A stretch of DNA of 64,000 bases from Raja brachyura (taxonomy: Eukaryota), in contig OY740784.1 in NCBI GenBank assembly GCA_963514005.1, positions 25,296,001-25,360,000 of the forward strand, in the 5' to 3' direction. The translations under genes and the position numbers were made by a program. The notes beneath the pieces are model-generated. The model was not told the origin of the DNA. It was given only the letters and a program-made list of their open reading frames with translations, and did not search any database. Below, in pieces: positions 1 through 64,000 of this stretch. The first letter of the stretch is position 1. The number at the start of each line of letters is the position of its first letter.

Positions 1-1063
1 CCTGCACCGCCATTCAATGTGATCATGGCTGATCATCCAACTCAGTATCCCGTACCTGCCTTCTCTCCATACCCCCTGATCCCTTTAGCCACAAGTGCCA
101 CATCTAACGCCCTCTTAAATATAGCCAATGAACTGGCCTCAACTACCTTCTGTGGCAGAGAATTCCAGAGACTCACCACTCTCTGTGTAAAGAATGTTTT
201 CCTCATTTCGGTCCTAAAGGAATTCCCCCTTATCCTTAGACTGTGACCCCTTGTTCTGGACTCCCCCAACATCGGGAACAATCTTCCAGCATCTAGCTTG
301 TCCAACCCCTTAAGAATTTTGTAGGTTTCTATAAGATCCCCCCTCAATCTTCTAAATTCCATCGAGTACAAACCGAGTCTATCCAATCTTTCCTCATATG
401 AAAGTCCTGACATCCCAGGAATCAGTCTGGTGAATCTTCTCTGTACCCCCTCTATGGCAAGGATGTCTTTCCTCAGATTTGGAGACCAAAACTGTACGCA
501 GTACTCCAGGTGTGGCCTCACCAAAACCCTGTACAACTGCAGTAGAACCTCCCTGCTCCTATACTCAAATCCTTTCGCTATGAATGCTAACATACCATTT
601 GCTTTCTTCACTGCCTGCTGCACCTGCATGCCTACTTTCAATGACTGGTGTACCATGACACCCAGGTCTCGTTGCATCTCCCCCTTACCTAATCTGCCAC
701 CATTCAGATAATAGTCTACCCTCATGTTTTTGCCACCAAAGTGGATAACCTCACATTTATCCACATTGTACTGCATCTGCCATGCATCTGCCCATTCACT
801 CAGCCTATCCAAATCACCCTGCAGCCTCCAAGCATCCTCCTCACACCTAACTATACCCCCCAGCTTGGTATCATCTGCAAATTTGGAGATGTTGCATTGA
901 ATTCCCTCGTCCAAATCATTAATATATATTGTGAATAGCTGGGGTCCCAGCACTGAGCCTTGCGGCACCCCACTAGTCACTGCCTGCCATTCTGAAAAGG
1001 ACCCGTTTACTCCTACCCTTTGCCTCCTGTCTGCTAGCCAGTTCTCTATCAATTCTCTATCAA
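1..1063 (-). mobile_element. CR1-clade (HER1-like) LINE, 5'-truncated; C-terminal part of RT ORF2 still open (42..1052)
   Basis: GVPQGSVLGP and KFADDTKL RT motifs, CR1-type RPHLEYCVQFWSP and RTRGH; 3' UTR runs off the left edge. Confidence 0.95.
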
Positions 1064-2531
1064 TATCAGTTCACTATATCTTCTTGCACATAGTAACCAA
1101 GTCTTTAGCTATTACATGGCACCTATAATCAAACATACACTGTTGTTAACTTCATGGTGCTTTGATTCAATTTTGAGGTTGGTGAAGGTAATCCGTATCA
1201 ATAATAACAATTACATTCTCACTGCAAGTTTAAGCATTGTGGTTTAATCACTGCATGTTTATCCAGAAACAAGCAACAGGTAATTACCAGTAAATAGTAT
1301 GGCCAGTGTAAATTACAGACAAAAATAAAACACTGCTACAAATTTTATCTTTTAAAGAACATAGCATGAATTTCACTAGTCTGATGTCTCCAACCTATGC
1401 ACATTGATAATGGCTTGGTAATGTGTGGCGTTATCACCATTTAAAAAAAGAAACATCTGTGACCACTGTAAAAACCTACACAGATTATATAAACTTCATG
1501 CAACTGAATCTAAGGATCGTGCTAAACGAGCCATTCAAACTATAAACAGATTTATCAAAACAGTTACACATCAAGTACATTGTAAGCAGTTTTGCCTACG
1601 TTTCAATCTTAAAGGAGCACCATATTCATGGAAATTACACAAAACGTTCTAGTAATCCATCTGTCACATGGTAATGTAAATCTCATTGAAAGTGCATCAT
1701 TATGACCGTTGCACTCAACGCTGTCTAGGTAAAAGTGACCGCTGTTCCTCCTAATTTTTTTTCAAAAAAAGACATATGAGCACAAATTTTTCACAAAGAT
1801 TATACACCTTTAAGATTCTGTGGGAAATAATGAGAAAAAGTTATAACTTGAAACAAAATACAATACATTGGCCTCATATTGTTCCTTCATTAAAGAAGAA
1901 TTTCAATACAGGCCAAGGTAAAAACAAAAAGACACTAAGACAAAAAATAAGGACAATGCTAAATATTTTTAGAAGTGAAACAATTGATAAGTGAGAGCAA
2001 GTTACAGCATGAAGAACACAGAATAAGATTTCCTTTACACATTACAACTGAAATCACCAGCTGGAAACTCACTGACCAATGCTCTGCACTGTTAATACAT
2101 CCACATTTGTAAATGTTTTGTGAAGAATTTTGAAAGTGCAATATATTTACTGAGGGGAAAACACTGACAGTACTCAACATCTGTCATGTAAAAGATGGAT
2201 GTTGAGAGCTTTTTGGAATGGACTGGTCACAGACCCTGGTAAAAATAAAGTACAGGCTAAAGCAAGTACATACTGAACAGCCAATGGAGGTTTCAAGAAT
2301 GTTTCACAAGACTTTAGGACATGTCTATTCCAGACACAACACTGAATATTTAAATACATAGTTATACAGATGACTGCAAAATATTACATTGCTAAGAAGA
2401 ATATCAGCTTGTTCCCTCATTCCAGATGATATTAATAATGTGAGTGATATTCTGACAATCGCCAGGCTGCTATGAAATATACCTCCTATGGAAATGGAAT
2501 GTGCTTTGCTTTGACCTCAACAAATAAAACT

Positions 2532-2537
2532 TTTATT
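2532..2537 (-). promoter_or_regulatory. Candidate proximal polyadenylation signal AATAAA
   Basis: tttatt on + strand, about 34 nt past the stop of the long-frame ORF; usage not demonstrable from sequence. Confidence 0.35.
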
Positions 2538-2570
2538 ATGAAAGATTATGGTTGACCTCCAAATAAATAA

Positions 2571-3472
2571 TCAATGGGCTGTGAGTTGATGAAAGGATTG
2601 AGGGGGCAAGGCACTGCCTTCTGTACTGAAGCTCTCTTGTCCTCCTTCGCCACTGTTCTCAGGCTCTTGCTGAAGCTGGACGTTTGCCAATTTCTCGTTG
2701 TCGCTGGTTTCGCGAGGAACAGTGAAAGCTCTGGAATAAAGGTGGCTCATAGAGCCAACAGGAAGATATGTTTTGCCTTCAAATATGTCCTCCTTCTCCT
2801 CCACTTCATTCTGGATGCTGGGTGACGGAAATGTGGCACTCTGCTGAAGAAAGTAGCTATTTCTGGTCTCCATTTCCACCAGTCCATTTCCACTGAAACC
2901 GTGGTCAAATTCCAACTCCCCCCATTCCTTTGTCAACTGTTTTGTCCGATTATGTTGCCACCATTCAATGTTTGATAATTGCTTATCGGGTATATGATTG
3001 TAGTTTATCGCTTCCTCCTTTGGACGCTCGCCACTTGCAATGGTTGTGCTCATGTTTGTACCATCAGAGTCAGCAAGTACAACAGGTTGTGCTTCTGTTG
3101 CCTCCCATACAGTCATGCCACTAGATTCATCCTCGGGCTCAGTAGAGAACACATTTCCAAAAATAGGCAATGGAGTTGGTGCCATGTCCAGTGCTGTGGT
3201 GTCAATGCTCAAATCAAGAGTCCCGCCCTTATTTAGCGCAATGGCCTCAGAAGTTTTAATGTGTCCAGAAAAAGTCTTAAGCAGTGCAAACATTCTATCT
3301 ACATCCTTCCAGTAATTAGTCCAGTCACCAAGGCTAAGGCTATAATTATGCCTGTGTTCAAACAAGCTTTCATCCACACTGTACAAATTTTCAAGTTCTC
3401 CCCAGTTGATATTTTCCGTTAAGTTTGGCAGTTTAAGTGGATTAACCTTCCCATCCATCCCATAGCTGTCCC
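2571..3472 (-). CDS. SULF1: SULF1 terminal exon, alternative frame: 300-aa acidic C-terminal extension reached by skipping the 34-nt exon
   Basis: Same acceptor (3472). The phase-1 G of exon 14679-14802 plus GG GAC AGC TAT gives GDSYGMDGKVNP..., open for 902 nt to TGA at 2571 (ORF track 2571..3542). Actual use of this isoform is inferred. Confidence 0.75.
3442..3472 (-). CDS. SULF1: SULF1 terminal exon, canonical frame (GQLWDGWEG*)
   Basis: tgcag|G GGA CAG CTA TGG GAT GGA TGG GAA GGT TAA; characteristic Sulf1 C-terminus; the summed exon lengths keep frame. Confidence 0.96.
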
Positions 3473-4439
3473 CTGCAGGCAGAAACAAAGATTGAAATAG
3501 TTTATTTTCACGTACGTCGACCATCCATAGTTGCTGAAGCACTGTGCTTGTGTGCAGACATGCATCTGCTCCACTATCAGCCGGTTATTCAAAGCAAAAT
3601 TAGAGACAGCACATCTCACTACAAAAAGCCATGACAAGGTTGCACAGCAAAAGCAGATTGAAAGCACACACCCCACCATGAGACGCTAGAAGAATGCTCA
3701 GAGAGAAATGATTAATAAAACAAAGTCACGAATGTCAAAAGCAGATTCTGTAAAGGAAATGTCAAGTATGTGACCATTTTGATTTTACAGCAACCACGTT
3801 GTTATTAAAAAAATAATTTCCACTTTATTACTGCCCATAATATTAGATTACTGTGAAATCAAATACGCTTTACACAAAAAATGACATTAATGTTCGTATT
3901 ATTTTAGGTTAATATCCATATTCTTTCTAGCTCACACATGCAATAATGCATGTGCACACACATATCGATAAATATATATACACCTTTACTTTATTTTATT
4001 TATTTCCTTGTCCCTGTTTAATACATATTTGACAGAGAGTTTAATTCAACAAAATGCATCTCCAGTTAACACAAATTTCTTATTTAATATATACAGTATC
4101 TCAGAATTGACATTTAGCATCTACTTCCAGATTGTAATACCCATTATCCTCGTGTTGCCAATGGCATTGCTTAAGATATGGGTAACAGCATGTCCTTCCC
4201 CAATCAGTAGCTCTAACACGTTTAGCACCTTTGCATTCTACTCTTCTGAATATTTGGTTTCAGTCTTTCCCTTAAATGTGGAGACAGGAGCAACCTGGTG
4301 GGATTGGAATGCATGCTTATTAAGCAGCAGAAATTGCATGCATTAGAGAGAGCCAAGTGAAGTTGTAACCAATGGATCGGACCAAAGCTCTGCAGACCTG
4401 TCACTTCTGGTGGTGTAAGGTAGAGCACTATTAAAGGTT

Positions 4440-5380
4440 AATGGTGGGGGAGAGGGGGCTTCAAGAATATCTCCATCCTGAAGAAATGGGGGCCAGCAAG
4501 TGAGTGTCAAAGACAAAGATGGAGGAATAGCTTGCACATTCAGGCAGAATTGGCAAGTGGATGCTTGGATAATCCATCTCACTTCCTCCTGAGACCTCAC
4601 AACCACAGAACACATTACCCAGTCAAATTGATCGCGCCACGTGATATTAGGAAATTATAATCTTCATTAAGAAATAGTTGAGAGTACTGGGCACAGCATA
4701 GGATTTTGGATCATATAACATCCCAGTGCAATCTAGTGTGAACAACATCTCGAGTCAAGCGATTTCAGTACAATCGCAACACCCTCCTCTACCAAACAAC
4801 AAAATTACTCAGGAATATCCAGTTTTTCTAAAAGCAAAACAAATCCAAAAGAAAAGCTGAACTAACCGCCTAGTCAACTATCAACCACCAACAAGATGAT
4901 GGAAGGTGTTGTTTACAGTGCTATCAAGCGACACTTAATCACCAATAACCTTCTGCACTTTGCCAGAACCAGTTTATAAAGACCTCACCACTGCCTGGTC
5001 AAAATGTAAATCAAAGAGCTGAATTCCAGATGTGAGGTGACAGTGATTCCCTTTAACATCACAACAACACTTGACTAAATGTGGCATCAAGGAATTCTGG
5101 TTTAACGGATTGGGGATGAAAGAGAGTTGTACCTGCACCAAGGTTGGCGGTGATAATTGTTGATGGGATCCCAACCTCAGCATATCACTGCAGGAGTTCC
5201 TCAAGGAGGTATCCAAAGCCCAAGTATCATTCATTACTCCATCAATGACTTTCTTTTTATCATAAGGTCACATGTGTGGAAGCTCATTAACAATTCTACA
5301 AAGTTCAATTTCATCGGCAATTCCTTAGCAGCTTAATTAGTCATTGACTGCATGCAGCAGGACCTAGACATCATTCCTAG
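4440..5380 (+). mobile_element. Old, decayed CR1/L2-type LINE fragment
   Basis: Remnant gcaggagttcctcaagg (GVPQG-like) and atcaatgac segments with frameshifts. Confidence 0.55.
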
Positions 5381-5660
5381 AGTCATATATATGGCCTAAC
5401 CCGTCCAAATCAACCAAGATACCCTATCTAAACTAATCTAATTTGCCTACTTTTTGCCCATATCCCTCTAAAGCATCCGAACCATGTACCTGTTCAAACA
5501 TCTTTTAAGTGCTATTATTGTACCTACCTCAACTACTCCCTCTGACAGCTTGCCCCATATACCTTCCACCCTCTTTGTGAGAAGGTTGTTCCTCAGGTTC
5601 CAATTAAATCTTTTCCCTCTCACCTTAAACCTATGCCGTCTAGTTCTCGATACCACCACC
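5380..5660 (-). mobile_element. CR1 3'-end fragment
   Basis: ORF 5468..5683 resembles the CR1 ORF2 end (RTRRHRFKVRGKRF...RVEGIW). Confidence 0.8.
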
Positions 5661-7489
5661 CAGAGTTTCATTTTGATTAGCATTCAAAGTCTATGACTGG
5701 ATTGAATGTCGGGAAAGCTAAATAAATTACCTCAATTGTCTTTATACTTGACCTCTGCAAAACTTATGTTACTTGTACAGCTCTATTCTATCCCCAAACT
5801 GGGATTCTATTTAGCTCATCCCCACGATTGTCTTGTTTGCATCTTCTTTGCCACAAACAGTTTTTGTCTGCCATATTATGATGCAATCACTCTTGCTCAC
5901 TGTCCAAGCACAGATCACTCCATGCTCACACCACCTTCCTCAACACTCTCCAAACCACCTCACGTCCCCCTCTGCCCGCACCATTTTCCCAGCTCCTTGT
6001 TGGTTTATAAGCTGTTAATCGCTGCTGTCTTCTATTCCAGCGAAAGGTCATAGATTTACAAATTTAACTTTCTTCTTCACAAACTTTATTTCCAGCATCT
6101 ACAGCATGTTTACTTTCTCAAATCTTTGGCATAAAGGAATATAATGTAGGGATCTATCAGGAATCTCATCCTTTCCTTTGAATGTATATAGAGTGGTCAA
6201 TCTGGAAGCTGAAACTTTCCTCTTGCTGTTAACAATCACTCCACAAGAGCTTTATCAACCACAAGAACTTGTGTTTGTATAGTACCTAGAATGCAATAAA
6301 ACAACCCATATTTGTCACAGGATTTGACATCCTGCCACATACTGTAATACTAATGCAGGTTTCCAGAAATGGATGAATGAGTTAAGAGAGAGAAGGAAGA
6401 GGCAAGGGTTTGTAGAGAGTGAAACGAACGATAAGGATTTTAAAATCATCGTGTCGCATAACTGGGAGCTGGTGTAGGCTGAGTGCAGGTGATGGAACAA
6501 ATGGGCTTGCTGCAGGTTATGTTCCAGGTTGGGGAAACTGGGATTAGATTATGTTTACAGGGGTAGAATGAAGCACTGGCTGGGAGTGTATTGGATCAGA
6601 CTGTGCCAGGGAAACACAGGGATTGAACTGCCTCATTTGGGGGAAAGAATGCATTTGATTTTTCACCTGTGGAGCTTAAATAAGATTTTTAATTTTAATG
6701 GAAATCCCTTGATTTTAATTTCCATTAGAATTATTTTTGATATGGATTTATTACCAGATTTATGGAAACAACAATGTCAAAACCATACCTGATAAACAAA
6801 ACTGAAATCAGAAGACATATTGTCAATCTTAACCAAGATAAACAAAATATCATTACAGGCTAAAGAGACAAACTGTGCTTTTAGGAAAATAGAGACCAAA
6901 TCAGAGATGAGGCAAAACATAGCCGATCTCTTCTTAAACCATGACAAGAGAGCGAGGTCAAGAAGAAGAGGTCAGGTAGCAGCTTTGCAGTATTTGTTTC
7001 AGCAATAAATTATAAACTGTGTAGATAACATGTCGAGCCTTCATTAATTTTATATTTTTTAAGGGCATTGAACTGGCATTATGGGATTCTTCATCTCAAC
7101 TCCATTTTTCATTTCCATTGCAACCAATGTCCAGAAATCAAATCCACCACTTTGATTGCAATGGAGTTGATAGGAGGGATCTCACAATACCAGTTTAATG
7201 CACAGCTTTTAAGTTACATTAATTATCAAATAAATACATTCTCAAAAAAAATTACATTGGAGAGCTCCCCTCACATTTTAACCAAATTGGGAACTATATT
7301 AATTGCTGCTGCCTTGCCTTAATAGATTAGTAATGGTGTTATAATATGGTCAAATATGGTGTGGCACTTCACTTAGAGAAGATTATCCAAAGCCAAAAGT
7401 TGCAAATTGATGAGGCTAGTGAATGTAGGTATCAAATTACTCTTGTGGACTGCAAAATAGAACTGCTCTTCCAAAGCTCATTACAATAA

Positions 7490-8000
7490 GACCATAAGAC
7501 ATAGGAGCAGGATTAGGCCATTTGGCTAATCAAGTCTGCTCTGCCATTCGATCATGGCTGCTGTAATTTTCCATCTCAACCCCATCTCCTGGCTTCTCCT
7601 CAATTTGGGTTGCTGCTGCTCTTTGATCACTGCCTCTTCCCACCCCTACAACCCAAGATGGTCTACATCCCGGAGGGCTGCCTTGATTCAACATTGAATC
7701 TACCAAACTGCACTAGGATGTTCGGCAAAGCCCAGCAACTAGCCACCGGGATTGAATGAGATTGTCTCAAATGTACAAATGGGTGCCCATGAATAAATAT
7801 ACTGACTCCTGCCAAAAATTCAAAATGAACCCCATGCAATTTCTTCAACTATTATTTGTACAGCAGAGTCATAGAGCGATACTGTGGAAACAGGTCCTTC
7901 GGCCCAACTTGCCCACACCGGTCACCATGTCCCTTCTACACTAGTCCCACCTGCCCACATTTGGTCCATATTCCTCCAAACCTGTCCTATCCATGCAATA
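7490..8000 (-). mobile_element. Two short CR1 3'-UTR fragments (about 7490-7600 and 7865-8000)
   Basis: ataggagcaggattaggcca...gatcatggctg with (ccataaga) tail, and ggaaacaggtccttcggcccaac; same UTRs as other copies in the window. Confidence 0.7.
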
Positions 8001-8950
8001 CTTACAATATCTGTTATAAATATAATATATCACAATGACAAACTAAGAAAACCATGTTACTAGCCGGGGAAGTAGAAATGAAGCATATGGCAATCTGTGA
8101 GATCCTGTTAGATGAACTGCGCAGCCAGTGAGAAAGTTAGAGCTAAAAATCAAAGCAAATCTGAAGAAAATTAACACGAGGTGAGGCGGCAAATGATCTT
8201 CCAGCTGGATGAAATGGTTTCTCCTTAGGGAAATAAGGCAGCGAAAGATGACTCATCGTTAAATGTGCAGGATAAACAGAAAAGCCATGCAGTAGCAGCA
8301 ACTCGATGAACCTACATGCTAAAGAAAAGTTTAATTAGTGAAATGGACAATGGATGAGAATGATGTCAATCCATTGGCAGAATGAGCTGTTATTTACTGA
8401 CATGAAGTGATTTATGCTCTAGCATTGTCACCAGTGCAATAGACAAGCCCAGAAATGATCACTTTGGTTCGTCTGCTGTATGTACTGTACAATCTCCATT
8501 AAACAACGATCAATGCTATTTTTCCACTGAATGCCGACAGGAAAATGAACATACTGTGAAAGGATAGATAATGATATTGGAAATGCAGGAAGGGTATGGG
8601 CAGATCTGTCAATTATTTTTATTTAACTCCTAAATGTTGCTGCTAAAATAGAGCAACATGTTTTGAAACTGTAGATGGTTGGTGGGGCTGTCAAGGAGAT
8701 CTTGGCAAAATGTGGATGGATGGCCTATGTTTATTCAAATCATGGACAACCATCCAGTGAATGATCCACAGATGGACAATTAGGGAATCTGGAATTTTCT
8801 GATACGAAAGAGAAAACATGAAATGTCTTGTGTGTTTACAAGGTTTCATTTACAATGCACACACCTGCAGAACATCACAAACTTCACCCCACAGGGAATC
8901 TCACAGGAATTTATAAGAACAAGCTCAAACACCCATAAGCATTAATGAAA

Positions 8951-9232
8951 TTAGTTTAGTTTAGTTTTGTTTAGAAATACAATGTGGAAACAGGCCCTTT
9001 ACCCCACCGAGTCCACACTGACCTTCGATCACCCATTCACTAGTTCTATGCCCCACGCACTCATGGCAATCTACAGAAGCCAATTAACCTACAGACCTGC
9101 ACGTCTTTGGAATATGGGAGGAAAACAGAGCATCCGAAGAAACCCATGCAGTCACAGGGAGAACATACAAATGCCTCACAAACAGCACCCGAGGTCAGGA
9201 TCGAACCTGGGTCTCCGGCACTGTGCTGCCCT
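8951..9232 (-). mobile_element. tRNA-derived HE1/V-SINE-like element
   Basis: B-box ggttcgatcc on minus strand, conserved central segment, (taaac)n tail. Confidence 0.85.
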
Positions 9233-10563
9233 AAATAACTGGATTGCATGTTTCAGTACACCTTCAGTTTAAGGCATGACCAACAAACTCACTACTCAGA
9301 TTTTCGTACAGGTGGTTTTCTGAAATATTTGACATTTTGTCAATAGAACAGATCTCATCTCATCCTGTTGGTAAAGCAGATGTCTTCTGGATTCTTTGCT
9401 ACAGAGCCTGGAGTGAAACTTGAATCCTTGTAACTCAGACAGAGCTACGAGGGTCCTTGAGGTCAGGGATAGGGGTTGGTGAGAAGAGTGGGCAGAATCC
9501 ATTTACAAATTACAATAATCCTAACATATTAATATATGGAATTAATCTGTGGGATGCCAAATTACAACTAATGTGCTAATACCTCTGCTAATACCTCAGG
9601 GGAAACAACTTTGACATCTGGAATGGTCATACTTTTCTGGTAGAATATCAGTGCGGTTTAATATCAGGACAATGGTGAAATATGGGTCAGGTCCTTCCCA
9701 GCTATTTTGGGACTGCAGACATTGTCTACCATGTGGGAATGGTTCTCGATGCATTTCCGACTTGCACACTGTGCAGGTCACAAACTGTTTACAGGAACAG
9801 GCCCCTACTGTAATCTGGAGATAAACAGTACACATGCATGTGGGCATGACCATTAGTCTACAATAACTTGATCAATGCATGTGAAACTAGCAGATATAAC
9901 AGCAAAGATCAAAACTGATGCGTGCTAAGGACTGCTTGTTGTCTGGATATTTATTTTAGTTGTCACCTAAATACTCATACTCATACTTAATTTATTAGCC
10001 AAGTATGCTTTGCAACATACTGATGCATTCTATTCCCAAAATTAAGTCAGCAAGGAAAGATAATAAAGAGATTTGCCGTGGTTATTTTGCAATAAATGGC
10101 AGGGGGATTTTGAAGAATAGCCATTAGTCATTAGACTAGTTAGCACGCTTCAAGAGCTTTTCACTGTACCTCGGTACGTGACAATTAACTAAACTCAAAC
10201 TCAACTCATTAAAAGGCTTTTGTCTCCAGTTATTAGATTGTTCTGTGGGAAGACTTCAAGAAGTCCTGGATTGAACTAGCACATCCTTCTCTACAGTCAT
10301 CCCATTTCTCCGACAGGATCCATGTTCTCGCTCATCCCACCCAATCATTCTTTGAGAATGATAAAACAGTAGAAAGAGACACAACACCAACAAATCTTTT
10401 ATGCGTTGCCACAGCAATGTCCATTTGAAAGCACCCTGAAAGCACACCATTGGTGTGTGTGTTAACAGAGATGTCATTGTTTTATACCCCAATAATACCA
10501 GAAGTAATCAATTCCTTGCAACTACAGCTGCCAAATCACAGCCACCGTCACTTCTGAGTGGTT

Positions 10564-10777
10564 AAGAAGGAACTACAGATGCTGGAAAATCGAAGGTAGA
10601 CACAAATGCTGGAGAAACTCAGCGGGTGAGGCAGCATCTATGGAGCGAAGGAAAGAGGCAACGTTTCAGGTCGAACCCCGGTTTCGGGTCTGAAGAAGGG
10701 TTTCGACCCGAAACGTTGCCTCTTTCCTTCGCTCCATAGATGCTGCCTCACCCGCTGAGTTTCTCCAGCATTTTTGT
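10564..10777. mobile_element. Fold-back Penelope-terminus-derived insertion with 22-bp flanking direct repeat
   Basis: About 75-bp near-perfect inverted arms; ccaccgtcacttctgagtggtt at 10542-10563 and 10778-10799; homologous to 23871-23997. Confidence 0.85.
10686..10721 (+). ncRNA. Minimal type-I hammerhead ribozyme motif
   Basis: gggt-CTGAAGA-a-GGGT ttcg ACCC-GAAA-cgtt-gcct: core boxes, stem II, palindromic ACGT stem III, 4-bp stem I with wobbles. Confidence 0.7.
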
Positions 10778-12191
10778 CCACCGTCACTTCTGAGTGGTTC
10801 TTCGCCAATTATAAGGAAATAATAAATATTTTGCTGCTGGTACATTTTCAGGAAAAATAAGTGTTACACAACCACAACATTGATTTGGGGATGCACATGA
10901 ATTAAAAACTCAAGAGTTAAGTTGCGACACCACCTTAACAGTGATCGCTTCCCTCCTGGTTACTAAAGAATAGCTTTTGTTCACTCACAAGGACTTGAAG
11001 CTCAGCCTCCTCAACTTTGGCCACTTTCGATGCTGCTGTAGCCTGGCAACCAGGTAGCAGGAATAAAAAGAGGCAAAGATCAAACAATTAGATTCCAAGA
11101 TTAAGGTTATCTTGGTACATTATTCATTTTCTGAGTCTCTACATAAATATATTTATATCTGTTAGATTATCTCAAATAAAATATACCTATTGTAGTGTAA
11201 TTCTTTGCAGTATATGATAGGATAACTTAATTAATTTATTAAATGTTTTTTATTTCCACCTATTTACACTCACTTCCCCCAAGTGTCATTGAGTACAAGG
11301 ACCACATTACTGGAATTTCTAGTTGTCTATTTAATAGTTTCCCCCCTTATTTTCTCCCCCTTTAGGAGTCCTCTGTGCAACACACAATTTACGAGCTTAG
11401 AGTGCAGGTTAGTTAAGCCATTTCTGATTCCATACTCTGGAAACTGGGATAGGAACATGTGACATGTGGTTGAGAAGTCAATGGAAACGCTTCCTCTCTT
11501 CCCCGAGCAGCACCCATCAAGTATTGTGTAGGTACTGCCTATAGATATTGGGTCAAATTCTACGCCGCGAGTGGAAGTTTGTGCTTTTATTGGTTAATGC
11601 AATTTAGTAAATTCATATTAGAGTTTAGAAGCTATCTGCCAGATAGAAAGTAAATGTGAAGCTTACCAGTTGCAAAGTGATAAAAGGTTGGAAAAGTAAC
11701 TTACAAAAGAACCACAAGTCTAATTCATACTCAAAACTTATCTTCGACATTGGTAAATTTGAACAATAATAATATTCCAATCGGGACCAGGGACAATTGC
11801 GTGGTTTCAAACTGAATGGTTTTTAAATGAGTGTACAGACCACAGATTTGGATTTGCTTTGAACATAATTTGTGCCTAAAGTTTGTTAATATTCTCTAGG
11901 CGATTTGGTTCCAATATAGGGTACAACATATGAACACGGTTCAGTTTTCAAGCAATCATGGGACTGTGTTAGCGTGCAAGTGTAAAATATGTGTGCGTAC
12001 ATTTATATGGACGTATGTGTTTGAAAGATATGGAGGGAATGGTAGGAATCAGTCCATTTCTCTTCACTCTGAAATTGCTTTCACCTTCGAGGAGCAACAA
12101 CTGAGCTGGGATCACAACGGAAGCAAATTATTAGGACTCTTGTGGATCCCAAAGAGTAGAGTTGAATAAAAACAGATGGTCTGAAATAAGA

Positions 12192-12451
12192 ATTAGTTGT
12201 TATTTGTTAAAGAATGAGCTATCATGCATCAAAGAATGCTGGATGGAACATACAATAAAAGTACACGAAGCTTCAATGGGCCAGCTCATGCAATTAGACG
12301 GAATGAAAGTTGTGGAAGAGAATAAAAAGTATGGATACCTGTGCTGATCAAAGCTTCCTCCATCTTTATTTCCTGATTAGGAAAATACAAGAGTAATTTA
12401 TGTTAATGATTTTAGAACAGTAATATTATTCACATTGTATCTGCCCATGCA
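12192..12451 (-). promoter_or_regulatory. Intronic splicing-regulatory cluster around the 34-nt exon (3x UGCAUG RBFOX, 1x ACUAAU QKI)
   Basis: catgca on + at 12223-12228, 12287-12292 and 12446-12451; attagt at 12192-12197. Confidence 0.65.
12339..12372 (-). CDS. SULF1: SULF1 34-nt penultimate exon; frame-shifting, probable cassette exon
   Basis: atcag|GA AAT AAA GAT GGA GGA AGC TTT GAT CAG CAC AG|gtatcc = GNKDGGSFDQHR, matching the Sulf1-type GNKDGGSYDLHR. Confidence 0.93.
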
Positions 12452-12951
12452 TTACCTGAGGAAAAATGGAATGTGGTTAAAATAGAAAGGAAAAGTAACC
12501 TTTGACATGAGAAATAACCAAGAGAACATGGCTTAGACATCCAAACTAAAAGGGAGAACACCTTGTTTCATTGTAAACTAGATCAGTTTGGAAAGTAAGC
12601 TGCTGTATATACTTTATCAGCAGTGAAATCATATATATATACACAAGATTATGTTGGTAAATTTTCACTTTGATTGAATGTGTAAAAGGGCTGATAGAAA
12701 AACAGCAGCTTGTATCGATCACTCCTGACCATATTCCCAGTGGCTTCAATAAAAATAAACATTGGGAAAGCTATAAAATGGGCGAGCAGTTTTCCATTAC
12801 CAATCTTGCGTGATCAAATGTCAAAGTTACCTCCTTGACATCACTTGTGTGCCTCATTTTAACCTATTTCAACAATAGGGCGAGATTGATGCTACCAAAT
12901 AACTGTATATATTATTGCACTGAATTGATTTTGCACGGTTTCACTTTCTTA

Positions 12952-13652
12952 AGAGCCTGTCCCACTGCGGCAACCTAATTTGCGAGGTTAGACGAGTGCA
13001 CTCAATTCAAACTCGCAGCATGGTCGACACATGGTCCTAGGAGGTCACTGCAATTCTCCTTCATGTTCGAGGGACGTTCCCGCCTACTCGCGGCCTCAGT
13101 TTGGTCGAGGAAAATCTTTCAGCATGCTGACAAATTTTCGGCAATTAAAAATTGGTCGGCATGGTTCTTTTGAATTCGTAGTGCAGTGGAGTGGGGTCGC
13201 TATGTAGTTATAGGCAGTCGAGGGCAGCCATATGCAATCTCATTTGCTGACCGGTCATTTTAATTGGCTCATTTAATTGGCTCATCAGAACCAAGGAAAA
13301 CTGACCGGTAATGTTAAATGCCCGCTAAACTTTATTATAAGTTGGCTGGCTTCTTAAAAGTGTCTCCATTCCTTCCCCCCCCCCCTTCTCTCCCTCTAAA
13401 GGACTTACCATAACTGTGCCAGCCGTCTTTTACCTTCCTGTTCATCGCAGGTGTGAATGTCAGACAGCGCTCCCCCGCTTTCCCTGGCCCCCGCCTTTGC
13501 AATGTGTTTGTGCGTGTGTGTGTGTGCGGTCGTTCGATCCAGCTCGCAGTTTCATCGCTGATGGACAATCCACCTCGAGGTTTTTCAGGCGAGTGCCCTC
13601 GAGCTTGAAGGTCGAAGAGTCACTGGAAAATCGCATTATTGGGACAGGCCCT
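12952..13652. mobile_element. PIF/Harbinger-type non-autonomous DNA transposon (MITE)
   Basis: TIRs AGAGCCTGTCCCACT / ATTGGGACAGGCCCT flanked by TTA on both sides (12949-12951, 13653-13655). Confidence 0.85.
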
Positions 13653-14678
13653 TTACCTTCATATAATTTCCACAAGAGTCATGGAGAGAAACCCATTTTG
13701 GCCCAGTGATTCCACATTGATAGTCAATCACCCTTTTACGGTAATCCTACATGAATCTCATTTTATTTGCTCACATTTTCATCAAACCCCCACCAACCAA
13801 GGCCAGTTTCTTACATTCGCCTACACACCTGGGCAATTTAAAAATATGCCACATTCTTGTTAAAAAGGAGAGCTAAATGAATTTAATGAAATTCTTCATT
13901 AAATTAGCAGCAGAAAATACGTTGACCACTTATTTGTTAAAATGAATCTGATTTCAAGGCTCTTCAATCATTGAAAACTGAACATTGGGATTATTAGTCT
14001 GGATTTGCCGGCTGCTTAAGGGCAAAAAACAAAGGCTTTCAGGAAGTTATCCCAAATCAAAAGTGTCAATGTCAATCGAAAGCTTCTGTGTTCTTTTAAC
14101 TGATTTAAAAAGTGACATTTACATGACTGCTCCCTTGTGGTTAAATGTCTGTAATTATACTTTACCCACTGTTAATAACCATCAACATTTAGATACTGAG
14201 ATGTATGGCAAGAATTAAATATTTTTGAAAATGAAAGCAAAAAATGTAATTTTTAATACCTGACCCAAAAACATAAAGTGGACCAGCAGGTTAAAAAAAA
14301 ACAAGTAATCGTGTGTGTCCAATTCTGTTCTGTTCTGTCAAGTTCCGTATTCTACATTGGACTCTCAAGATAGGATCACCTTTGTCAAAATACAATCTTT
14401 ATGGGGCTTTTGAATAAAGTGTGCTGCAATGTTTTAGTTCATTCCAAATATTTCAGATTCCCATGAGGATTTTGTCTGATAAGAATGAGGAAAAACGAGG
14501 GGATTAATTAAATTTCACTGATGCAAAGAGACCATTCAGGAAAATTGACATATGAGGACAAGACCAGGAATTAATTTAGTTTTATGATTAATTTCACACT
14601 ACGAGGTGAAGGCTCCCTGTGAAGGGAGCTTAGAACAAATCAGTGTGCCCTATGTCATCCGTGAATTACAAGGGTTAC

Positions 14679-14802
14679 CTGTTTCTGCTCCCTTGGTCCG
14701 TGGAGTGCATTGCTTGTGTCCTTGGCAACTTCTTAATTCCATTAGCTGTATGTGCAACTGATTAAGTACTTCCCGATCAACCATGTGTATTGTATTTGTT
14801 AG
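14679..14802 (-). CDS. SULF1: SULF1 coding exon (124 nt), ends in phase 1
   Basis: ttcag|CTA ACA AAT...ACA G|gtaacc; [41 protein letters not shown]. Confidence 0.96.
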
Positions 14803-16745
14803 CTGAAAGCAGAAAACCAAACCAGAATTCAGTTTCCCTTTTCACCAGGGGCTGCAAGAATGAGACACATTACAATATTGTCAAGAATACCATGCCAGAA
14901 CCAAGGATGGTTGTGTTTAACTTTATGAGAGCGGGGGGATCTTTATCTCGATGGACAGATATTGAACGATGGGCAGAATTTGACAGATGAGGAACAAAAT
15001 CTGTTCCATTATCGCTATAATGAGTTGCCACACGAGCAGGGGTACTTCAGGTGTGTCACAGAGCAACAACACCAATTACCTTGAGAGAAAATAATGTAGC
15101 CAAAATTTATATAAAATGCATATGAATACTCAGTAATTATTTCATTTAACTGCAGAAAACTGACATTTTAGAACCAATGATAGACACAAAATGCTGGAGT
15201 AACTCAGCAGGTGAGGCAGCATCTCTGGAGAGAAGGCATGGGTGACATTTCGGATAGCATCGGCTAGCATTAGGCATGAGGTATGAGTAACCAACCATTG
15301 CAAGAAAACTGTTTACTTGCTTTGTTTGGGATAACAACCGTAACCTATGGTTAGCAAAATAAAATGTGTTGGAACATTTGAAGTCATAATCAGGTGCTTC
15401 TAATCCTTATTATATTGTAGCCAGACACATTTATAGAAAGGGGAGTGACAATTGTCTAGTACACTGAGCAGTGAGTTTATGCCCCATTATTGTACATGCT
15501 GGAGGTGAGTGTGGCTGACCTAAGGGTTTGTTCCTGGCAGTGGTCCTTAGTTTTGAAGTGCTCTGTTCATAATGGCTCTTCTCTAAATTATTATCTCGAT
15601 GTCCATTTGCCCGATGAACTGAGTGGTCCAGCCTGCTCACGCGACAACTCGTTATAACGACAATGGAGCAGATTTTGTTTCTCATCTGTCATGTTCTGCC
15701 CATCTTTGCATTGATTGGCAAATGTACCTGCTGCCCGTTGTGCAGCACTGTGCATACAAGCACTGCATGCAAGCTGAATGGTTTAGCTTGGCTTGCAAAG
15801 TTGAGGCTCCTAATATAACCAGCCAAGGCAGCCATGTTGTTCTTCCTCACACTGGTGACATGGCGGCACTTTCCTTACGGTTTCTTAAGCTGTACACTTA
15901 GTCGGTACATGCAAAGGCTTTGGACAAAAGAGCGGTCATGCAAGTGATTGCATGAAAACACTGCTAAAAATTAGTGTTACTGCTACAGCATGAACGTTTC
16001 CCAGTGAGACTAGTATTACCTTCTTCAATAATTCCACATGGGCCACCATCCTCTGTGTCAATTTTAAAGACCCTCACATATGCACCGAGACACACATAAA
16101 AAGCAGTAATGGTTCATTAGTTAGGCAGAATACTACTACATTCAACACGTTGAAGTTCTGATGCAGACTGAAAGTTTCAATTGTCGTGATTATGTGACAT
16201 TACTGCAATGTTAGTGTGCCACATGACCAACCAGTAGAATCACAGTTTAAAAAGCACGCACATGAATGCTGCTTCCCTGGTCTTTCCCCATTTGCTCTTC
16301 CCGCTTCTCTCCAAGTGTTGCATTTACCCCTTCAAGCAGCTGCAGGTTCTATGGTTACTGCTCCACCAGGTATTTTCTGCCCTAGTCCAAAAACCTCCTA
16401 CATGCCTGAACTTTTATGGATGACAAGTGTCTCCTGCTCTTAACCATCCCTTTGGTGTCCCTTTGCGCTATCTACAACCATTGCGTGAGATGCTTAGAAC
16501 TGTGTTTAGGCACCATCAAGTTGTTGGAATATTAAATATAATTTAGGGCACGTTGATTGCCAAAATAACTGTTAGCTGAAAATGTCACCCTCCCTCATGT
16601 CTGCTCTTAAAGCAATGGAGCAATCAGGACTATAAATCTAGGTATTATAAGTAATAAACACAATCAATGGCTTCCATCAACTGCATCATCTTCTTATTAT
16701 TAATACATTTTTTAATTGTTGATAACAAAAATAAAATCTCCTTAC

Positions 16746-16888
16746 TTGATATGGATCACTGTTCATGTCGAAATATTCAAGAAAGCCGGTGGCAAATTCA
16801 CAGAATAGGATGTTGTGAGTCTCATTGATGGTCCGCAAACACCAATACGTGTTATTGTTAGAACTTGTACATGCGCAGAAAGAACCCA
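16746..16888 (-). CDS. SULF1: SULF1 coding exon (143 nt)
   Basis: tacag|TG GGT TCT...TAT CAA|gtaag; [48 protein letters not shown]. Confidence 0.97.
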
Positions 16889-17013
16889 CTGTAATGAAAG
16901 AGCACAGTTTTTGCCATGTTATTTTCTAAAGAACGCATTTTTTATGAATGCATTCCAACTGGTAAGTGTACAAAGCAAAAAATAGGGGAAATATATCGAC
17001 CCTCCACATCCTT

Positions 17014-17156
17014 GCGTGGGAAGGAACTGCTGATGCTGGTTTACGTCGAAGATAGGTACAAAATGCTGGAATAACTCAGCGGGTCAGACAGCATCTCTGG
17101 AGAGAAGGATCCGAGACCCGTCTTCAGACTGAAGAAGTTACGCCAGTATTTTGTCT
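17014..17156. mobile_element. Internally deleted Penelope-terminus fold-back insertion with TSD
   Basis: ccctccacat(c/t)ctt at 17000-17013 and 17157-17170; aaggaactgc.gatgctgg end shared with the other copies. Confidence 0.75.
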
Positions 17157-18714
17157 CCCTCCACATTCTTTCCTTTCCATTGAAGCATGTAATGGGTGCT
17201 TGATCCACTACCACTTATTTTTCTGATCCCTACAGAGTTATATATTATTTCCAGCAAGTTCAAAAAGAGAAATGTCCTGTTGTGCAAAGACATAGAATCT
17301 CACAATATGAACTATTTTGAAAATCAAAAATTAACGCGTAATTTCATTAACATGTTATTATTATTTTGGTCTTTAATCTGAATTACGATATAATGGACTG
17401 ATGAAATTAACTAACTGAACATATCTGACTCAAATGGCCATAAAGTTCAACCATAAAGGCTGAACTAAAAGATTCAAGTCTTCATGTAAAAGTTTGCAAA
17501 TCGTATTTTTGCTCATTTATAAAGGCCACAGCATTAGAAATGTGTCCTCTTTTCTATGCATATGTTGAACTCTGCTTCTGAAATTCAATTCTATTGAAAG
17601 AGATATAATTCAATTTCAGAAGAACAAGAGTGCAGAGTTCATGCCCAATGTAGCCAATCCACTCAAGGTATCTCTAGTTGCCATCTTAGGAAATCCTGAC
17701 ACTGAGGAATATCTAGACTTTATTTTACAAGTGTAACTTTTGATAACATTAACGTTGATTGTGACATTCTACCTGCACAGTAAAGAGATTGCTCTGATAT
17801 GATCTAAATAATGTTAAATCTAATTAGAGAATGTGAGTTTCATGTGCGCCTCAGCACATAATTGCCGGGTAACTTATGAAGCAGAAAGTTCCAGGTCTGA
17901 AAGGAACAGACAATGGTTGAATTTGTCATCGACTAGTCCAGGGAGTAGGAGAGCTATTGGTTCTGATCAGGTGGTGAATGTGACAATTCCCCAGTATCCA
18001 CAGAGACAAGCACCACCGCAGAGCAGATTATATTAGTTCACTGTTGTGTCTACTGGTAGCATATGATGGGAGGGAACCAGAGGAAACCAGGTAAAGATTG
18101 TAGGCCATAGATGTAGCTTACTGTGGAAAAGGAAAAGGGTGATGGGTAATTGCCAAAGTCTCAATCACTTAGGCAAAGATACAACTTTAAGATTGTCATC
18201 TTTGCTTTTGAAATCACCCCTGGCCTTTCCCTTTCTTCATAATCTCTGCTGTCCAACCCTCAAGTATCTCTCTCCTCAAGTTCTACCTCCCTCACCCCCC
18301 CCCCCCCCCCCCAGCAACCCGAACATAGCTGATATTAATTGTTTCACCTTTGAAGGCCATGGCCCAAATTGACAAGCCCTAAGCTCTAACATCCCAATCT
18401 ACAAAGGCCTCCATCTCTCTCCCATTCTCTCTAAGGAGGAGAAGTTAGAACTATCCCTTTGACTTATATTTGGTCACCTCATTTAATATCTTCTATGGTA
18501 TTGAATCAACTTTTATTATGTCTCGCAGTACTCTGCAGGAGGATTTTAATGATATTGGAATCTTTGCATTGATAAATGTTTGTTGGATTGGAACAGAGAC
18601 CTTGACAGCTTTAAGGGAAGAGTAAAGAAACATAAGGAGCATCAGATATTTGGGTAAATGGAAGAATCCAAAGTCATTTTAGAAGGATGAGAGGCGATTT
18701 TAGGATGAGAGAGG

Positions 18715-19120
18715 ATGCAGAAGGATAAGAGGGGATCTTATAGAAACATATACAATTATAAAAGGACCGGATAAGCTAGATGCAGGAAAAAAATGTTCCC
18801 AATGTTGGGGGAGTCCAGAACCAGGGGCCACATCTAAGAATAAAGGGGAGGACATTTTAAACTGAGATGCGAAATAACTTTTCACCCAGAGAGTTGTGAA
18901 TTTGTGGAATTCTCTGGCACAGAAGGCAATGGAGGCCAATTCACTGGAAGAATTTTAAAGAGTTAGATAGAGCTCTAGGGGCGATCCGAATCAAGGGGTA
19001 TGGGGAGAAGGCATGTATGGGTTACTGATTGTGGATGATCCGCCATGATCATAATGAATGGCGGTGCTGGCTCGAAGGGCCAAGTGGCCTACTCCTGCAC
19101 CTATTGTCCATTGTCTATGT
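18715..19120 (+). mobile_element. CR1 3' fragment
   Basis: ggggatcttatagaaac...ggggagtccagaacc...cctactcctgcacctattgtc, homologous to 1-400 and 38200-38589. Confidence 0.9.
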
Positions 19121-19915
19121 TATAAATGTCCCCAGTTTGGATCTTGGAACAGGGAGAGCTTTCTAATACATCACCTTGGACAGGTTTCCTATGTTTCTAT
19201 GTAATGAGACTGGATTTGGATTGCTGCAGCAAGATGTTGGCAGAGAAAAGATCAACACGGTGGTCACCTTTCTTGATATAAATTTCCTTTGCCCTCTGAG
19301 TTGAACCAAGGAAGGTTGTGCCATGCTATTACTTTATAATTCATATGAATATCGGAATATCTCTATGTATATCTGAATCTACAAAAAAGAATGAATCGGT
19401 TCACAAAACATTCTATCCCAGTACCACCAACCAACTAACATGTAATGTGTCCATTTTATGGTGAACATTGGTGTAGTATTTACTAGTGGGTACCAAATTA
19501 AGTTTGGTTTTTGCATGAGAAGCGAGATGGTGGCCAGCATTTTGGCACAAACATTGTGGGCTGTTCCGGTGCTGCACTATTCTATGGAACACCAAACTGC
19601 TGCTATGTAAAGGTAAATCGACTTACAAGCTTCATCAAAGAAACCATCTCTTTAATCACACATCGGATTGGCCATATTGTGTGGTCAGTTTGAAGTGCCA
19701 GTGATTCTCTGCCCCAGTAACTTGCAAAATGCTGTAGCCCTGATTAATATATTGTGGTGTAGTTCTAAAGCGATGTGGATGTTTTAGTCCAGAAAGCTAG
19801 TCTAATCCTGAGGCCAGTTACTGGACAACACTATAATTGCACCAGATACAGGGGAGCGGGGATGTTCTCCACCGAGCTGCTAAAGGTGTACCCTACAGAA
19901 AGAAACTCTGCTTAC

Positions 19916-20088
19916 AGTTCCAGTAGGGCGGTGTCTGCCAGTGCTCATTATTGTGTGTGAAGCAGGTGAGGCCAGGCAGGCTGCAACTATCTCCCTTCCT
20001 CATCCGCTTCTTTATTTTACGGTCTTTCTTCTTCCTCCGGTTTTCTTTGAACAGCTGGAGCTTGTTGTCCACCTCCTGAGCGACTTCC
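19916..20088 (-). CDS. SULF1: SULF1 coding exon (173 nt), basic HS-binding cluster and start of C-terminal domain
   Basis: tgcag|G GAA GTC...AAC T|gtaag; [57 protein letters not shown]. Confidence 0.97.
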
Positions 20089-20492
20089 CTGCAGAGAATG
20101 AGCGTGGGATTATGAGTGGTGTAGATATCTTGGACAACACAGTTCCAGCAGCATTCCCACCTCATCAAAATATGCAATTTTGAGCATTACACATGATCTT
20201 GGTTCTGAAACCTCTGATTTCAGGTTTTCTTTACAAATGTTCTTAAGCTATCTTTCTTGATTGGCATGATTGATGGCATCATGGAACTGCAGGCACATCA
20301 GAGGATCTGGACTCTTGAAAGCTTGGAACTATTTCTGTAGATTCCTTGTACTCCAGGCTTCATTACAAAAGCAAAATAAATTGCAGTCACGTCAGTTAAC
20401 GTTTTAGATGTGTGAGCTTCCATCAGAAGTTTGTGTTGAAAGGTCTTCACCCTGAAACATTAACTCCCTTTATCTGTTCACAAAGGTTAGCC

Positions 20493-21300
20493 CCGTGGTC
20501 ACAAGTAGAACATGCAAACTCCACTCAGGCAGCGTCCAAGGTCAGGATCGAACCCTGGTCTCTGGCACTGGGAGGCAGCAGATCCATCAGCTGTGCAACT
20601 CTCCCGCCCTTCAAAATTTCTCACATAAAACCCTTACAAATTTTGCAAAGAGAAATATCCCTGCAGAACAATGCTGGGTATGGGTAATGTGTAAGATGGG
20701 ACTGCAGTTGCTAGTTTAAACTGCAGATAGACACAAAAAGCTGGAATAACTCAGTGGGACAGGCAGCATCACTGGAGAGAAGGAATGAGTGACGTTTCGG
20801 GTCTAAAGAAGGATCTCGACCCAAAACATCACCCATTCCGTCTCTCCAGAAAAGCTGCCTGCCCCGTTGAGTTACTCCAGCCTTCTGGGTATGGGTAGGA
20901 CTGAGGAAGATTACTTTGTAGTTGCATTCACCCACTTGTGGATGACCAAATGGTGCAGCATTAAAGCTGCTTCCTCACAGCTCCAGGGACCCCATGTCCA
21001 ATCCTGATGTTGGGTGCTGTCCATGTAGAGTTTGCATGTTCTCCGTGTGACTACATGGGTTTCTACAGGTGCTCAAAGACATGCAGGTTAGCTAAATGGC
21101 TACTGTGAATTGCTGCAGAGCGGTGATAAGTGGCAAAGGGGAAATGATGTGCATGTGAGAATAGTTTAGTGCTACAAAGAAATAAGTAGAAGGGATGACT
21201 CTTGCGAAACACAAAGTGCTGGAGGAACTCAGTGGGCCAGGCAGCATCTGTGTGGGGAATGGGCAGGCAAGGTTTTGGATTGGGACTGCTCTTCTGTGAA
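20493..21300. mobile_element. Cluster: partial SINE (-, about 20493-20610), Penelope-terminus fold-back with degraded hammerhead (about 20712-20885), decayed SINE (+, about 20948-21120), further terminus fragment (about 21200-21300)
   Basis: Similarity to the better-preserved copies elsewhere in the window. Confidence 0.7.
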
Positions 21301-21639
21301 GAAGTGGTATGGACTTGACGGGCTGAATGGCATTAGAAGGGGACAAAAATAAACTTAACATTACTTGTTGTTGGCAAAATAAAATGGTTTCATTCACTTG
21401 TCAAGGGCACTGCTTTAATAGAAGCTCCAAGAGGGAACAACAATAATATAATTTGATTTAAATTATTTTTTGAACAATTACCCCTCGTTTGAGAAAATTT
21501 GACTTGTTTACTAATGTGAATAACTGATAACCAGCAGAGCACGAGGGCACTTGCCACCAGTCAGTGAGACTGCGACCAGTCCTGTACCTCGAGTCCACAA
21601 TCTCTGCTCAGGCTAGGCCTGCCACAGAGACCCACCTAC

Positions 21640-21714
21640 CTGAAGGGGTGGAGATGGCTGTTCTTGTTCTTCAGTTTCCCTTGATTTCTCATTCCTTTAT
21701 CTCTATTAAAATAA
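21640..21714 (-). CDS. SULF1: SULF1 coding exon (75 nt)
   Basis: tgtag|T TAT TTT...TTC AG|gtaggt; SYFNRDKGMRNQGKLKNKNSHLHPFR. Confidence 0.94.
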
Positions 21715-22429
21715 CTACAGATAACAGAAATAAAGGAGAGTTGTTATGTATAGGAATAAGATTAAAATTCTCATGGTGAGTTCAGCAAACAAGTATTTCC
21801 AGGAGAATGGAGGAAAGACACATAGATTCAGCAGCCTTTTAATCTGCCCATATTTTGCTCAAAACTACTGAGCTGAAATGTGGGGAGAATGTCTGTGGCT
21901 TCAGCATCACAGGCTGTGTGCTTCAGGCCAGACTGCTTCTTCCACCTACGGTGGTCCTGGGCACTGCCAGATGATCAGGCATGCTCAGTGCACAGCAGAA
22001 CCTGTGGTACTGGCTGTTCACCCCGACAGCAGGTGGAGCCTTGCCCCAGGAGTTACCAGCTGGCAAACCTGTTGCTGAAAGAAAATTACTGTACATTTCT
22101 ATTGACATTCACAGTGGTCAAGTGCATCTGGGAGCTATGAGCAAAAGTAAAGTTAAGAACAAAATATCATTTTAAACTAAAACGACTGAACTCCAAGTAC
22201 TAAAAAGCAATGATGTACATTTAAACTAATATTGTTACAACAAAGAGAGATGTCTGCTTGCTACTCCCCGAGTGGTCATTTCTCCCGATGATTTTCAGTG
22301 CAGTGGCGATATTTGAGCCAAGTTTAACCTGATGCCAGGTCAGCTGGCAAGAGGAAGAGATTTAACTTTTTTTTGCCTTCCATCACAGTGAGGAATGTGG
22401 AGGAGTCTCTGTGCTGTATGTTTATGTTA

Positions 22430-22972
22430 AAATATAACCATATAACAATTATATAACATTATATAAAATATAACCATATAACCATATAACCATATAACAA
22501 TTATAACAGCACGGAAACAGGCCTTCTTGGCCCTTCCAGTCCGTGCCGACCATTTATTTCCCCTTAGTCCCATCTACCTGCACTCAGACCATACCCCTCC
22601 ATTCCCTTCCATATACCTATCCACTTTACTTTTAAATGTTAAAATCGATCCTGCCTCCACCACTTCTGCTGGAAGATCATTCCACACAGCCACCACTCTC
22701 TGAGTAAAGAAGTTCCCCCTCATGTTACCCCTAAACTTCTGTCCCTAAATTCTCATGTCATGCCCTCTTGTTTGAACCTTCCCTACCCTCAATGGGAAAA
22801 GCTTATCCATGTCAACTCTGTCTATCCCTTTCATCATTTTAAAGACCTCAATCAAGTCCCCCCTTAACCTTCTGCGCTCCAAAGAATAAAGACCTAACTT
22901 GTTCAACCTTTCTCTGTAACTTAGTTGCTGGAACCCAGGCAACATTCTAGTAAATCTCCTCTGTACCCTCTC
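22430..22972 (-). mobile_element. CR1 3' fragment with (TTATATGG)n tail
   Basis: ORF 22745..22945 SYRERLNKLGLYSLERRRLRGDLIEVFK; (ccatataa)n repeats at 22430-22505. Confidence 0.9.
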
Positions 22973-22979
22973 TTGGCCC

Positions 22980-23997
22980 TTGTTGTGAGTGGGGGAATGG
23001 GGAGAGAGGGGAGCGTTTCCCCCTGGTCCTCACCTTTCACCCCACCAGCCAGCGCATACAACAAATAGTCCTCCACCAGTTTCGCCACCTCCAACGTGAC
23101 CCCTCCACTCGCCACATCTTCCCATCTTCCCCCATCTGCCTTCCGCAAAGACCGCTCCCTCCGCAACTCCCTTGTCAATTCTTCCCTTCCCTCCCGCTCC
23201 ACCCCTTCCCCGGGCACTTTCCCTTGCAACCGCAAGAGATGCTACACTTGTCCCTTCACCTCCCCCATCCACTCCTTTCAGGGACCCAAGCAGTCATTCC
23301 AAGTCCGACAGAGGTTCACCTGCACCTCCTCCAACCTCATCTACTGCATGTGTTGCTCCAGATGCCAGCTGATCTACATCGGTGAGACCAAGCGGAGGCT
23401 GGGCGATCATTTCGCCGAACACCTCCGCTCGGTCCGCAATAACCAACCCGACCTCCCGGTGGCTCAGCACTTCAACTCCCCCTCCCATTCAGTATCCGAC
23501 CTCTCGGTCCTGGGCCTCCTCCACGGCCAAAGTGAGCAACACCGCAAGTTGGAGGAACAGCACCTCATATTCCGCTTGGGGAGTCTGCATCCTCTGGGCT
23601 TAAACATTGAATTTTCTCAATTCTGTTAACCCAAACTGCCCCCTCCCCCTCCCCACCTCTCCCTCAGCACTCGGGCCCTGACATTCCTTCTCCATCTCCC
23701 CCCCCCCCCCCCCCACACCCAAGTCGCACTAGCTTCTCATTTTCACACTACAAACAGCTTACAATGGCCTCTTTCCTTTATCATCAATACTTTTTTGCAT
23801 ATCTTTCATTCATTGTTCTTTATCTCTCCATATCACTGTCTATATCTCTCGTTTCCCTGATCCCTGCCCAGTCTGAAGAAGGGTCTCGACCCGAAACGTT
23901 GCCTATCTCCTTCGCTCCTTAGATGCTGCTGCACCCGCTGAGTTTCTCCAGCTTTTTGTGTAACCCTCGATTCTCCAGCATCTGCAGTTCCTTCTTT
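22980..23997 (+). mobile_element. Penelope-like retroelement, 5'-truncated: GIY-YIG endonuclease end plus 3' terminus with hammerhead motif
   Basis: ORF 23096..23629 has CxxxxCxxC, NLIYCMCCSRCQLIYIGETKRRL (GIY-YIG), HLRSV, VAQHFN and PLGLN, the PLE endonuclease signature. Confidence 0.92.
23869..23904 (+). ncRNA. Minimal type-I hammerhead ribozyme motif in the PLE terminus
   Basis: CTGAAGA (23873-23879), a, GGGTC tc GACCC, GAAA (23893-23896), cgtt. Confidence 0.7.
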
Positions 23998-24105
23998 AAC
24001 AAATTGCAATACCATCCAAGACCCACAGAGGGACCCGATTTCCATCTGCAACTGGGATTAATTTGGCCCAGCAAGTTAGTCATTCATCTTTTTTTCCCTG
24101 CTTTT

Positions 24106-24406
24106 GTTTTAGTTTAAGATATACGGCACAAAAACAGGCCCTTTGGCTCACCGAGTCCGCACCGACTAGGGATCCCCGCACACTAACACTACCCTACACA
24201 CACTAGGGACAATTTAACATTTACACCAAGCCAATTAACCTGCAAACCTGTACGTCTTTGGAGTGTGGGAGGAGACCTCGGAGAAAACCCACGCAGGTTA
24301 TGGGGAGTACGTACAAACTCCGTGCAGACAGACCCGTAGTCAGGATCGAACCCTGGTCTCTGGCGCTGTGAGGCAGTAGCTTTACTGCTGCGCCACTGTG
24401 TCGCCC
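24106..24406 (-). mobile_element. HE1/V-SINE-like element, near full length
   Basis: A-box tggcgcagcagta and B-box gggttcgatcc on minus strand; 3' end shared with CR1 UTR (ggcctgttt). Confidence 0.9.
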
Positions 24407-24439
24407 AGCTATCTAGCAGTTTGCAGGAATTTAGTTTAC

Positions 24440-24960
24440 AAAAGATGCTGAAGATATCGTGTTAAAAACAGAGAAGGTGAAGAGAAACTCACAGGTCAGG
24501 CTGCATCTACAGAGGGAAAGAGAGGGAAAGAAATGTTTCAGGTCGTTGACCTGTAACATTAACATAGAGACATAGAAGAACTGCAGACGCTGGAGTTTTT
24601 ATAACTGACACCCTATTTTCCTTTTCTTCCCAAGTTTTTGCCCACCCATCTGCCAATCACACTCCCTCGCCTGCATGCATCTATCACCCACGATAGACAC
24701 AACATTCTGGAGTAATTCAGCAGATCAGTCCCTGACCCGCTGAGTTACTCCTGCATTTTGTGTCTAACTTTGGTATAAACCAACATCTGCAGTTCCTTCC
24801 TAGCCATCTATTACTTGCCTGGCCTTGTCCCACACCCACTTTCTCCCCACTTCTACTACAATCAGCGTGAAGAAGGGACCCAACCTGAAATGTTGCCTAT
24901 CCATGTCCTCCAAAGATGCTGCAAAACCTACTGAGTTACTCCAGTACTTTGAGTTTTGAC
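24440..24960. mobile_element. Several decayed, nested Penelope-terminus fragments
   Basis: Repeated gctgagttactcc.gca / catctgcagttcctt motifs in both orientations. Confidence 0.65.
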
Positions 24961-25058
24961 TTGTAACAATGGTTTTGTCCCAGTCTATTTTGAGACGGGA
25001 CGATAAAGTTTGATGTCACCAGTTACCATATGGCTTCCTCAGTCTTAACATATGAATG

Positions 25059-25084
25059 GTGTGTGTGTGTGTGTGTGTGTGTGT
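25059..25084. repeat. (GT)n microsatellite
   Basis: Direct reading. Confidence 0.95.
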
Positions 25085-25156
25085 GGTGACAGTGAGGGTA
25101 GTGGGGACGGGGGATAGAAAGTCACCCTCAAATTGAGAAGTATTGGTGGCACAGAC

Positions 25157-25251
25157 CTTTTCCTGTTGCAGTCACATTCCTCCGGCTTTTTTCTTTTCAG
25201 GTGACCTCTCACTTCCCTCAGATTCTTTATTTTATCCTGAAGAGCTTCAAT
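25157..25251 (-). CDS. SULF1: SULF1 coding exon (95 nt), coiled-coil part of hydrophilic domain
   Basis: tgtag|ATT GAA GCT...AAA AG|gtctgt; [31 protein letters not shown]. Confidence 0.96.
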
Positions 25252-25896
25252 CTACAACGCAGGGGGAAAAGAACAGAAGTTTCTTTCTCGCTTCAAAAAT
25301 CACCAAAACATCTTTATTCCATGAATTTTGGTGGGGGAGCATAATTCTTGGGTCGACGGTGCCTTTGATGCCTGATTTTGCCGATGACAGTCACTGGCCT
25401 CCACCCATTGTTATTACATTCGCATCAACGCCTGCAGAAGCAATGGTGCCTCTGCACTCACTTGGGAAGGTTACTAGCCAGGTGCCATTTCAAGCGCGTT
25501 GTCCACAGCTCGAATTTCCAGCATGAATATTGGAATGTTATGACAGGAAGTTTCAGATCCACCCCTCTTACCACCCCTGCCTGCCAAAAAATGTAACTTT
25601 ATCTTTTAGTAAGAATGCCTTCCAAAAAATGGCTGGAGTTATGTCCTTTGAGGAAGTCCATCAGCAACCAACTGGGTCGATTAAGGTTAGTTTTACAAAG
25701 TGTAAATTTCTGGCTTGTGGTGCTGAATGGAGATATCCATCAATTGATTTCCTGCCAGCGTTATTCAGTCATTCATTAGCAATCCCATAGCAAAAAATAT
25801 ATATCATTCCAACCTTCCCAGTGGAAATAATCGCCTATCATTGATAAAGTCTGCAGCTCGCCGACTCAAAAATTGTCTGCCATAACGTTATCTAAC

Positions 25897-25993
25897 CTCT
25901 TTGTCTATGTAACTCTTGTGGTCCTTCCATGCTCTAGCTGACTGATACAGCTCCTTCTCACAATGCACTGTTTCATTGGCAAGAATGTAACAC
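25897..25993 (-). CDS. SULF1: SULF1 coding exon (97 nt)
   Basis: tgaag|G TGT TAC...AAA GAG|gttag; [32 protein letters not shown]. Confidence 0.96.
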
Positions 25994-26197
25994 CTTCAGG
26001 AAAGAAATAAGTAAAGAAAATAAAAGCCCACATCAATGATACTGCAAAATCCAAAGAATTTTACAAATTACTTACAGAAACAAACACACTCAGGGTTTTT
26101 AACAAATTACTCCAGTGCTTTCCCTCTGGAAGACCTTTGCCTAGAAATTGAAAGGCACCGGCTGAGGCATATTCAACAACAGCTAAATATTCAATAA

Positions 26198-26293
26198 CAG
26201 TCTGAAGAAGGGTTTCGGCCCGAAACGTCGCCTATCTCCTTCGCTCCTTAGATGCTGCTGCACCCGCTGAGTTTCTCCAGCCTTTTGTGTACC
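26198..26293 (+). mobile_element. Short Penelope-terminus insertion with intact hammerhead motif (GUC triplet) and 13-bp TSD
   Basis: CTGAAGA 26202-26208, GGGT ttcg GCCC, GAAA 26222-26225, CGTC; ttcaacaacagct at 26172-26184 and 26294-26306. Confidence 0.8.
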
Positions 26294-26319
26294 TTCAACA
26301 ACAGCTGACAGCCCAGGGT

Positions 26320-26800
26320 GCATGGGTATATGGGGTGCATGGCAGAGAGGCCAAGGAGATTGAAGGGAGAGTCTGGGGTCTATGGGAGAGACTGGGGGTT
26401 CATGGCAGAGTGACACAGAGTGCGTGGAATGTGGGGGCGTGAGTTTATGGATGAGAGACCAGGGGTTGATGTGTGGGGGTTCATGGGAGAGAAGCTCTGG
26501 GTGGGTGGAGTTTGAGTCAGGGAGTTCATGGGAGAGGCGATCAGTAGTTCATAGGTGAGACACACAGGAATTCATAGGAGAGAGATATGAGAGAGAGGGA
26601 GAGGGACACACATTTCATGGGAGAGAGAGACACACACATTAGTTTATTGGGGAGAGAGAGAGCAGGAGTTCATGGGAGAGAGGACCAGTAGATTAATGGG
26701 AGAGAGACACAGGAGTTGATGGGAGACAGACATGACTGTTCATGGGGGAGAGACACACAGGAGTTGATGGGTAGAGGCTCAGAGGTTTCATGATAAAGAG
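26320..26800. repeat. Degenerate purine-rich minisatellite, unit about 25-30 bp (ggagttcatgggagagagacacaca-like)
   Basis: Recurrent gttcatggga / gtttatgg / gttgatggg units. Confidence 0.75.
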
Positions 26801-27443
26801 GCCCCAGGTGGTGGAGTATGTGTCAGTGATAGGTACAAGAGGAGTGGCCAGGCAGTGATTAGAAGATTAGAATGGGGGATATGGCTGGGAGGTTATTGAT
26901 GTGAGGGGAAGTGGGAGGTTGGCTGAGTGGTAGATTGGAAGTTGGGTGTGGGTGGCAGAGAGTTTGACCTGATATGTGGGCACAGGAGGAGGAGGTGAGC
27001 CTGACAAGAGAGGTGGGTACATGGGTCACCTGAAGATGATCCACACGTCAGGTTCCCAATACTGTACACCTCAGGCTGTGGGACTGCTGAGGCTGGTCAA
27101 CTTTGAGTAACACCAAGGCAGGCAGGCGTTGTGACGAGTTGCATGAGTGGAACAGCGCGGTGTGCCTGCAGAAACCCTGGCAGAGGCATCAGATGTGGAC
27201 AGATTTCACTGCACGTGTCTGTGCTCCTTCGTGTGTTGTTGTATCCGACACACACACAGAACTCAACAGGAAACCCCAGATCGTTATATAGCTCACGATA
27301 AATTCCTCCAGCGCCTTTACTGTTGTTATTTCATGAAAAATGAATTGTGTCGTGTATAAAAATGTGTTTCCTGTGATTCAATTTCTAGGCATAGCTCTTT
27401 AAAGTTCTAGCATATGACAGCTCGGGGTATAAGGCAAACTTAC

Positions 27444-27684
27444 TTGTGAGTGACTTTGACTGAATCCAGCACTGATTCACCAGCTTTACTGCCGTCCTCG
27501 CCAATCATGACACTTTCCACCGCCTCGCCAGCGGCCGCGTCCTCTTGGTAAGAGCCCATGGTGATATTTTGCGGTATGAGTGGCTCTGGGTCTGCGATTT
27601 CCAGGTCAATGTCATAGATCTCACCTTCCAGCTCGACTGAAACAGAGCGGATGGGCCGAGTGCGGAGGAAGCGGTGCTTAAATT
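27444..27684 (-). CDS. SULF1: SULF1 coding exon (241 nt), furin-site region of hydrophilic domain
   Basis: aacag|AA TTT AAG...CAC AA|gtaagt; FKHRFLRTRPIRSVSVELEGEIYDIDLE...SVKVTHK; not in the supplied ORF track. Confidence 0.95.
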
Positions 27685-28067
27685 CTGTTTAAGGGAAAAC
27701 TCACTTTAAGGCAGTTGTCCGCCATGCATGCGTGTCGCAATAGAACTGTGTAAACTGGGAAACTCTCAATGTGAATCAAACTTTTCATGTTGCATGAATT
27801 TGGCAATGGCTGCCTGCCCTCCATACAAAGGTCTTCGCCATCCACTTGGTGCACTGTTAGTGAAGTGAAACTAACCGAAAACTAATTATTAGAAAATAAT
27901 AAGAACAGGCCAGTGCAGAACTATTACTGTTCGCATCCTTGTATCCCTTTGCCCTCACCTTTTCCCAGCCAACATTGTGTTATTATGGGATCCACCATTC
28001 CTTGGTCACCCATTTTTGGGGCCTGCTTTGTTCTGGCCTTTTCCCTCCAGTTCTCTTCCCTCTACTT

Positions 28068-28200
28068 TCAGTCTGAAGAAGGGTCCCGACCCAAAACGTC
28101 ACCTATTCTTTTTCTCCACAGAGGCTGCCTGAGCTGCTGAGTTACTCCAGCACATTGTGTCCATCTTTGGTACAAAGCAGCATCTGCAGTTCCTTTCTAC
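28068..28200 (+). mobile_element. Penelope-terminus fragment, hammerhead with GAAA>AAAA change
   Basis: gtCTGAAGAagggtcccgacccAAAACGTCacc...catctgcagttcctt. Confidence 0.8.
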
Positions 28201-28989
28201 ACATACACGCTATCACCCTGTTCCCTGCTGTTGGGAAAACCAGGCCTACCACATTGCCACCACACCTTTAGATTGAAACTCCCTGGTTCTTTCAAGGGAT
28301 GACATCAGCTTGTGCTGGTCACAAACATCTACACAGACACTGCTACCTATCAGCTGGCTCAAATCATACGGCTGCTCTTGTCCAGGGATTCTTGGCAGAA
28401 GTAACATAATGGCTTAGACTAAATTTACCCCAGTGGCTCTCCATTGGCAAACCGGAGGCCTGTAACCGTTAATCAAGTTTATATCAACGTTGGAAATGAG
28501 CCTCACGCAATGTGGACCAGGCCTTTGTGCCGTGACCAGGGCCAAACTCTAATCAGTCCTGTGGCTGCAAACGTCACCCTGTAGCATAATGCCTGGTCAC
28601 TTGCACCTAAAGTCTTGGGTGCAAGTCAAGTTTTCAGAGAAGGTCATTAACCTAGGGGATTTGTTCCAGCAATCGGCCCACAATAGCTGCCATAATGTGC
28701 AGGATTTTCTTATCGGAAGATGGGCGAATAGGCAAAGGAGCCTGCTTGCCTTATTTCCCCATTGGCCTCTTTGCAGTTCAGCAGGGAGCTCTGGTGCTTC
28801 CCTCACAGTTCAGTGGGCCAGTGGACAGTCCTTGCAATCACACAACACTGCCGGTCTGATGTGGAGCACTGCTGGACTGTTGATGGAGAGAAGCCCAATT
28901 GGAAGCTTTGGAAGTTCGCTCATCCACTGACAAATACAATTCTAGTCAATATGCCACATGAGCGATAATGACTGATTATTTTGTCTTGC

Positions 28990-29145
28990 TTCACGAGCAG
29001 GTCGAGCAGTATCTCTGGAGAACATGGATAAGTGACATTTCGGGTTGGGACCCTTCTTCAAATTGAAGGGAACTGACCTGAAACGTCACCTATCCATGTT
29101 CTCCAGTGATGCTGCTTGACCCACTGAGTTACTCCAGCACTCGGT
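28990..29145. mobile_element. Penelope-terminus fold-back, degraded cores
   Basis: ctggagaacatggataagtgac...gtcacctatccatgttctccag inverted arms. Confidence 0.75.
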
Positions 29146-29532
29146 CTCCTATTTAGCTCCGGGTCACTTGGAGCAACAGTTAAACCCTCACAAAAGTCTA
29201 CTTCGTATGTGCTGCCAAAAACAGTAACAGAAAAGTTTCATTGTGATTTGAAATGGAGCAAGAATGCTTTGCTCGGTGAATGCGACTCAGAATTTGCCTC
29301 TTTGGAGTTGCAGGGCATGTTGGCAAGGATCTGCATGACCAGTTTATCTGTCATTTTCTCTCCAGCATGTGGAATCTGCAGTGAAAGTTGGCACTGATTA
29401 GCCTGGAACTGCCCCACCAGGAGATGGTGCCCAGGAGCAGTCTGCAATAAGCTAATGGACTTGACTCAGTATGCAACAGTTGAGCTTGGCTTGAGTTTGC
29501 AGAAGATCTGACTCTTATAATGTTTCCAGCAT

Positions 29533-29548
29533 GCCACTAGATGGCAGC
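29533..29548 (+). promoter_or_regulatory. Candidate CTCF binding site
   Basis: GCCACTAGATGGCAGC matches the CCASYAGRKGGCRS core; weaker same-orientation match at 29417-29430. Confidence 0.55.
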
Positions 29549-29610
29549 AAAGGTCCATGCTCAGGATGCTGCTGCCTCTAACCCAAGGTCACAGATCGCT
29601 GCATACTCAC

Positions 29611-29821
29611 TGTGGGTAGTGTGGATGTTGAGGAATTGTCTCTGGTTCCTTCTCTCTGATTGACGCATCCTGTAGCTATTGCTCGAGCAATCACAGTGAT
29701 TACTGGCATAGGCCTGACCACGCAAACTTTTACTTTTCTTGCTGCCAGCGTGCACTTTGGTTGTGCCTTTGCATTTGTGGAGCCGCAGTCTTCCTGCAGA
29801 ATCTTCAACGCATTGCCATTT
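29611..29821 (-). CDS. SULF1: SULF1 coding exon (211 nt), hydrophilic domain
   Basis: atcag|AAA TGG CAA...CAC A|gtgagt; KWQCVEDSAGRLRLHKCKGTTKVHAGSKKSKSLRGQAYASNHCDCSSNSYRMRQSERRNQRQFLNIHTTH. Confidence 0.95.
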
Positions 29822-29944
29822 CTGATTATAAATAGCAAAAAGTTACAAACCCCACTTATCACACAGAACTAACATTCCATATTGGACAACAAAATTAAAA
29901 ATGCTCCTTTAGACACGCAGATAACTAAACCAAAACCAAAACCA

Positions 29945-30231
29945 GTGTGGAAATAGGCCCTTTAGCCCACCGTCGCCATCGCCATTTAGTACCATCGCCA
30001 ACACCAGAGCAACCCTAATCACTAGGGACAATTTACAATGTTACCAAAGCAAATTAACCTACAAACCTGCATGTCTTTGTAATGTGGGTGGAAACTGGAG
30101 CACGCGGAGAAAACCCACGTGGGCACAGGGAGAACGTGCAAACTCTGTACAGACAGCACCTGTAGTCAGGATGGAACCCGGTTCTCTGGCGCTGTAAGGC
30201 AGCAACTCCCCCGCTGCACCACTGTGCCACC
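29945..30231 (-). mobile_element. HE1/V-SINE-like element
   Basis: Homologous to 24106-24406. Confidence 0.85.
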
Positions 30232-30616
30232 CTAAATATACTCTCCTCTTAATATACAGCATATGATTTTAAAACTAATTAGTGTGCAACGACAGAGTTT
30301 GCATTCTATAGCATCTTTAATAATTGCAAGACATCTTAAAGCTGCTTCTAGCTGCAGACATATTATTTAAAAATGGCTCCAGAATGATACTGTGAGATAT
30401 CAGTACACTAATGTTTACCTCATTGGTTCATTTAAAATATGGAGTTTAATATCACTGAATAGCCAAGGGATTTTGACAAGATGCTAAATACCTGAACAGA
30501 GTGGTGTAACTTTGACACTGAATACTCCGGGATCATGTAAAACATTGGTTTCGTTGGAAAGAATGTGCGGAATAGTGCAGATTTGCCTGAATCCTATTCA
30601 TTTAGTCTATGTGTGT

Positions 30617-30765
30617 GAAGGAACTGCAGATGCTGGTTTAAACCAAAGATAGACACAAAATGCTGGAGTAACTCAGGCAGCATCTCTGGAAAGAATGAAT
30701 GGGTGACTTTTCGGGTCGAGACCCTTCTTCATACTGAGTTTCTCCAGCATTTTGTGTCTATCTTT
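30617..30765. mobile_element. Penelope-terminus fold-back, internally deleted
   Basis: gaaggaactgcagatgctgg...gatagacacaaaatgctggag / ctccagcattttgtgtctatc inverted arms. Confidence 0.8.
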
Positions 30766-32156
30766 TAGTTCATGTAGTCCATTCCATTCTTGACCTTCTT
30801 CACGATCACTGTAGTACAGATAAACGGTAGTATCTCAGAAAGCTATCTTATAGAATCAGCTGTTGTGGATATCAAAACATTGCTAGAGTCATGGGCGCAT
30901 TCAGCGCAAAAACCTGTCCTTCGGCTCAATTTGTCCATGCCGACCAAGACACCACATCTAGTCCAGTCCCACTTGTCCACATTTGGTCCACACCTCTCTA
31001 AACCTTTCCTATCCATGCACCTGTCCAAATGTGTTTTTGAGTAGGACAATACGACACACAGGTGTGGCGTGTATTTTGCAGCAAGACTGATTGGCAAAAA
31101 GTAAGTGAAACACAACTCAGCACACTCCAATTTAGATGTTGTCATCTGTTTGAAAACAAAGTACAATTTATTCCTTCCATTGGAAACCGAATGCGTTTTT
31201 AATTGGATGCCTTTTTCTGCACCTGGCTCTCACATCACAGCAGGCGATCTCATTTCATTCAACAGACATCAAACACAGGGAATATTGGAGAGGTGGGAAG
31301 TATATCTGTTTACTATGATATAAGGAATAGGGTTTACCATCGACAATCGGTTCCATTGCTTTCCACAGAACTGCCATCTGAGTGATGGGTCTGTGTCAGT
31401 AATGTTTTGCTTTTGAATTTGGGAGCCACGTCAATGAGAGAAGCCTATTAGGCAAGTGAAAACATGTTCTCGAAGTGTATTCACTTTTGCAGAGTCGGAC
31501 TTCATGATCTGAGGAATAATCAGCTGTTCATGTCCCAAATGCCTGGAGGTACCCACAAAATAAACCTTCATAAACCTTAATAAACATACACCTTTCATGT
31601 TTCATGTTTCTTGCTGTGCTTCCCTCCTCGGATAAATAAAGTTCTACCGTATCGTATCACAATATCTTGCAAATCTGCTTTTTAAATTTTCTCAACACCT
31701 GAGAAAATTACACTGAGATCTCTCTCTCTGAGGATTCACTGCTTTATCAGCCATTTAAAACACGATTCCAAAATTATACATGAATCAAGGATATTACACT
31801 TCAGAGAGCCTGAGGTTTTCTTTCCCAAGGCTATTTATTTATTCTCATGTTCGTTAACTTTTGATGTGTGTTACACTCCAGTCTTCAACCAAGTGAACCA
31901 CCTCTGCCTGTACATAATTGATGGGAATGCTCTGTGAATAACTGAAGTGGACTGCAGGAGTCACACCTGGATCTCCCTGGCAGATCCTACTTTTGCCTGC
32001 CCCTCAGCCACACATCAGCAAATTTGTGTCTTGGTGAACCATAACTGTATTTCATTTGATATGGAATTTCATTGTCCCATCCGGGACATATGACAATAAA
32101 ACACTCTTGACTTGACTCTTGACTTGATTAATATTTTGCAATAACATTCAGGAAAG

Positions 32157-32640
32157 ATGGCACAGTGGCGCAGCGGTAGAGTTGCTGCATTAAGGGCCTG
32201 TCCCACTTGGGCGACTCTTTAGGCGACTGCCAGGAACTAGTTTTGATGGAATTTACCTACGACACCTTGCGACAACCTATGACAGCAAATATTGTCGCCA
32301 CTCTCGGCGAAAATATTCCAACATGTTGAAAATTTTGCGGCAGTCGCCTGTAGTCCCCCAGAAAAAATTGCCAAACCCGGGTTCAATCCCGTCTATGGAT
32401 GTTGTCTATATGGAGTTTGTATGTCCTCCCCGTGACCTGCGTGGGTTTTCTCCGGGATCTTCTGTTTCCTCCCACATTCGAAAGACGTTCAGGTATGTAG
32501 GTTAATTGACTTGGTGTATGTATAAATTGTCCCTAGTGTGTGTAAGATAGTGCTAATGGGCAGGGATTGCTGGTCAGCATGGACTCGGTGGTCCGAAAGG
32601 CCTGTTTCCGCGCTGTATCTCTGAACTAAACTGAACTAAA
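32157..32640 (+). mobile_element. HE1/V-SINE-like element interrupted by a partial Harbinger MITE (32193 to about 32374)
   Basis: SINE head ggcacagtggcgcagcggtagagttgctg, then TTA+AGGGCCTGTCCCACT, resuming at cccgggttcaatcc. Confidence 0.88.
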
Positions 32641-34079
32641 AATACAATCAAGTCAAGTCAAGTTTATTCGTCACCTACTCATACGGGATGTGCAGTGAAA
32701 TGAAAAGTGGCAGGCACCATTATCACCCACATATACACTGAAGCCCCCAGCTCAGAGCTGCTGGTGTCCTGGGCCCAGGGTTATACCTTCTTACACCTGC
32801 CATATTTTCGGTCCTATACGTGAATGTAGCTTCAACAACACTCCGAAAACAAAACACGCCGGACACCATCATACGCATTCGCTGCTTAGGAGATAAAGCA
32901 CTATGGCTGCAGTATGTACTAGCTACACAATAATTGATGCAAGGAACTGCAGCAATTCACCTATCTGGCCTATCAAGGGACAGAACTAGTGATGACAGTG
33001 AGGCATGGCAGATCTGGATTCAGTCTGACCTCCGTGCTCTCTTCCTGTGACCACATGGGTTTTCCGGGTACTCTGGTTTATTTCCACTTCCCGAAGATTT
33101 GCTGGTTGGTAGGTTAATTACTTACTGCAAACTACCTCTTGTATCCTCAGTGGAGTTTATGGGCTTTTGAGAGGGATTCATGGGGAGAGGATTGACAAGA
33201 TTGCTCTGTGACGTATCATAGATTCAATGAGTCAAACAATATCCTGCTTTATCATAAATATCTCTTCTAAGCCACACATCAGAGCCTAACTTGGGAGTGC
33301 ATGCTTGCCTCTTCCTACGTCAAAACTTCCAACTTCTTAGAAAATGCAAGCCTTGAATATAGATGTTGCCGGAAAATCAAAAAAATGAATGGCTTCAATC
33401 TAATTGTTACATCTTTAAACTATGATTTTTGCAATTAGGAGAATTACAAGTGCCTATCTCTGCCCTAACTGTCATTCCTACATTGGCACTCAGTTTAAAG
33501 TGGATGCATCCAAGCCAACAGGATGCTCACCATTTTCTTGAAGGAAGTAGGATCAGGGAACAGGCGCTGGCCTTTCCGGCTGGGCCCACATTTAATGAAT
33601 GAATTTTATATTAAAATACATTTCACAAGTTTCCATAAGTGCATTCTTGATATAGAGATGTCCCTTTAGCCTCATTTCAAACTGTTTAGCCTGAACCAAC
33701 ACCTCATTATAAAGAATGAGGGTGCATGATGTTCTGAATCCATCGCACAAATAGGTGTTGTGGCACGCACAGACATGCAACACATCGGCATTGTGATTGT
33801 GCATCGTTTTCCAACAAATTCCTTTTTTGTGCTGGAGAATGAACCAACTTCAGATTTGAAGCATGAATTTCCCAAAGTCAACTCTGACAGATATCTCCCA
33901 CCTCACATATAAACACAGGAAAGAGCAAAAGAAAAAAACAGTGCAAGGCACCTATTAGTTTTTATCTGTAAATTTCCCCAGTTTTTTGCTTATATTGCCT
34001 GCACATTCACATCCAAAAAGTGAATTGGAAAGATACCCCTGGGCTTCTCTTACATTATTTGTCTATTTCCACATATTCC

Positions 34080-34570
34080 AGTCTCTCTCACGCGCTCCCC
34101 TCAAACCTCATTTCCCCAGCTTCTAACTGCTCTTTTCTCCATTTCTGCTCGCCTCCTCTTTTTGCTTTCCACTTTTCTTGCAATGTTCCTTTTTTTCATC
34201 CAGCCAGTAGTTCCCTGCTATTTTTTCTATGCTCTCTCATCGTTTACAATCCCATCTTCTCCTCTCTTCTGGCTTTGCCTCATTCCATTCCTTTCCTTTC
34301 CATTCTTCAGATGTTCCCTTCTGGTCTTCTCTCTTTCCAAGCCCCCTCCTTCCATGGCTCTGAACCAGATCTCACTAAATTTGTGACACTTTCTCATCTT
34401 AACTTTGTTCCTCCCTATTTTTTCCCAATCTACCGTTCGGCACTCTTGCTCCTCTCACCACATTCCAACTCTCTTCTACTTCCCTTCTGCATTTTTGCTT
34501 TTTAATTTTTTCTTCTCACCTTGTCCTTTCGCCCTCTATATTCCTAACTTCTACCCCTCTTTTCTCTTGT
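34080..34570. repeat. Long pyrimidine-rich low-complexity tract
   Basis: Strong C/T bias on the + strand; source of the spurious F/S/L/P-rich ORFs 34020..34505 and 34162..34386. Confidence 0.8.
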
Positions 34571-34988
34571 TATGAAAGGCCAAGCTATCTGACATTTTAA
34601 TTCCAGGCTTTGAAACCAAAGTGAGTTTTCTTTGGCTTTGAGCAGCAAAACATGGATGTTGAATCAGATCCAGGTATTTTATTTCTGTAATTGATTTTAA
34701 TGATTTATTATGCAAGTTTTTAATCCTTGCCTTTTAATCCCACTACAACCTTTTACATGCCATTTATAATTGCTTCTCAGCACGAATGTCATGCAAGGTA
34801 AGATCATTAATCACAGTCAATTGGAATTAAGCAAAAGCATAATATATAAAATCATACCATGTACTGTAATTGGCAACATAGACTTTAATGTATATTGTTT
34901 CTTTCAAGAACCACACATCGTGTAGAGTGAACAAGTTTCATTCCAGGCATAAGTTGACTGTTGTGGTCAACTTGCATCCAATCCAGTG

Positions 34989-35291
34989 AGTTTAGTTTAG
35001 TTTAGTGAAACAGCGTGGAAACAGGCCCTACGGCCCACTGAGTCTGCACCGACCAGCGATACCCATACGCTAGCACTATCCTACACACTAGGGACAATTT
35101 ACAACTTTAATGGAGCCCATTAACCTACAAACTTGTACGTCTTTGGAGTGTGGGAGGAAACCGGAGCACCTGGAGAAAACCCACGCAGTCACAGGGAGAA
35201 CAGACAAACTCCGTACGGACAGCACCCGTAGTCAGGATTGAACCCGGGTCTCTGGTGCTGTAAGGCAACAACTCTACTGCTGCGCCACTGA
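34989..35291 (-). mobile_element. HE1/V-SINE-like element
   Basis: Homologous to 24106-24406; (gttta)n tail on + strand. Confidence 0.9.
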
Positions 35292-35819
35292 ATCAGCCCA
35301 ATAGAGAGAGCACAATCATTTTCATCCTTTTTGTCTTCAAATGAGCCAAAGAGTCTGCCATGAAATATTGCCTGATTGCAACATCTCAAGTAAAGATTTC
35401 ACCAAATTAAATGTAACGGCTGAGAATATTTGATATAAAATATTTTGTTGATTCTTACCAGTACAGACCTATTCAATGCCGTCACATTCTTTTATCGCCC
35501 ATCCATTCCCTCCAGAGATGCTGGCTGAACCACTGAGTTACTCCAGCATGTGTTTTGCACATCACATCCTGATTTGCTGCTGGATGTTCTGAGAAAGGAA
35601 GCTAATTTGCAGATTTCTCCCTACAATAATCCTTCTATCAATCATGGGCTTGAAATGTTTAATTACACAGCTTCTTGGAGAGAGAGTTCAAGATATTTAT
35701 TTGCCCATGTACGAAAATACACTGCCTTTTGCCTCTTTCCTCAATTATAGGATTGCTCATTGTTCTGTCTTCTTCCACTCCAATCCAATCATTTCGTTGG
35801 ATATGTCCCATGAAATCCC

Positions 35820-35935
35820 AGGAACTGCAGATGCTAGTTTAAACCAAAGATAGACACAAAAAGCTGGAGTAACTCAGCGGGTCAGGCAGCATCTCTGGAG
35901 AAAAGGAATAGGTGATGTTTTGTGTTGAGACCCTT
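35820..35935 (-). mobile_element. Penelope-terminus insertion truncated before the hammerhead core, 12-bp TSD
   Basis: ccatgaaatccc at 35808-35819 and 35936-35947. Confidence 0.8.
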
Positions 35936-36094
35936 CCATGAAATCCCTTCACAGTTTTAAACAGCTCAACTAGACTATTGCTTTAGCTTGTACACTTGAG
36001 GCAATGCAAGTCATGCTTGTGTGATACACTAGCACCAAGTCTTGTAAACTGCTGATAAATGATAACTGCTGATAACTATCTAATAAATTATGAG

Positions 36095-36515
36095 CATTTG
36101 ACGGCACTGGGCCGGTACTCGCTGGAGTTTAGAAGAATGAAGGGGGACCTGTAGTGAAATGTAGTGAAAGGCTTGGATAGAGTGGAAGTGGAGAGGATGT
36201 TTCCACTGGTGGGAGAGTCTCGGACTAGAGGTCATAGTCTCAGAATTAAAGGATGTTCCTTTACGAAGGAGATGAGGAGGAATTTATTTCGTTGGGTGTT
36301 GAACCTGTGGAATTCTTCGCCACAGTAAGCTGTAGAGGCCAAGAATGGATATTGTTAAGGAAAAGATAGATAGATTCTTGATTAGTACGGGTGTCAGAGG
36401 TTATAGGGAGAACACAGGAGAATGGGGTTAGGAGGCAGAGATAGATCAGCCATGGTTGAATGGCAGAGTAGACGATGGGTCAACTGGGCTAATTCTGCTC
36501 CTATCACTTATGACC
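36095..36515 (+). mobile_element. CR1 3' fragment
   Basis: ctcgctggagtttagaagaatga...ggactagaggtcatag...cctatcacttatg. Confidence 0.85.
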
Positions 36516-37294
36516 TAAACGTCTTGGGCTCGTTCACCTTTGAATTCGGTTATTAAACATCATTCATTAACTATCCTTGCCACTTAGTTGTTTTTTCCTA
36601 AATGTGTTTGCTCGAAATATGATGCACTAATTTATACACTTTATATACTTAATTCTGTAGTTTCTCTCATCACTTCAAACTCCAGTTTGGCATCATGTGA
36701 ATTTTTGTTGGTGTTGTGTTTCTCATTCCAAGTTACTTCTGTAAATTGGAAGCTTGTGTTGTTCCAAAGCCATGCTCCACAGCACCTTACTCAGTATCTC
36801 TCCAACACCTTCAAACAATTCCTCTTATAAGTACTCACATTAAATCTCTGCTACACTAATGCAGGTTTTAACCACGTCACTTAGGTGAATATTGTCATCA
36901 GGATCAGGCCAGCCTTGCGCGGTTGTATAATATTTGAAGGGGTGTTATCACTTTAGTGGGAAGCAGCGTTCTTGGCTGAGTTCCTGAAACATCTAGTTCT
37001 GAACATAGCTATTATAATGGTGTTGCTGTTGGTTTTTCAGCAATTTGGTGTTGCAATAAATGTTGAGATTCCTGCATTGTGATTTTCAGCCAAATGCTTT
37101 GTATTATTTTTTCAACTTTTTTTAATGCGCGAATGAAAATGTAATTATATTCTTGAAACACCACTTTCCGCACTTTTTTTTTGTTTATTTCTTCTTTGTT
37201 AATCATTTCTGGTTAAAAAAAAACGAGAACTCAAAAGCATTTTTTACCACCATTGTCTAGACAACAGAAATGCTGAGAGTCAAAGAGTTATACT

Positions 37295-39135
37295 CATACA
37301 GCATGGAAACAGGCCCTTCGGCCTAACTTGGCCATGCAAACCAAGATGCCCCTTTTAAGCTGGTCTCATTAGCCTGCATTTGGCCTACTTTCCTCTAAAA
37401 CTTTCCTAGCCATGTACTTGTAAAAATGTCTGTCAAATGCTGTTATAGTATCTGCCTCAAATGCCTCCTCTGGTAGCTCGTCCCAAATATTGATGTGGAT
37501 AGAGAACTGGCTGGCAAACAGGAAGCAAAGAGTAGGAGTAAACGGGTCCTTTTCACAATGGCAGGCAGTGGCAAGTGGGGTACCGCAAGGTTCAGTGCTG
37601 GGACCCCAGCTATTTGCAATATACATTAATGATCTGGATGAGGGAATTGAAGGCAATATCTCCAAGTTTGCAGATGACACTAAGCTGGGGGGCAGTGTTA
37701 GCTGTGAGGGGGATGCTAGGAGACTGCAAGGTGACTTGGATAGGCTGGGTGAGTGGGCAAATGTTTGGCAGATGCAGTATAATGTGGATAAATGTGAGGT
37801 TATCCACTTTAGTGGCAAAAACAGGAAAGCAGACTATTATCTAAATGGTGGCCGATTAGGAAAAGGGGAGATGCAGCGCGACCTGGGTGTCATGGTGCAC
37901 CAGTCATTGAAAGTAGGCATGCAGGTGCAGCAGGCAGTGAAGAAAGCGAATGGTATGTTAGCTTTCATAGCAAAAGGATTTGAGTATAGGAGCAGGGAGG
38001 TTCTACTTCAGTTGTATAGGGTCTTGGTGAGACCACACCTGGAGTATTGCGTACAGTTCTGGTCTCCAAATCTGAGGAAGGACATTATTGCCATAGAGGG
38101 AGTGCAGAGAAGGTTCACCAGACTGATTCCTGGGATGTCAGGACTGTCTTACAAAGAAAGACTGGATAGACTCGGTTTATACTCTCTAGAATTTAGGAGA
38201 TTGAGAGGGGATCTTATAGAAACCTACAAAATTCTTAAGGGGTTGGACAGGCGAGATGCAGGAAGATTGTTCCCGATGTTGGGGAGGTCCAGGACAAGGG
38301 GTCACAGCTTAAGGATAAGGGGGAAATCCTTTAGGACTGAGATGAGAAGGACTTTTTTCACACAGAGAGTGGTGGGTCTCTGGAACCCTCTGCCACAGAG
38401 GGTAGTTGAGGCAGTGGCTATATTTAAGAGGGGTTAGATGTGGCCCTTGTGGCTAAGGGGATCAGAGGGTATGGAGAGAAGGCAGGTACGGGATACTGAG
38501 TTGGATGATCAGCCATGATCATATTGAATGGCAGTGCAGGCTCGAAGGGCCGAATGGCCTACTCCTGCACCTAATTTCTATGTTTCTATATCCTCCACCC
38601 TCTGAGTGAAAAAGTTGCCTGTCAGGTTCCTATTAAATATTACCCCTCACACCTTGAACCTATGTCCTCTCGCAATTGAATCCCCTATCTTGGAAAAAAG
38701 ACTGTGCATTTATCCTGTCTATTCCCTTAATGATTTTATACACCTCTATAGGATCACCCCTCAGCCTCCTGCACTCCAAGGAGCAAAGTCCAAGCGTGCT
38801 AACATCTCCCAAAAGCTCAGCCCCTCTAATCTTGGCAACATCCTTGTTAGTCTTCTCTGCACTCTTTCCAGCTTAATGGTGCCCTTCTACAGCAGGGTAA
38901 GCAAACCTGAACACAGTACTCCAAACAAGGCCTCACCAATGTCTTGTATAACTGTGACACAATGTCCCAACATCTATACTCAAAACCCTGACCGATGAAG
39001 TCCAATGTACAAAAAGCCTATCTGCCTGTGAAGCATTTTCAGGGAACTATCCATCTGCACCCCTGGATCTCTTGCTCTACAACACTCTCCAGCACTCAAA
39101 CATTCACCATGAAGCTCCTGCCATGGTTTGTCTTC
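37295..39135 (-). mobile_element. Older CR1 3' fragment split by the young LINE (37295-37487 and 38590-39135)
   Basis: ...ggtagctcgtcccaaa | atcctccaccctctgagtgaaaaagttgcc is contiguous in other copies (e.g. 5545-5600, 44690-44740). Confidence 0.85.
37488..38589 (+). mobile_element. Young CR1-clade LINE, 5'-truncated, with (TTTCTATG) tail
   Basis: ORF 37490..38437 is nearly identical in protein to 42..1052; a small deletion near 38410 frameshifts the last codons. Confidence 0.95.
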
Positions 39136-42100
39136 CCCTCCTGCTCTAGTTTGACTTTGTAAATGTTTACTTTGCCTCTTGGCCATAAAACTAGTGCCAT
39201 CAACGTTCCTGATCCACAAATAGAGGATATTTGCCCTTGTTGAGCAGGTATGTCAATACTTGGATCATTTTATACACAACCAGAACCACAACCACTTAGC
39301 AGTTTGCTTCTGTTGCAGGAATGTTTAATTAATAATTATGTGGTATAATTCAGGTATATCCATCCTACCCAACCTTCCTTAGTAATATCAATTGTAGGTG
39401 GCCACCTCAGGTGCCTTGACAGTTGGTACTGGAAGAAGTCATTTTCATGCATTTGTCTCAGAGCCATTGTAATGCCTCTCAGCCTTCTATCACACCCTTG
39501 GAAATGGGCTTTGAAGGCAGAAAATCAGATTTCATTGTAAAAACTAGAAAGTTGTGCAAAATATTCACGGGAAAGGTATAAAAAGATGACCGACTGGTTT
39601 GGCGCTTGTTATGATCAATTTCATTTCCCTTGATTTTCTATTTGAAGAATTTACTTACAAGTTATTTATTTTTCCAGTGTCAAAATGGGGACCTAAGTAT
39701 TGCAAGCAGCAAGCAATATATCAAGGCAGTGACACAATGACTCACAGAGACTGAAGCAGAAAATTACTAACTGCTACACAGAACCACGGGAGCCCAATAC
39801 TTTGGGGATAATCCTTTTATAATGGAAGTATTCAGGCGCTTTTTATCGTTAAACACACTTGGTGCTCGTAGGTCATAGAAAGGAATGTAATAAAGTCGGC
39901 TATTGTGGTTTACTACAAAAAAAAGTTTCTAGTAAGGCATTTCAACACAGAAAGTATTTACCACTCGCTTCACCAGGATAGCAGCAGAAATTGACCACCT
40001 TGGGCATTGCTCCATGTTTGTCTGTGAAAGGATGACTTCCTAACATAGTCCATAGGTTCTGAACTGTTAATATATTCTTGCAATTTACTGGAGACAATTG
40101 TTATAGCCTGAAAATTGTAAGCTATTTGGAGATGTAATATGGAGAGTCTGAACTTTGCTTGAGATTAATGATTTCATCATAGGCTAACCATACTCTGCTA
40201 CTTCAACCCGGCTTCAGAATGTTTTGTTGAGCAGCAGTTTGAGGTGGGAGGTGAATGACGGCATGCACAGTTCACCCATTTGTAGGACGCTTCAAACATC
40301 CAAAGCAGCAATCCTACCAGGCTCTTTGGCAAGGATAGACAACCTGTTAAAGAGTCTATGGGTCAGGAAAAGCACATGTGTTCCATTGGAACAAAGCCTA
40401 CCAGGAGAGGAGCAAGTGCAAGCACTTCTAAGTGTAAAAGAGAAACAAAACAACATGTGAGCTGGCCATTTCTGCTATAAATTAACCATTTGTGAAATTG
40501 GCTCAGATTTCCTCTCCTCATTTATTTAGCCTGACCTGCATTTTACGCATTTTCCTTTGTATTATCATTATCAAATCGCACCCATTAACCCATTGACTGG
40601 AGGTTCTGTAACACTTATGCCCACGGCAACCATGGTCAAGCCCCATCATATATATTCCCATTGATCTATCCATACCTCACCCCACCTTCTTTGCATTTCC
40701 CACTTTCCCAGTCCTAATGAGGGGGTCTACCTCTTGAAATATTGACTGTTTCATCTTCCACCGATGCTGTCAGACCTGCTGTGTTTTTTTACCACTTACT
40801 GATTCTATTTTGCATCTATTATACATTATGAATCCTCATTGTCATTATGTCACTTTAAAAGATGCACTAAACAGAAAGAGGGCTGGATATGTAGTTATTT
40901 GATAATACCCTGTTGTGGCCATTCCTAATGATTTTAACGAGGATGTAAAAGTGAGGAGTAAAATCACTTGTCAGGCTACAATTAATCTTATGCTCTGCCT
41001 TGGAAGCCTTGTTCAGGGAGGAGGTTGAGGTTATGTGAGAGTATAGTTGAGTATGACTTGAATGACACCGTAGATGAATGCCTTTATTATCAAGCACATA
41101 CTGAAAAAGCTGGAACTCCTTTTATTCAATTAGAAAAGGTTAAAACAAGATGTATAATGTATTTAAAATATGATAAATAAAATAAGTAAAGTAAAAGAAC
41201 CATGAATGGAATGGTTCTTTTGAAATTTTGAATGGAGAGGGCAGGAGGGTGGTCTAATTTTGTTGGATTGGAAATTATAAAAGATGACTTTTGAAATGCC
41301 GAGTCTTTCTGGCATTATGACCAGAAGAATAAAGGCAGAGGTTATTATGGCATGACACTTCCAACTAGAAAGAATGGTTGAAGCAGAATTGATAATAATC
41401 AGTCATGTGCAGAGTGTAAGCTTGTGTATGGCAACCGCTAGATAGAGCTCTTAAAGATAGTGGAATCAGGGGATTATAGCGAGAGGGCAGGAACGGGGTA
41501 CTGATTTTGGATGATCAGCCATGATCTTATGGAATGGTGGTGCTAGCTCAAAGGGCCAAATAGCCTATTCCTGCCCCTATTGTCTACTGTCGATTGTATC
41601 TGTGCCCAAGGTCCAAGGACATTGCGAAGCAAAGATGAGAAATTAGGTGGGTCCTGAGTGGGGATTGGTGCATGGGGGAAGGAAAAAGGTCCTGGTACTA
41701 TGTGAATCAAAGATATTGTCAGCTGGCAGAAGTGAGATGTGATGTTATTGAATGTACCCCTTCTAGAGACCCAAGTTGGTCAAGACTTTAAATTCTATCT
41801 GTTAGAAGTATCTACTTTGAAATGTATCAACTTATATTTCAAAGACAATTTAATTTTACAAGGTAATGTCTTTTCTAAAGGGGTTTAGCTATCAATAATC
41901 ACTATTTCAAGCACTACTACACCCACCCAAGAAGGTGATGCTTACAGTTAATGAAGCAGTTTAAAACACAGTTACATTATTTTAAATGAAGCACATTAAA
42001 ATCTGAGGAGTACATTTTAACAGAGATTATAATTTTAGAGAGGATTTCCAAAACTCTAGTAGTACAGTTATTACAAACCAGAAAAATTCACCGATGAGTT

Positions 42101-42563
42101 GCAGATCAATAAGTTATCCGTCGCAGAAAAAAGTATCTGGGGAGATCCTACTTAGACCAAAGCTGAGAGTGGAGAATGATAATTATTTTCCATAACTCCA
42201 AGCAACTCTTACTGTTTTCTAATCTATATATTATATTTGCCAGTCAACAGGTTAACATTAGCCATATGTGATAATTTGCAGCTATATTCTTCTTGATCAG
42301 ATCAAATGAATGGGTAAGGGTATTAGTTCGGAATTTAAACTGTGGTCAAGTGGATGAATTGTCTTGATTAGGTCCTGGTGGACAATATTGCTTCTCTTAA
42401 TCAGGGCACAGTCAGTTAAGTCAATAAGTATTGTTTCTTTTGATTAAGTCAAGACGATGGGAAACGGGTAGTAGCTGGAAATAAACTATTTAACAATTGT
42501 CATCTTGAACCTTGTTCAATTTCCTGTGTCGTGCTAATAAATTGAGATTAGCAATGAGCATTT

Positions 42564-42850
42564 ATCATCATCATCGTTGATAACATCAACGGGCACGGTG
42601 CCTTACGATGCTATGTACGACAGTGATCGCAACTTCTACTGAAGTGTGGATAGCCGTTGGCTCACTAGGAGCTCATCTGCCCTTTGACAGGTCTTGTATT
42701 TGGTCCTGCTGGGAGTCCACAGCCCCTTCCTCACCTGGCAAACCATGTGGGGGAGACGGTTTAGTCGCCGACTATCCGACCATGGCGCAGGTAGCACAGG
42801 ATTACATGGTACCCGTGGCGGTGGGAACTCCCCCCCGACCTGACCAGTAA
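42564..42850 (-). mobile_element. GC-rich short retroelement with (GAT)n tail, RTE-related SINE-like
   Basis: atcatcatcatc tail on + strand, abrupt GC/CpG-rich block; family assignment from recalled resemblance only. Confidence 0.45.
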
Positions 42851-44110
42851 CTATCTGTCACTAGAGAATGATCCCAAGGTGATCCAGTTGGAAGTGGACA
42901 TGCGTAGGGTAAGCCTTTTTGGTCATAAGTATAAAGTATGGTGGTGGAGGATATCGGCACTTTAGTGGGCAAGACCTGAAGGCTTGGAGAACAGAACCGA
43001 GCTGTAAGGAAAAAACCTTGCAAATTTTACCAGCAGAAATCCATGTATTGTACTTGGAACCACAATCCTGGTTATGGCGATAATCTTTAAAGAGCTTGGA
43101 AACTGGCTCCAGCTGCCTTATTATAAAGCCAACCTCTACATGAATGTCCTGCAGCAATCATAGGCCATAATTGCATAATAAAGTTTGAACATATAAATTC
43201 AGAGTGTATGCAGTTATTCATGGATATTATTGCATTTGTCTATACACATTGAGCCTGATTACATTTATTCCTTCAGCTTTCGATTCAACATTTTGCACGG
43301 CACACAAAAAACATTTGCATGGAGCAAAACATTACTGAACCAGGGTCTTTTCTGAACAAATTTAAATAACATAAATCAGATAAGGCTTGCCAAAATTTGT
43401 GCAAAAGTGTACATATGCATGTGCTTATGACTCAATTGTTGGAACACTTTGCTTTCTCTTTTTCAATTACCGCTATAGAATCAGGGTGTTTATCCGAGGT
43501 GACTGAAGCTTTGATTTAATACCTCGTCTCAAAATAAATGAAAAATGCCCATGCCTTGTACAAAAGTATTGGCCTAGATTACATAGGTTCTTTGTGGACA
43601 AGCAAGTGGGAACCATTCTCAAAGAATATAATGCAATTACATATTTGGTGTTGCAATAAGAACTTCAAAAGCTTTGGCTTCAGAGTCACAGCTGCTTTTT
43701 ATGTTCAGCTTGCAGGTGGCTTTGTGACATCTGTGCTTGGGGGATTGGTGGCGATTGCCCAGTGTAATTGCAGCTATAATTAAGTTTACAACCTGGTCTT
43801 TGTAGTTAATGCTTTTATGTTAAACAACTTCAAACTCCAACAAATTGGCCAACAACGGGCAGTAGCTGTGCAATTGCTGTAATCACCAAGCAACTGGCAT
43901 CAAGCTTCAAAGAGACCAACAAAATGAATTCAACCATTGATGCTAATGGAGAATGACCTCTTGCCTCATTTCCTACAGCCAGTCGGTCACCTTTTATGCT
44001 TTGGTTCACTAATGCTTTACACAATACATTTAATTTCTTGCCGGTATTAAGCTGTCGACCTACAACCGTGCGCTAAAAAAGTGTTTGTTGTTTATGATGA
44101 CGTTCTTTAC

Positions 44111-44240
44111 CTGCCCAGGTTGTTCGCAAGCTGTTTGGTACTTTGCCTGTTGGCAGACTTCTTTTACCCTTTCATACTTTGGAAGATAATTTGTTTGTTG
44201 GGCATCACCAGTTCCATCTTCCTTCTTACGGAGCAATTTG
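44111..44240 (-). CDS. SULF1: SULF1 coding exon (130 nt), start of hydrophilic domain
   Basis: tccag|C AAA TTG...GGG CAG|gtaaa; [43 protein letters not shown]. Confidence 0.96.
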
Positions 44241-44498
44241 CTGGAAAAGGGAGTAACAAAACATATGTATGAACTTCAATATTAAATGGAGCTTTCTAGC
44301 AGCTTACATTAAGAGTTCACATCAGTTGCAAGACTTTAACTTCTGCCGGTAGTAATAAAGTAATGAAGATGTAGCAGATTTACTGAAAAGCCGCAATGAA
44401 GTTTCAGTGCATGATCTTAAAAGATATAATCATTGTGAGGCCCAGAATGCCAGAATGAAGATGTCCGTCTTAGAGAGAGGATGATGACAACTTCTTTT

Positions 44499-45810
44499 CA
44501 TAGAGTCATAAAGCATATAGCACGAAACAGACGCTTTGGCCCAATTTACCCATGCGAACCAAGATGTCCCATCTACACTAGTCCCAACTGCCCATGTTAG
44601 GTTCATATCCCTCTAAACCATTCTATCCATGTGCCTGCCCAAATATCTTCTAAATTATGTTATAGTACCTGCCTCAACTACATCCTCTGACAGCCCACTC
44701 CATATACCAATCACCCTTTGTGTAAAAAAGTCGCCCCTCAGTCTCCTACAAAATGTTTCCCCTTTCTCATTAAACCTATGTTCTCTGGTTCATGTTTCCC
44801 CTATTCTGGGTAAAATAATCTGCATTCATCCTATTTATTTCCCTCATGCTTAGATACCTCTCTGTATCAAGATCACCCCTCATTTTCCTACAATCCCAAA
44901 CTCTCCCTATAGCTCAAGCTGTCAAGAGCTGGCAACATCTTCGTAAATCTTCTCCGATCTCTGTCCAGTTTAACCCCATCCGTCCTATAGCAGGGTGATC
45001 AAAACAGAACACAATACGCCAATTGAGGCCACACATATGTCTTCTACAACTGTAACACAACATCTCATCTTTTATATTCAATATCCTGACTAATGAAGGC
45101 CATTGTACCAAAAGCCTCTTGATCATCTTATCTACCTGTGACACCACTTTCGGGGAATATGTACCTGCACTCCTAGATACCTCTGCTCCACAACACTCCC
45201 CAGGGTCCTGCCATTCACTATGAAGGATCTGCCCTGGTTTGACTTCACCACCTTCACCACCTCCAGTTTAAATTCCAGTTGGAATATATTGGAGGACCAA
45301 GTAACCAAGAACCAAGACTTCCAGCACCTCCTTGACCGTAATACGGTCTGTCCTCAAGATATCTCCATTAACTGTTCCAAGTTCGCCAGTCTTCATGTCT
45401 TTCTTTATGGTTAAAACAGAGGTAAGATACTCTTTGTGGACCTTGCCCATCTCTTGCAGTTCCACACAGAGATAACTGCTTTGGTTTCTGAGGGCCCTGT
45501 TCTCTCTCTAGTTACCCTCTTTCACTTAGTGTACTTATAAAATCTCTTTCTGCCAGGCCTATCTTGAGCCAACTTTTTGATCTTCCGATTTCCTTCTTAA
45601 GTATGTGCCTCAATTCCCCAAACTCCTCTAGGGATACACGATCCCAGCTGTCTTCACCCTAGCCGGAACATGCATTCCCTGAACGTTTAAAAACATCCCA
45701 CTTTACGGATGTTCCTTTGTCCACAAACCACCTACTCCAATCAACTTTAGCAAGTTCCTGTACAAAACCATCAAAGTTGACCTTGCCCCAATGCAGAACT
45801 TTTACTTGTT
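44499..45810 (-). mobile_element. Decayed CR1 LINE with internal deletions
   Basis: 3' UTR at 44500-44640; ORF remnants 44914..45147 and 45268..45465. Confidence 0.8.
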
Positions 45811-45971
45811 TATTTAGAATATTAACTTGTGTTAAGCTTTAGAACAGCTTGATTGAATTCACTTTAACATGTTAATTAAATTCCTGACAAAGTTGTCCTC
45901 TTTCTCTTATCATTCTAATTAATTATTGCTTTGTGTTACATTTCCTGTTTTGTGACGATATCACAGGTACA

Positions 45972-46057
45972 TGTCTGAAGAAGGGTCTCAATCTGAAACG
46001 TCACCTATCCATGTTCTCCAGAGATGCTGCCTGATCTGCTGAGTTACTCTAGCACTC
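45972..46057 (+). mobile_element. Penelope-terminus fragment with hammerhead cores intact and wobble stem II
   Basis: gtCTGAAGAagggtctcaatctGAAACGTCacc, core at 45975. Confidence 0.75.
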
Positions 46058-46167
46058 AAGAAATGGTCATCCAGTGAACTGTCTTGGTGATAATGGGACT
46101 CTGGCTATTTATTGAAATGGAGTTGGACAGGATAAAAAAGATCTTGTGCAATCTGACTGCTTGCGTG

Positions 46168-46570
46168 GTTTAGTTTAGTTAGTTTTTTGTCACGTGTATG
46201 GATGTACAGTAAACAGATTGTGTGCTATCAAATCAGCGGAAAGACAATACATGATTGCAAGCAAGCTGTCCAGAGTATAAAGTTACAGGATCAAGGGAAT
46301 AATATTTAGTGCAAGATAACGTCCAGTAAAGACCAATTAAAGATAGTCCGAGGGTCTCCAATGAGGCTGATGTAGGTCAGGACCACTCTCTAGTTGGTGA
46401 TGGAATGGCTCCATTTCCTGATAACAGCTGGAAGACACCGTCCCTGAATCTGGAGGTATGCATTTTCAAACTTCTGTACCCCTTGCCTGATGGGAGAGGG
46501 GTGAAGAGAGAGTGTCCGGGTGAGATTTGATTATGCTGGTGTTCTTACTGAGCCAGCATGAAGTGTAAAT
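46168..46570 (-). mobile_element. Decayed Rex1/Babar-type LINE 3' fragment
   Basis: aaacttctgtaccccttgcctgatgggag / ataacagctggaagacaccgtccctgaatctg pattern; (taaac) tail. Confidence 0.6.
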
Positions 46571-49185
46571 GGCAATACAAGTAAGTGGCAATATAATGTA
46601 AAAGTCCCGTCTAGTGCAACGCAGAGCAGCCCTTAATCTGGTAATGGTCCCTTAAGGGATAATGGATTTACACCCATAGTAGGTAACCCCTATTAATGGT
46701 TGATGGGAGCCCAGGGGAAATAATAATCCTATTTGAGACCCAAAGATTATGCCTATTGTCTGGACCTTCACTGTGATTGTAATTGCTTGGCCTTCTCGTC
46801 CAACCAGTAACATCTGAAATTAAATATGGGGGAATTGGCTGTGGTATGGTCATGTTATTTTGTTTCACAGATGAGTGCTCCAAATGCTCTTTGCGGTCAT
46901 GACTATAACGTGTTTTACTTGTGTACATCTTTATGTTACGTATGTGTGGTATTACATTTGATTTGATTAGATAACTCACAAATAAAATTGTATCATAAAA
47001 ATAAATTCTATCTCGGTACATGTGACAATAATAAACCAATACTAATACAAACTATTAAGCAGGCTGGCTGGTTCTGTTCAATGCATTCCCATTCATTGAG
47101 GACACTTTGTCTAGGTTGGTACAAAGACAAAACTCCAGACAGTTGATTATACCATAGCCCAGTAGGACATGATATTTCATCTATCTGAAGGAAAATGAGA
47201 AGGCAAATGGTGATCGTGTAGTGCCATACCAGTGTTGCTGGATCCAGTCTTTTGAAACCATTGTGAGTGATACTGCAACAAGATTTACGGAGCTGCAGTT
47301 ACGTAGTTTACTTTCAATATAATCTGCTGTAAACTTGACAGCTGATTGATGCATATTGAATGGCGTTCGCTAATATAGGCACTCAGATGTGAACATTAGT
47401 TTATGTCATATTCCTCCTGCGTGTTAATATAATTGAAACAAGTTTCAAGAGAGAGCCTCTGGTCTTCAGGAGGGAAGGCTCGATCCAATCAAAGAGACTG
47501 GGGAGAGAAAGATCAATATCCATTATGGTGGTGAGACCAAGGCTTAGTGCTACTTTCCTCAGGCTTAATTTTAATCAGTGTTCAGCTGTCTATTAAGATG
47601 GTGCATCTTAGTCTCAGTGGAATATGTTAACTTTCATAAAACCAGGCGCTGAGAGCGATTAAGCCTCAAGGCTTTGATTTGTGAGTTTGCTAAAATGTTC
47701 TCTGACAAGGTGGAAACCTTGGCAGTTACAGAGGATAAAACAAATGGTTTTACAGTTGCTGCTGGCCAACACATTTCTCACACAGTGCTTTTCCTGAAAT
47801 TACTGACTAGCCCTTATACTCGCAAGCAAAGAAATAAACAAAATTAGAACAAGTAACATTTATTCAACACTATCCTCGGGAGTACCAACTTTACATTCTG
47901 TTACAGTGTGCTATTTCTAATACCTTATTTCCCTGGTGAGATTTCTCTTGCCTTTTTGAATATTTGTGACTGATGTTTGGCAGCAGGGGACTCGTCCATT
48001 GGAAGGGGCTTCTGATAATTAAGCAAGTTTAATCATACGGCAGTGATTAATTGAAGACCATTATTGAGGGGACTTATCATAAAACATATAATGAATTTGG
48101 CTGGCTGATTTTTTTCTTTTGTACTTCCATCACCAACTAATTAAGTTTACCAGTCTCAACAACATTCACTGGTTTCCGGGGAAAATATATATTTATTTCA
48201 AAGATATTTTTAAAGAATAAAAATTATAGGGCACCAAAGTTCTCTAGGTGTGTTATAAACAATGCCATTGTGTTTACCTCTGCTCCTCTAAGACCAAGGC
48301 ACACAGACTTGAAATGGCATAGCTGAAATTGGTTTCCAAGTAATAGACTTGGAAGAGCTCAATGAAGGACTATCAGATCTTGCTTCCACCAAAGAAAACT
48401 GCTCCCTTTGCTATGCTCAGCTCAGAATGTAAAAATAACTCTTGGCTTCTTTTCTCTACTGCAGAAAATTGCTTCCTCCCCCTGTCTCTCGTCTCCAGCA
48501 ACAAGTATGAGCTGTTCATGGACTCCTTTGACAAAATCAAGACTACAGTCATCTGATCACTTGCCTCTGTAACTTTCCTTCTCCTAGCCCATCAATCCAA
48601 ATTCCTCTTGGTTCTTATGGCCCGGCCCTTTAACCCATCTTATTCTATTATCTCTCCTATCTCTCCTAATGTTCCTCAGAGCTTACCCTGTTTATGAGAC
48701 CAACGTCCTGCTCTGCAGAACCTACTCCCACTAAATAACCATGAATTGAACTTCCTTGCATTGAGTCAGCCCCATGACATGTTTAGCAGTTTAGAAAAAG
48801 CTTTCCTTAAAACAATCGTTGATACTTTCATTCGTCCACTCTACCGTGTCGTACATATCTCCCTCACCTCTCGTTCTTGAAACTACTGTTTCCCAAATCC
48901 ACTTTCTCTGAAGTTTTTGTATGAGCCCCTTCAATCGCCAGTTTCCATCTGTCAGTAAACAACTCTTACCACCAAAATAGCATTATCTGGCTCTGATTAA
49001 ATTTATTTCTCCTTATGTTTCAAATCCATCTGCAGCCTTTGACATTGTTGACCATTCCATCCTCTTCCAAATCATCTCCACCAGTGACCAACTGGATGGG
49101 AGCCTATTCCTTACCTATTTTGCTTCAGCTCATCTGCTGATAAGAGATGGAGGGAGGGAGAAAGAAAGTAAAAGAGGAAAGAGAG

Positions 49186-49371
49186 AGAAACATAGGAAAT
49201 AGGTGCAATAGGCCATTCGGCCCTTCGAGCTGCACTGCCATTCAATATGATCATGGCTGATCATCCAACTCAGTATCCTGTACCTGCCTTCTCTCCATAC
49301 CCCCTGATCCCTTTAGCCACAAGGGCCACATCTAACTCCTTCTTAAATATAGCCAATGAACTATAGCCAAT
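49186..49371 (-). mobile_element. CR1 3'-UTR fragment inside a GA-rich repeat next to the gap
   Basis: Nearly identical to positions 1-135. Confidence 0.9.
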
Positions 49372-49438
49372 TAAATGAGAGAAAGAGAGAGAGAAAAGAG
49401 AGAGGAAGAGAAAAAGAAAGCTAGAAAAATAGAAACGA

Positions 49439-49579
49439 NNNNNNNNNNNNNNNNNNNNNNNNNNNNNNNNNNNNNNNNNNNNNNNNNNNNNNNNNNNNNN
49501 NNNNNNNNNNNNNNNNNNNNNNNNNNNNNNNNNNNNNNNNNNNNNNNNNNNNNNNNNNNNNNNNNNNNNNNNNNNNNNN
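49439..49579. other. Assembly gap (141 N)
   Basis: Run of N after a GA-rich simple repeat. Confidence 1.
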
Positions 49580-50119
49580 CCTGCTTAAATTCCTTAGGAG
49601 GTTAGTAGTTACACTTCATCTAACAGTAACCATCCTCATCCAAAAAAGCAAACCATCACATGGGAATCTGAGTTCCCCTGAAGGTTACAGTATATCACCA
49701 TAATTGTTCACTTTATGTTGAAGAGGGCATTTCAAACAAAACAGCATACGTTCTGTAATAATTTGTTAATGTCACCAATAATCAACATTTATTCTGGCAA
49801 CATCATTGGGCACCTTGGAGTCACCTGACGAAAGGGTGTGCATAGTTATTTGTGTTTTGTCAAGAATCTACAGGAGAATTGGGAAGGAAACGGGTAGATT
49901 TCTGTGGGTGGAGGAAATCCTTTGTCCTTTGGATGCCTCGGGCAAAACCTCCAGAGAACCCCTGAACCCCTTCACACAATCCAGTACCAAACTGAAACCA
50001 GGCACTATCTCTGAACATTTGTTACTTACTTGGAATTTACTTAGTTTCATTGGAAGTAGTACAATAAAGGCTGGATTTACTGATCCACAAAAAGTGCTTC
50101 GAAACAGTGCTTGAATGCT

Positions 50120-50770
50120 AAATATCTCTGAAGATATGACATGGACATCGCACGCTGCAGCACTCGTGAGTAAGGCAAGCCAGTGCCTTTACCACCTCAG
50201 GCAATTGAGGAAATTCAGAGTGTCTCCGAGGATCCTCCAGTGCTTCTACTCTGCGGCTGTGGAAAGCATCTAGTCCGGAAACATTACAATCTGGTTTGGG
50301 AATTGCTCTGCCCAGGACAAGAAGGCTCTGCAAAGAGTAGTGCGTTCGGCCGAACACACTATGGGAACTTCTCTCGCCCCTCTGCAGGAACTATACATCA
50401 GGAGGTGCAACTCCTGAGCCAATAAGATAATGGGAGACCCCTTCCACCCCTTCAACGGACTGTTCCAGCTCTTACGGTCAGGCAAACGCCTCCGTTGCCA
50501 TGCTGTGAGAACGGAGAGGATGAGAAGGAATTTCTTCCCAGAGGCCATTCGGACTGTAAACTCCTATCTCACCAGGGACTAACTCTACTAACTTACTGTA
50601 CCACAATACCGCCCACAATATTTAATATGAAAAAGAACATGTGATTCTGTTTGTAGTTTGTTGGTTGTTTGGTTGTTTTTTGCACAAAGTCCGCAGGCAC
50701 TGCCACTTTTCATTTCACTGCACATCCCGTATGTGTATGTGACGAATAAACTTGACTTGACTTGACTTGA
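50120..50770 (+). mobile_element. Rex1/Babar-type LINE 3' fragment with AATAAA and (CTTGA)n tail
   Basis: Frame reads ISEDMTWTSH...KASQCLYHLRQLRKF...TIWFGNCS...KALQRVVRSAE...DPFHPFNGLFQLLRSGKR...NFFPEAIR, with stops. Confidence 0.85.
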
Positions 50771-52267
50771 AATACACCTTTTTGTTATTTACTTTGTATT
50801 AAAGATAATCAATAAAGAGCTCTGTAATTGTGCATTAAAACCATCATTAATTTGGTACCAAAGCAGTCATTCACCATTGAAAAGGGAGCTGGCGCATTCA
50901 AAAGGGCACTAGACTGTCTGTGGCACGTGTGGAGCATACATATCTCTCTGGTAAATACACTTACACCCCAGTGTAAGTTCCAGTGAATCCTTACTAAAAC
51001 TAAAGATGTGAACTCTCTAGCCATCCAGCTGCCCCCCACAGGTCGCTTTGCCAAGTCTGCCCTAAGACGACAGCATACTTGAGCTCTTACTCAAACAGTA
51101 TGGTTGAGCCAAAGGTTTCATAAGGGCAGCCTTGTATGACCCAAATATTCATGAAAACTAAATGGATGTAGTTTGAACTTGACTAATTTTTAACTCGATC
51201 ATGTTGTTAACTGGTCAGCTGCCCAAAAAGCTTCTCTTAAATGAATCTCTCTAATTTAAGAGTCTCAGACCAAGTTCAGTGTCACTAGCATAAGGTCGTA
51301 CTGATTAATATGACATATCTGCTTTGTAACTGCTGCTATTTTGTTTGTCAAATAACCCTTTCCAAAGTTTATGTGATGCCAGCTACAAGTTGGAGGTGAA
51401 TATACAATTGTTAATGCATGACTTTGATATTTCTGTTCTACTTTCCCATTTGGTATTTGTGCAGATCCCTATCTGAGGTTTTGTTCAAATATGTTTTTAA
51501 TTCCAATTGTACAATCACATTTAGATTAGGACCAGGAATGTCTTTAAGTCTGCTCCCATTCTGCTGCTGAAGCTTCATCAGAAGTCCAGCCAGCATTCTT
51601 GTTATGGTGTAAATGGATTTGGACTTCACTTCCATGAAGTTTCTGGCAGTGGAGAAGAAAAATTGGTGAGCCTCATTGGTGGCCCTCAGACTATCCTTGT
51701 TTGGACTTTGCTGGCTTCACCTTGTACTAAACATTATTCCCTTATCATGTATCTCTGCACTGTAATGGCTTGATTGAAAGCATGTATTGCCTTTCCGTTG
51801 ACTGGATAGCACGTAACAATAGCTTTTCACCGTACCTCGGTACACATGACAATAATCTAAACTGAAATTGAAATCCAAGCATGGTTCTGAAACTCCACAA
51901 ACGGCATAAGTAAGGTTGAGAGATTAAAGTTTGTGTTATGAACTAGATTAATATTCTTAAGGGTGCATTGACCTCAAGGAAGTTATATTGATGTGGATAC
52001 ATAATTATTGAGAGACAGTACAATTGCAAATGACCAAAACCTGAGAAATGCTATGCTTTGGGTAGAATCAATTCCATGACAGTTATGTTGACATTTGTGA
52101 AATACAGATGAACATCAAAACTTCCAGGTTTAATACAAAGTCATACAATCCCAACATATTTTATATTTTAGTGGAAAATTCACCATTCTACTCTTGTTAT
52201 TTTATTTCTTTATGAAGATTGTGAAAACATGCAGGATGTATTTTGCTGAATTCTTGATGTAACTTAC

Positions 52268-52324
52268 CCTCTCTCAATGAGGAACGTGTCACGCCAAATT
52301 CTGGCCCTTTTGTTTGAACGGAAT
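52268..52324 (-). CDS. SULF1: SULF1 coding exon (57 nt)
   Basis: cccag|A TTC CGT...AGA GG|gtaag; FRSNKRARIWRDTFLIERG. Confidence 0.96.
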
Positions 52325-53009
52325 CTGGGAAAGACATAATGGATGTTTGTTACACATGTGCACAATCAGGATTCTGTTCTTTGCTGTAGTGCTGAACAAG
52401 TGCTGTTTGCACCTATTCAGGTGACTCACAAATCTAGAAAACAGGCAAACTCCCAGAAGAAAATCATTTGTAATTTTCATCCTTCATTCATTTCTTAAAA
52501 AGGTGACTGCTTATTGTTGCTGGTGGCTGCCTACAGAGCATGGAGCCACTGTGCCATTCCCAAACTAACCTCCTGGATACAATTTAAACTCTTAAAAAGT
52601 ACACTCACCATAGCAATCTCTGCACAGTAACAAACAGGCTGTTATGGAAGTGTGGAAAAATGGGCGTGGGGATGGCAATGGGTGAAGGGATTGGTCCAAC
52701 GCAACCAGCCCCCATGACATTGTGATGCCTTGGAAAATCAGAGGACCAGTAATGGCAGCATTTTGCACTGTATGCAAAGCTCAACACAAATTAAGGATTA
52801 TGGCAAAGTCTGCAATGCAAAATCAGGGCCCGTTAATTTGTATGTTGTTGTTGCTTGTAGCAAGGTTTCATCTCTTGGTTTTACTCTGAGAGTTTTGTGA
52901 AAATGTGAAAACTACAACTTCCAGCTCTCCCCTTTCTTGATCTCTCTGGACTTATCTCAGGGGTCAGACTATCGACTGAAGTTTACTACAAACCTGTGGA
53001 CCCCCACCA

Positions 53010-53682
53010 GACAGGCAGTGGAGAAAGTGAATGGCATGTTGGCCTTCTTAACAAGAGGGGTTGAGTATAGGTGCAAAGAGGTCCTTCTGCAGTTGTACAG
53101 GACCCTAGTGAGACCACAGCTGGAGTATTGTATGCAGTTTTGGTCCCCTAATTTGAGGAAGGACATCCTTGCTATTGAGGAAGTGCAGCATAGGTTTAAA
53201 AGGTTAATTCCCAGGATGGCGGGGCTGTCATATGCTGAGTGAATGGAACGGCTGGGCTTGTATACTCTGGAGTTTAGAAGGATGAGAGGGAATATTATTG
53301 AAACATTTAAGATTATTAAGGGTTTAGACACGCTAGAGGTAGGAAATGTGTTCCTGATATTGGGGGAGTCCAGAACCAGGGGCCAGTTTAAGAATAAGGG
53401 GTAAGCCATTTAGAACAAAGACGAGGAAACACGTTTTCACACAAAGAGTGTGAATCTGTGGAATTCTCTGCGTCAGAAGGCGGTGGAGGCCAGTTCTCTG
53501 GATACTTTCAAGAAAGAGCTAGATAGGGCTCTTAAAGATAGCGGAGTCAGGGGATATGGGGAGAAGGCAGGAACGGGGTACTGCTTGGGGATGATTAGCC
53601 ATGATTACATTGAATGGCAGTGCTGGCTCGAAGGGCTGAATGGCCTACACTTGCACCTATTGTCTATTGTATATTGTCTATT
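53010..53682 (+). mobile_element. CR1 3' fragment
   Basis: ORF 52937..53242 QAVEKVNGMLAFL...RPQLEYCMQFWSP; (ctattgt)n tail. Confidence 0.92.
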
Positions 53683-53699
53683 GAATTGTCCCTTCCACT

Positions 53700-54175
53700 G
53701 CTAGCATCTTTCCCTGTGTACACGTCTGCCCAACCCTGCCTTTTGCAAGGAAACTCTCCCTTGATTTCTCCGTCTCCACTGCATCTGATCCCAAAATGGG
53801 AATCTCCACTCTAGAACATCTGAGGTGTCGTCTTTCTTCAGTAAACATGATTTCACCTGTTGCTGTGGATGGAACCCTCACCTGTATCTCCTCTGTGCCC
53901 CACAGGTTGGCACTTGCTCCTCCTTTCTCCACCTCCAGACGGAACAAAGATAGAGTTCCCTTGGTCATAACCTTTCATCCTCACCAGCCTCCGTAACCAA
54001 CGCATCATGCTTCAACATTTCCGCCACCATCAATATGAACCCACCACCAAACGCAACTTCCCATCCCACCTCTTTCTCTTTTTTATAGAGACCACTTGTT
54101 CTCTTGATCCAAAAGATTATGTTTCCCTTTCTGCATGTGTTACTTAGCCTGCTGAATGTTTCTGGCATTTGCATT
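53700..54175 (+). mobile_element. Old Penelope-like element fragment (RT-endonuclease linker)
   Basis: RNKDRVPLVITFHP...ttccgccac parallels 23010-23130. Confidence 0.7.
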
Positions 54176-54286
54176 TTTAAAACATTTTTATTTACTGAGA
54201 CCTTTTAAACCTTGCTGTATTTCTCATTAACTACCCCTCTTCCATCTAATGTTTGTGAAGTCCAGGAATTAATCGTTTCAGCTTAC

Positions 54287-54415
54287 CTATTTCCTGGCTT
54301 TTCAGGCTCCAGTAGTTTCAGGATAGATTTTCCATCCATATCTGCCGGAATATCAAGGCCGGCAATATCCAGGATGGTGGGAGCAAGGTCAATATTCAGA
54401 ACAAGTTGAGGGATG
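54287..54415 (-). CDS. SULF1: SULF1 coding exon (129 nt)
   Basis: aacag|C ATC CCT...AAT AG|gtaag; [43 protein letters not shown]. Confidence 0.97.
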
Positions 54416-54879
54416 CTGTTGATGTAAGCACAATGATAATGAAAGAAATGCAGTAAGTTAAGCTGCTTCTCTTAGCATCTGCGCATTGTATCTTTCACTT
54501 TAATTTTAAGGTAAAGATTTGTTCCAACCGAGCTCAATGGTGATGATGCTACAAAAACTGTCAAAGGAGTTGAATATTGTTCATTTTGTAAAATTGTAAT
54601 AGGCATCATTTGAAATAGAACTATTTATAGTTTAAAGTGACCTCATGTTTATCCTGTTTTAATACTCCAGTTGATGCAGCTTCCTGTGGTTGAAGTTCCT
54701 TGTCTTTCATCTTTTTCTACAGTGAGAGAAATTCAAATTCCCTTTCACGCAAGATGTTATAACCAGTCTTTCTTTTTTCTTCCACTTATCTCTCCACAGA
54801 AAGAGAGCCATGGGCGCGTGCACCTTCGGCTTGTTGGACTTTCCTGTCCCAGAATCAGAGACAACCCTGTGTACCAGCC

Positions 54880-55505
54880 CCACATCTGGGATTAATGCCA
54901 GCAATTGAGAGTAGGAAAAGTTGAGATGGCCGCAGACCGGTCACATTAAGCACTTGTGAGGCTTAACATTTGCGGCAGTGCAGGTCCAACTGGTTAAAAA
55001 GGCAAGAAAGTCTAACAAATAGTTAAGAAAACAAATGGCATTTTGGCCTTTAATGTGATGGAGCTGGAGATTAAGACTAGGGAGGTTTTGTCACGTGTGG
55101 TCAGGCTTTTGAGCATTGTGTACAGTCTTGCTCCCCTTATCTAAAAGAGAATATGGCCGCATTGGAGTGTTCCACAGGAGATACACCAGGTTACTTCCTG
55201 GAATATGAGGCTGGCCCTAGCCGTGAAGCTAAGTTGTTTGGGTCTGTATTCCTTGCAGTTTAGAAGAGTGATTGGGTGACTTTACTGAAAAGTATAAGAT
55301 GCTAAGGGGGCTTGAGAAGGTAGATGCTGAGATGTTGAGGCAGGTACTATAGCAACATGTAAAAGATATTTGGACCGGTACATGGATAGGAAAGGTTTAG
55401 AGGGGTATGGGCCATACACGGGCAGGGACGTCTAGTGTAGACGGGGCATCTTGGTTGGCATGGGGAAGTTGGGTTGAACGGCCTGTTTCTGTGCTATATG
55501 ACTCT
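54880..55505 (+). mobile_element. Decayed CR1 fragment(s)
   Basis: gagcattgtgtacagtc, gcagtttagaagagtg and 3' UTR ggcctgtttctgtgctatatgactct. Confidence 0.75.
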
Positions 55506-57579
55506 AATTTCCTCTTGGTCCTTGTGGTAAATTTCTCCCTAATTTCCACTTTCCCCTTTGAAAAAATAGTTTTTCGCTGTTTACCCTTTCAATGGTTTAT
55601 TGACCACCTCTTTTCTTCGTTCTCTTCCCTTCTGTGATTCATTTTCCAACCTCATCAAACTTTCTTGTGAATCTACAAAAGTTGTATCAAATGTGACCAT
55701 ATTCACATTTTCCCACCATCTTCTTTTCTTTAAATTGTATTATTTGTTTTTTTTCACTCGCCTCTTTACATGTTCTCATATCCTCAAAGGTTTTTTTCAT
55801 AAATCCCCTTCATATTATTTTAGACCCAATTACCCTTTATCTAGTTTATATCCTCTAAAGTGTAACTAACTCCACACCATTAATAGTTGAAATCCTGGTT
55901 ATGTTAATAGAGGAAGTTGTATGGAACTGATCTCAGCTGGTTCAATACAATTGCTCAGGTATCCTGGAGCTGAACTGGGCTTTTAGGCTGGGGTTCCCAC
56001 TTATGTATTGATTGTTGATGATGAGAACTTGTGGACATGTGTGGAGACACTGACCTAGCTGCAACACACATGACTGAAGAGACTGCCAATACTATCTAGG
56101 TTCACATATAACAAATGATGTGTCGGACAAAGTACTGAAGGACTTTTAACTCTCAATGAATCATTCCCCGGCGACAGTCATGACTTTGAGCAGGAGGGAC
56201 AGAAGCGAGCACGATTATTAATCAAAAGGAACCTCCCCGGCTGGTTTGTGACAGGACCACAGAAATGACATTAAGCCTCGGCACAAAGGTGTAAGAAATG
56301 AGGAATAAAATTCTGATTTCTAAATTTATCCCTGTCGAAATTTATCCCTGTTCTATAAGATTGCCTTCTCCTTGAACAGCCCATTTCGTTCCACTCCATT
56401 GCATCTCCCACCAGGATGAAGACCTTTTGCTGGAACCTACAAATAGTGATGGTCGACCCAAATTATATCGCCACGGGTTGCACTAAATTAAGTGCCAAAT
56501 CACAAAATTATCAACTGCAGTTAGAGATTAAAATTTTGCTGCTCCTGCTTCTGGAACATTCAGATTTTTATAAATAAGCTGCAAATTGCTCTCTTGTGAC
56601 ACGTTTTACTACCGAATCAATAATCAATAGTGTATCAGTTACATTTCACATGACTACGTTTTACCAGCAGAACAGAAATTGAAACTCTGCCCTAAACGAT
56701 AGGTCCCCATGAGGGTGCTGCCAAGTCATTACTGATTCTATGTTCTGATTATGAGGCTGCTGTAAGGCAATGCTTTCTGAATGCTTTGCAGTCTTTTTAT
56801 TCATTTATATTCCCGAGGTTGCTGCAATTAGACTATTGGTTCAATTCATATCCTATGCCATAAAAATATCTCATCTTAATACTTTTTGAATTCAAATTAA
56901 AGTAGAATGATATTGCTTGGAAATATTTTCTCAGTAATTTGATCATACATATTCTGTTCTCTGGTGTCTATTTTTCCAATTTTCTCTCCTCCTCCTTCAA
57001 AGGGGGTTCTGGTTTTCATGGAGTGCGGAATCACAAGGGCAGATTACCCTTCAACATCTTGTTACAATTTGTGAATTACTGGTGATTACATATCAATGGT
57101 TTTTTTTGTGTGTTATTCATTAACATTTTGTTGAATTTATTTCTTGGACATAGCTTTGTGTTTGTGAATCATGTAAGTAGCTATAAAATAGAAGGGAGTA
57201 CATTTTCATGGAAATTGATACCGCTAGTCAGAAATGATAATAACAAAGGCTATGCTATTTTAAGTAATATTTCCACACAAGTACCATTTTGTAAGGATGC
57301 AGTGTCACATTTCTGATGAATCTGTCAGTCACACACATTACACAGTGATGCAGATTAGTACGGGTATCAGGGGTTATGGGGAAAAGGCAGGAGAATGGGG
57401 TTAAAAGGAAAAAAAGATCACCAATTACTGAATAGGCTTGATGGGCCGAATGGCCTAATTCTGTTCTTAGCACTTATGAATTTATGAATCACAAACAATG
57501 CTACATCTAATCTTTCTCTGTCGGATCTGAAAAATGCTAGTTTATGGGCTGCATATACATAAACATCATAATCCCTTAC

Positions 57580-57755
57580 ATTGACCCTGGTTCCACATTA
57601 GGTCCACGAACAAAGAAAGGAACCCGGAGATCAAAGTCATATGGCATTGATTTTCCCTTTACCAGTCCAAATTGGCCAATGTGGTAACCGTGGTCTGCAG
57701 TGTAGATGACATAGGTGTTGTCCAGTTCCCCAGTCTCTGCAAGCATCTGGAATAT
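57580..57755 (-). CDS. SULF1: SULF1 coding exon (176 nt)
   Basis: tttag|ATA TTC CAG...TCA AT|gtaag; [58 protein letters not shown], including the sulfatase DHG metal-binding motif. Confidence 0.97.
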
Positions 57756-57961
57756 CTAAATCATAGTGCAAGTTGTCTTAGTATAATATTGACTAATTGC
57801 AAATAATAAAGGAGAATAAAGGAAATGGTTTTACATTGAAATAGTCACTCTGCAGCATTATTTTTTTAGAACAGCTGGGAAAACCAATAAATGTCCGCAA
57901 CCTAGTTATTTTGATGGTTAACATCCCATTAACTATTAAAAGGTTCAATCATGATCCTTAC

Positions 57962-58112
57962 CCTGTCTACAGAGTCGTCCACTGACATCAGTGTCTGCAG
58001 TCGTTTTCTCTGAAGAATGTTGGTGAACTCCATGTGGATGGGTCGCATTGCGCCAGTGAATTGCATAATCCAGTGCTTATCCATGTTTGGAGCATAGTTA
58101 TAACTGGGCGTA
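57962..58112 (-). CDS. SULF1: SULF1 coding exon (151 nt), sulfatase domain; first exon inside the window
   Basis: cag|T ACG CCC...GAC AGG|gtaag; encodes [50 protein letters not shown], near-identical to vertebrate Sulf1 as I recall it. Confidence 0.97.
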
Positions 58113-58521
58113 CTGCAGGCAACAATACAAAAAAGGCTCAAGTCAATTAGCTTGCTTTTTTTCTTCTCATTTGTCAATTTCTGTCTGAATGTAAACACTA
58201 TCGTGTTGCTTATTCTAAATGCTGGTAAGAAACGCTGAGCAAAAATATCGACATGCCGGGTATCTGATCCACAATCAGTTCTCCTTCTGAGAAATCCACT
58301 CTTTCAACTGCTGCAAGTTATTTTCATTTTGTTCCTTTCTCCAAGATGAACATTGCAGAGCTACAAATTCTACAGGCATCATCAATATAAGCCTCAGTAT
58401 AGTCTGACCAACAGTAATAATGTAAGCTGCTCATCAATTAAATGGTGTGGCTATTTTGAGCAATAAATATCTTCTAAATGATGCAGTAATGAGCAGATAT
58501 TTTCATTCCAGCAGCACCACT

Positions 58522-58745
58522 GCACAGTGGTGCACGTGATAGAGCTGAGGCTTCACACCACCAGAGACGCGGGTTCTAGCCTGATCTTGGGCGTTGACCA
58601 TGTGGAGTATGTATGTCCTCCCTGTGACCATGTGGATTTCCTTCATGTACTCTGGTTTCCTCCCACAATCTAAAGATTTACGCAGTTTATTGTAAGTTAA
58701 TTGTAAGTTATAGTAAAATTGCCACTAATGTGTAGGGATTGGATG
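58522..58745 (+). mobile_element. Decayed HE1/V-SINE-like element
   Basis: gcacagtggtgca...ccagagacgcgggttc...ggtttcctcccaca. Confidence 0.75.
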
Positions 58746-59034
58746 CAAAACTTTCTTCAGAAATGTTGATAGGTTCTTTATGATAGTGCACAAAACTATT
58801 TTCTACAGGTAACCAACATATACAACAAAGCTTAACTGCAAATAGCCATGTCTGAAACAAGGCTGTTGACCCTTGATAGAACAGATCAGCAGTTACTTTA
58901 TTTAGCAAATCACGCCACTTAGAATTCAGAGATCAAAATCACTGCAATTACAATTACTAATAAACTCCAAAACAGCCAGCATAAATGAAACAAAACTGGT
59001 GAGAATTAACAAAACAAGATCAGGACATACGTAC

Positions 59035-59265
59035 AAGGAACTGCAAACGCAGGAATCTTGTGTGAAACACGAAGTGCTAGAGTAATTCAACGGGCCAGGC
59101 AGCATCTCTGGGGGACATGGATCGGCAATGATTCAGAATGGAACATTTCTTTAGATTTTATGGATAGGTAGCATTTTGAGTTTGGACACTTCTTGTGTTG
59201 GTAAAAGGGTCCTGACCCAATCATTGCCTATCCAGACATGCTTTACGACCTGCTGAGTTACTCCA
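59035..59265. mobile_element. Decayed Penelope-terminus fold-back
   Basis: aaggaactgca...gtaattcaacgggccaggcagcatctct and gacctgctgagttactcca. Confidence 0.65.
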
Positions 59266-60394
59266 ATATGAATTTTAACTACCAATTGGGATAACATGGT
59301 CCTAAAGTAACCTTCAAATCTTGATTACAAAATTAAAGAACAAATTGAGGCACTTTTCCTTAAAACATTTCTATTGTTATGGGGAAATAGAGTAACAAGT
59401 ACATTTGCACCTGCATTTAAATTGTTAATTTAATAATTATTAAGATTTCCTTTTCAACAACTTGGAACTAATGTAGCTGTTAACAGGTGGATTTTATTTT
59501 AATGTGGGTGCAATATAAGATCTAAGCCTGCCTGAAAATGCCAGGATTTGTCGCAAGTATTTTTTCCTTAGTCTGCATTGTTACTTTTATTGAGGTTAAA
59601 AAAACATGGAATAAGGTTATATTACCCCTAAGTATAACCTTTGATCGTAAAGATTTTTCATATGAGGAATGTTTAAATACTCTCTCTCTCTCTCTGTCTG
59701 AAACTATCATATAGAACAGCGCCAATGAACTGACGAGACCAAATTAGAAGTGAATGCAAACATGATGCAAGGCACATGTTATCCAAAGAAAACATATTTT
59801 TATCACTGCAGCATTTTAATAGTGTGTTGTGAGTAACCACCAGGGATGTAAAATTATTTATTGTCATGAAAATAAAAAATTATTAAAAAAATATTTTGTA
59901 TTAATATTTTTATTTCTCTTAAATGGTGTGAAAGAGAAGCTAATTTACAGTCAATTGTATGTTTTAATGTAAATATTCAATGCATTGTGAACATCTTTCA
60001 CTGGGATAGACTGACGTAGTCATAATAGTATCACGTACACTTTGGGTATCATCCATTTGTTATTCATGCCTGCCAAGATCCATTAAATAGCAGGTTAAAA
60101 ATGAATTGCCATCAGAAGTACATTTCAAAACTACAAACTAACATCTTCCACAGCTGCCAGAATAAATCCATTAGCCTTAAGTGGTTGAGATCGGTGGGTA
60201 AATGATGGATGATATACTGCATTGCAGTTTCCTTTTCTCATTCTAAATTAGACTTAAGTCATCAGTCCTTTCCGCCCTCACTAGTAAGAGCTCATGAACC
60301 TCAAGTACAGTCAGATACAAATAAAAAATAAACCTAATTCCACGTGTTGATCAGCTGTATTACTTTTAAATTGTAATATGTAAATATCGCTTAA

Positions 60395-60958
60395 GGTCCT
60401 CGTGGGCCCAGAGCTTCAGCGGTGGCTTTTAACATCGCGGACCCCTTGCCGGGGGTCATCGGAGAAGCGCTCCGACCGCTGACCTATGGCCAACAACATC
60501 CAGGAGCCTCGGTCAGTGTCAACGGGCTTTACTTATTATTGTGGCGTGGGCGATCCCTCGCAGGGGAAGAGCTCCTGCCGCCGGCCTGCGGCCTACAACA
60601 TCTGGAAGCCGCGGTCTCCGGTAAGGAGGTGGCCAATTGGGAGCTCCAGGCCGCGGGGTGTGCTTGACCTGACCCGACGTCGGCGTTCCGACCATCCCGG
60701 CCACAGGGCTTGAATATCGGGCCGTCCGTAGCGGCGACTACGGAGGGTCAGGGTCCCAACCATGGGTGAACAAGGGAGGAGGAGATGGAGGACTGTCTGA
60801 ACTGTGTTGCCTTCCAGCACAGTGAAGAATGCTGTGATGGGTGTCTGTGTTGAATCAGGTTGTGCATTGTGTCCCTTTTTAATTGTAACGCTGCATGGTA
60901 AATCACATTTCACTGCACCTTATGGTGCATGTGCCAAATAAATCTGAACTTGAACTTC
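60395..60958 (+). mobile_element. GC/CpG-rich non-autonomous retroelement with Rex/L2-like tail
   Basis: Abrupt CpG-rich block ending catttcactgcacc...aataaatctgaacttgaactt; related piece at 22350-22430. Confidence 0.6.
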
Positions 60959-61529
60959 AGAGGTACAGTAATTGCTGCTGTGCTGCTAAGAAATTATGAG
61001 AAATTAGATATGTTACTTTTTAAATATTTTAATGTACTTATCTGTCTTTTTATGCACAGCTAACCTGTGATAGTAAATAAACTAACTCAAAGTGAATGCA
61101 ATGTCTTGTTAATATATCACTAGAAATACTATTTGGCAGTGAAGAGATTCAATGTAATTTTTAACTTCAGATGTGATAAATGAGCTCCACACTACCAGCT
61201 ATTGGAATTGATTGGCAGAAATGTTATCACTGGTAAAGATGGATGCAATGATTTCATTTAATATCTCAGCTCGGCTCTCTGGCACCACAAGATATTTCAC
61301 ATTTGAAACTTCAACTGATCCAATCCTTCTTCTGACAATTGCTGTGTAATGTATATTTTTGTAAATATTTTTATAAAATCATTGTTAGTTCAAATGTATT
61401 TTAGCAACCAATCTATTCGCACAAACACTCTGTCTCCCTTACCCGCTGTTACTCAATTTTCTTCGATGTTTAGTTCACCAGTTTGATTCTCTAGTAAATT
61501 GTGAAGCTGACATCTCACTAAAGCAGAAC

Positions 61530-61695
61530 CAAGGAGCTGCAAATGCTGGTCTACAAAAATAGACACCCAGTGCAGTTGTAACTCAGCGGGTCTGCCAGCA
61601 TGCCATAAAAGGATTCTGACTGGAAACCTCTCCTACCCATGTTCTCCAGAGATGCTGCCTGACCCGCTGAGTTACTCCACCACTTGTGTCTTTCT
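61530..61695. mobile_element. Decayed Penelope-terminus fold-back
   Basis: gtaactcagcgggtc / gacccgctgagttac inverted arms. Confidence 0.7.
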
Positions 61696-63469
61696 TTCAC
61701 ATACGCAAATGATTTTCTATTTTAGTTTATCTTGCAGACAACTCTGGCTTTGAATTTCTTCCTTTACTTATCCCTCCCACCCACACGTCCCTACTCCACT
61801 ATTTTATTAGCATGTCTCTCCTTTTTCAAAACCTTCCATTCCTCACTTAATGATCTGATTTGATTCATGTCAATTCAATTTAATCCAATTGAAATCCTAA
61901 CCCTAACCCCAATTAAATAGTTTCAGCTTTGATTTTTCATTGTCCTTCCTAGGACTATTGCAATGTTCCTTAAATCCCTTCCAACCAAGAAATGGTCCAC
62001 CTTGTCCAGCTCATTTCCTAGAGTGAGATCCAGCACTACTCCCTGCCTTGTTCAGCTGCCAAGGCACAGCAAGAAATTTAACACATATATTCTCCCGTTA
62101 TTTCCTCTTCACACTGTTTGCCAGCCCAAATTGGGATAATTAAAATCCTTCACCATCATTGTAAGACGTCTATAAAATTCTATATATTGTCTGAAAATTA
62201 GTGCCTGTATCGCCCTCCCACCATTTGATGGCTTTCAATAAAACATAAAAAATAAATAGTGGAGAAACGACTTTATAATTAACCAGTTCTGCACAAATAT
62301 ATTATTTCCTTACCAGTACTATAACCATTGCTGCTAACCTCCTTTTCTTTTTTAGCTATCTTTTCTGGTATCATGCACTTTTTGTTCCCATATTAATTAT
62401 TGGTGACCACACCACATGCTCTATAAGGAGGCAGCAGCTCTTGAGCAGAAGCTAGTTGACTTTAAGACTGCATTCCATTACTGAAGACTGGGGAGCATAA
62501 GATACCCCATCTATGATCATTGATTCTTTATGGGGAGTGGGTTAAAGAGATTCTGAGCCTTAAAAGAAGAGAGTGGTGAAGTGGGCAGATACGGTTAAGA
62601 TAATGGGCTTTATCCAAACTCAATTGGATACCCTGTTTTGGTAAAAGACAAGCAAAATTCCTTTTTTTACTGTTTTAAACCACGGGCAATAATTAACGTA
62701 TGACCAAATCAGAGATCATGGTTGTTCAATTTAATTCCCTGTGCCAAAAAGGAACCTGAGACTTGCAATGCCAATAAAAAACTATTTTTCTTGGAAGCTA
62801 TACCAGTCTAGCAATGCTTGACAAAGGCAGAACAGAGCAATTCAGATGGTAGCTCCCCGACTTCTATGTTGAATTGATCACGCTGTGTCTGGATGCTAAC
62901 AACTTACTCACTGTTATTGTTGGTGCAGAATCCAGCCCAAGGCGTTTAACTGCAGAATCACCAGGGTGTTACTGGGCTGAACCAAGCTCCCCTCCTGCAG
63001 CTCCATAAGGCAGTGCCAGCCTTTCCCCCGTTGCTCTTTGGCTTGTGTCAGACATCTACATTTGTGCATTGAAATGTGGAACTCAAACACTAGCTTGGTC
63101 AAGGGCAAATGGCCACCACCTCCACTGCTGGACACAGAACTGAATCTAGTCTGCAGTGAGGCAAACTGAGTAGAAGAACCGGATAGGAGGTGCACCCAGA
63201 ACCTCTGTGTGACTCAGTCCAGCATTACTATTCCAAATCTCCCTTTGCTGACTCCAAGTAACAAGTCACATTACTTGTCTACTTGCATTCCTTCCTTTCA
63301 ATTGTAATGATACAAATTTATAGCACTTTAAGATATTAATCACATTTGTTCTATTACATTTTATAAATAGTTTTTCTTTTATTTCTTTCTTTTAAGCCTA
63401 TTTGATCTTCAGAGATATTTAGGAATAGTCCATGTCAATGAGCTGTCTAAACGCCTTCAGGACGTTAAA

Positions 63470-63769
63470 CTTTAGAGATACAGCGCAAAACAGGCCCTTT
63501 GGCTCACCGAGTCCACGCTGACCAGTGATCACCCCATACATTAGTACTATCTGACACACTGGAGACAATTTACAATTCTACCAAAGCGAATTAATCTACA
63601 AACCTGCACGTCTTTGCAATGTGGGAGGAAAGCGGAGCACGCGGTGAAAACCCATGCGGTCACAGGGAGAACGTACAAACTCCGTACAGACAGCCCCCTT
63701 AGTCAGGATCGAACACGGATCTCAGCCACTGAAAGGCAGCAACTCTACCGCTGCGCCACTGTGCCACCG
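63470..63769 (-). mobile_element. HE1/V-SINE-like element
   Basis: Homologous to 24106-24406. Confidence 0.9.
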
Positions 63770-64000
63770 CTTCGTGGGCAGGGCTTCAGCATATGAAATC
63801 TCTGGCTGAGTTCTGCAGGCTGCCTATTCGAATATACTGAAGGATTGTCAGGCACAGAGGGTCAGTGCAGGTGAGTGTGCATTGAGATTCACTGGAACCA
63901 TGACTGTAATTCACATTCTTGTACCATTTTCTAAATGTTAAACTTAATAAAGGTCCAGTAAAATAAATTATATTCTCTTCTAAAGTCAGGGACGAAGATG

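What the first reader, a model, noticed from the sequence alone, without database searches (positions are those of the whole stretch)
12192..12451. RBFOX/QKI motif cluster suggests the tail switch is tissue-regulated
Seen: UGCAUG at intron positions about +47 and +111 downstream of the 34-nt exon and about -79 upstream, an ACUAAU at about +142, and a weak donor (AG|gtatcc). Three copies of one hexamer within about 230 nt is well above chance. Established: RBFOX bound downstream generally promotes inclusion and bound upstream promotes skipping; QKI binds ACUAAY. Inference: RBFOX-rich tissues make short Sulf1 and other tissues make the long-tail form. This is independent support for the dual-frame model.
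Basis: partly seen in the sequence, partly recalled or inferred. Interest (0 to 1): 0.7.

Follow-up and report, generated by a model that had tools for sequence, protein, structure and literature searches.

The report
Ancient RBFOX switch for SULF1 tail
Short splicing-signal motifs sit at exactly the same places around a tiny exon of the growth-factor-tuning enzyme SULF1 in a skate and in a bird-like animal, and they likely let the RBFOX splicing proteins choose between the ordinary short enzyme and a longer, little-studied form with an acidic tail.

Summary
The window holds skate SULF1 (minus strand). UGCAUG lies at -79, +47 and +111 around the 34-nt exon 12372-12339, and ACUAAU at +142. Inclusion gives the standard short C-terminus. 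Skipping (with a second, 54-nt exon also absent) opens a 300-residue acidic tail, annotated from sharks to primates. The cluster alone is modest evidence, but conservation is strong. A bird-like locus has UGCAUG at exactly -79 and +47 and GCAUG at +115, inside flanks about 66% identical, against 43% for a control flank. The paralogous SULF2 exon has no GCAUG nearby. The mouse exon is already catalogued in supplementary tables: it is a predicted Rbfox-activated target whose inclusion rises from 0.42 (E14.5) to 0.95 in cortex, and its skip product is listed for mouse and human. So the RBFOX reading and its direction hold. The QKI site is not positionally conserved. A clean RBFOX-tissue versus other-tissue split is unproven: four skate runs show only inclusion, and a long-tail peptide was found in mouse brain. 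New here: skate-to-amniote motif conservation and an invariant acidic Ser-Gly site in the tail, a candidate glycosaminoglycan attachment site.

The parts
14679..14802 (-). SULF1 upstream exon C (124 nt, ends in phase 1)
   Evidence: joined to the 34-nt exon in contigs of 4 runs
12456..12475 (-). Polypyrimidine tract and AG at -83: conserved candidate alternative acceptor (in skate followed directly by GT); if used, stop after 8 codons, 91 nt before the next junction (predicted NMD target)
   Evidence: aligned AG at -92 in L007; use not observed
12446..12451 (-). UGCAUG at -79 (RBFOX element), same offset in L007
12373..12412 (-). Acceptor region -40..-1, 88% identical to L007
12339..12372 (-). 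34-nt frameshifting cassette exon D
   Evidence: mouse and human orthologue 34 nt
12333..12341 (-). Donor CAG|GTATCC, identical in L007
12287..12292 (-). UGCAUG at +47 (RBFOX element) inside an 11-nt block identical in L007
   Evidence: gorilla read-through isoform P0068 has Cys-Met at this codon position
12223..12228 (-). UGCAUG at +111 (GCAUG core kept at +115 in L007)
12192..12197 (-). ACUAAU at +142 (QKI-like hexamer; not positionally conserved)
10989..11042 (-). Second alternative exon D2 (54 nt, frame-preserving, basic; paralogous to a SULF2 exon); no GCAUG within 300 nt
2571..3472 (-). Last exon E: short frame stops at 3444-3442; skip frame runs 300 codons to the stop at 2573-2571
   Evidence: RefSeq long isoforms
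2889..2894 (-). Ser-Gly codons of the acidic FSGNG motif in the long tail (candidate glycosaminoglycan attachment site)

Best explanation
The 34-nt exon is a frameshifting cassette whose conserved downstream UGCAUG elements likely bind RBFOX proteins and promote its inclusion, giving short SULF1, while RBFOX-poor cells such as neural progenitors would skip it more often and make the long acidic-tailed form. Shown: the motifs, their conservation, the reading-frame arithmetic, the exon's inclusion in skate transcript contigs, and three RBFOX-family loci in this genome. Taken from mouse data: alternative splicing, the developmental rise in inclusion, and a model-predicted Rbfox-activated label. 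Inferred: direct binding, skipping in the skate itself, and a graded rather than on/off tissue pattern with inclusion as the majority form. QKI is not needed to explain the data.
For: L007 has UGCAUG at -79 and +47 exactly and GCAUG at +115. Flank identity to L007 is 66% (z 11) for -120..-1 and 66% (z 10) for +1..+140, falling to 41-47% beyond -120 and 40-53% beyond +140; the donor flank of upstream exon C is 43% (z -0.9). UGCAUG is among only 7 of 90 (upstream) and 13 of 139 (downstream) perfectly conserved hexamers. Gorilla and mouse intron-derived peptides place Cys-Met (TGY ATG) at +47 and, by my hand count, +110. The skate SULF2 paralogous 34-nt exon has no GCAUG within 300 nt. PMC5989265 Datasets S9 and S5: the mouse exon (34 nt, introns 2305 and 8018 nt, matching the coordinates) is module M2+, core member, under selection, Rbfox=1 at FDR<=0.01, with Nova, Mbnl and Ptbp all 0. 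PSI is 0.42, 0.51, 0.74, 0.79, 0.81, 0.77, 0.86, 0.79, 0.95 from E14.5 to 21 months. Sign checked on Gabrg2. RBFOX2 is low in progenitors and rises in neurons (abstract of 10.1101/2024.09.20.614071). Fox-1_C domain matches lie on 3 contigs of G000.
Against: The Rbfox label is a Bayesian prediction that itself uses motif and conservation scores, so it is not independent of the motif argument; I saw no per-exon knockdown delta-PSI or CLIP peak. An Rbfox2 neural-crest knockout paper and a QKI knockout paper had no Sulf1 in the small supplements held. The second mouse series starts at PSI 0.86 (fc_e11; fc_e13 blank), so embryonic skipping is weaker there. Bulk cortex PSI can shift with cell composition. 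No skip junction was seen in skate data (0 of 4 runs with cover; contigs drop minor variants; only 15 of 390 joints were displayed). The upstream UGCAUG is as well conserved as the downstream one and by the usual rule would repress. A long-tail peptide was found in brain lysate.
Confidence: 0.8

Rival explanations
1. The motifs are conserved because RBFOX mainly polices splice-site choice: the upstream UGCAUG masks a competing acceptor 4 nt away (a predicted poison extension), and the downstream ones prop up a non-consensus donor. The exon would then be near-constitutive in skate, with little tissue switching.
For: Polypyrimidine-AG at -83 (skate) and -92 (L007), each followed in frame by a stop at the aligned position. 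Inclusion in 4 of 4 skate runs with cover.
Against: Mouse PSI moves from 0.42 to 0.95. The skip-frame ORF is kept from skate to primates. None of the 69 isoform C-termini printed uses this acceptor, although an NMD target would not be annotated. Compatible with the best explanation as an add-on.
Confidence: 0.1
2. QKI or another factor, not RBFOX, is the main regulator, or QKI is an essential co-regulator.
For: ACUAAU at +142 with UAAY half-sites at +130 and +137 in skate. L007 has ACUAAU at +69 and ACUAAC at -36. The gorilla read-through peptide is compatible with an ACUAAY near +67. So an ACUAAY may be kept with positional turnover.
Against: Not conserved at the aligned place; a single hexamer is at chance level (P=0.084); the SULF2 exon also has an ACUAAY at +85; no QKI perturbation record found.
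Confidence: 0.07
3. The cluster is chance or reflects an RNA structure (AUGCAU is self-complementary, so upstream and downstream copies could pair).
For: Window-wide chance of some triple is 0.14; the minimum-energy fold pairs the -79 and +111 copies.
Against: Folding z-score 0.01, and the centroid lacks that helix; base-exact conservation; absence at the SULF2 paralogue; mouse data.
Confidence: 0.03

Closest known systems
Mouse Sulf1 cassette CA-240725-159025-161330-161364-169382 (PMC5989265, Datasets S5 and S9; seen: main-text passages, the Sulf1 and control rows, the S5 header)
   Same: Orthologous 34-nt exon; predicted Rbfox-activated; early developmental switch to inclusion; flagged under selection
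   Different: A table row only: the word search terms did not include Sulf1 in the main text, and the rows say nothing on the protein consequence, on non-mammalian conservation or on QKI (not modelled)
Splicing-accessible coding 3'UTRs, frameshifting penultimate exons (PMC7392665; seen: section 5, passages, supplement rows, part 1 of supplement 1)
   Same: Mouse and human SULF1 34-nt exon skip listed with the 272-residue human tail, RNA-seq support, one proteotypic peptide in one mouse brain lysate, RT-PCR primers in Methods
   Different: That class is described as proline-rich, destabilising and poorly conserved; the SULF1 tail is acidic, about 5% proline in human and alignable from skate to primates; 'rbfox' has 0 occurrences in its main text
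SULF2 3' end (skate G000:C22, loci L003-L004)
   Same: Paralogous 34-nt and 54-nt exons and the same short C-terminal frame; a relic of the tail helix (48% over 33 aa, E 1e-4)
   Different: No GCAUG within 300 nt of the 34-nt exon; the skip frame stops after about 25 codons and the relic lies in another frame
HSulf-2 chondroitin/dermatan sulfate chain (PMC10721642; seen: passages)
   Same: A sulfatase carrying a glycosaminoglycan on a Ser-Gly site that lowers its activity
   Different: That site is in the hydrophilic domain; HSulf-1 is described there as GAG-lacking; the SULF1 candidate site exists only in the skip isoform and is untested

Membership tests
RBFOX-activated cassette exon | (U)GCAUG in the proximal downstream intron | tested here: met
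   +47 and +111
RBFOX-activated cassette exon | Motif conserved in orthologous introns | tested here: met
   -79 and +47 exact, GCAUG +115 in L007; one nucleotide-level comparison only; gorilla and mouse by peptide compatibility
RBFOX-activated cassette exon | Exon is alternatively spliced in this species | tested here: inconclusive
   Inclusion in 4 of 4 runs with cover, no skip seen; both forms are RefSeq models in Amblyraja radiata; alternative in mouse and human
RBFOX-activated cassette exon | RBFOX genes present | tested here: met
   PF12414 matches on 3 contigs of G000
RBFOX-activated cassette exon | Direct binding and loss of inclusion on RBFOX depletion | not testable with these tools
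   Only the integrated prediction Rbfox=1 for mouse was seen
QKI-regulated exon | ACUAAY core with a nearby UAAY half-site (consensus recalled) | tested here: met
   +142 with half-sites at +130 and +137; chance level P=0.084
QKI-regulated exon | Positional conservation of the element | tested here: not met
   +69 in L007, not +142
QKI-regulated exon | Response to QKI loss | not testable with these tools
   No SULF1 in 4 supplement files of PMC7782589
Frameshifting penultimate exon with coding 3'UTR | Length not divisible by 3; skipping adds at least 20 new residues past the canonical stop | tested here: met
   34 nt; 300 vs 21 residues after exon C
Frameshifting penultimate exon with coding 3'UTR | Proline-rich, poorly conserved tail (typical trait, not the definition) | tested here: not met
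   Net charge -13 to -34 in 18 of 18 tails, alignable skate to primates; human proline 0.051
Proteoglycan core protein | Ser-Gly next to acidic residues (PMC8418075 passage) | tested here: met
   One Ser-Gly column invariant in 18 of 18 aligned tails; a matching motif in 17 of 37 further hits, many of them fragments
Proteoglycan core protein | Actual glycosaminoglycan chain on that serine | not testable with these tools
   No data found

The most novel reading that the evidence does not exclude
RBFOX toggles SULF1 between a plain secreted sulfatase and a proteoglycan-like form. The skip isoform's roughly 270-300-residue polyanionic tail carries a glycosaminoglycan chain on its invariant acidic Ser-Gly and damps or redirects the basic heparan-sulfate-binding domain. 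A splicing switch as old as jawed vertebrates would then tune Wnt, Shh and FGF signalling between progenitors and differentiated cells. The tail predates the SULF1/SULF2 duplication and has decayed, together with the motifs, in skate SULF2.
Probability: 0.3. Interest if true: 0.75.

Novelty: new member of a known kind. Interest (0 to 1): 0.45.

Why it matters
The Sulf review passages I read give both enzymes as 870-875 residues and mention only a shorter quail splice form (PMC3890690), and HSulf-1 is called GAG-lacking. Yet the long form is about 58% of Sulf1 transcripts in E14.5 mouse cortex in one series. If a conserved RBFOX switch sets its level, an unstudied isoform may do much of SULF1's work in progenitors. 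The claim is cheap to test. The regulatory logic itself (downstream UGCAUG activates a small exon) is textbook, and the mouse exon is already in supplementary tables, which caps the surprise.

Tried and rejected
Literature: 10 full-text searches. No paper held all of Sulf1, alternative splicing and rbfox. The 10 papers with SULF1 and RBFOX2 were unrelated by title and abstract start. Most subscription papers are not searched, and supplements of preprints are closed, so an Rbfox knockout table naming Sulf1 may exist unseen. Two key Rbfox papers (CLIP network 2014, triple knockout 2018) were not held. Supplements of PMC6663295 (3 files) and PMC7782589 (4 files) had no Sulf1; files 14 and 15 of PMC5989265 were not searched. 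PMC13247117 has no 'sulf' in its main text. PMC9037703 gave nothing specific. Sequencing runs: no RNA holder listed on record. Of 8 runs laid, X14, X7 and X6 had no cover on exons C or D, and X21 (raw reads of a more distant organism) had too few reads; none bears a tissue label, so no tissue PSI. RNA structure was rejected (z 0.01). A recursive-splice-site reading of the AG|GT at 12456/12455 was set aside because L007 has no GT after the aligned AG. Pfam finds no family in the tail; no transmembrane stretch (best 19-residue hydropathy 0.47-1.09 in 4 tails). Earlier scan notes: none. No structure or complex prediction was run.

Full report
Locus. The window is G000:C4:25296001-25360000. It holds 15 exons from the 3' part of SULF1 on the minus strand. 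The skip-frame tail is 98% identical to Amblyraja radiata Sulf-1 isoform X2, so the genome is a closely related skate.

Observation. TGCATG lies at -79, +47 and +111 and ACTAAT at +142 relative to the 34-nt exon 12372-12339, and the donor is CAG|GTATCC. Locally the triple is unlikely: 9 of 10,000 shuffles of the +-250 region reach 3, and the other 14 exons have 2 copies in 28 flanks. Scanned blind, it is less striking: probability 0.14 of some triple in 64 kb, with a second triple mid-intron at 15942-15771. The single ACUAAY is at chance level (P=0.084). The donor is the only one of 15 lacking all of +4A, +5G and +6T, but it is median by U1 pairing energy.

Anatomy. After exon C (14802-14679), inclusion of exon D gives 21 more residues and skipping gives 300. 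RefSeq isoform tails revealed a second alternative exon, D2 (54 nt, 11042-10989). D plus D2 gives 39 residues, and D2 without D gives 10 residues with a stop 22 nt before the last junction. So the long tail needs both exons absent. The script classed 69 C-termini as 31 short, 25 long and 13 other, and set aside 6 without the anchor. Five of the 'other' class are long-type variants missed by the exact pattern. None uses the -83 acceptor. Long forms are annotated in rays, sharks, coelacanth, birds and mammals.

One scan of metagenome contigs returned one locus, L007. Its exon C matches bird SULF1 best (30 of 32 residues). It has UGCAUG at exactly -79 and +47, GCAUG at +115, the same donor, and ACUAAU at +69 rather than +142. 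Identity to skate is 66% over -120..-1 (z 11) and over +1..+140 (z 10). It drops to 41-47% further upstream and 40-53% further downstream, and the donor flank of exon C gives 43% (z -0.9). Such islands of intronic conservation mark regulated exons (established knowledge, recalled), and the skate-amniote split is roughly 450 million years old (recalled). A gorilla read-through isoform (P0068) has Cys-Met at the +47 codons. A mouse alternative last exon starting at +96 encodes Trp-Cys-Met, which by hand count puts TGY-ATG at +110. Both are compatible with UGCAUG but do not prove it. The skate SULF2 paralogous 34-nt exon has no GCAUG within 300 nt, and its skip frame closes after about 25 codons.

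Expression in skates. Eight runs were laid. Contigs of X15, X1, X2 and X11 join exon C to exon D. In X1 the last exon lies 33 letters from exon C in one record, so D is in and D2 out. X14, X7 and X6 had no cover, and X21 had too few reads. No skip joint appeared among the rows shown (15 of 390, 3 of 3). Contigs drop minor variants and carry no tissue labels, so this shows only that inclusion is the main form in those samples.

Published data. PMC7392665 lists the mouse and human 34-nt exon skip with RNA-seq support, and one proteotypic long-tail peptide in one of two mouse brain lysates and none of three targeted runs. PMC5989265 lists the same mouse exon (intron lengths match) as an early-switch M2+ core exon under selection, with Rbfox=1 at FDR<=0.01 and Nova, Mbnl and Ptbp 0. 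The value 1 means activation, as checked on Gabrg2 exon 9. PSI rises 0.42, 0.51, 0.74, 0.79, 0.81, 0.77, 0.86, 0.79, 0.95 from E14.5 to 21 months; a second series runs from 0.86 to 0.96-0.99. The label comes from a Bayesian model that combines knockdowns, CLIP, motif and conservation scores, so it overlaps with the motif argument. I could not see the exon's own knockdown values.

Mechanism. RBFOX bound at +47 and +111 likely stabilises recognition of a short exon with a non-consensus donor. Low RBFOX, as in neural progenitors (abstract), would let the exon drop out and shift the last exon into the long frame. The genome has three RBFOX-type loci. The upstream UGCAUG follows by 4 nt a polypyrimidine-AG that is conserved in L007 and is followed in frame by a stop at the aligned place. 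It may therefore mask a competing poison acceptor rather than repress the exon; this is inference only. QKI is unsupported: the site is at chance level, its position is not kept, and SULF2 has such a hexamer too.

What the switch may do. In 18 of 18 aligned tails the net charge is -13 to -34, against about +25 for the hydrophilic domain (approximate bounds), there is no transmembrane stretch, and one Ser-Gly column in an acidic context is invariant. A full HMMER search gave 38 hits; 17 of the 37 new ones show the motif in an acidic context, 2 more match the pattern at unrelated places, and many of the rest are fragments. Ser-Gly near acidic residues is the glycosaminoglycan attachment signature (PMC8418075), and HSulf-2's chain lowers its activity while HSulf-1 is called GAG-lacking (PMC10721642). 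The tail may thus be a glycosylated, inhibitory or targeting module; this is untested. Skate SULF2 keeps an out-of-frame relic of the tail's first helix (E 1e-4), and a trout SULF2-like predicted protein (P0110) keeps it in frame, so the tail likely predates the duplication.

Verdict. The mouse event is already catalogued. The deep conservation and the candidate proteoglycan tail were not found in 10 searches of the held library. Interest 0.45.

Noticed in passing
window 11042-10989 (-): Second alternative exon D2 (54 nt, basic peptide), paralogous to the SULF2 exon at L003:4680-4733; present in RefSeq isoforms of sharks and rays; no RBFOX motif within 300 nt.
   Followed up: partly
window 12475-12430 (-); L007:891-948: Conserved polypyrimidine-AG 83-92 nt upstream of the exon, with an in-frame stop at the aligned position; candidate poison acceptor. 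In skate the AG is followed directly by GT.
   Followed up: partly
window 2894-2889 (-): Invariant acidic Ser-Gly (FSGNG) in the long tail; candidate glycosaminoglycan attachment site.
   Followed up: partly
L004:95-193 (G000:C22): Skate SULF2 3' region keeps an out-of-frame relic of the SULF1 tail helix; a trout SULF2-like prediction (P0110) has it in frame, and salmonid P0112 matches the same helix.
   Followed up: partly
window 15942-15771 (-): Second cluster of TGCATG copies in mid-intron between exons 16888-16746 and 14802-14679; no exon assigned.
   Followed up: no
window 3472 (-), last-exon acceptor: Several shark, ray and coelacanth isoforms carry one extra residue at this junction, suggesting a tandem 3-nt acceptor shift in those species; this skate has no second AG there.
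   Followed up: no
window 45-1070 (-), 22748-23029 (-), 37424-38434 (+): Long open frames resembling LINE reverse-transcriptase fragments (resemblance recalled); many short interspersed repeats swamp read mapping in the introns.
   Followed up: no

What the first reader, a model, noticed from the sequence alone, without database searches (positions are those of the whole stretch)
22980..23997. Penelope element terminus carries a hammerhead ribozyme and is the source of about 15 dispersed intronic pieces
Seen: about 240 nt after the GIY-YIG ORF stop lies CTGAAGA-a-GGGTCtcGACCC-GAAA-CGTT. The same 100-130-nt terminus recurs near 10.6, 15.2, 17.0, 20.7, 21.2, 24.5-24.9, 26.2, 28.1, 29.0, 30.6, 35.5, 35.8, 40.7, 46.0, 59.0 and 61.5 kb. 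Stem II sequence varies while pairing is kept (GGGTttcgACCC, GGGTttcgGCCC, GGGTCtcGACCC), and stem III is the self-complementary ACGT. Established: PLEs encode minimal type-I hammerheads with palindromic stem III that are thought to work as dimers. Inference: at about one piece per 4 kb this would be a very abundant ribozyme-bearing repeat genome-wide, usually masked as an anonymous SINE-like repeat.
Basis: partly seen in the sequence, partly recalled or inferred. Interest (0 to 1): 0.7.

Follow-up and report, generated by a model that had tools for sequence, protein, structure and literature searches.

The report
Skate Penelope ends carry uncut hammerheads
This is a broken copy of a known kind of jumping gene (a Penelope-like element) in a skate gene's intron, carrying the small hammerhead-ribozyme motif such elements normally have; the many short look-alikes around it are separate, mostly older insertions that likely copy the capped, uncut front end of the element's RNA rather than working ribozymes.

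Summary
The motif and all 16 listed places are real, intronic in SULF1 of a skate. 22975-24001 is a 5'-truncated copy of a young Neptune-type Penelope-like element (PLE) whose intact relatives encode RT plus GIY-YIG. Hammerheads in PLE ends are known since 2014. The motif is a true hammerhead lineage: distant relatives carry it at the same place with covarying stems. But the skate version has a 2-bp stem I, fails the published descriptor, and folds poorly. Only 4 of 24 window pieces keep core plus stem II, all antisense to SULF1; the stem II 'variation' is loop, wobble or CpG decay. This copy is not the source: most pieces are older subfamilies and separate insertions with target duplications. 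Abundance is extreme (54,853 exact 28-mers; about 1 million pieces extrapolated). 56 of 102 young copies start at the motif's 5' edge, 1 at the cut site, with an extra G (55% against 28-34%), which likely marks uncut, capped RNA. This scan found the same on other skate and shark DNA before.

The parts
22975..23017 (-). 43-nt inverted segment at the 5' junction of the truncated element (coding sequence just upstream of 23018, flipped)
   Evidence: Matches the reverse strand directly before the main match in 39 of 40 top genomic places, the 40th being the window itself; sequences compared
23018..24001 (+). 5'-truncated body of a young Neptune-type Penelope-like retrotransposon
   Evidence: 95-97% identical to the 39 other top-scored copies; longer copies run upstream into RT
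23069..23629 (+). Open frame (186 codons): linker C-X4-C-X2-C, GIY-YIG endonuclease with two inner cysteines and downstream histidines
   Evidence: Pfam GIY-YIG E 0.0098, below curated cut-off; motifs
23870..23870 (+). Inferred main transcription start (A of CAGT, 3 nt before core C3); short copies pile up at -4..+2
   Evidence: Inference
23871..23902 (+). Minimal hammerhead motif: stem I 23871-72 with 23901-02 (2 bp), core CTGAAGA 23873-79, extra A, stem II 23881-84 with 23889-92, GAAA 23893-96, ACGT 23896-99, predicted cut after 23900
23921..23983 (+). Predicted 8-bp long stem AGATGCTG (23921-28) with CAGCATCT (23976-83) enclosing a hairpin; invariant across subfamilies; candidate protein-binding / RT-start structure
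   Evidence: function inferred
23967..24001 (+). Optional 35-nt PLE 'tail' (copies end near +94 or near +129 from C3)
   Evidence: Two-peaked 3' ends; tail described in PMC8557442 and PMC11167929
26198..26291 (+). Short copy close to the young subfamily (96%), starts 4 nt before the core, no tail, 13-nt flanking duplication; core and stem II intact, stem I 2 bp
10559..10791 (.). Head-to-head pair of a sister subfamily (87%), tail on the left arm only, 22-nt flanking duplication; its 4-bp 'stem I' is a product of the fold-back junction
45972..46055 (+). Older short copy; core kept, stem II reduced to 3 bp
15168..21296 (.). Older decayed pieces at 15168-15257(-), 17019-17132(-), 20689-20805(-)/20798-20891(+), 21197-21296(-)
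24443..30738 (.). Older decayed pieces at 24443-24552(-), 24733-24802(+), 24863-24954(+), 28068-28202(+), 28996-29070(-)/29064-29178(+), 30613-30738(-)
35504..61688 (.). Older decayed pieces at 35504-35552(+), 35819-35937(-), 40705-40789(+), 59034-59156(-)/59197-59269(+), 61530-61602(-)/61605-61688(+)
2574..58111 (-). Host gene SULF1 (13 exon matches in the window; first exons beyond the window end); the element lies antisense in the intron between 20090 and 25150

Best explanation
22975-24001 is a dead, 5'-truncated copy of a young Neptune-type Penelope-like retrotransposon whose terminal repeat carries a hammerhead-derived motif with a 2-bp stem I, and the short pieces are separate insertions from several successive subfamilies that likely arise when reverse transcription starts inside the RNA and runs off its capped, uncut 5' end. 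Shown: element class, motif in both terminal repeats, independent insertion of short copies, two fixed 3' ends (about +94 and +129 from core C3), a 5' pile-up at -7..+2, a G excess at that junction, no pile-up at the cut site (+28). Inferred: transcription starts at about -3; the element protein binds near the start of the RNA and primes at +94 or +129 (as shown in vitro for the Anolis element PAc); most cDNAs end at the cap and insert as 95-135-nt units; two such cDNAs made on the two nicked strands give the head-to-head pairs; long copies need a tandem read-through RNA, a template jump or a circle. The ribozyme would cut rarely, and if at all with protein help in the source elements; inserted copies decay neutrally.
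For: Class: 1203-codon open frame with RT and GIY-YIG in L047, motif in both repeats of L050. Insertions: duplication of 9 nt or more in 21 of 49 non-inverted short copies against 3 of 245 mismatched controls. Ends: 56 of 102 young copies start at -7..+2 (one is an internal deletion; 15 are flagged head-to-head junctions), 1 at +27..+29, 7 at -8..-94, 23 further upstream. Genome-wide, 8,618 exact copies keep 13 more upstream bases against 32,660 from +2. Base before AGTCTGAAGA: G 2,039, A 1,075, T 627, i.e. 55% G against 28% (composition) or 34% (before AGT in random DNA). Two loci show duplication, one extra G, then the element (L282, L303). Exactly one arm has the tail in 20 of 23 head-to-head pairs, both arms in 0. 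Weak ribozyme: stem I of 2 bp or less in 48 of 55 motifs in 740 kb; hammerhead dimer 13 kcal/mol above the best fold against 5.5-7.4 in three relatives. PMC11167929: internal RT start, ribozyme mutants do not affect insertion, cleavage only with protein.
Against: No raw RNA reads were available: the runs found are contigs, which cannot show starts or cuts. The G excess could come from untemplated G-rich additions at any RT stop (runs such as GAGGGG occur), and it was absent at boundary 0 (0 of 5). The positions for the G test were picked after seeing the sample; only -3 was then tested genome-wide. Cut products might insert poorly, so a lack of +28 ends does not show a lack of cutting. The core is invariant across six subfamily groups but for two CpG sites (2 of 25 columns vary against 38 of 98) and non-CpG core bases are slightly better kept than downstream blocks (7.9% against 9.5%, p 0.016), so some constraint persists. 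D. virilis has a 2-bp helix I and cleaved weakly when helix III was lengthened (PMC4209133). 85 of the 102 copies come from the first 2.9 Mb of one contig.
Confidence: 0.68

Rival explanations
1. The motif is an active dimer- or protein-assisted ribozyme in the source elements: it cuts tandem transcripts and lets them circularise, which yields the long copies and regenerates the terminal repeats, while short copies come from the uncut fraction.
For: Core, extra A, G10.1-C11.1 and ACGT kept across six subfamily groups and across relatives at 44-61% protein identity; about 30 of 102 copies run through the start region into the 3' UTR; protein-assisted cleavage in PAc (PMC11167929); circle model in PMC4209133. 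Compatible with most of the best explanation.
Against: Stem I 2 bp; stem II pairing probability 0.05 or less for 23873, 26202 and L046 in three contexts; in the start-to-tail RNA the core is predicted to pair with the tail; no pile-up of ends at +28.
Confidence: 0.3
2. The pile-up at the motif's 5' edge is a reverse-transcriptase stall or template-switch site (structure, or the near-palindrome CAG-N-CTG), not an RNA end.
For: 15 of the 56 boundaries are flagged head-to-head junctions, many joined at the CAGTCTG/CAGACTG microhomology; the 5' core is predicted to pair with the tail end.
Against: The other boundaries join unrelated flanks with target duplications; G excess of 55%; the main G-preceded starts, A(-3) and G(+2), follow a pyrimidine as RNA polymerase II starts do (own knowledge).
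Confidence: 0.15
3. The short units are a self-propagating non-autonomous family (SINE-like or retrozyme-like) with their own masters, rather than by-products of full-length elements.
For: Defined unit of 95-135 nt that holds the inferred start and, with the tail, the inferred RT-start structure; far more short than long copies; PLE promoters are internal (PMC2377424); retrozymes are reported to derive from pLTRs (10.64898/2026.07.22.740005).
Against: Short and long young copies share one sequence; each junction differs; a candidate core-dead variant (558 exact copies) had unrelated upstream contexts in most of 30 loci read, so it is no separate master (three loci share one flank); no tandem arrays of units among the window pieces. 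Young and older groups have ORF-linked copies.
Confidence: 0.1
4. One reading: this copy seeded the pieces and they form an abundant set of working intronic ribozymes.
For: About 197,000 motifs with core, stem II and NNUH extrapolated from 54 in 740 kb; the 4 intact window motifs are all antisense to SULF1, 0 of 11 sense pieces intact (715/10626 = 0.067 by hand), which purging of active sense copies would give.
Against: Most pieces are 66-80% identical and belong to older groups; 20 of 24 broken; G12 lost at the CpG rate (94 of 282, against 24-33% at three other CpG G's); solo copies lack a dimer partner; antisense copies cannot cut the SULF1 pre-mRNA.
Confidence: 0.05

Closest known systems
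[quoted passage not shown]
   Same: CUGANGA, extra base before stem II, G10.1-C11.1, GAAA-NN-UH with palindromic CG, place in both pLTRs, mostly solo copies (about 4,000 in coelacanth, 9,000 in Xenopus).
   Different: Stem I 2 bp (descriptor needs 3 or more; D. virilis variant also has 2), stem II 4 bp rather than 7-8; 54,853 exact copies of one 28-mer; no cartilaginous fish named in the parts read or searched.
Neptune-clade EN+ Penelope-like elements (Craig et al. 2021, PMC8557442, passages; Arkhipova et al. 2013, PMC3846280, passages)
   Same: Single ORF, RT then GIY-YIG, DKG, CX2-5CxxC linker, inner cysteines, partial tandems, inverted 5'-truncated copy, 30-40-bp tail on one end, target duplications.
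   Different: Very long proline-rich N-terminal region (1203-codon frame); short solo units dominate; no tree against named clades was built.
PAc, Poseidon element of Anolis carolinensis (Frangieh et al. 2024, PMC11167929; main text read to Methods)
   Same: Two RT start sites that bound the tail; both strands extended; unprocessed RNA is the template.
   Different: Different clade; there the ORF starts within the ribozyme, here the first ATG lies about 160 nt after the core; PAc stem I supports protein-assisted cleavage, untested here.
Non-LTR retrozymes (bioRxiv 10.64898/2026.07.22.740005; part 1, Discussion and passages read; supplements closed)
   Same: Hammerhead-bearing pLTR-derived short sequences; one chondrichthyan genome included.
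   Different: Retrozymes are head-to-tail tandem arrays with canonical activity criteria; these pieces are solo or head-to-head with target duplications.

Membership tests
EN+ Penelope-like element | Single ORF with RT and C-terminal GIY-YIG endonuclease | tested here: met
   L047 1203-codon frame: RVT_1 E 2e-4, GIY-YIG E 1.6e-3, both under curated cut-offs; YIDD and DKG; 906 homologues. The window copy holds only the EN end.
EN+ Penelope-like element | Partial-tandem pLTRs, inverted copies, optional 30-40-bp tail | tested here: met
   L047, L049, L050; 3' ends at two peaks; 20 of 23 head-to-head pairs with one tail
Neptune (or Nematis) clade | CX2-5CxxC linker before GIY-YIG and CCHH motif | tested here: met
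   CNRKRCYTC; LIYCIRCSRCQLIYIG with downstream histidines; definitions from PMC8557442
Neptune (or Nematis) clade | RT phylogeny with named clade members | not tested
   Homologues returned were almost all unnamed; Neptune rather than Nematis rests on own knowledge of host range
min-HHR (Cervera 2014) | CUGANGA ... GAAANNUH core, extra nucleotide, G10.1-C11.1, palindromic 15.2-16.2 | tested here: met
   23873-23900; G-C in 14 of 14 aligned rows
min-HHR (Cervera 2014) | Helix II of 3-7 bp | tested here: met
   4 bp; but predicted pairing probability 0.05 or less at 23873
min-HHR (Cervera 2014) | Helix I of at least 3 bp | tested here: not met
   2 bp at 23873, 26202, 45975; 48 of 55 random motifs have 2 bp or less; relatives have 3-5 bp in 19 of 23
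min-HHR (Cervera 2014) | Covariation of stems | tested here: inconclusive
   Strong across distant families (35 two-sided cells, 0 of 500 shuffles, slid controls 21-48% paired against 87.5%); within the skate family only U-A/U-G at stem I and scattered singletons
min-HHR (Cervera 2014) | Self-cleavage as dimer or with protein | not testable with these tools
   Only folding energies and genomic ends
Non-LTR retrozyme | Head-to-tail tandem units, each with an intact type I hammerhead | tested here: not met
   Window pieces are solo or head-to-head; a few partial tandem junctions elsewhere
Dfam/Repbase annotated repeat | Match to a library consensus | not testable with these tools
   No such library; Rfam gave no hammerhead family at E up to 5

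The most novel reading that the evidence does not exclude
Skate genomes hold about a million 'strong-stop-like' cDNA insertions that record, base by base, a Penelope replication cycle: priming at two internal sites, run-off at a capped start 3 nt before the hammerhead, and paired two-strand priming; the hammerhead has lost its stem I because it now sits at the very start of the RNA and is kept as promoter or protein-binding sequence, or as a protein-gated switch, instead of as a free ribozyme.
Probability: 0.35. Interest if true: 0.62.

Novelty: new member of a known kind. Interest (0 to 1): 0.38.

Why it matters
That PLE ends carry hammerheads is known. What these data add is scale (far above the 4,000-9,000 motifs reported for coelacanth and Xenopus, and largely invisible to the published descriptor because stem I is 2 bp) and a genomic read-out on an open question: what the PLE hammerhead does and how PLEs copy themselves. 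Tens of thousands of young copies suggest that the inserted template was capped and uncut, in line with the one in vitro study. The family has copies with an unbroken 1203-codon frame, so the question can be taken to the bench. I found no paper stating this for cartilaginous fish (searches; subscription journals and Repbase/Dfam not covered).

Tried and rejected
Rfam scan: no hammerhead family; miRNA-family hits at 10.6, 20.8 and 29 kb are below gathering scores and reflect the fold-back pairs. Stem II covariation inside the genome: commonest alternatives are G-T, A-C and T-G, i.e. CpG decay or wobble. A separate core-dead master beginning AGGAAGA: rejected, contexts mostly unrelated. Target duplication around 22975-24001: none found within 120 nt upstream. 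RNA evidence: 24 runs, all contigs, 3 on record as RNA; 4 laid; no starts, ends or expression can be read; loose ends near the motif's 5' edge begin with C on the + strand in X1 and X2, in line with an extra G but at low agreement and possibly DNA, so not counted. 5' starts over all subfamilies are blurred by differing upstream sequence; only the young set was used for the claim, though +26..+30 holds just 5 of 338. A first long-stem count was one column out of register and was redone. Paper search for 'strong-stop' with Penelope gave one unrelated listing. PMC6155905 mentions 'shark' only for the ribozyme's name.

Full report
Observation. The motif stands at 23873-23900 (+), 243 nt after the stop of frame 23069-23629. 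nhmmer with the terminus gives 24 pieces at E<0.01 including the query, at all 16 places listed, and none in one reversed and four shuffled windows. The frame at 2571-3584 is the last exon of SULF1, best hit 98% to the protein of the skate Amblyraja radiata; 13 exon matches run from 58111 to 2574 on the minus strand, the first exons lie beyond the window, and no piece overlaps an exon.

The element. The 40 best genomic places include the window and 39 copies at 95-97%. Window bases 22975-23017 are a flipped piece of the coding sequence that precedes 23018 in other copies. Longer copies extend into a reverse transcriptase. L047 holds a partial 5' repeat, a 1203-codon open frame and a 3' repeat; L050 has the motif in both repeats. 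The frame has DKG, YIDD, a C-X4-C-X2-C linker and a GIY-YIG domain with inner cysteines, the marks of Neptune/Nematis elements in PMC8557442 (passages). No tree was built.

Abundance. One 28-nt pattern has 54,853 exact matches, reversed control 0; a 36-nt pattern of the young subfamily has 55,173. In 74 stretches of 10 kb taken at round positions on the 22 first contigs, 294 pieces were found, one per 2.5 kb, reversed control 0. Extrapolated: about 1.07 million pieces and 197,000 with core, stem II and NNUH. Cervera and De la Pena report about 4,000 and 9,000 in coelacanth and Xenopus (PMC4209133).

Is it a hammerhead? Using the published descriptor but recording stem I length, the window has 4 motifs, all on +, antisense to SULF1; stem I is 2 bp in three, and 4 bp only at 10690 where the fold-back junction supplies it. 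In 740 kb, 55 motifs (0-2 in four controls), 7 with stem I of 3 bp or more, none of these from an intact native context. Relatives at 39-61% protein identity from metagenome contigs (80 loci) carry 23 motifs in 274 kb (1 per shuffle), 96-152 nt after the ORF match in 12 of 28 loci with enough flank, stem I of 3-5 bp in 19 of 23. An alignment of 3 skate and 11 of these motifs, picked by me as distinct, gives 87.5% paired cells, 35 two-sided changes, 0 of 500 shuffles, slid controls 21-48%; relatedness inflates such counts. So the motif descends from a real minimal hammerhead, but the skate form fails the helix I test. Folding agrees: the hammerhead is not the best fold, stem II probability is 0.05 or less for 23873, 26202 and L046, and the hammerhead dimer lies 13 kcal/mol above the best dimer fold against 5.5-7.4 for three relatives. 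A 2-bp helix I is known from D. virilis.

Conservation. 210 of 364 aligned pieces that span the motif were grouped on non-ribozyme columns. Over six groups the ribozyme columns vary at 2 of 25 (both CpG) against 38 of 98 elsewhere (p 0.003; with nine groups 6 of 25 against 51 of 98, p 0.014). Within the genome stem II shows wobble and CpG decay, not compensation; stem I alternates U-A and U-G. Among copies, G12, the general base (PMC6155905, passage), is changed in 94 of 282, like other CpG G's (24-33%); non-CpG core bases differ in 7.9% against 9.5% in invariant downstream blocks (p 0.016, open to alignment-edge and composition bias). Reading: constraint in source elements, neutral decay after insertion. 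The constraint may be promoter or protein binding as much as catalysis: the D. virilis promoter is internal and holds an RGACGTGY element (PMC2377424, passages), and ACGT here lies 27-30 nt after the inferred start, an imperfect match.

Origin of the short pieces. This copy is not their source: only 26198-26291 is close (96%), 10.6 kb is 87%, the rest 66-80%, in groups 9-21% diverged from their own majority against 4% for the young group. Older endonuclease remnants have their own versions of the terminus. For 102 young copies (85 from the first 2.9 Mb of C1, 17 from random stretches), 3' ends fall near +94 or +129 from core C3, the known optional tail. 5' ends: 56 at -7..+2, 13 at +3..+27, 1 at the predicted cut, 30 upstream of -7, 2 beyond +29; one of the 56 is an internal deletion, one +26 row is a locus edge, one +41 row an indel artefact. 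Flanking duplications of 9 nt or more occur in 21 of 49 non-inverted copies against 3 of 245 controls; in the window, 22 nt around the 10.6-kb pair and 13 nt around 26198. In the sample 15 of 20 boundaries at -3, -2 and +2 were preceded by G (positions chosen after looking). The genome-wide test at -3 gave G 2,039, A 1,075, T 627, 55% against 28-34% expected. An extra G at full-length L1 insertions is attributed to copying of the cap (PMC4038843, passages citing Gilbert 2005). 20 of 23 head-to-head pairs have the tail on one arm only.

Mechanism. Shown are the ends, duplications and G excess. Inferred, by analogy with PAc (PMC11167929: internal priming at two sites, both strands extended, ribozyme mutants insert normally, cleavage only with protein): transcription starts about 3 nt before the core, which leaves only AGU for stem I; the protein primes at +94 or +129 and runs off the capped end; most products insert as short units, singly or as two-strand pairs; about 30% continue upstream through a tandem RNA, a jump or a circle. 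Cut RNA was rarely the inserted template. Self-priming on an antisense template has been proposed for head-to-head pairs (PMC3846280, passage) and is not excluded. No RNA reads could test this.

Prior notes. My reading was in the notebook before I looked at the scan's notes; eight earlier notes on skate and shark DNA, two on this genome, reach the same verdict, one with the capped, uncut reading. They are not independent support. The one-tail rule and the paper PMC3846280 came to me from those notes.

Verdict. Real feature, known kind. Interest 0.38: ordinary as a PLE hammerhead, lifted by the scale, the reduced stem I set against covarying relatives, and a testable genomic trace of how PLEs copy themselves. 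Supplements not seen (file 1 of PMC4209133; those of the 2026 preprint, which includes one chondrichthyan) may already list this family.

Noticed in passing
window 2571-3584 (-): SULF1 ends in a roughly 300-codon last exon (residues 822-1120 of P0001), found in sharks, birds, reptiles and some mammalian isoforms at 31-98% identity.
   Followed up: partly
window 42-1070 (-), 37424-38437 (+), 52969-53409 (-): 3' ends of a CR1-like LINE (RVT_1 hits for the first two; clade name from own knowledge).
   Followed up: no
window 22440-22974: Repeat with an (ATAACCAT)n-like end, probably a LINE 3' end on the minus strand, directly abutting the PLE's inverted 5' segment; no target duplication found.
   Followed up: no
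window 53958-54065 (+): Old PLE coding remnant (71% to 23020-23126), without its terminus.
   Followed up: no
L047:4680-4700: A splice-donor-like AG/GTATG overlaps the first ATG of the long frame; D. virilis Penelope has a 5' intron. No joint was seen among those shown.
   Followed up: no
L046:8527-8660: In the start-to-tail RNA the first 12 bases are predicted to pair with the tail's end, bringing the inferred RT start next to the 5' end and hiding the ribozyme core (z -1.7).
   Followed up: partly
L132, L289, L292, L298; L188, L192: Sets of loci share the same junction and, in most, the same flank, so some short copies were multiplied inside a larger duplicated or mobile unit.
   Followed up: no
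L288, L290, L297, L301: Short terminus joined directly to internal ORF sequence, two through an A-run, suggesting template jumps or polyadenylated truncated RNAs.
   Followed up: no
window, all pieces: All 4 core-intact motifs are antisense to SULF1 although 11 of 24 pieces are sense (p about 0.07).
   Followed up: partly
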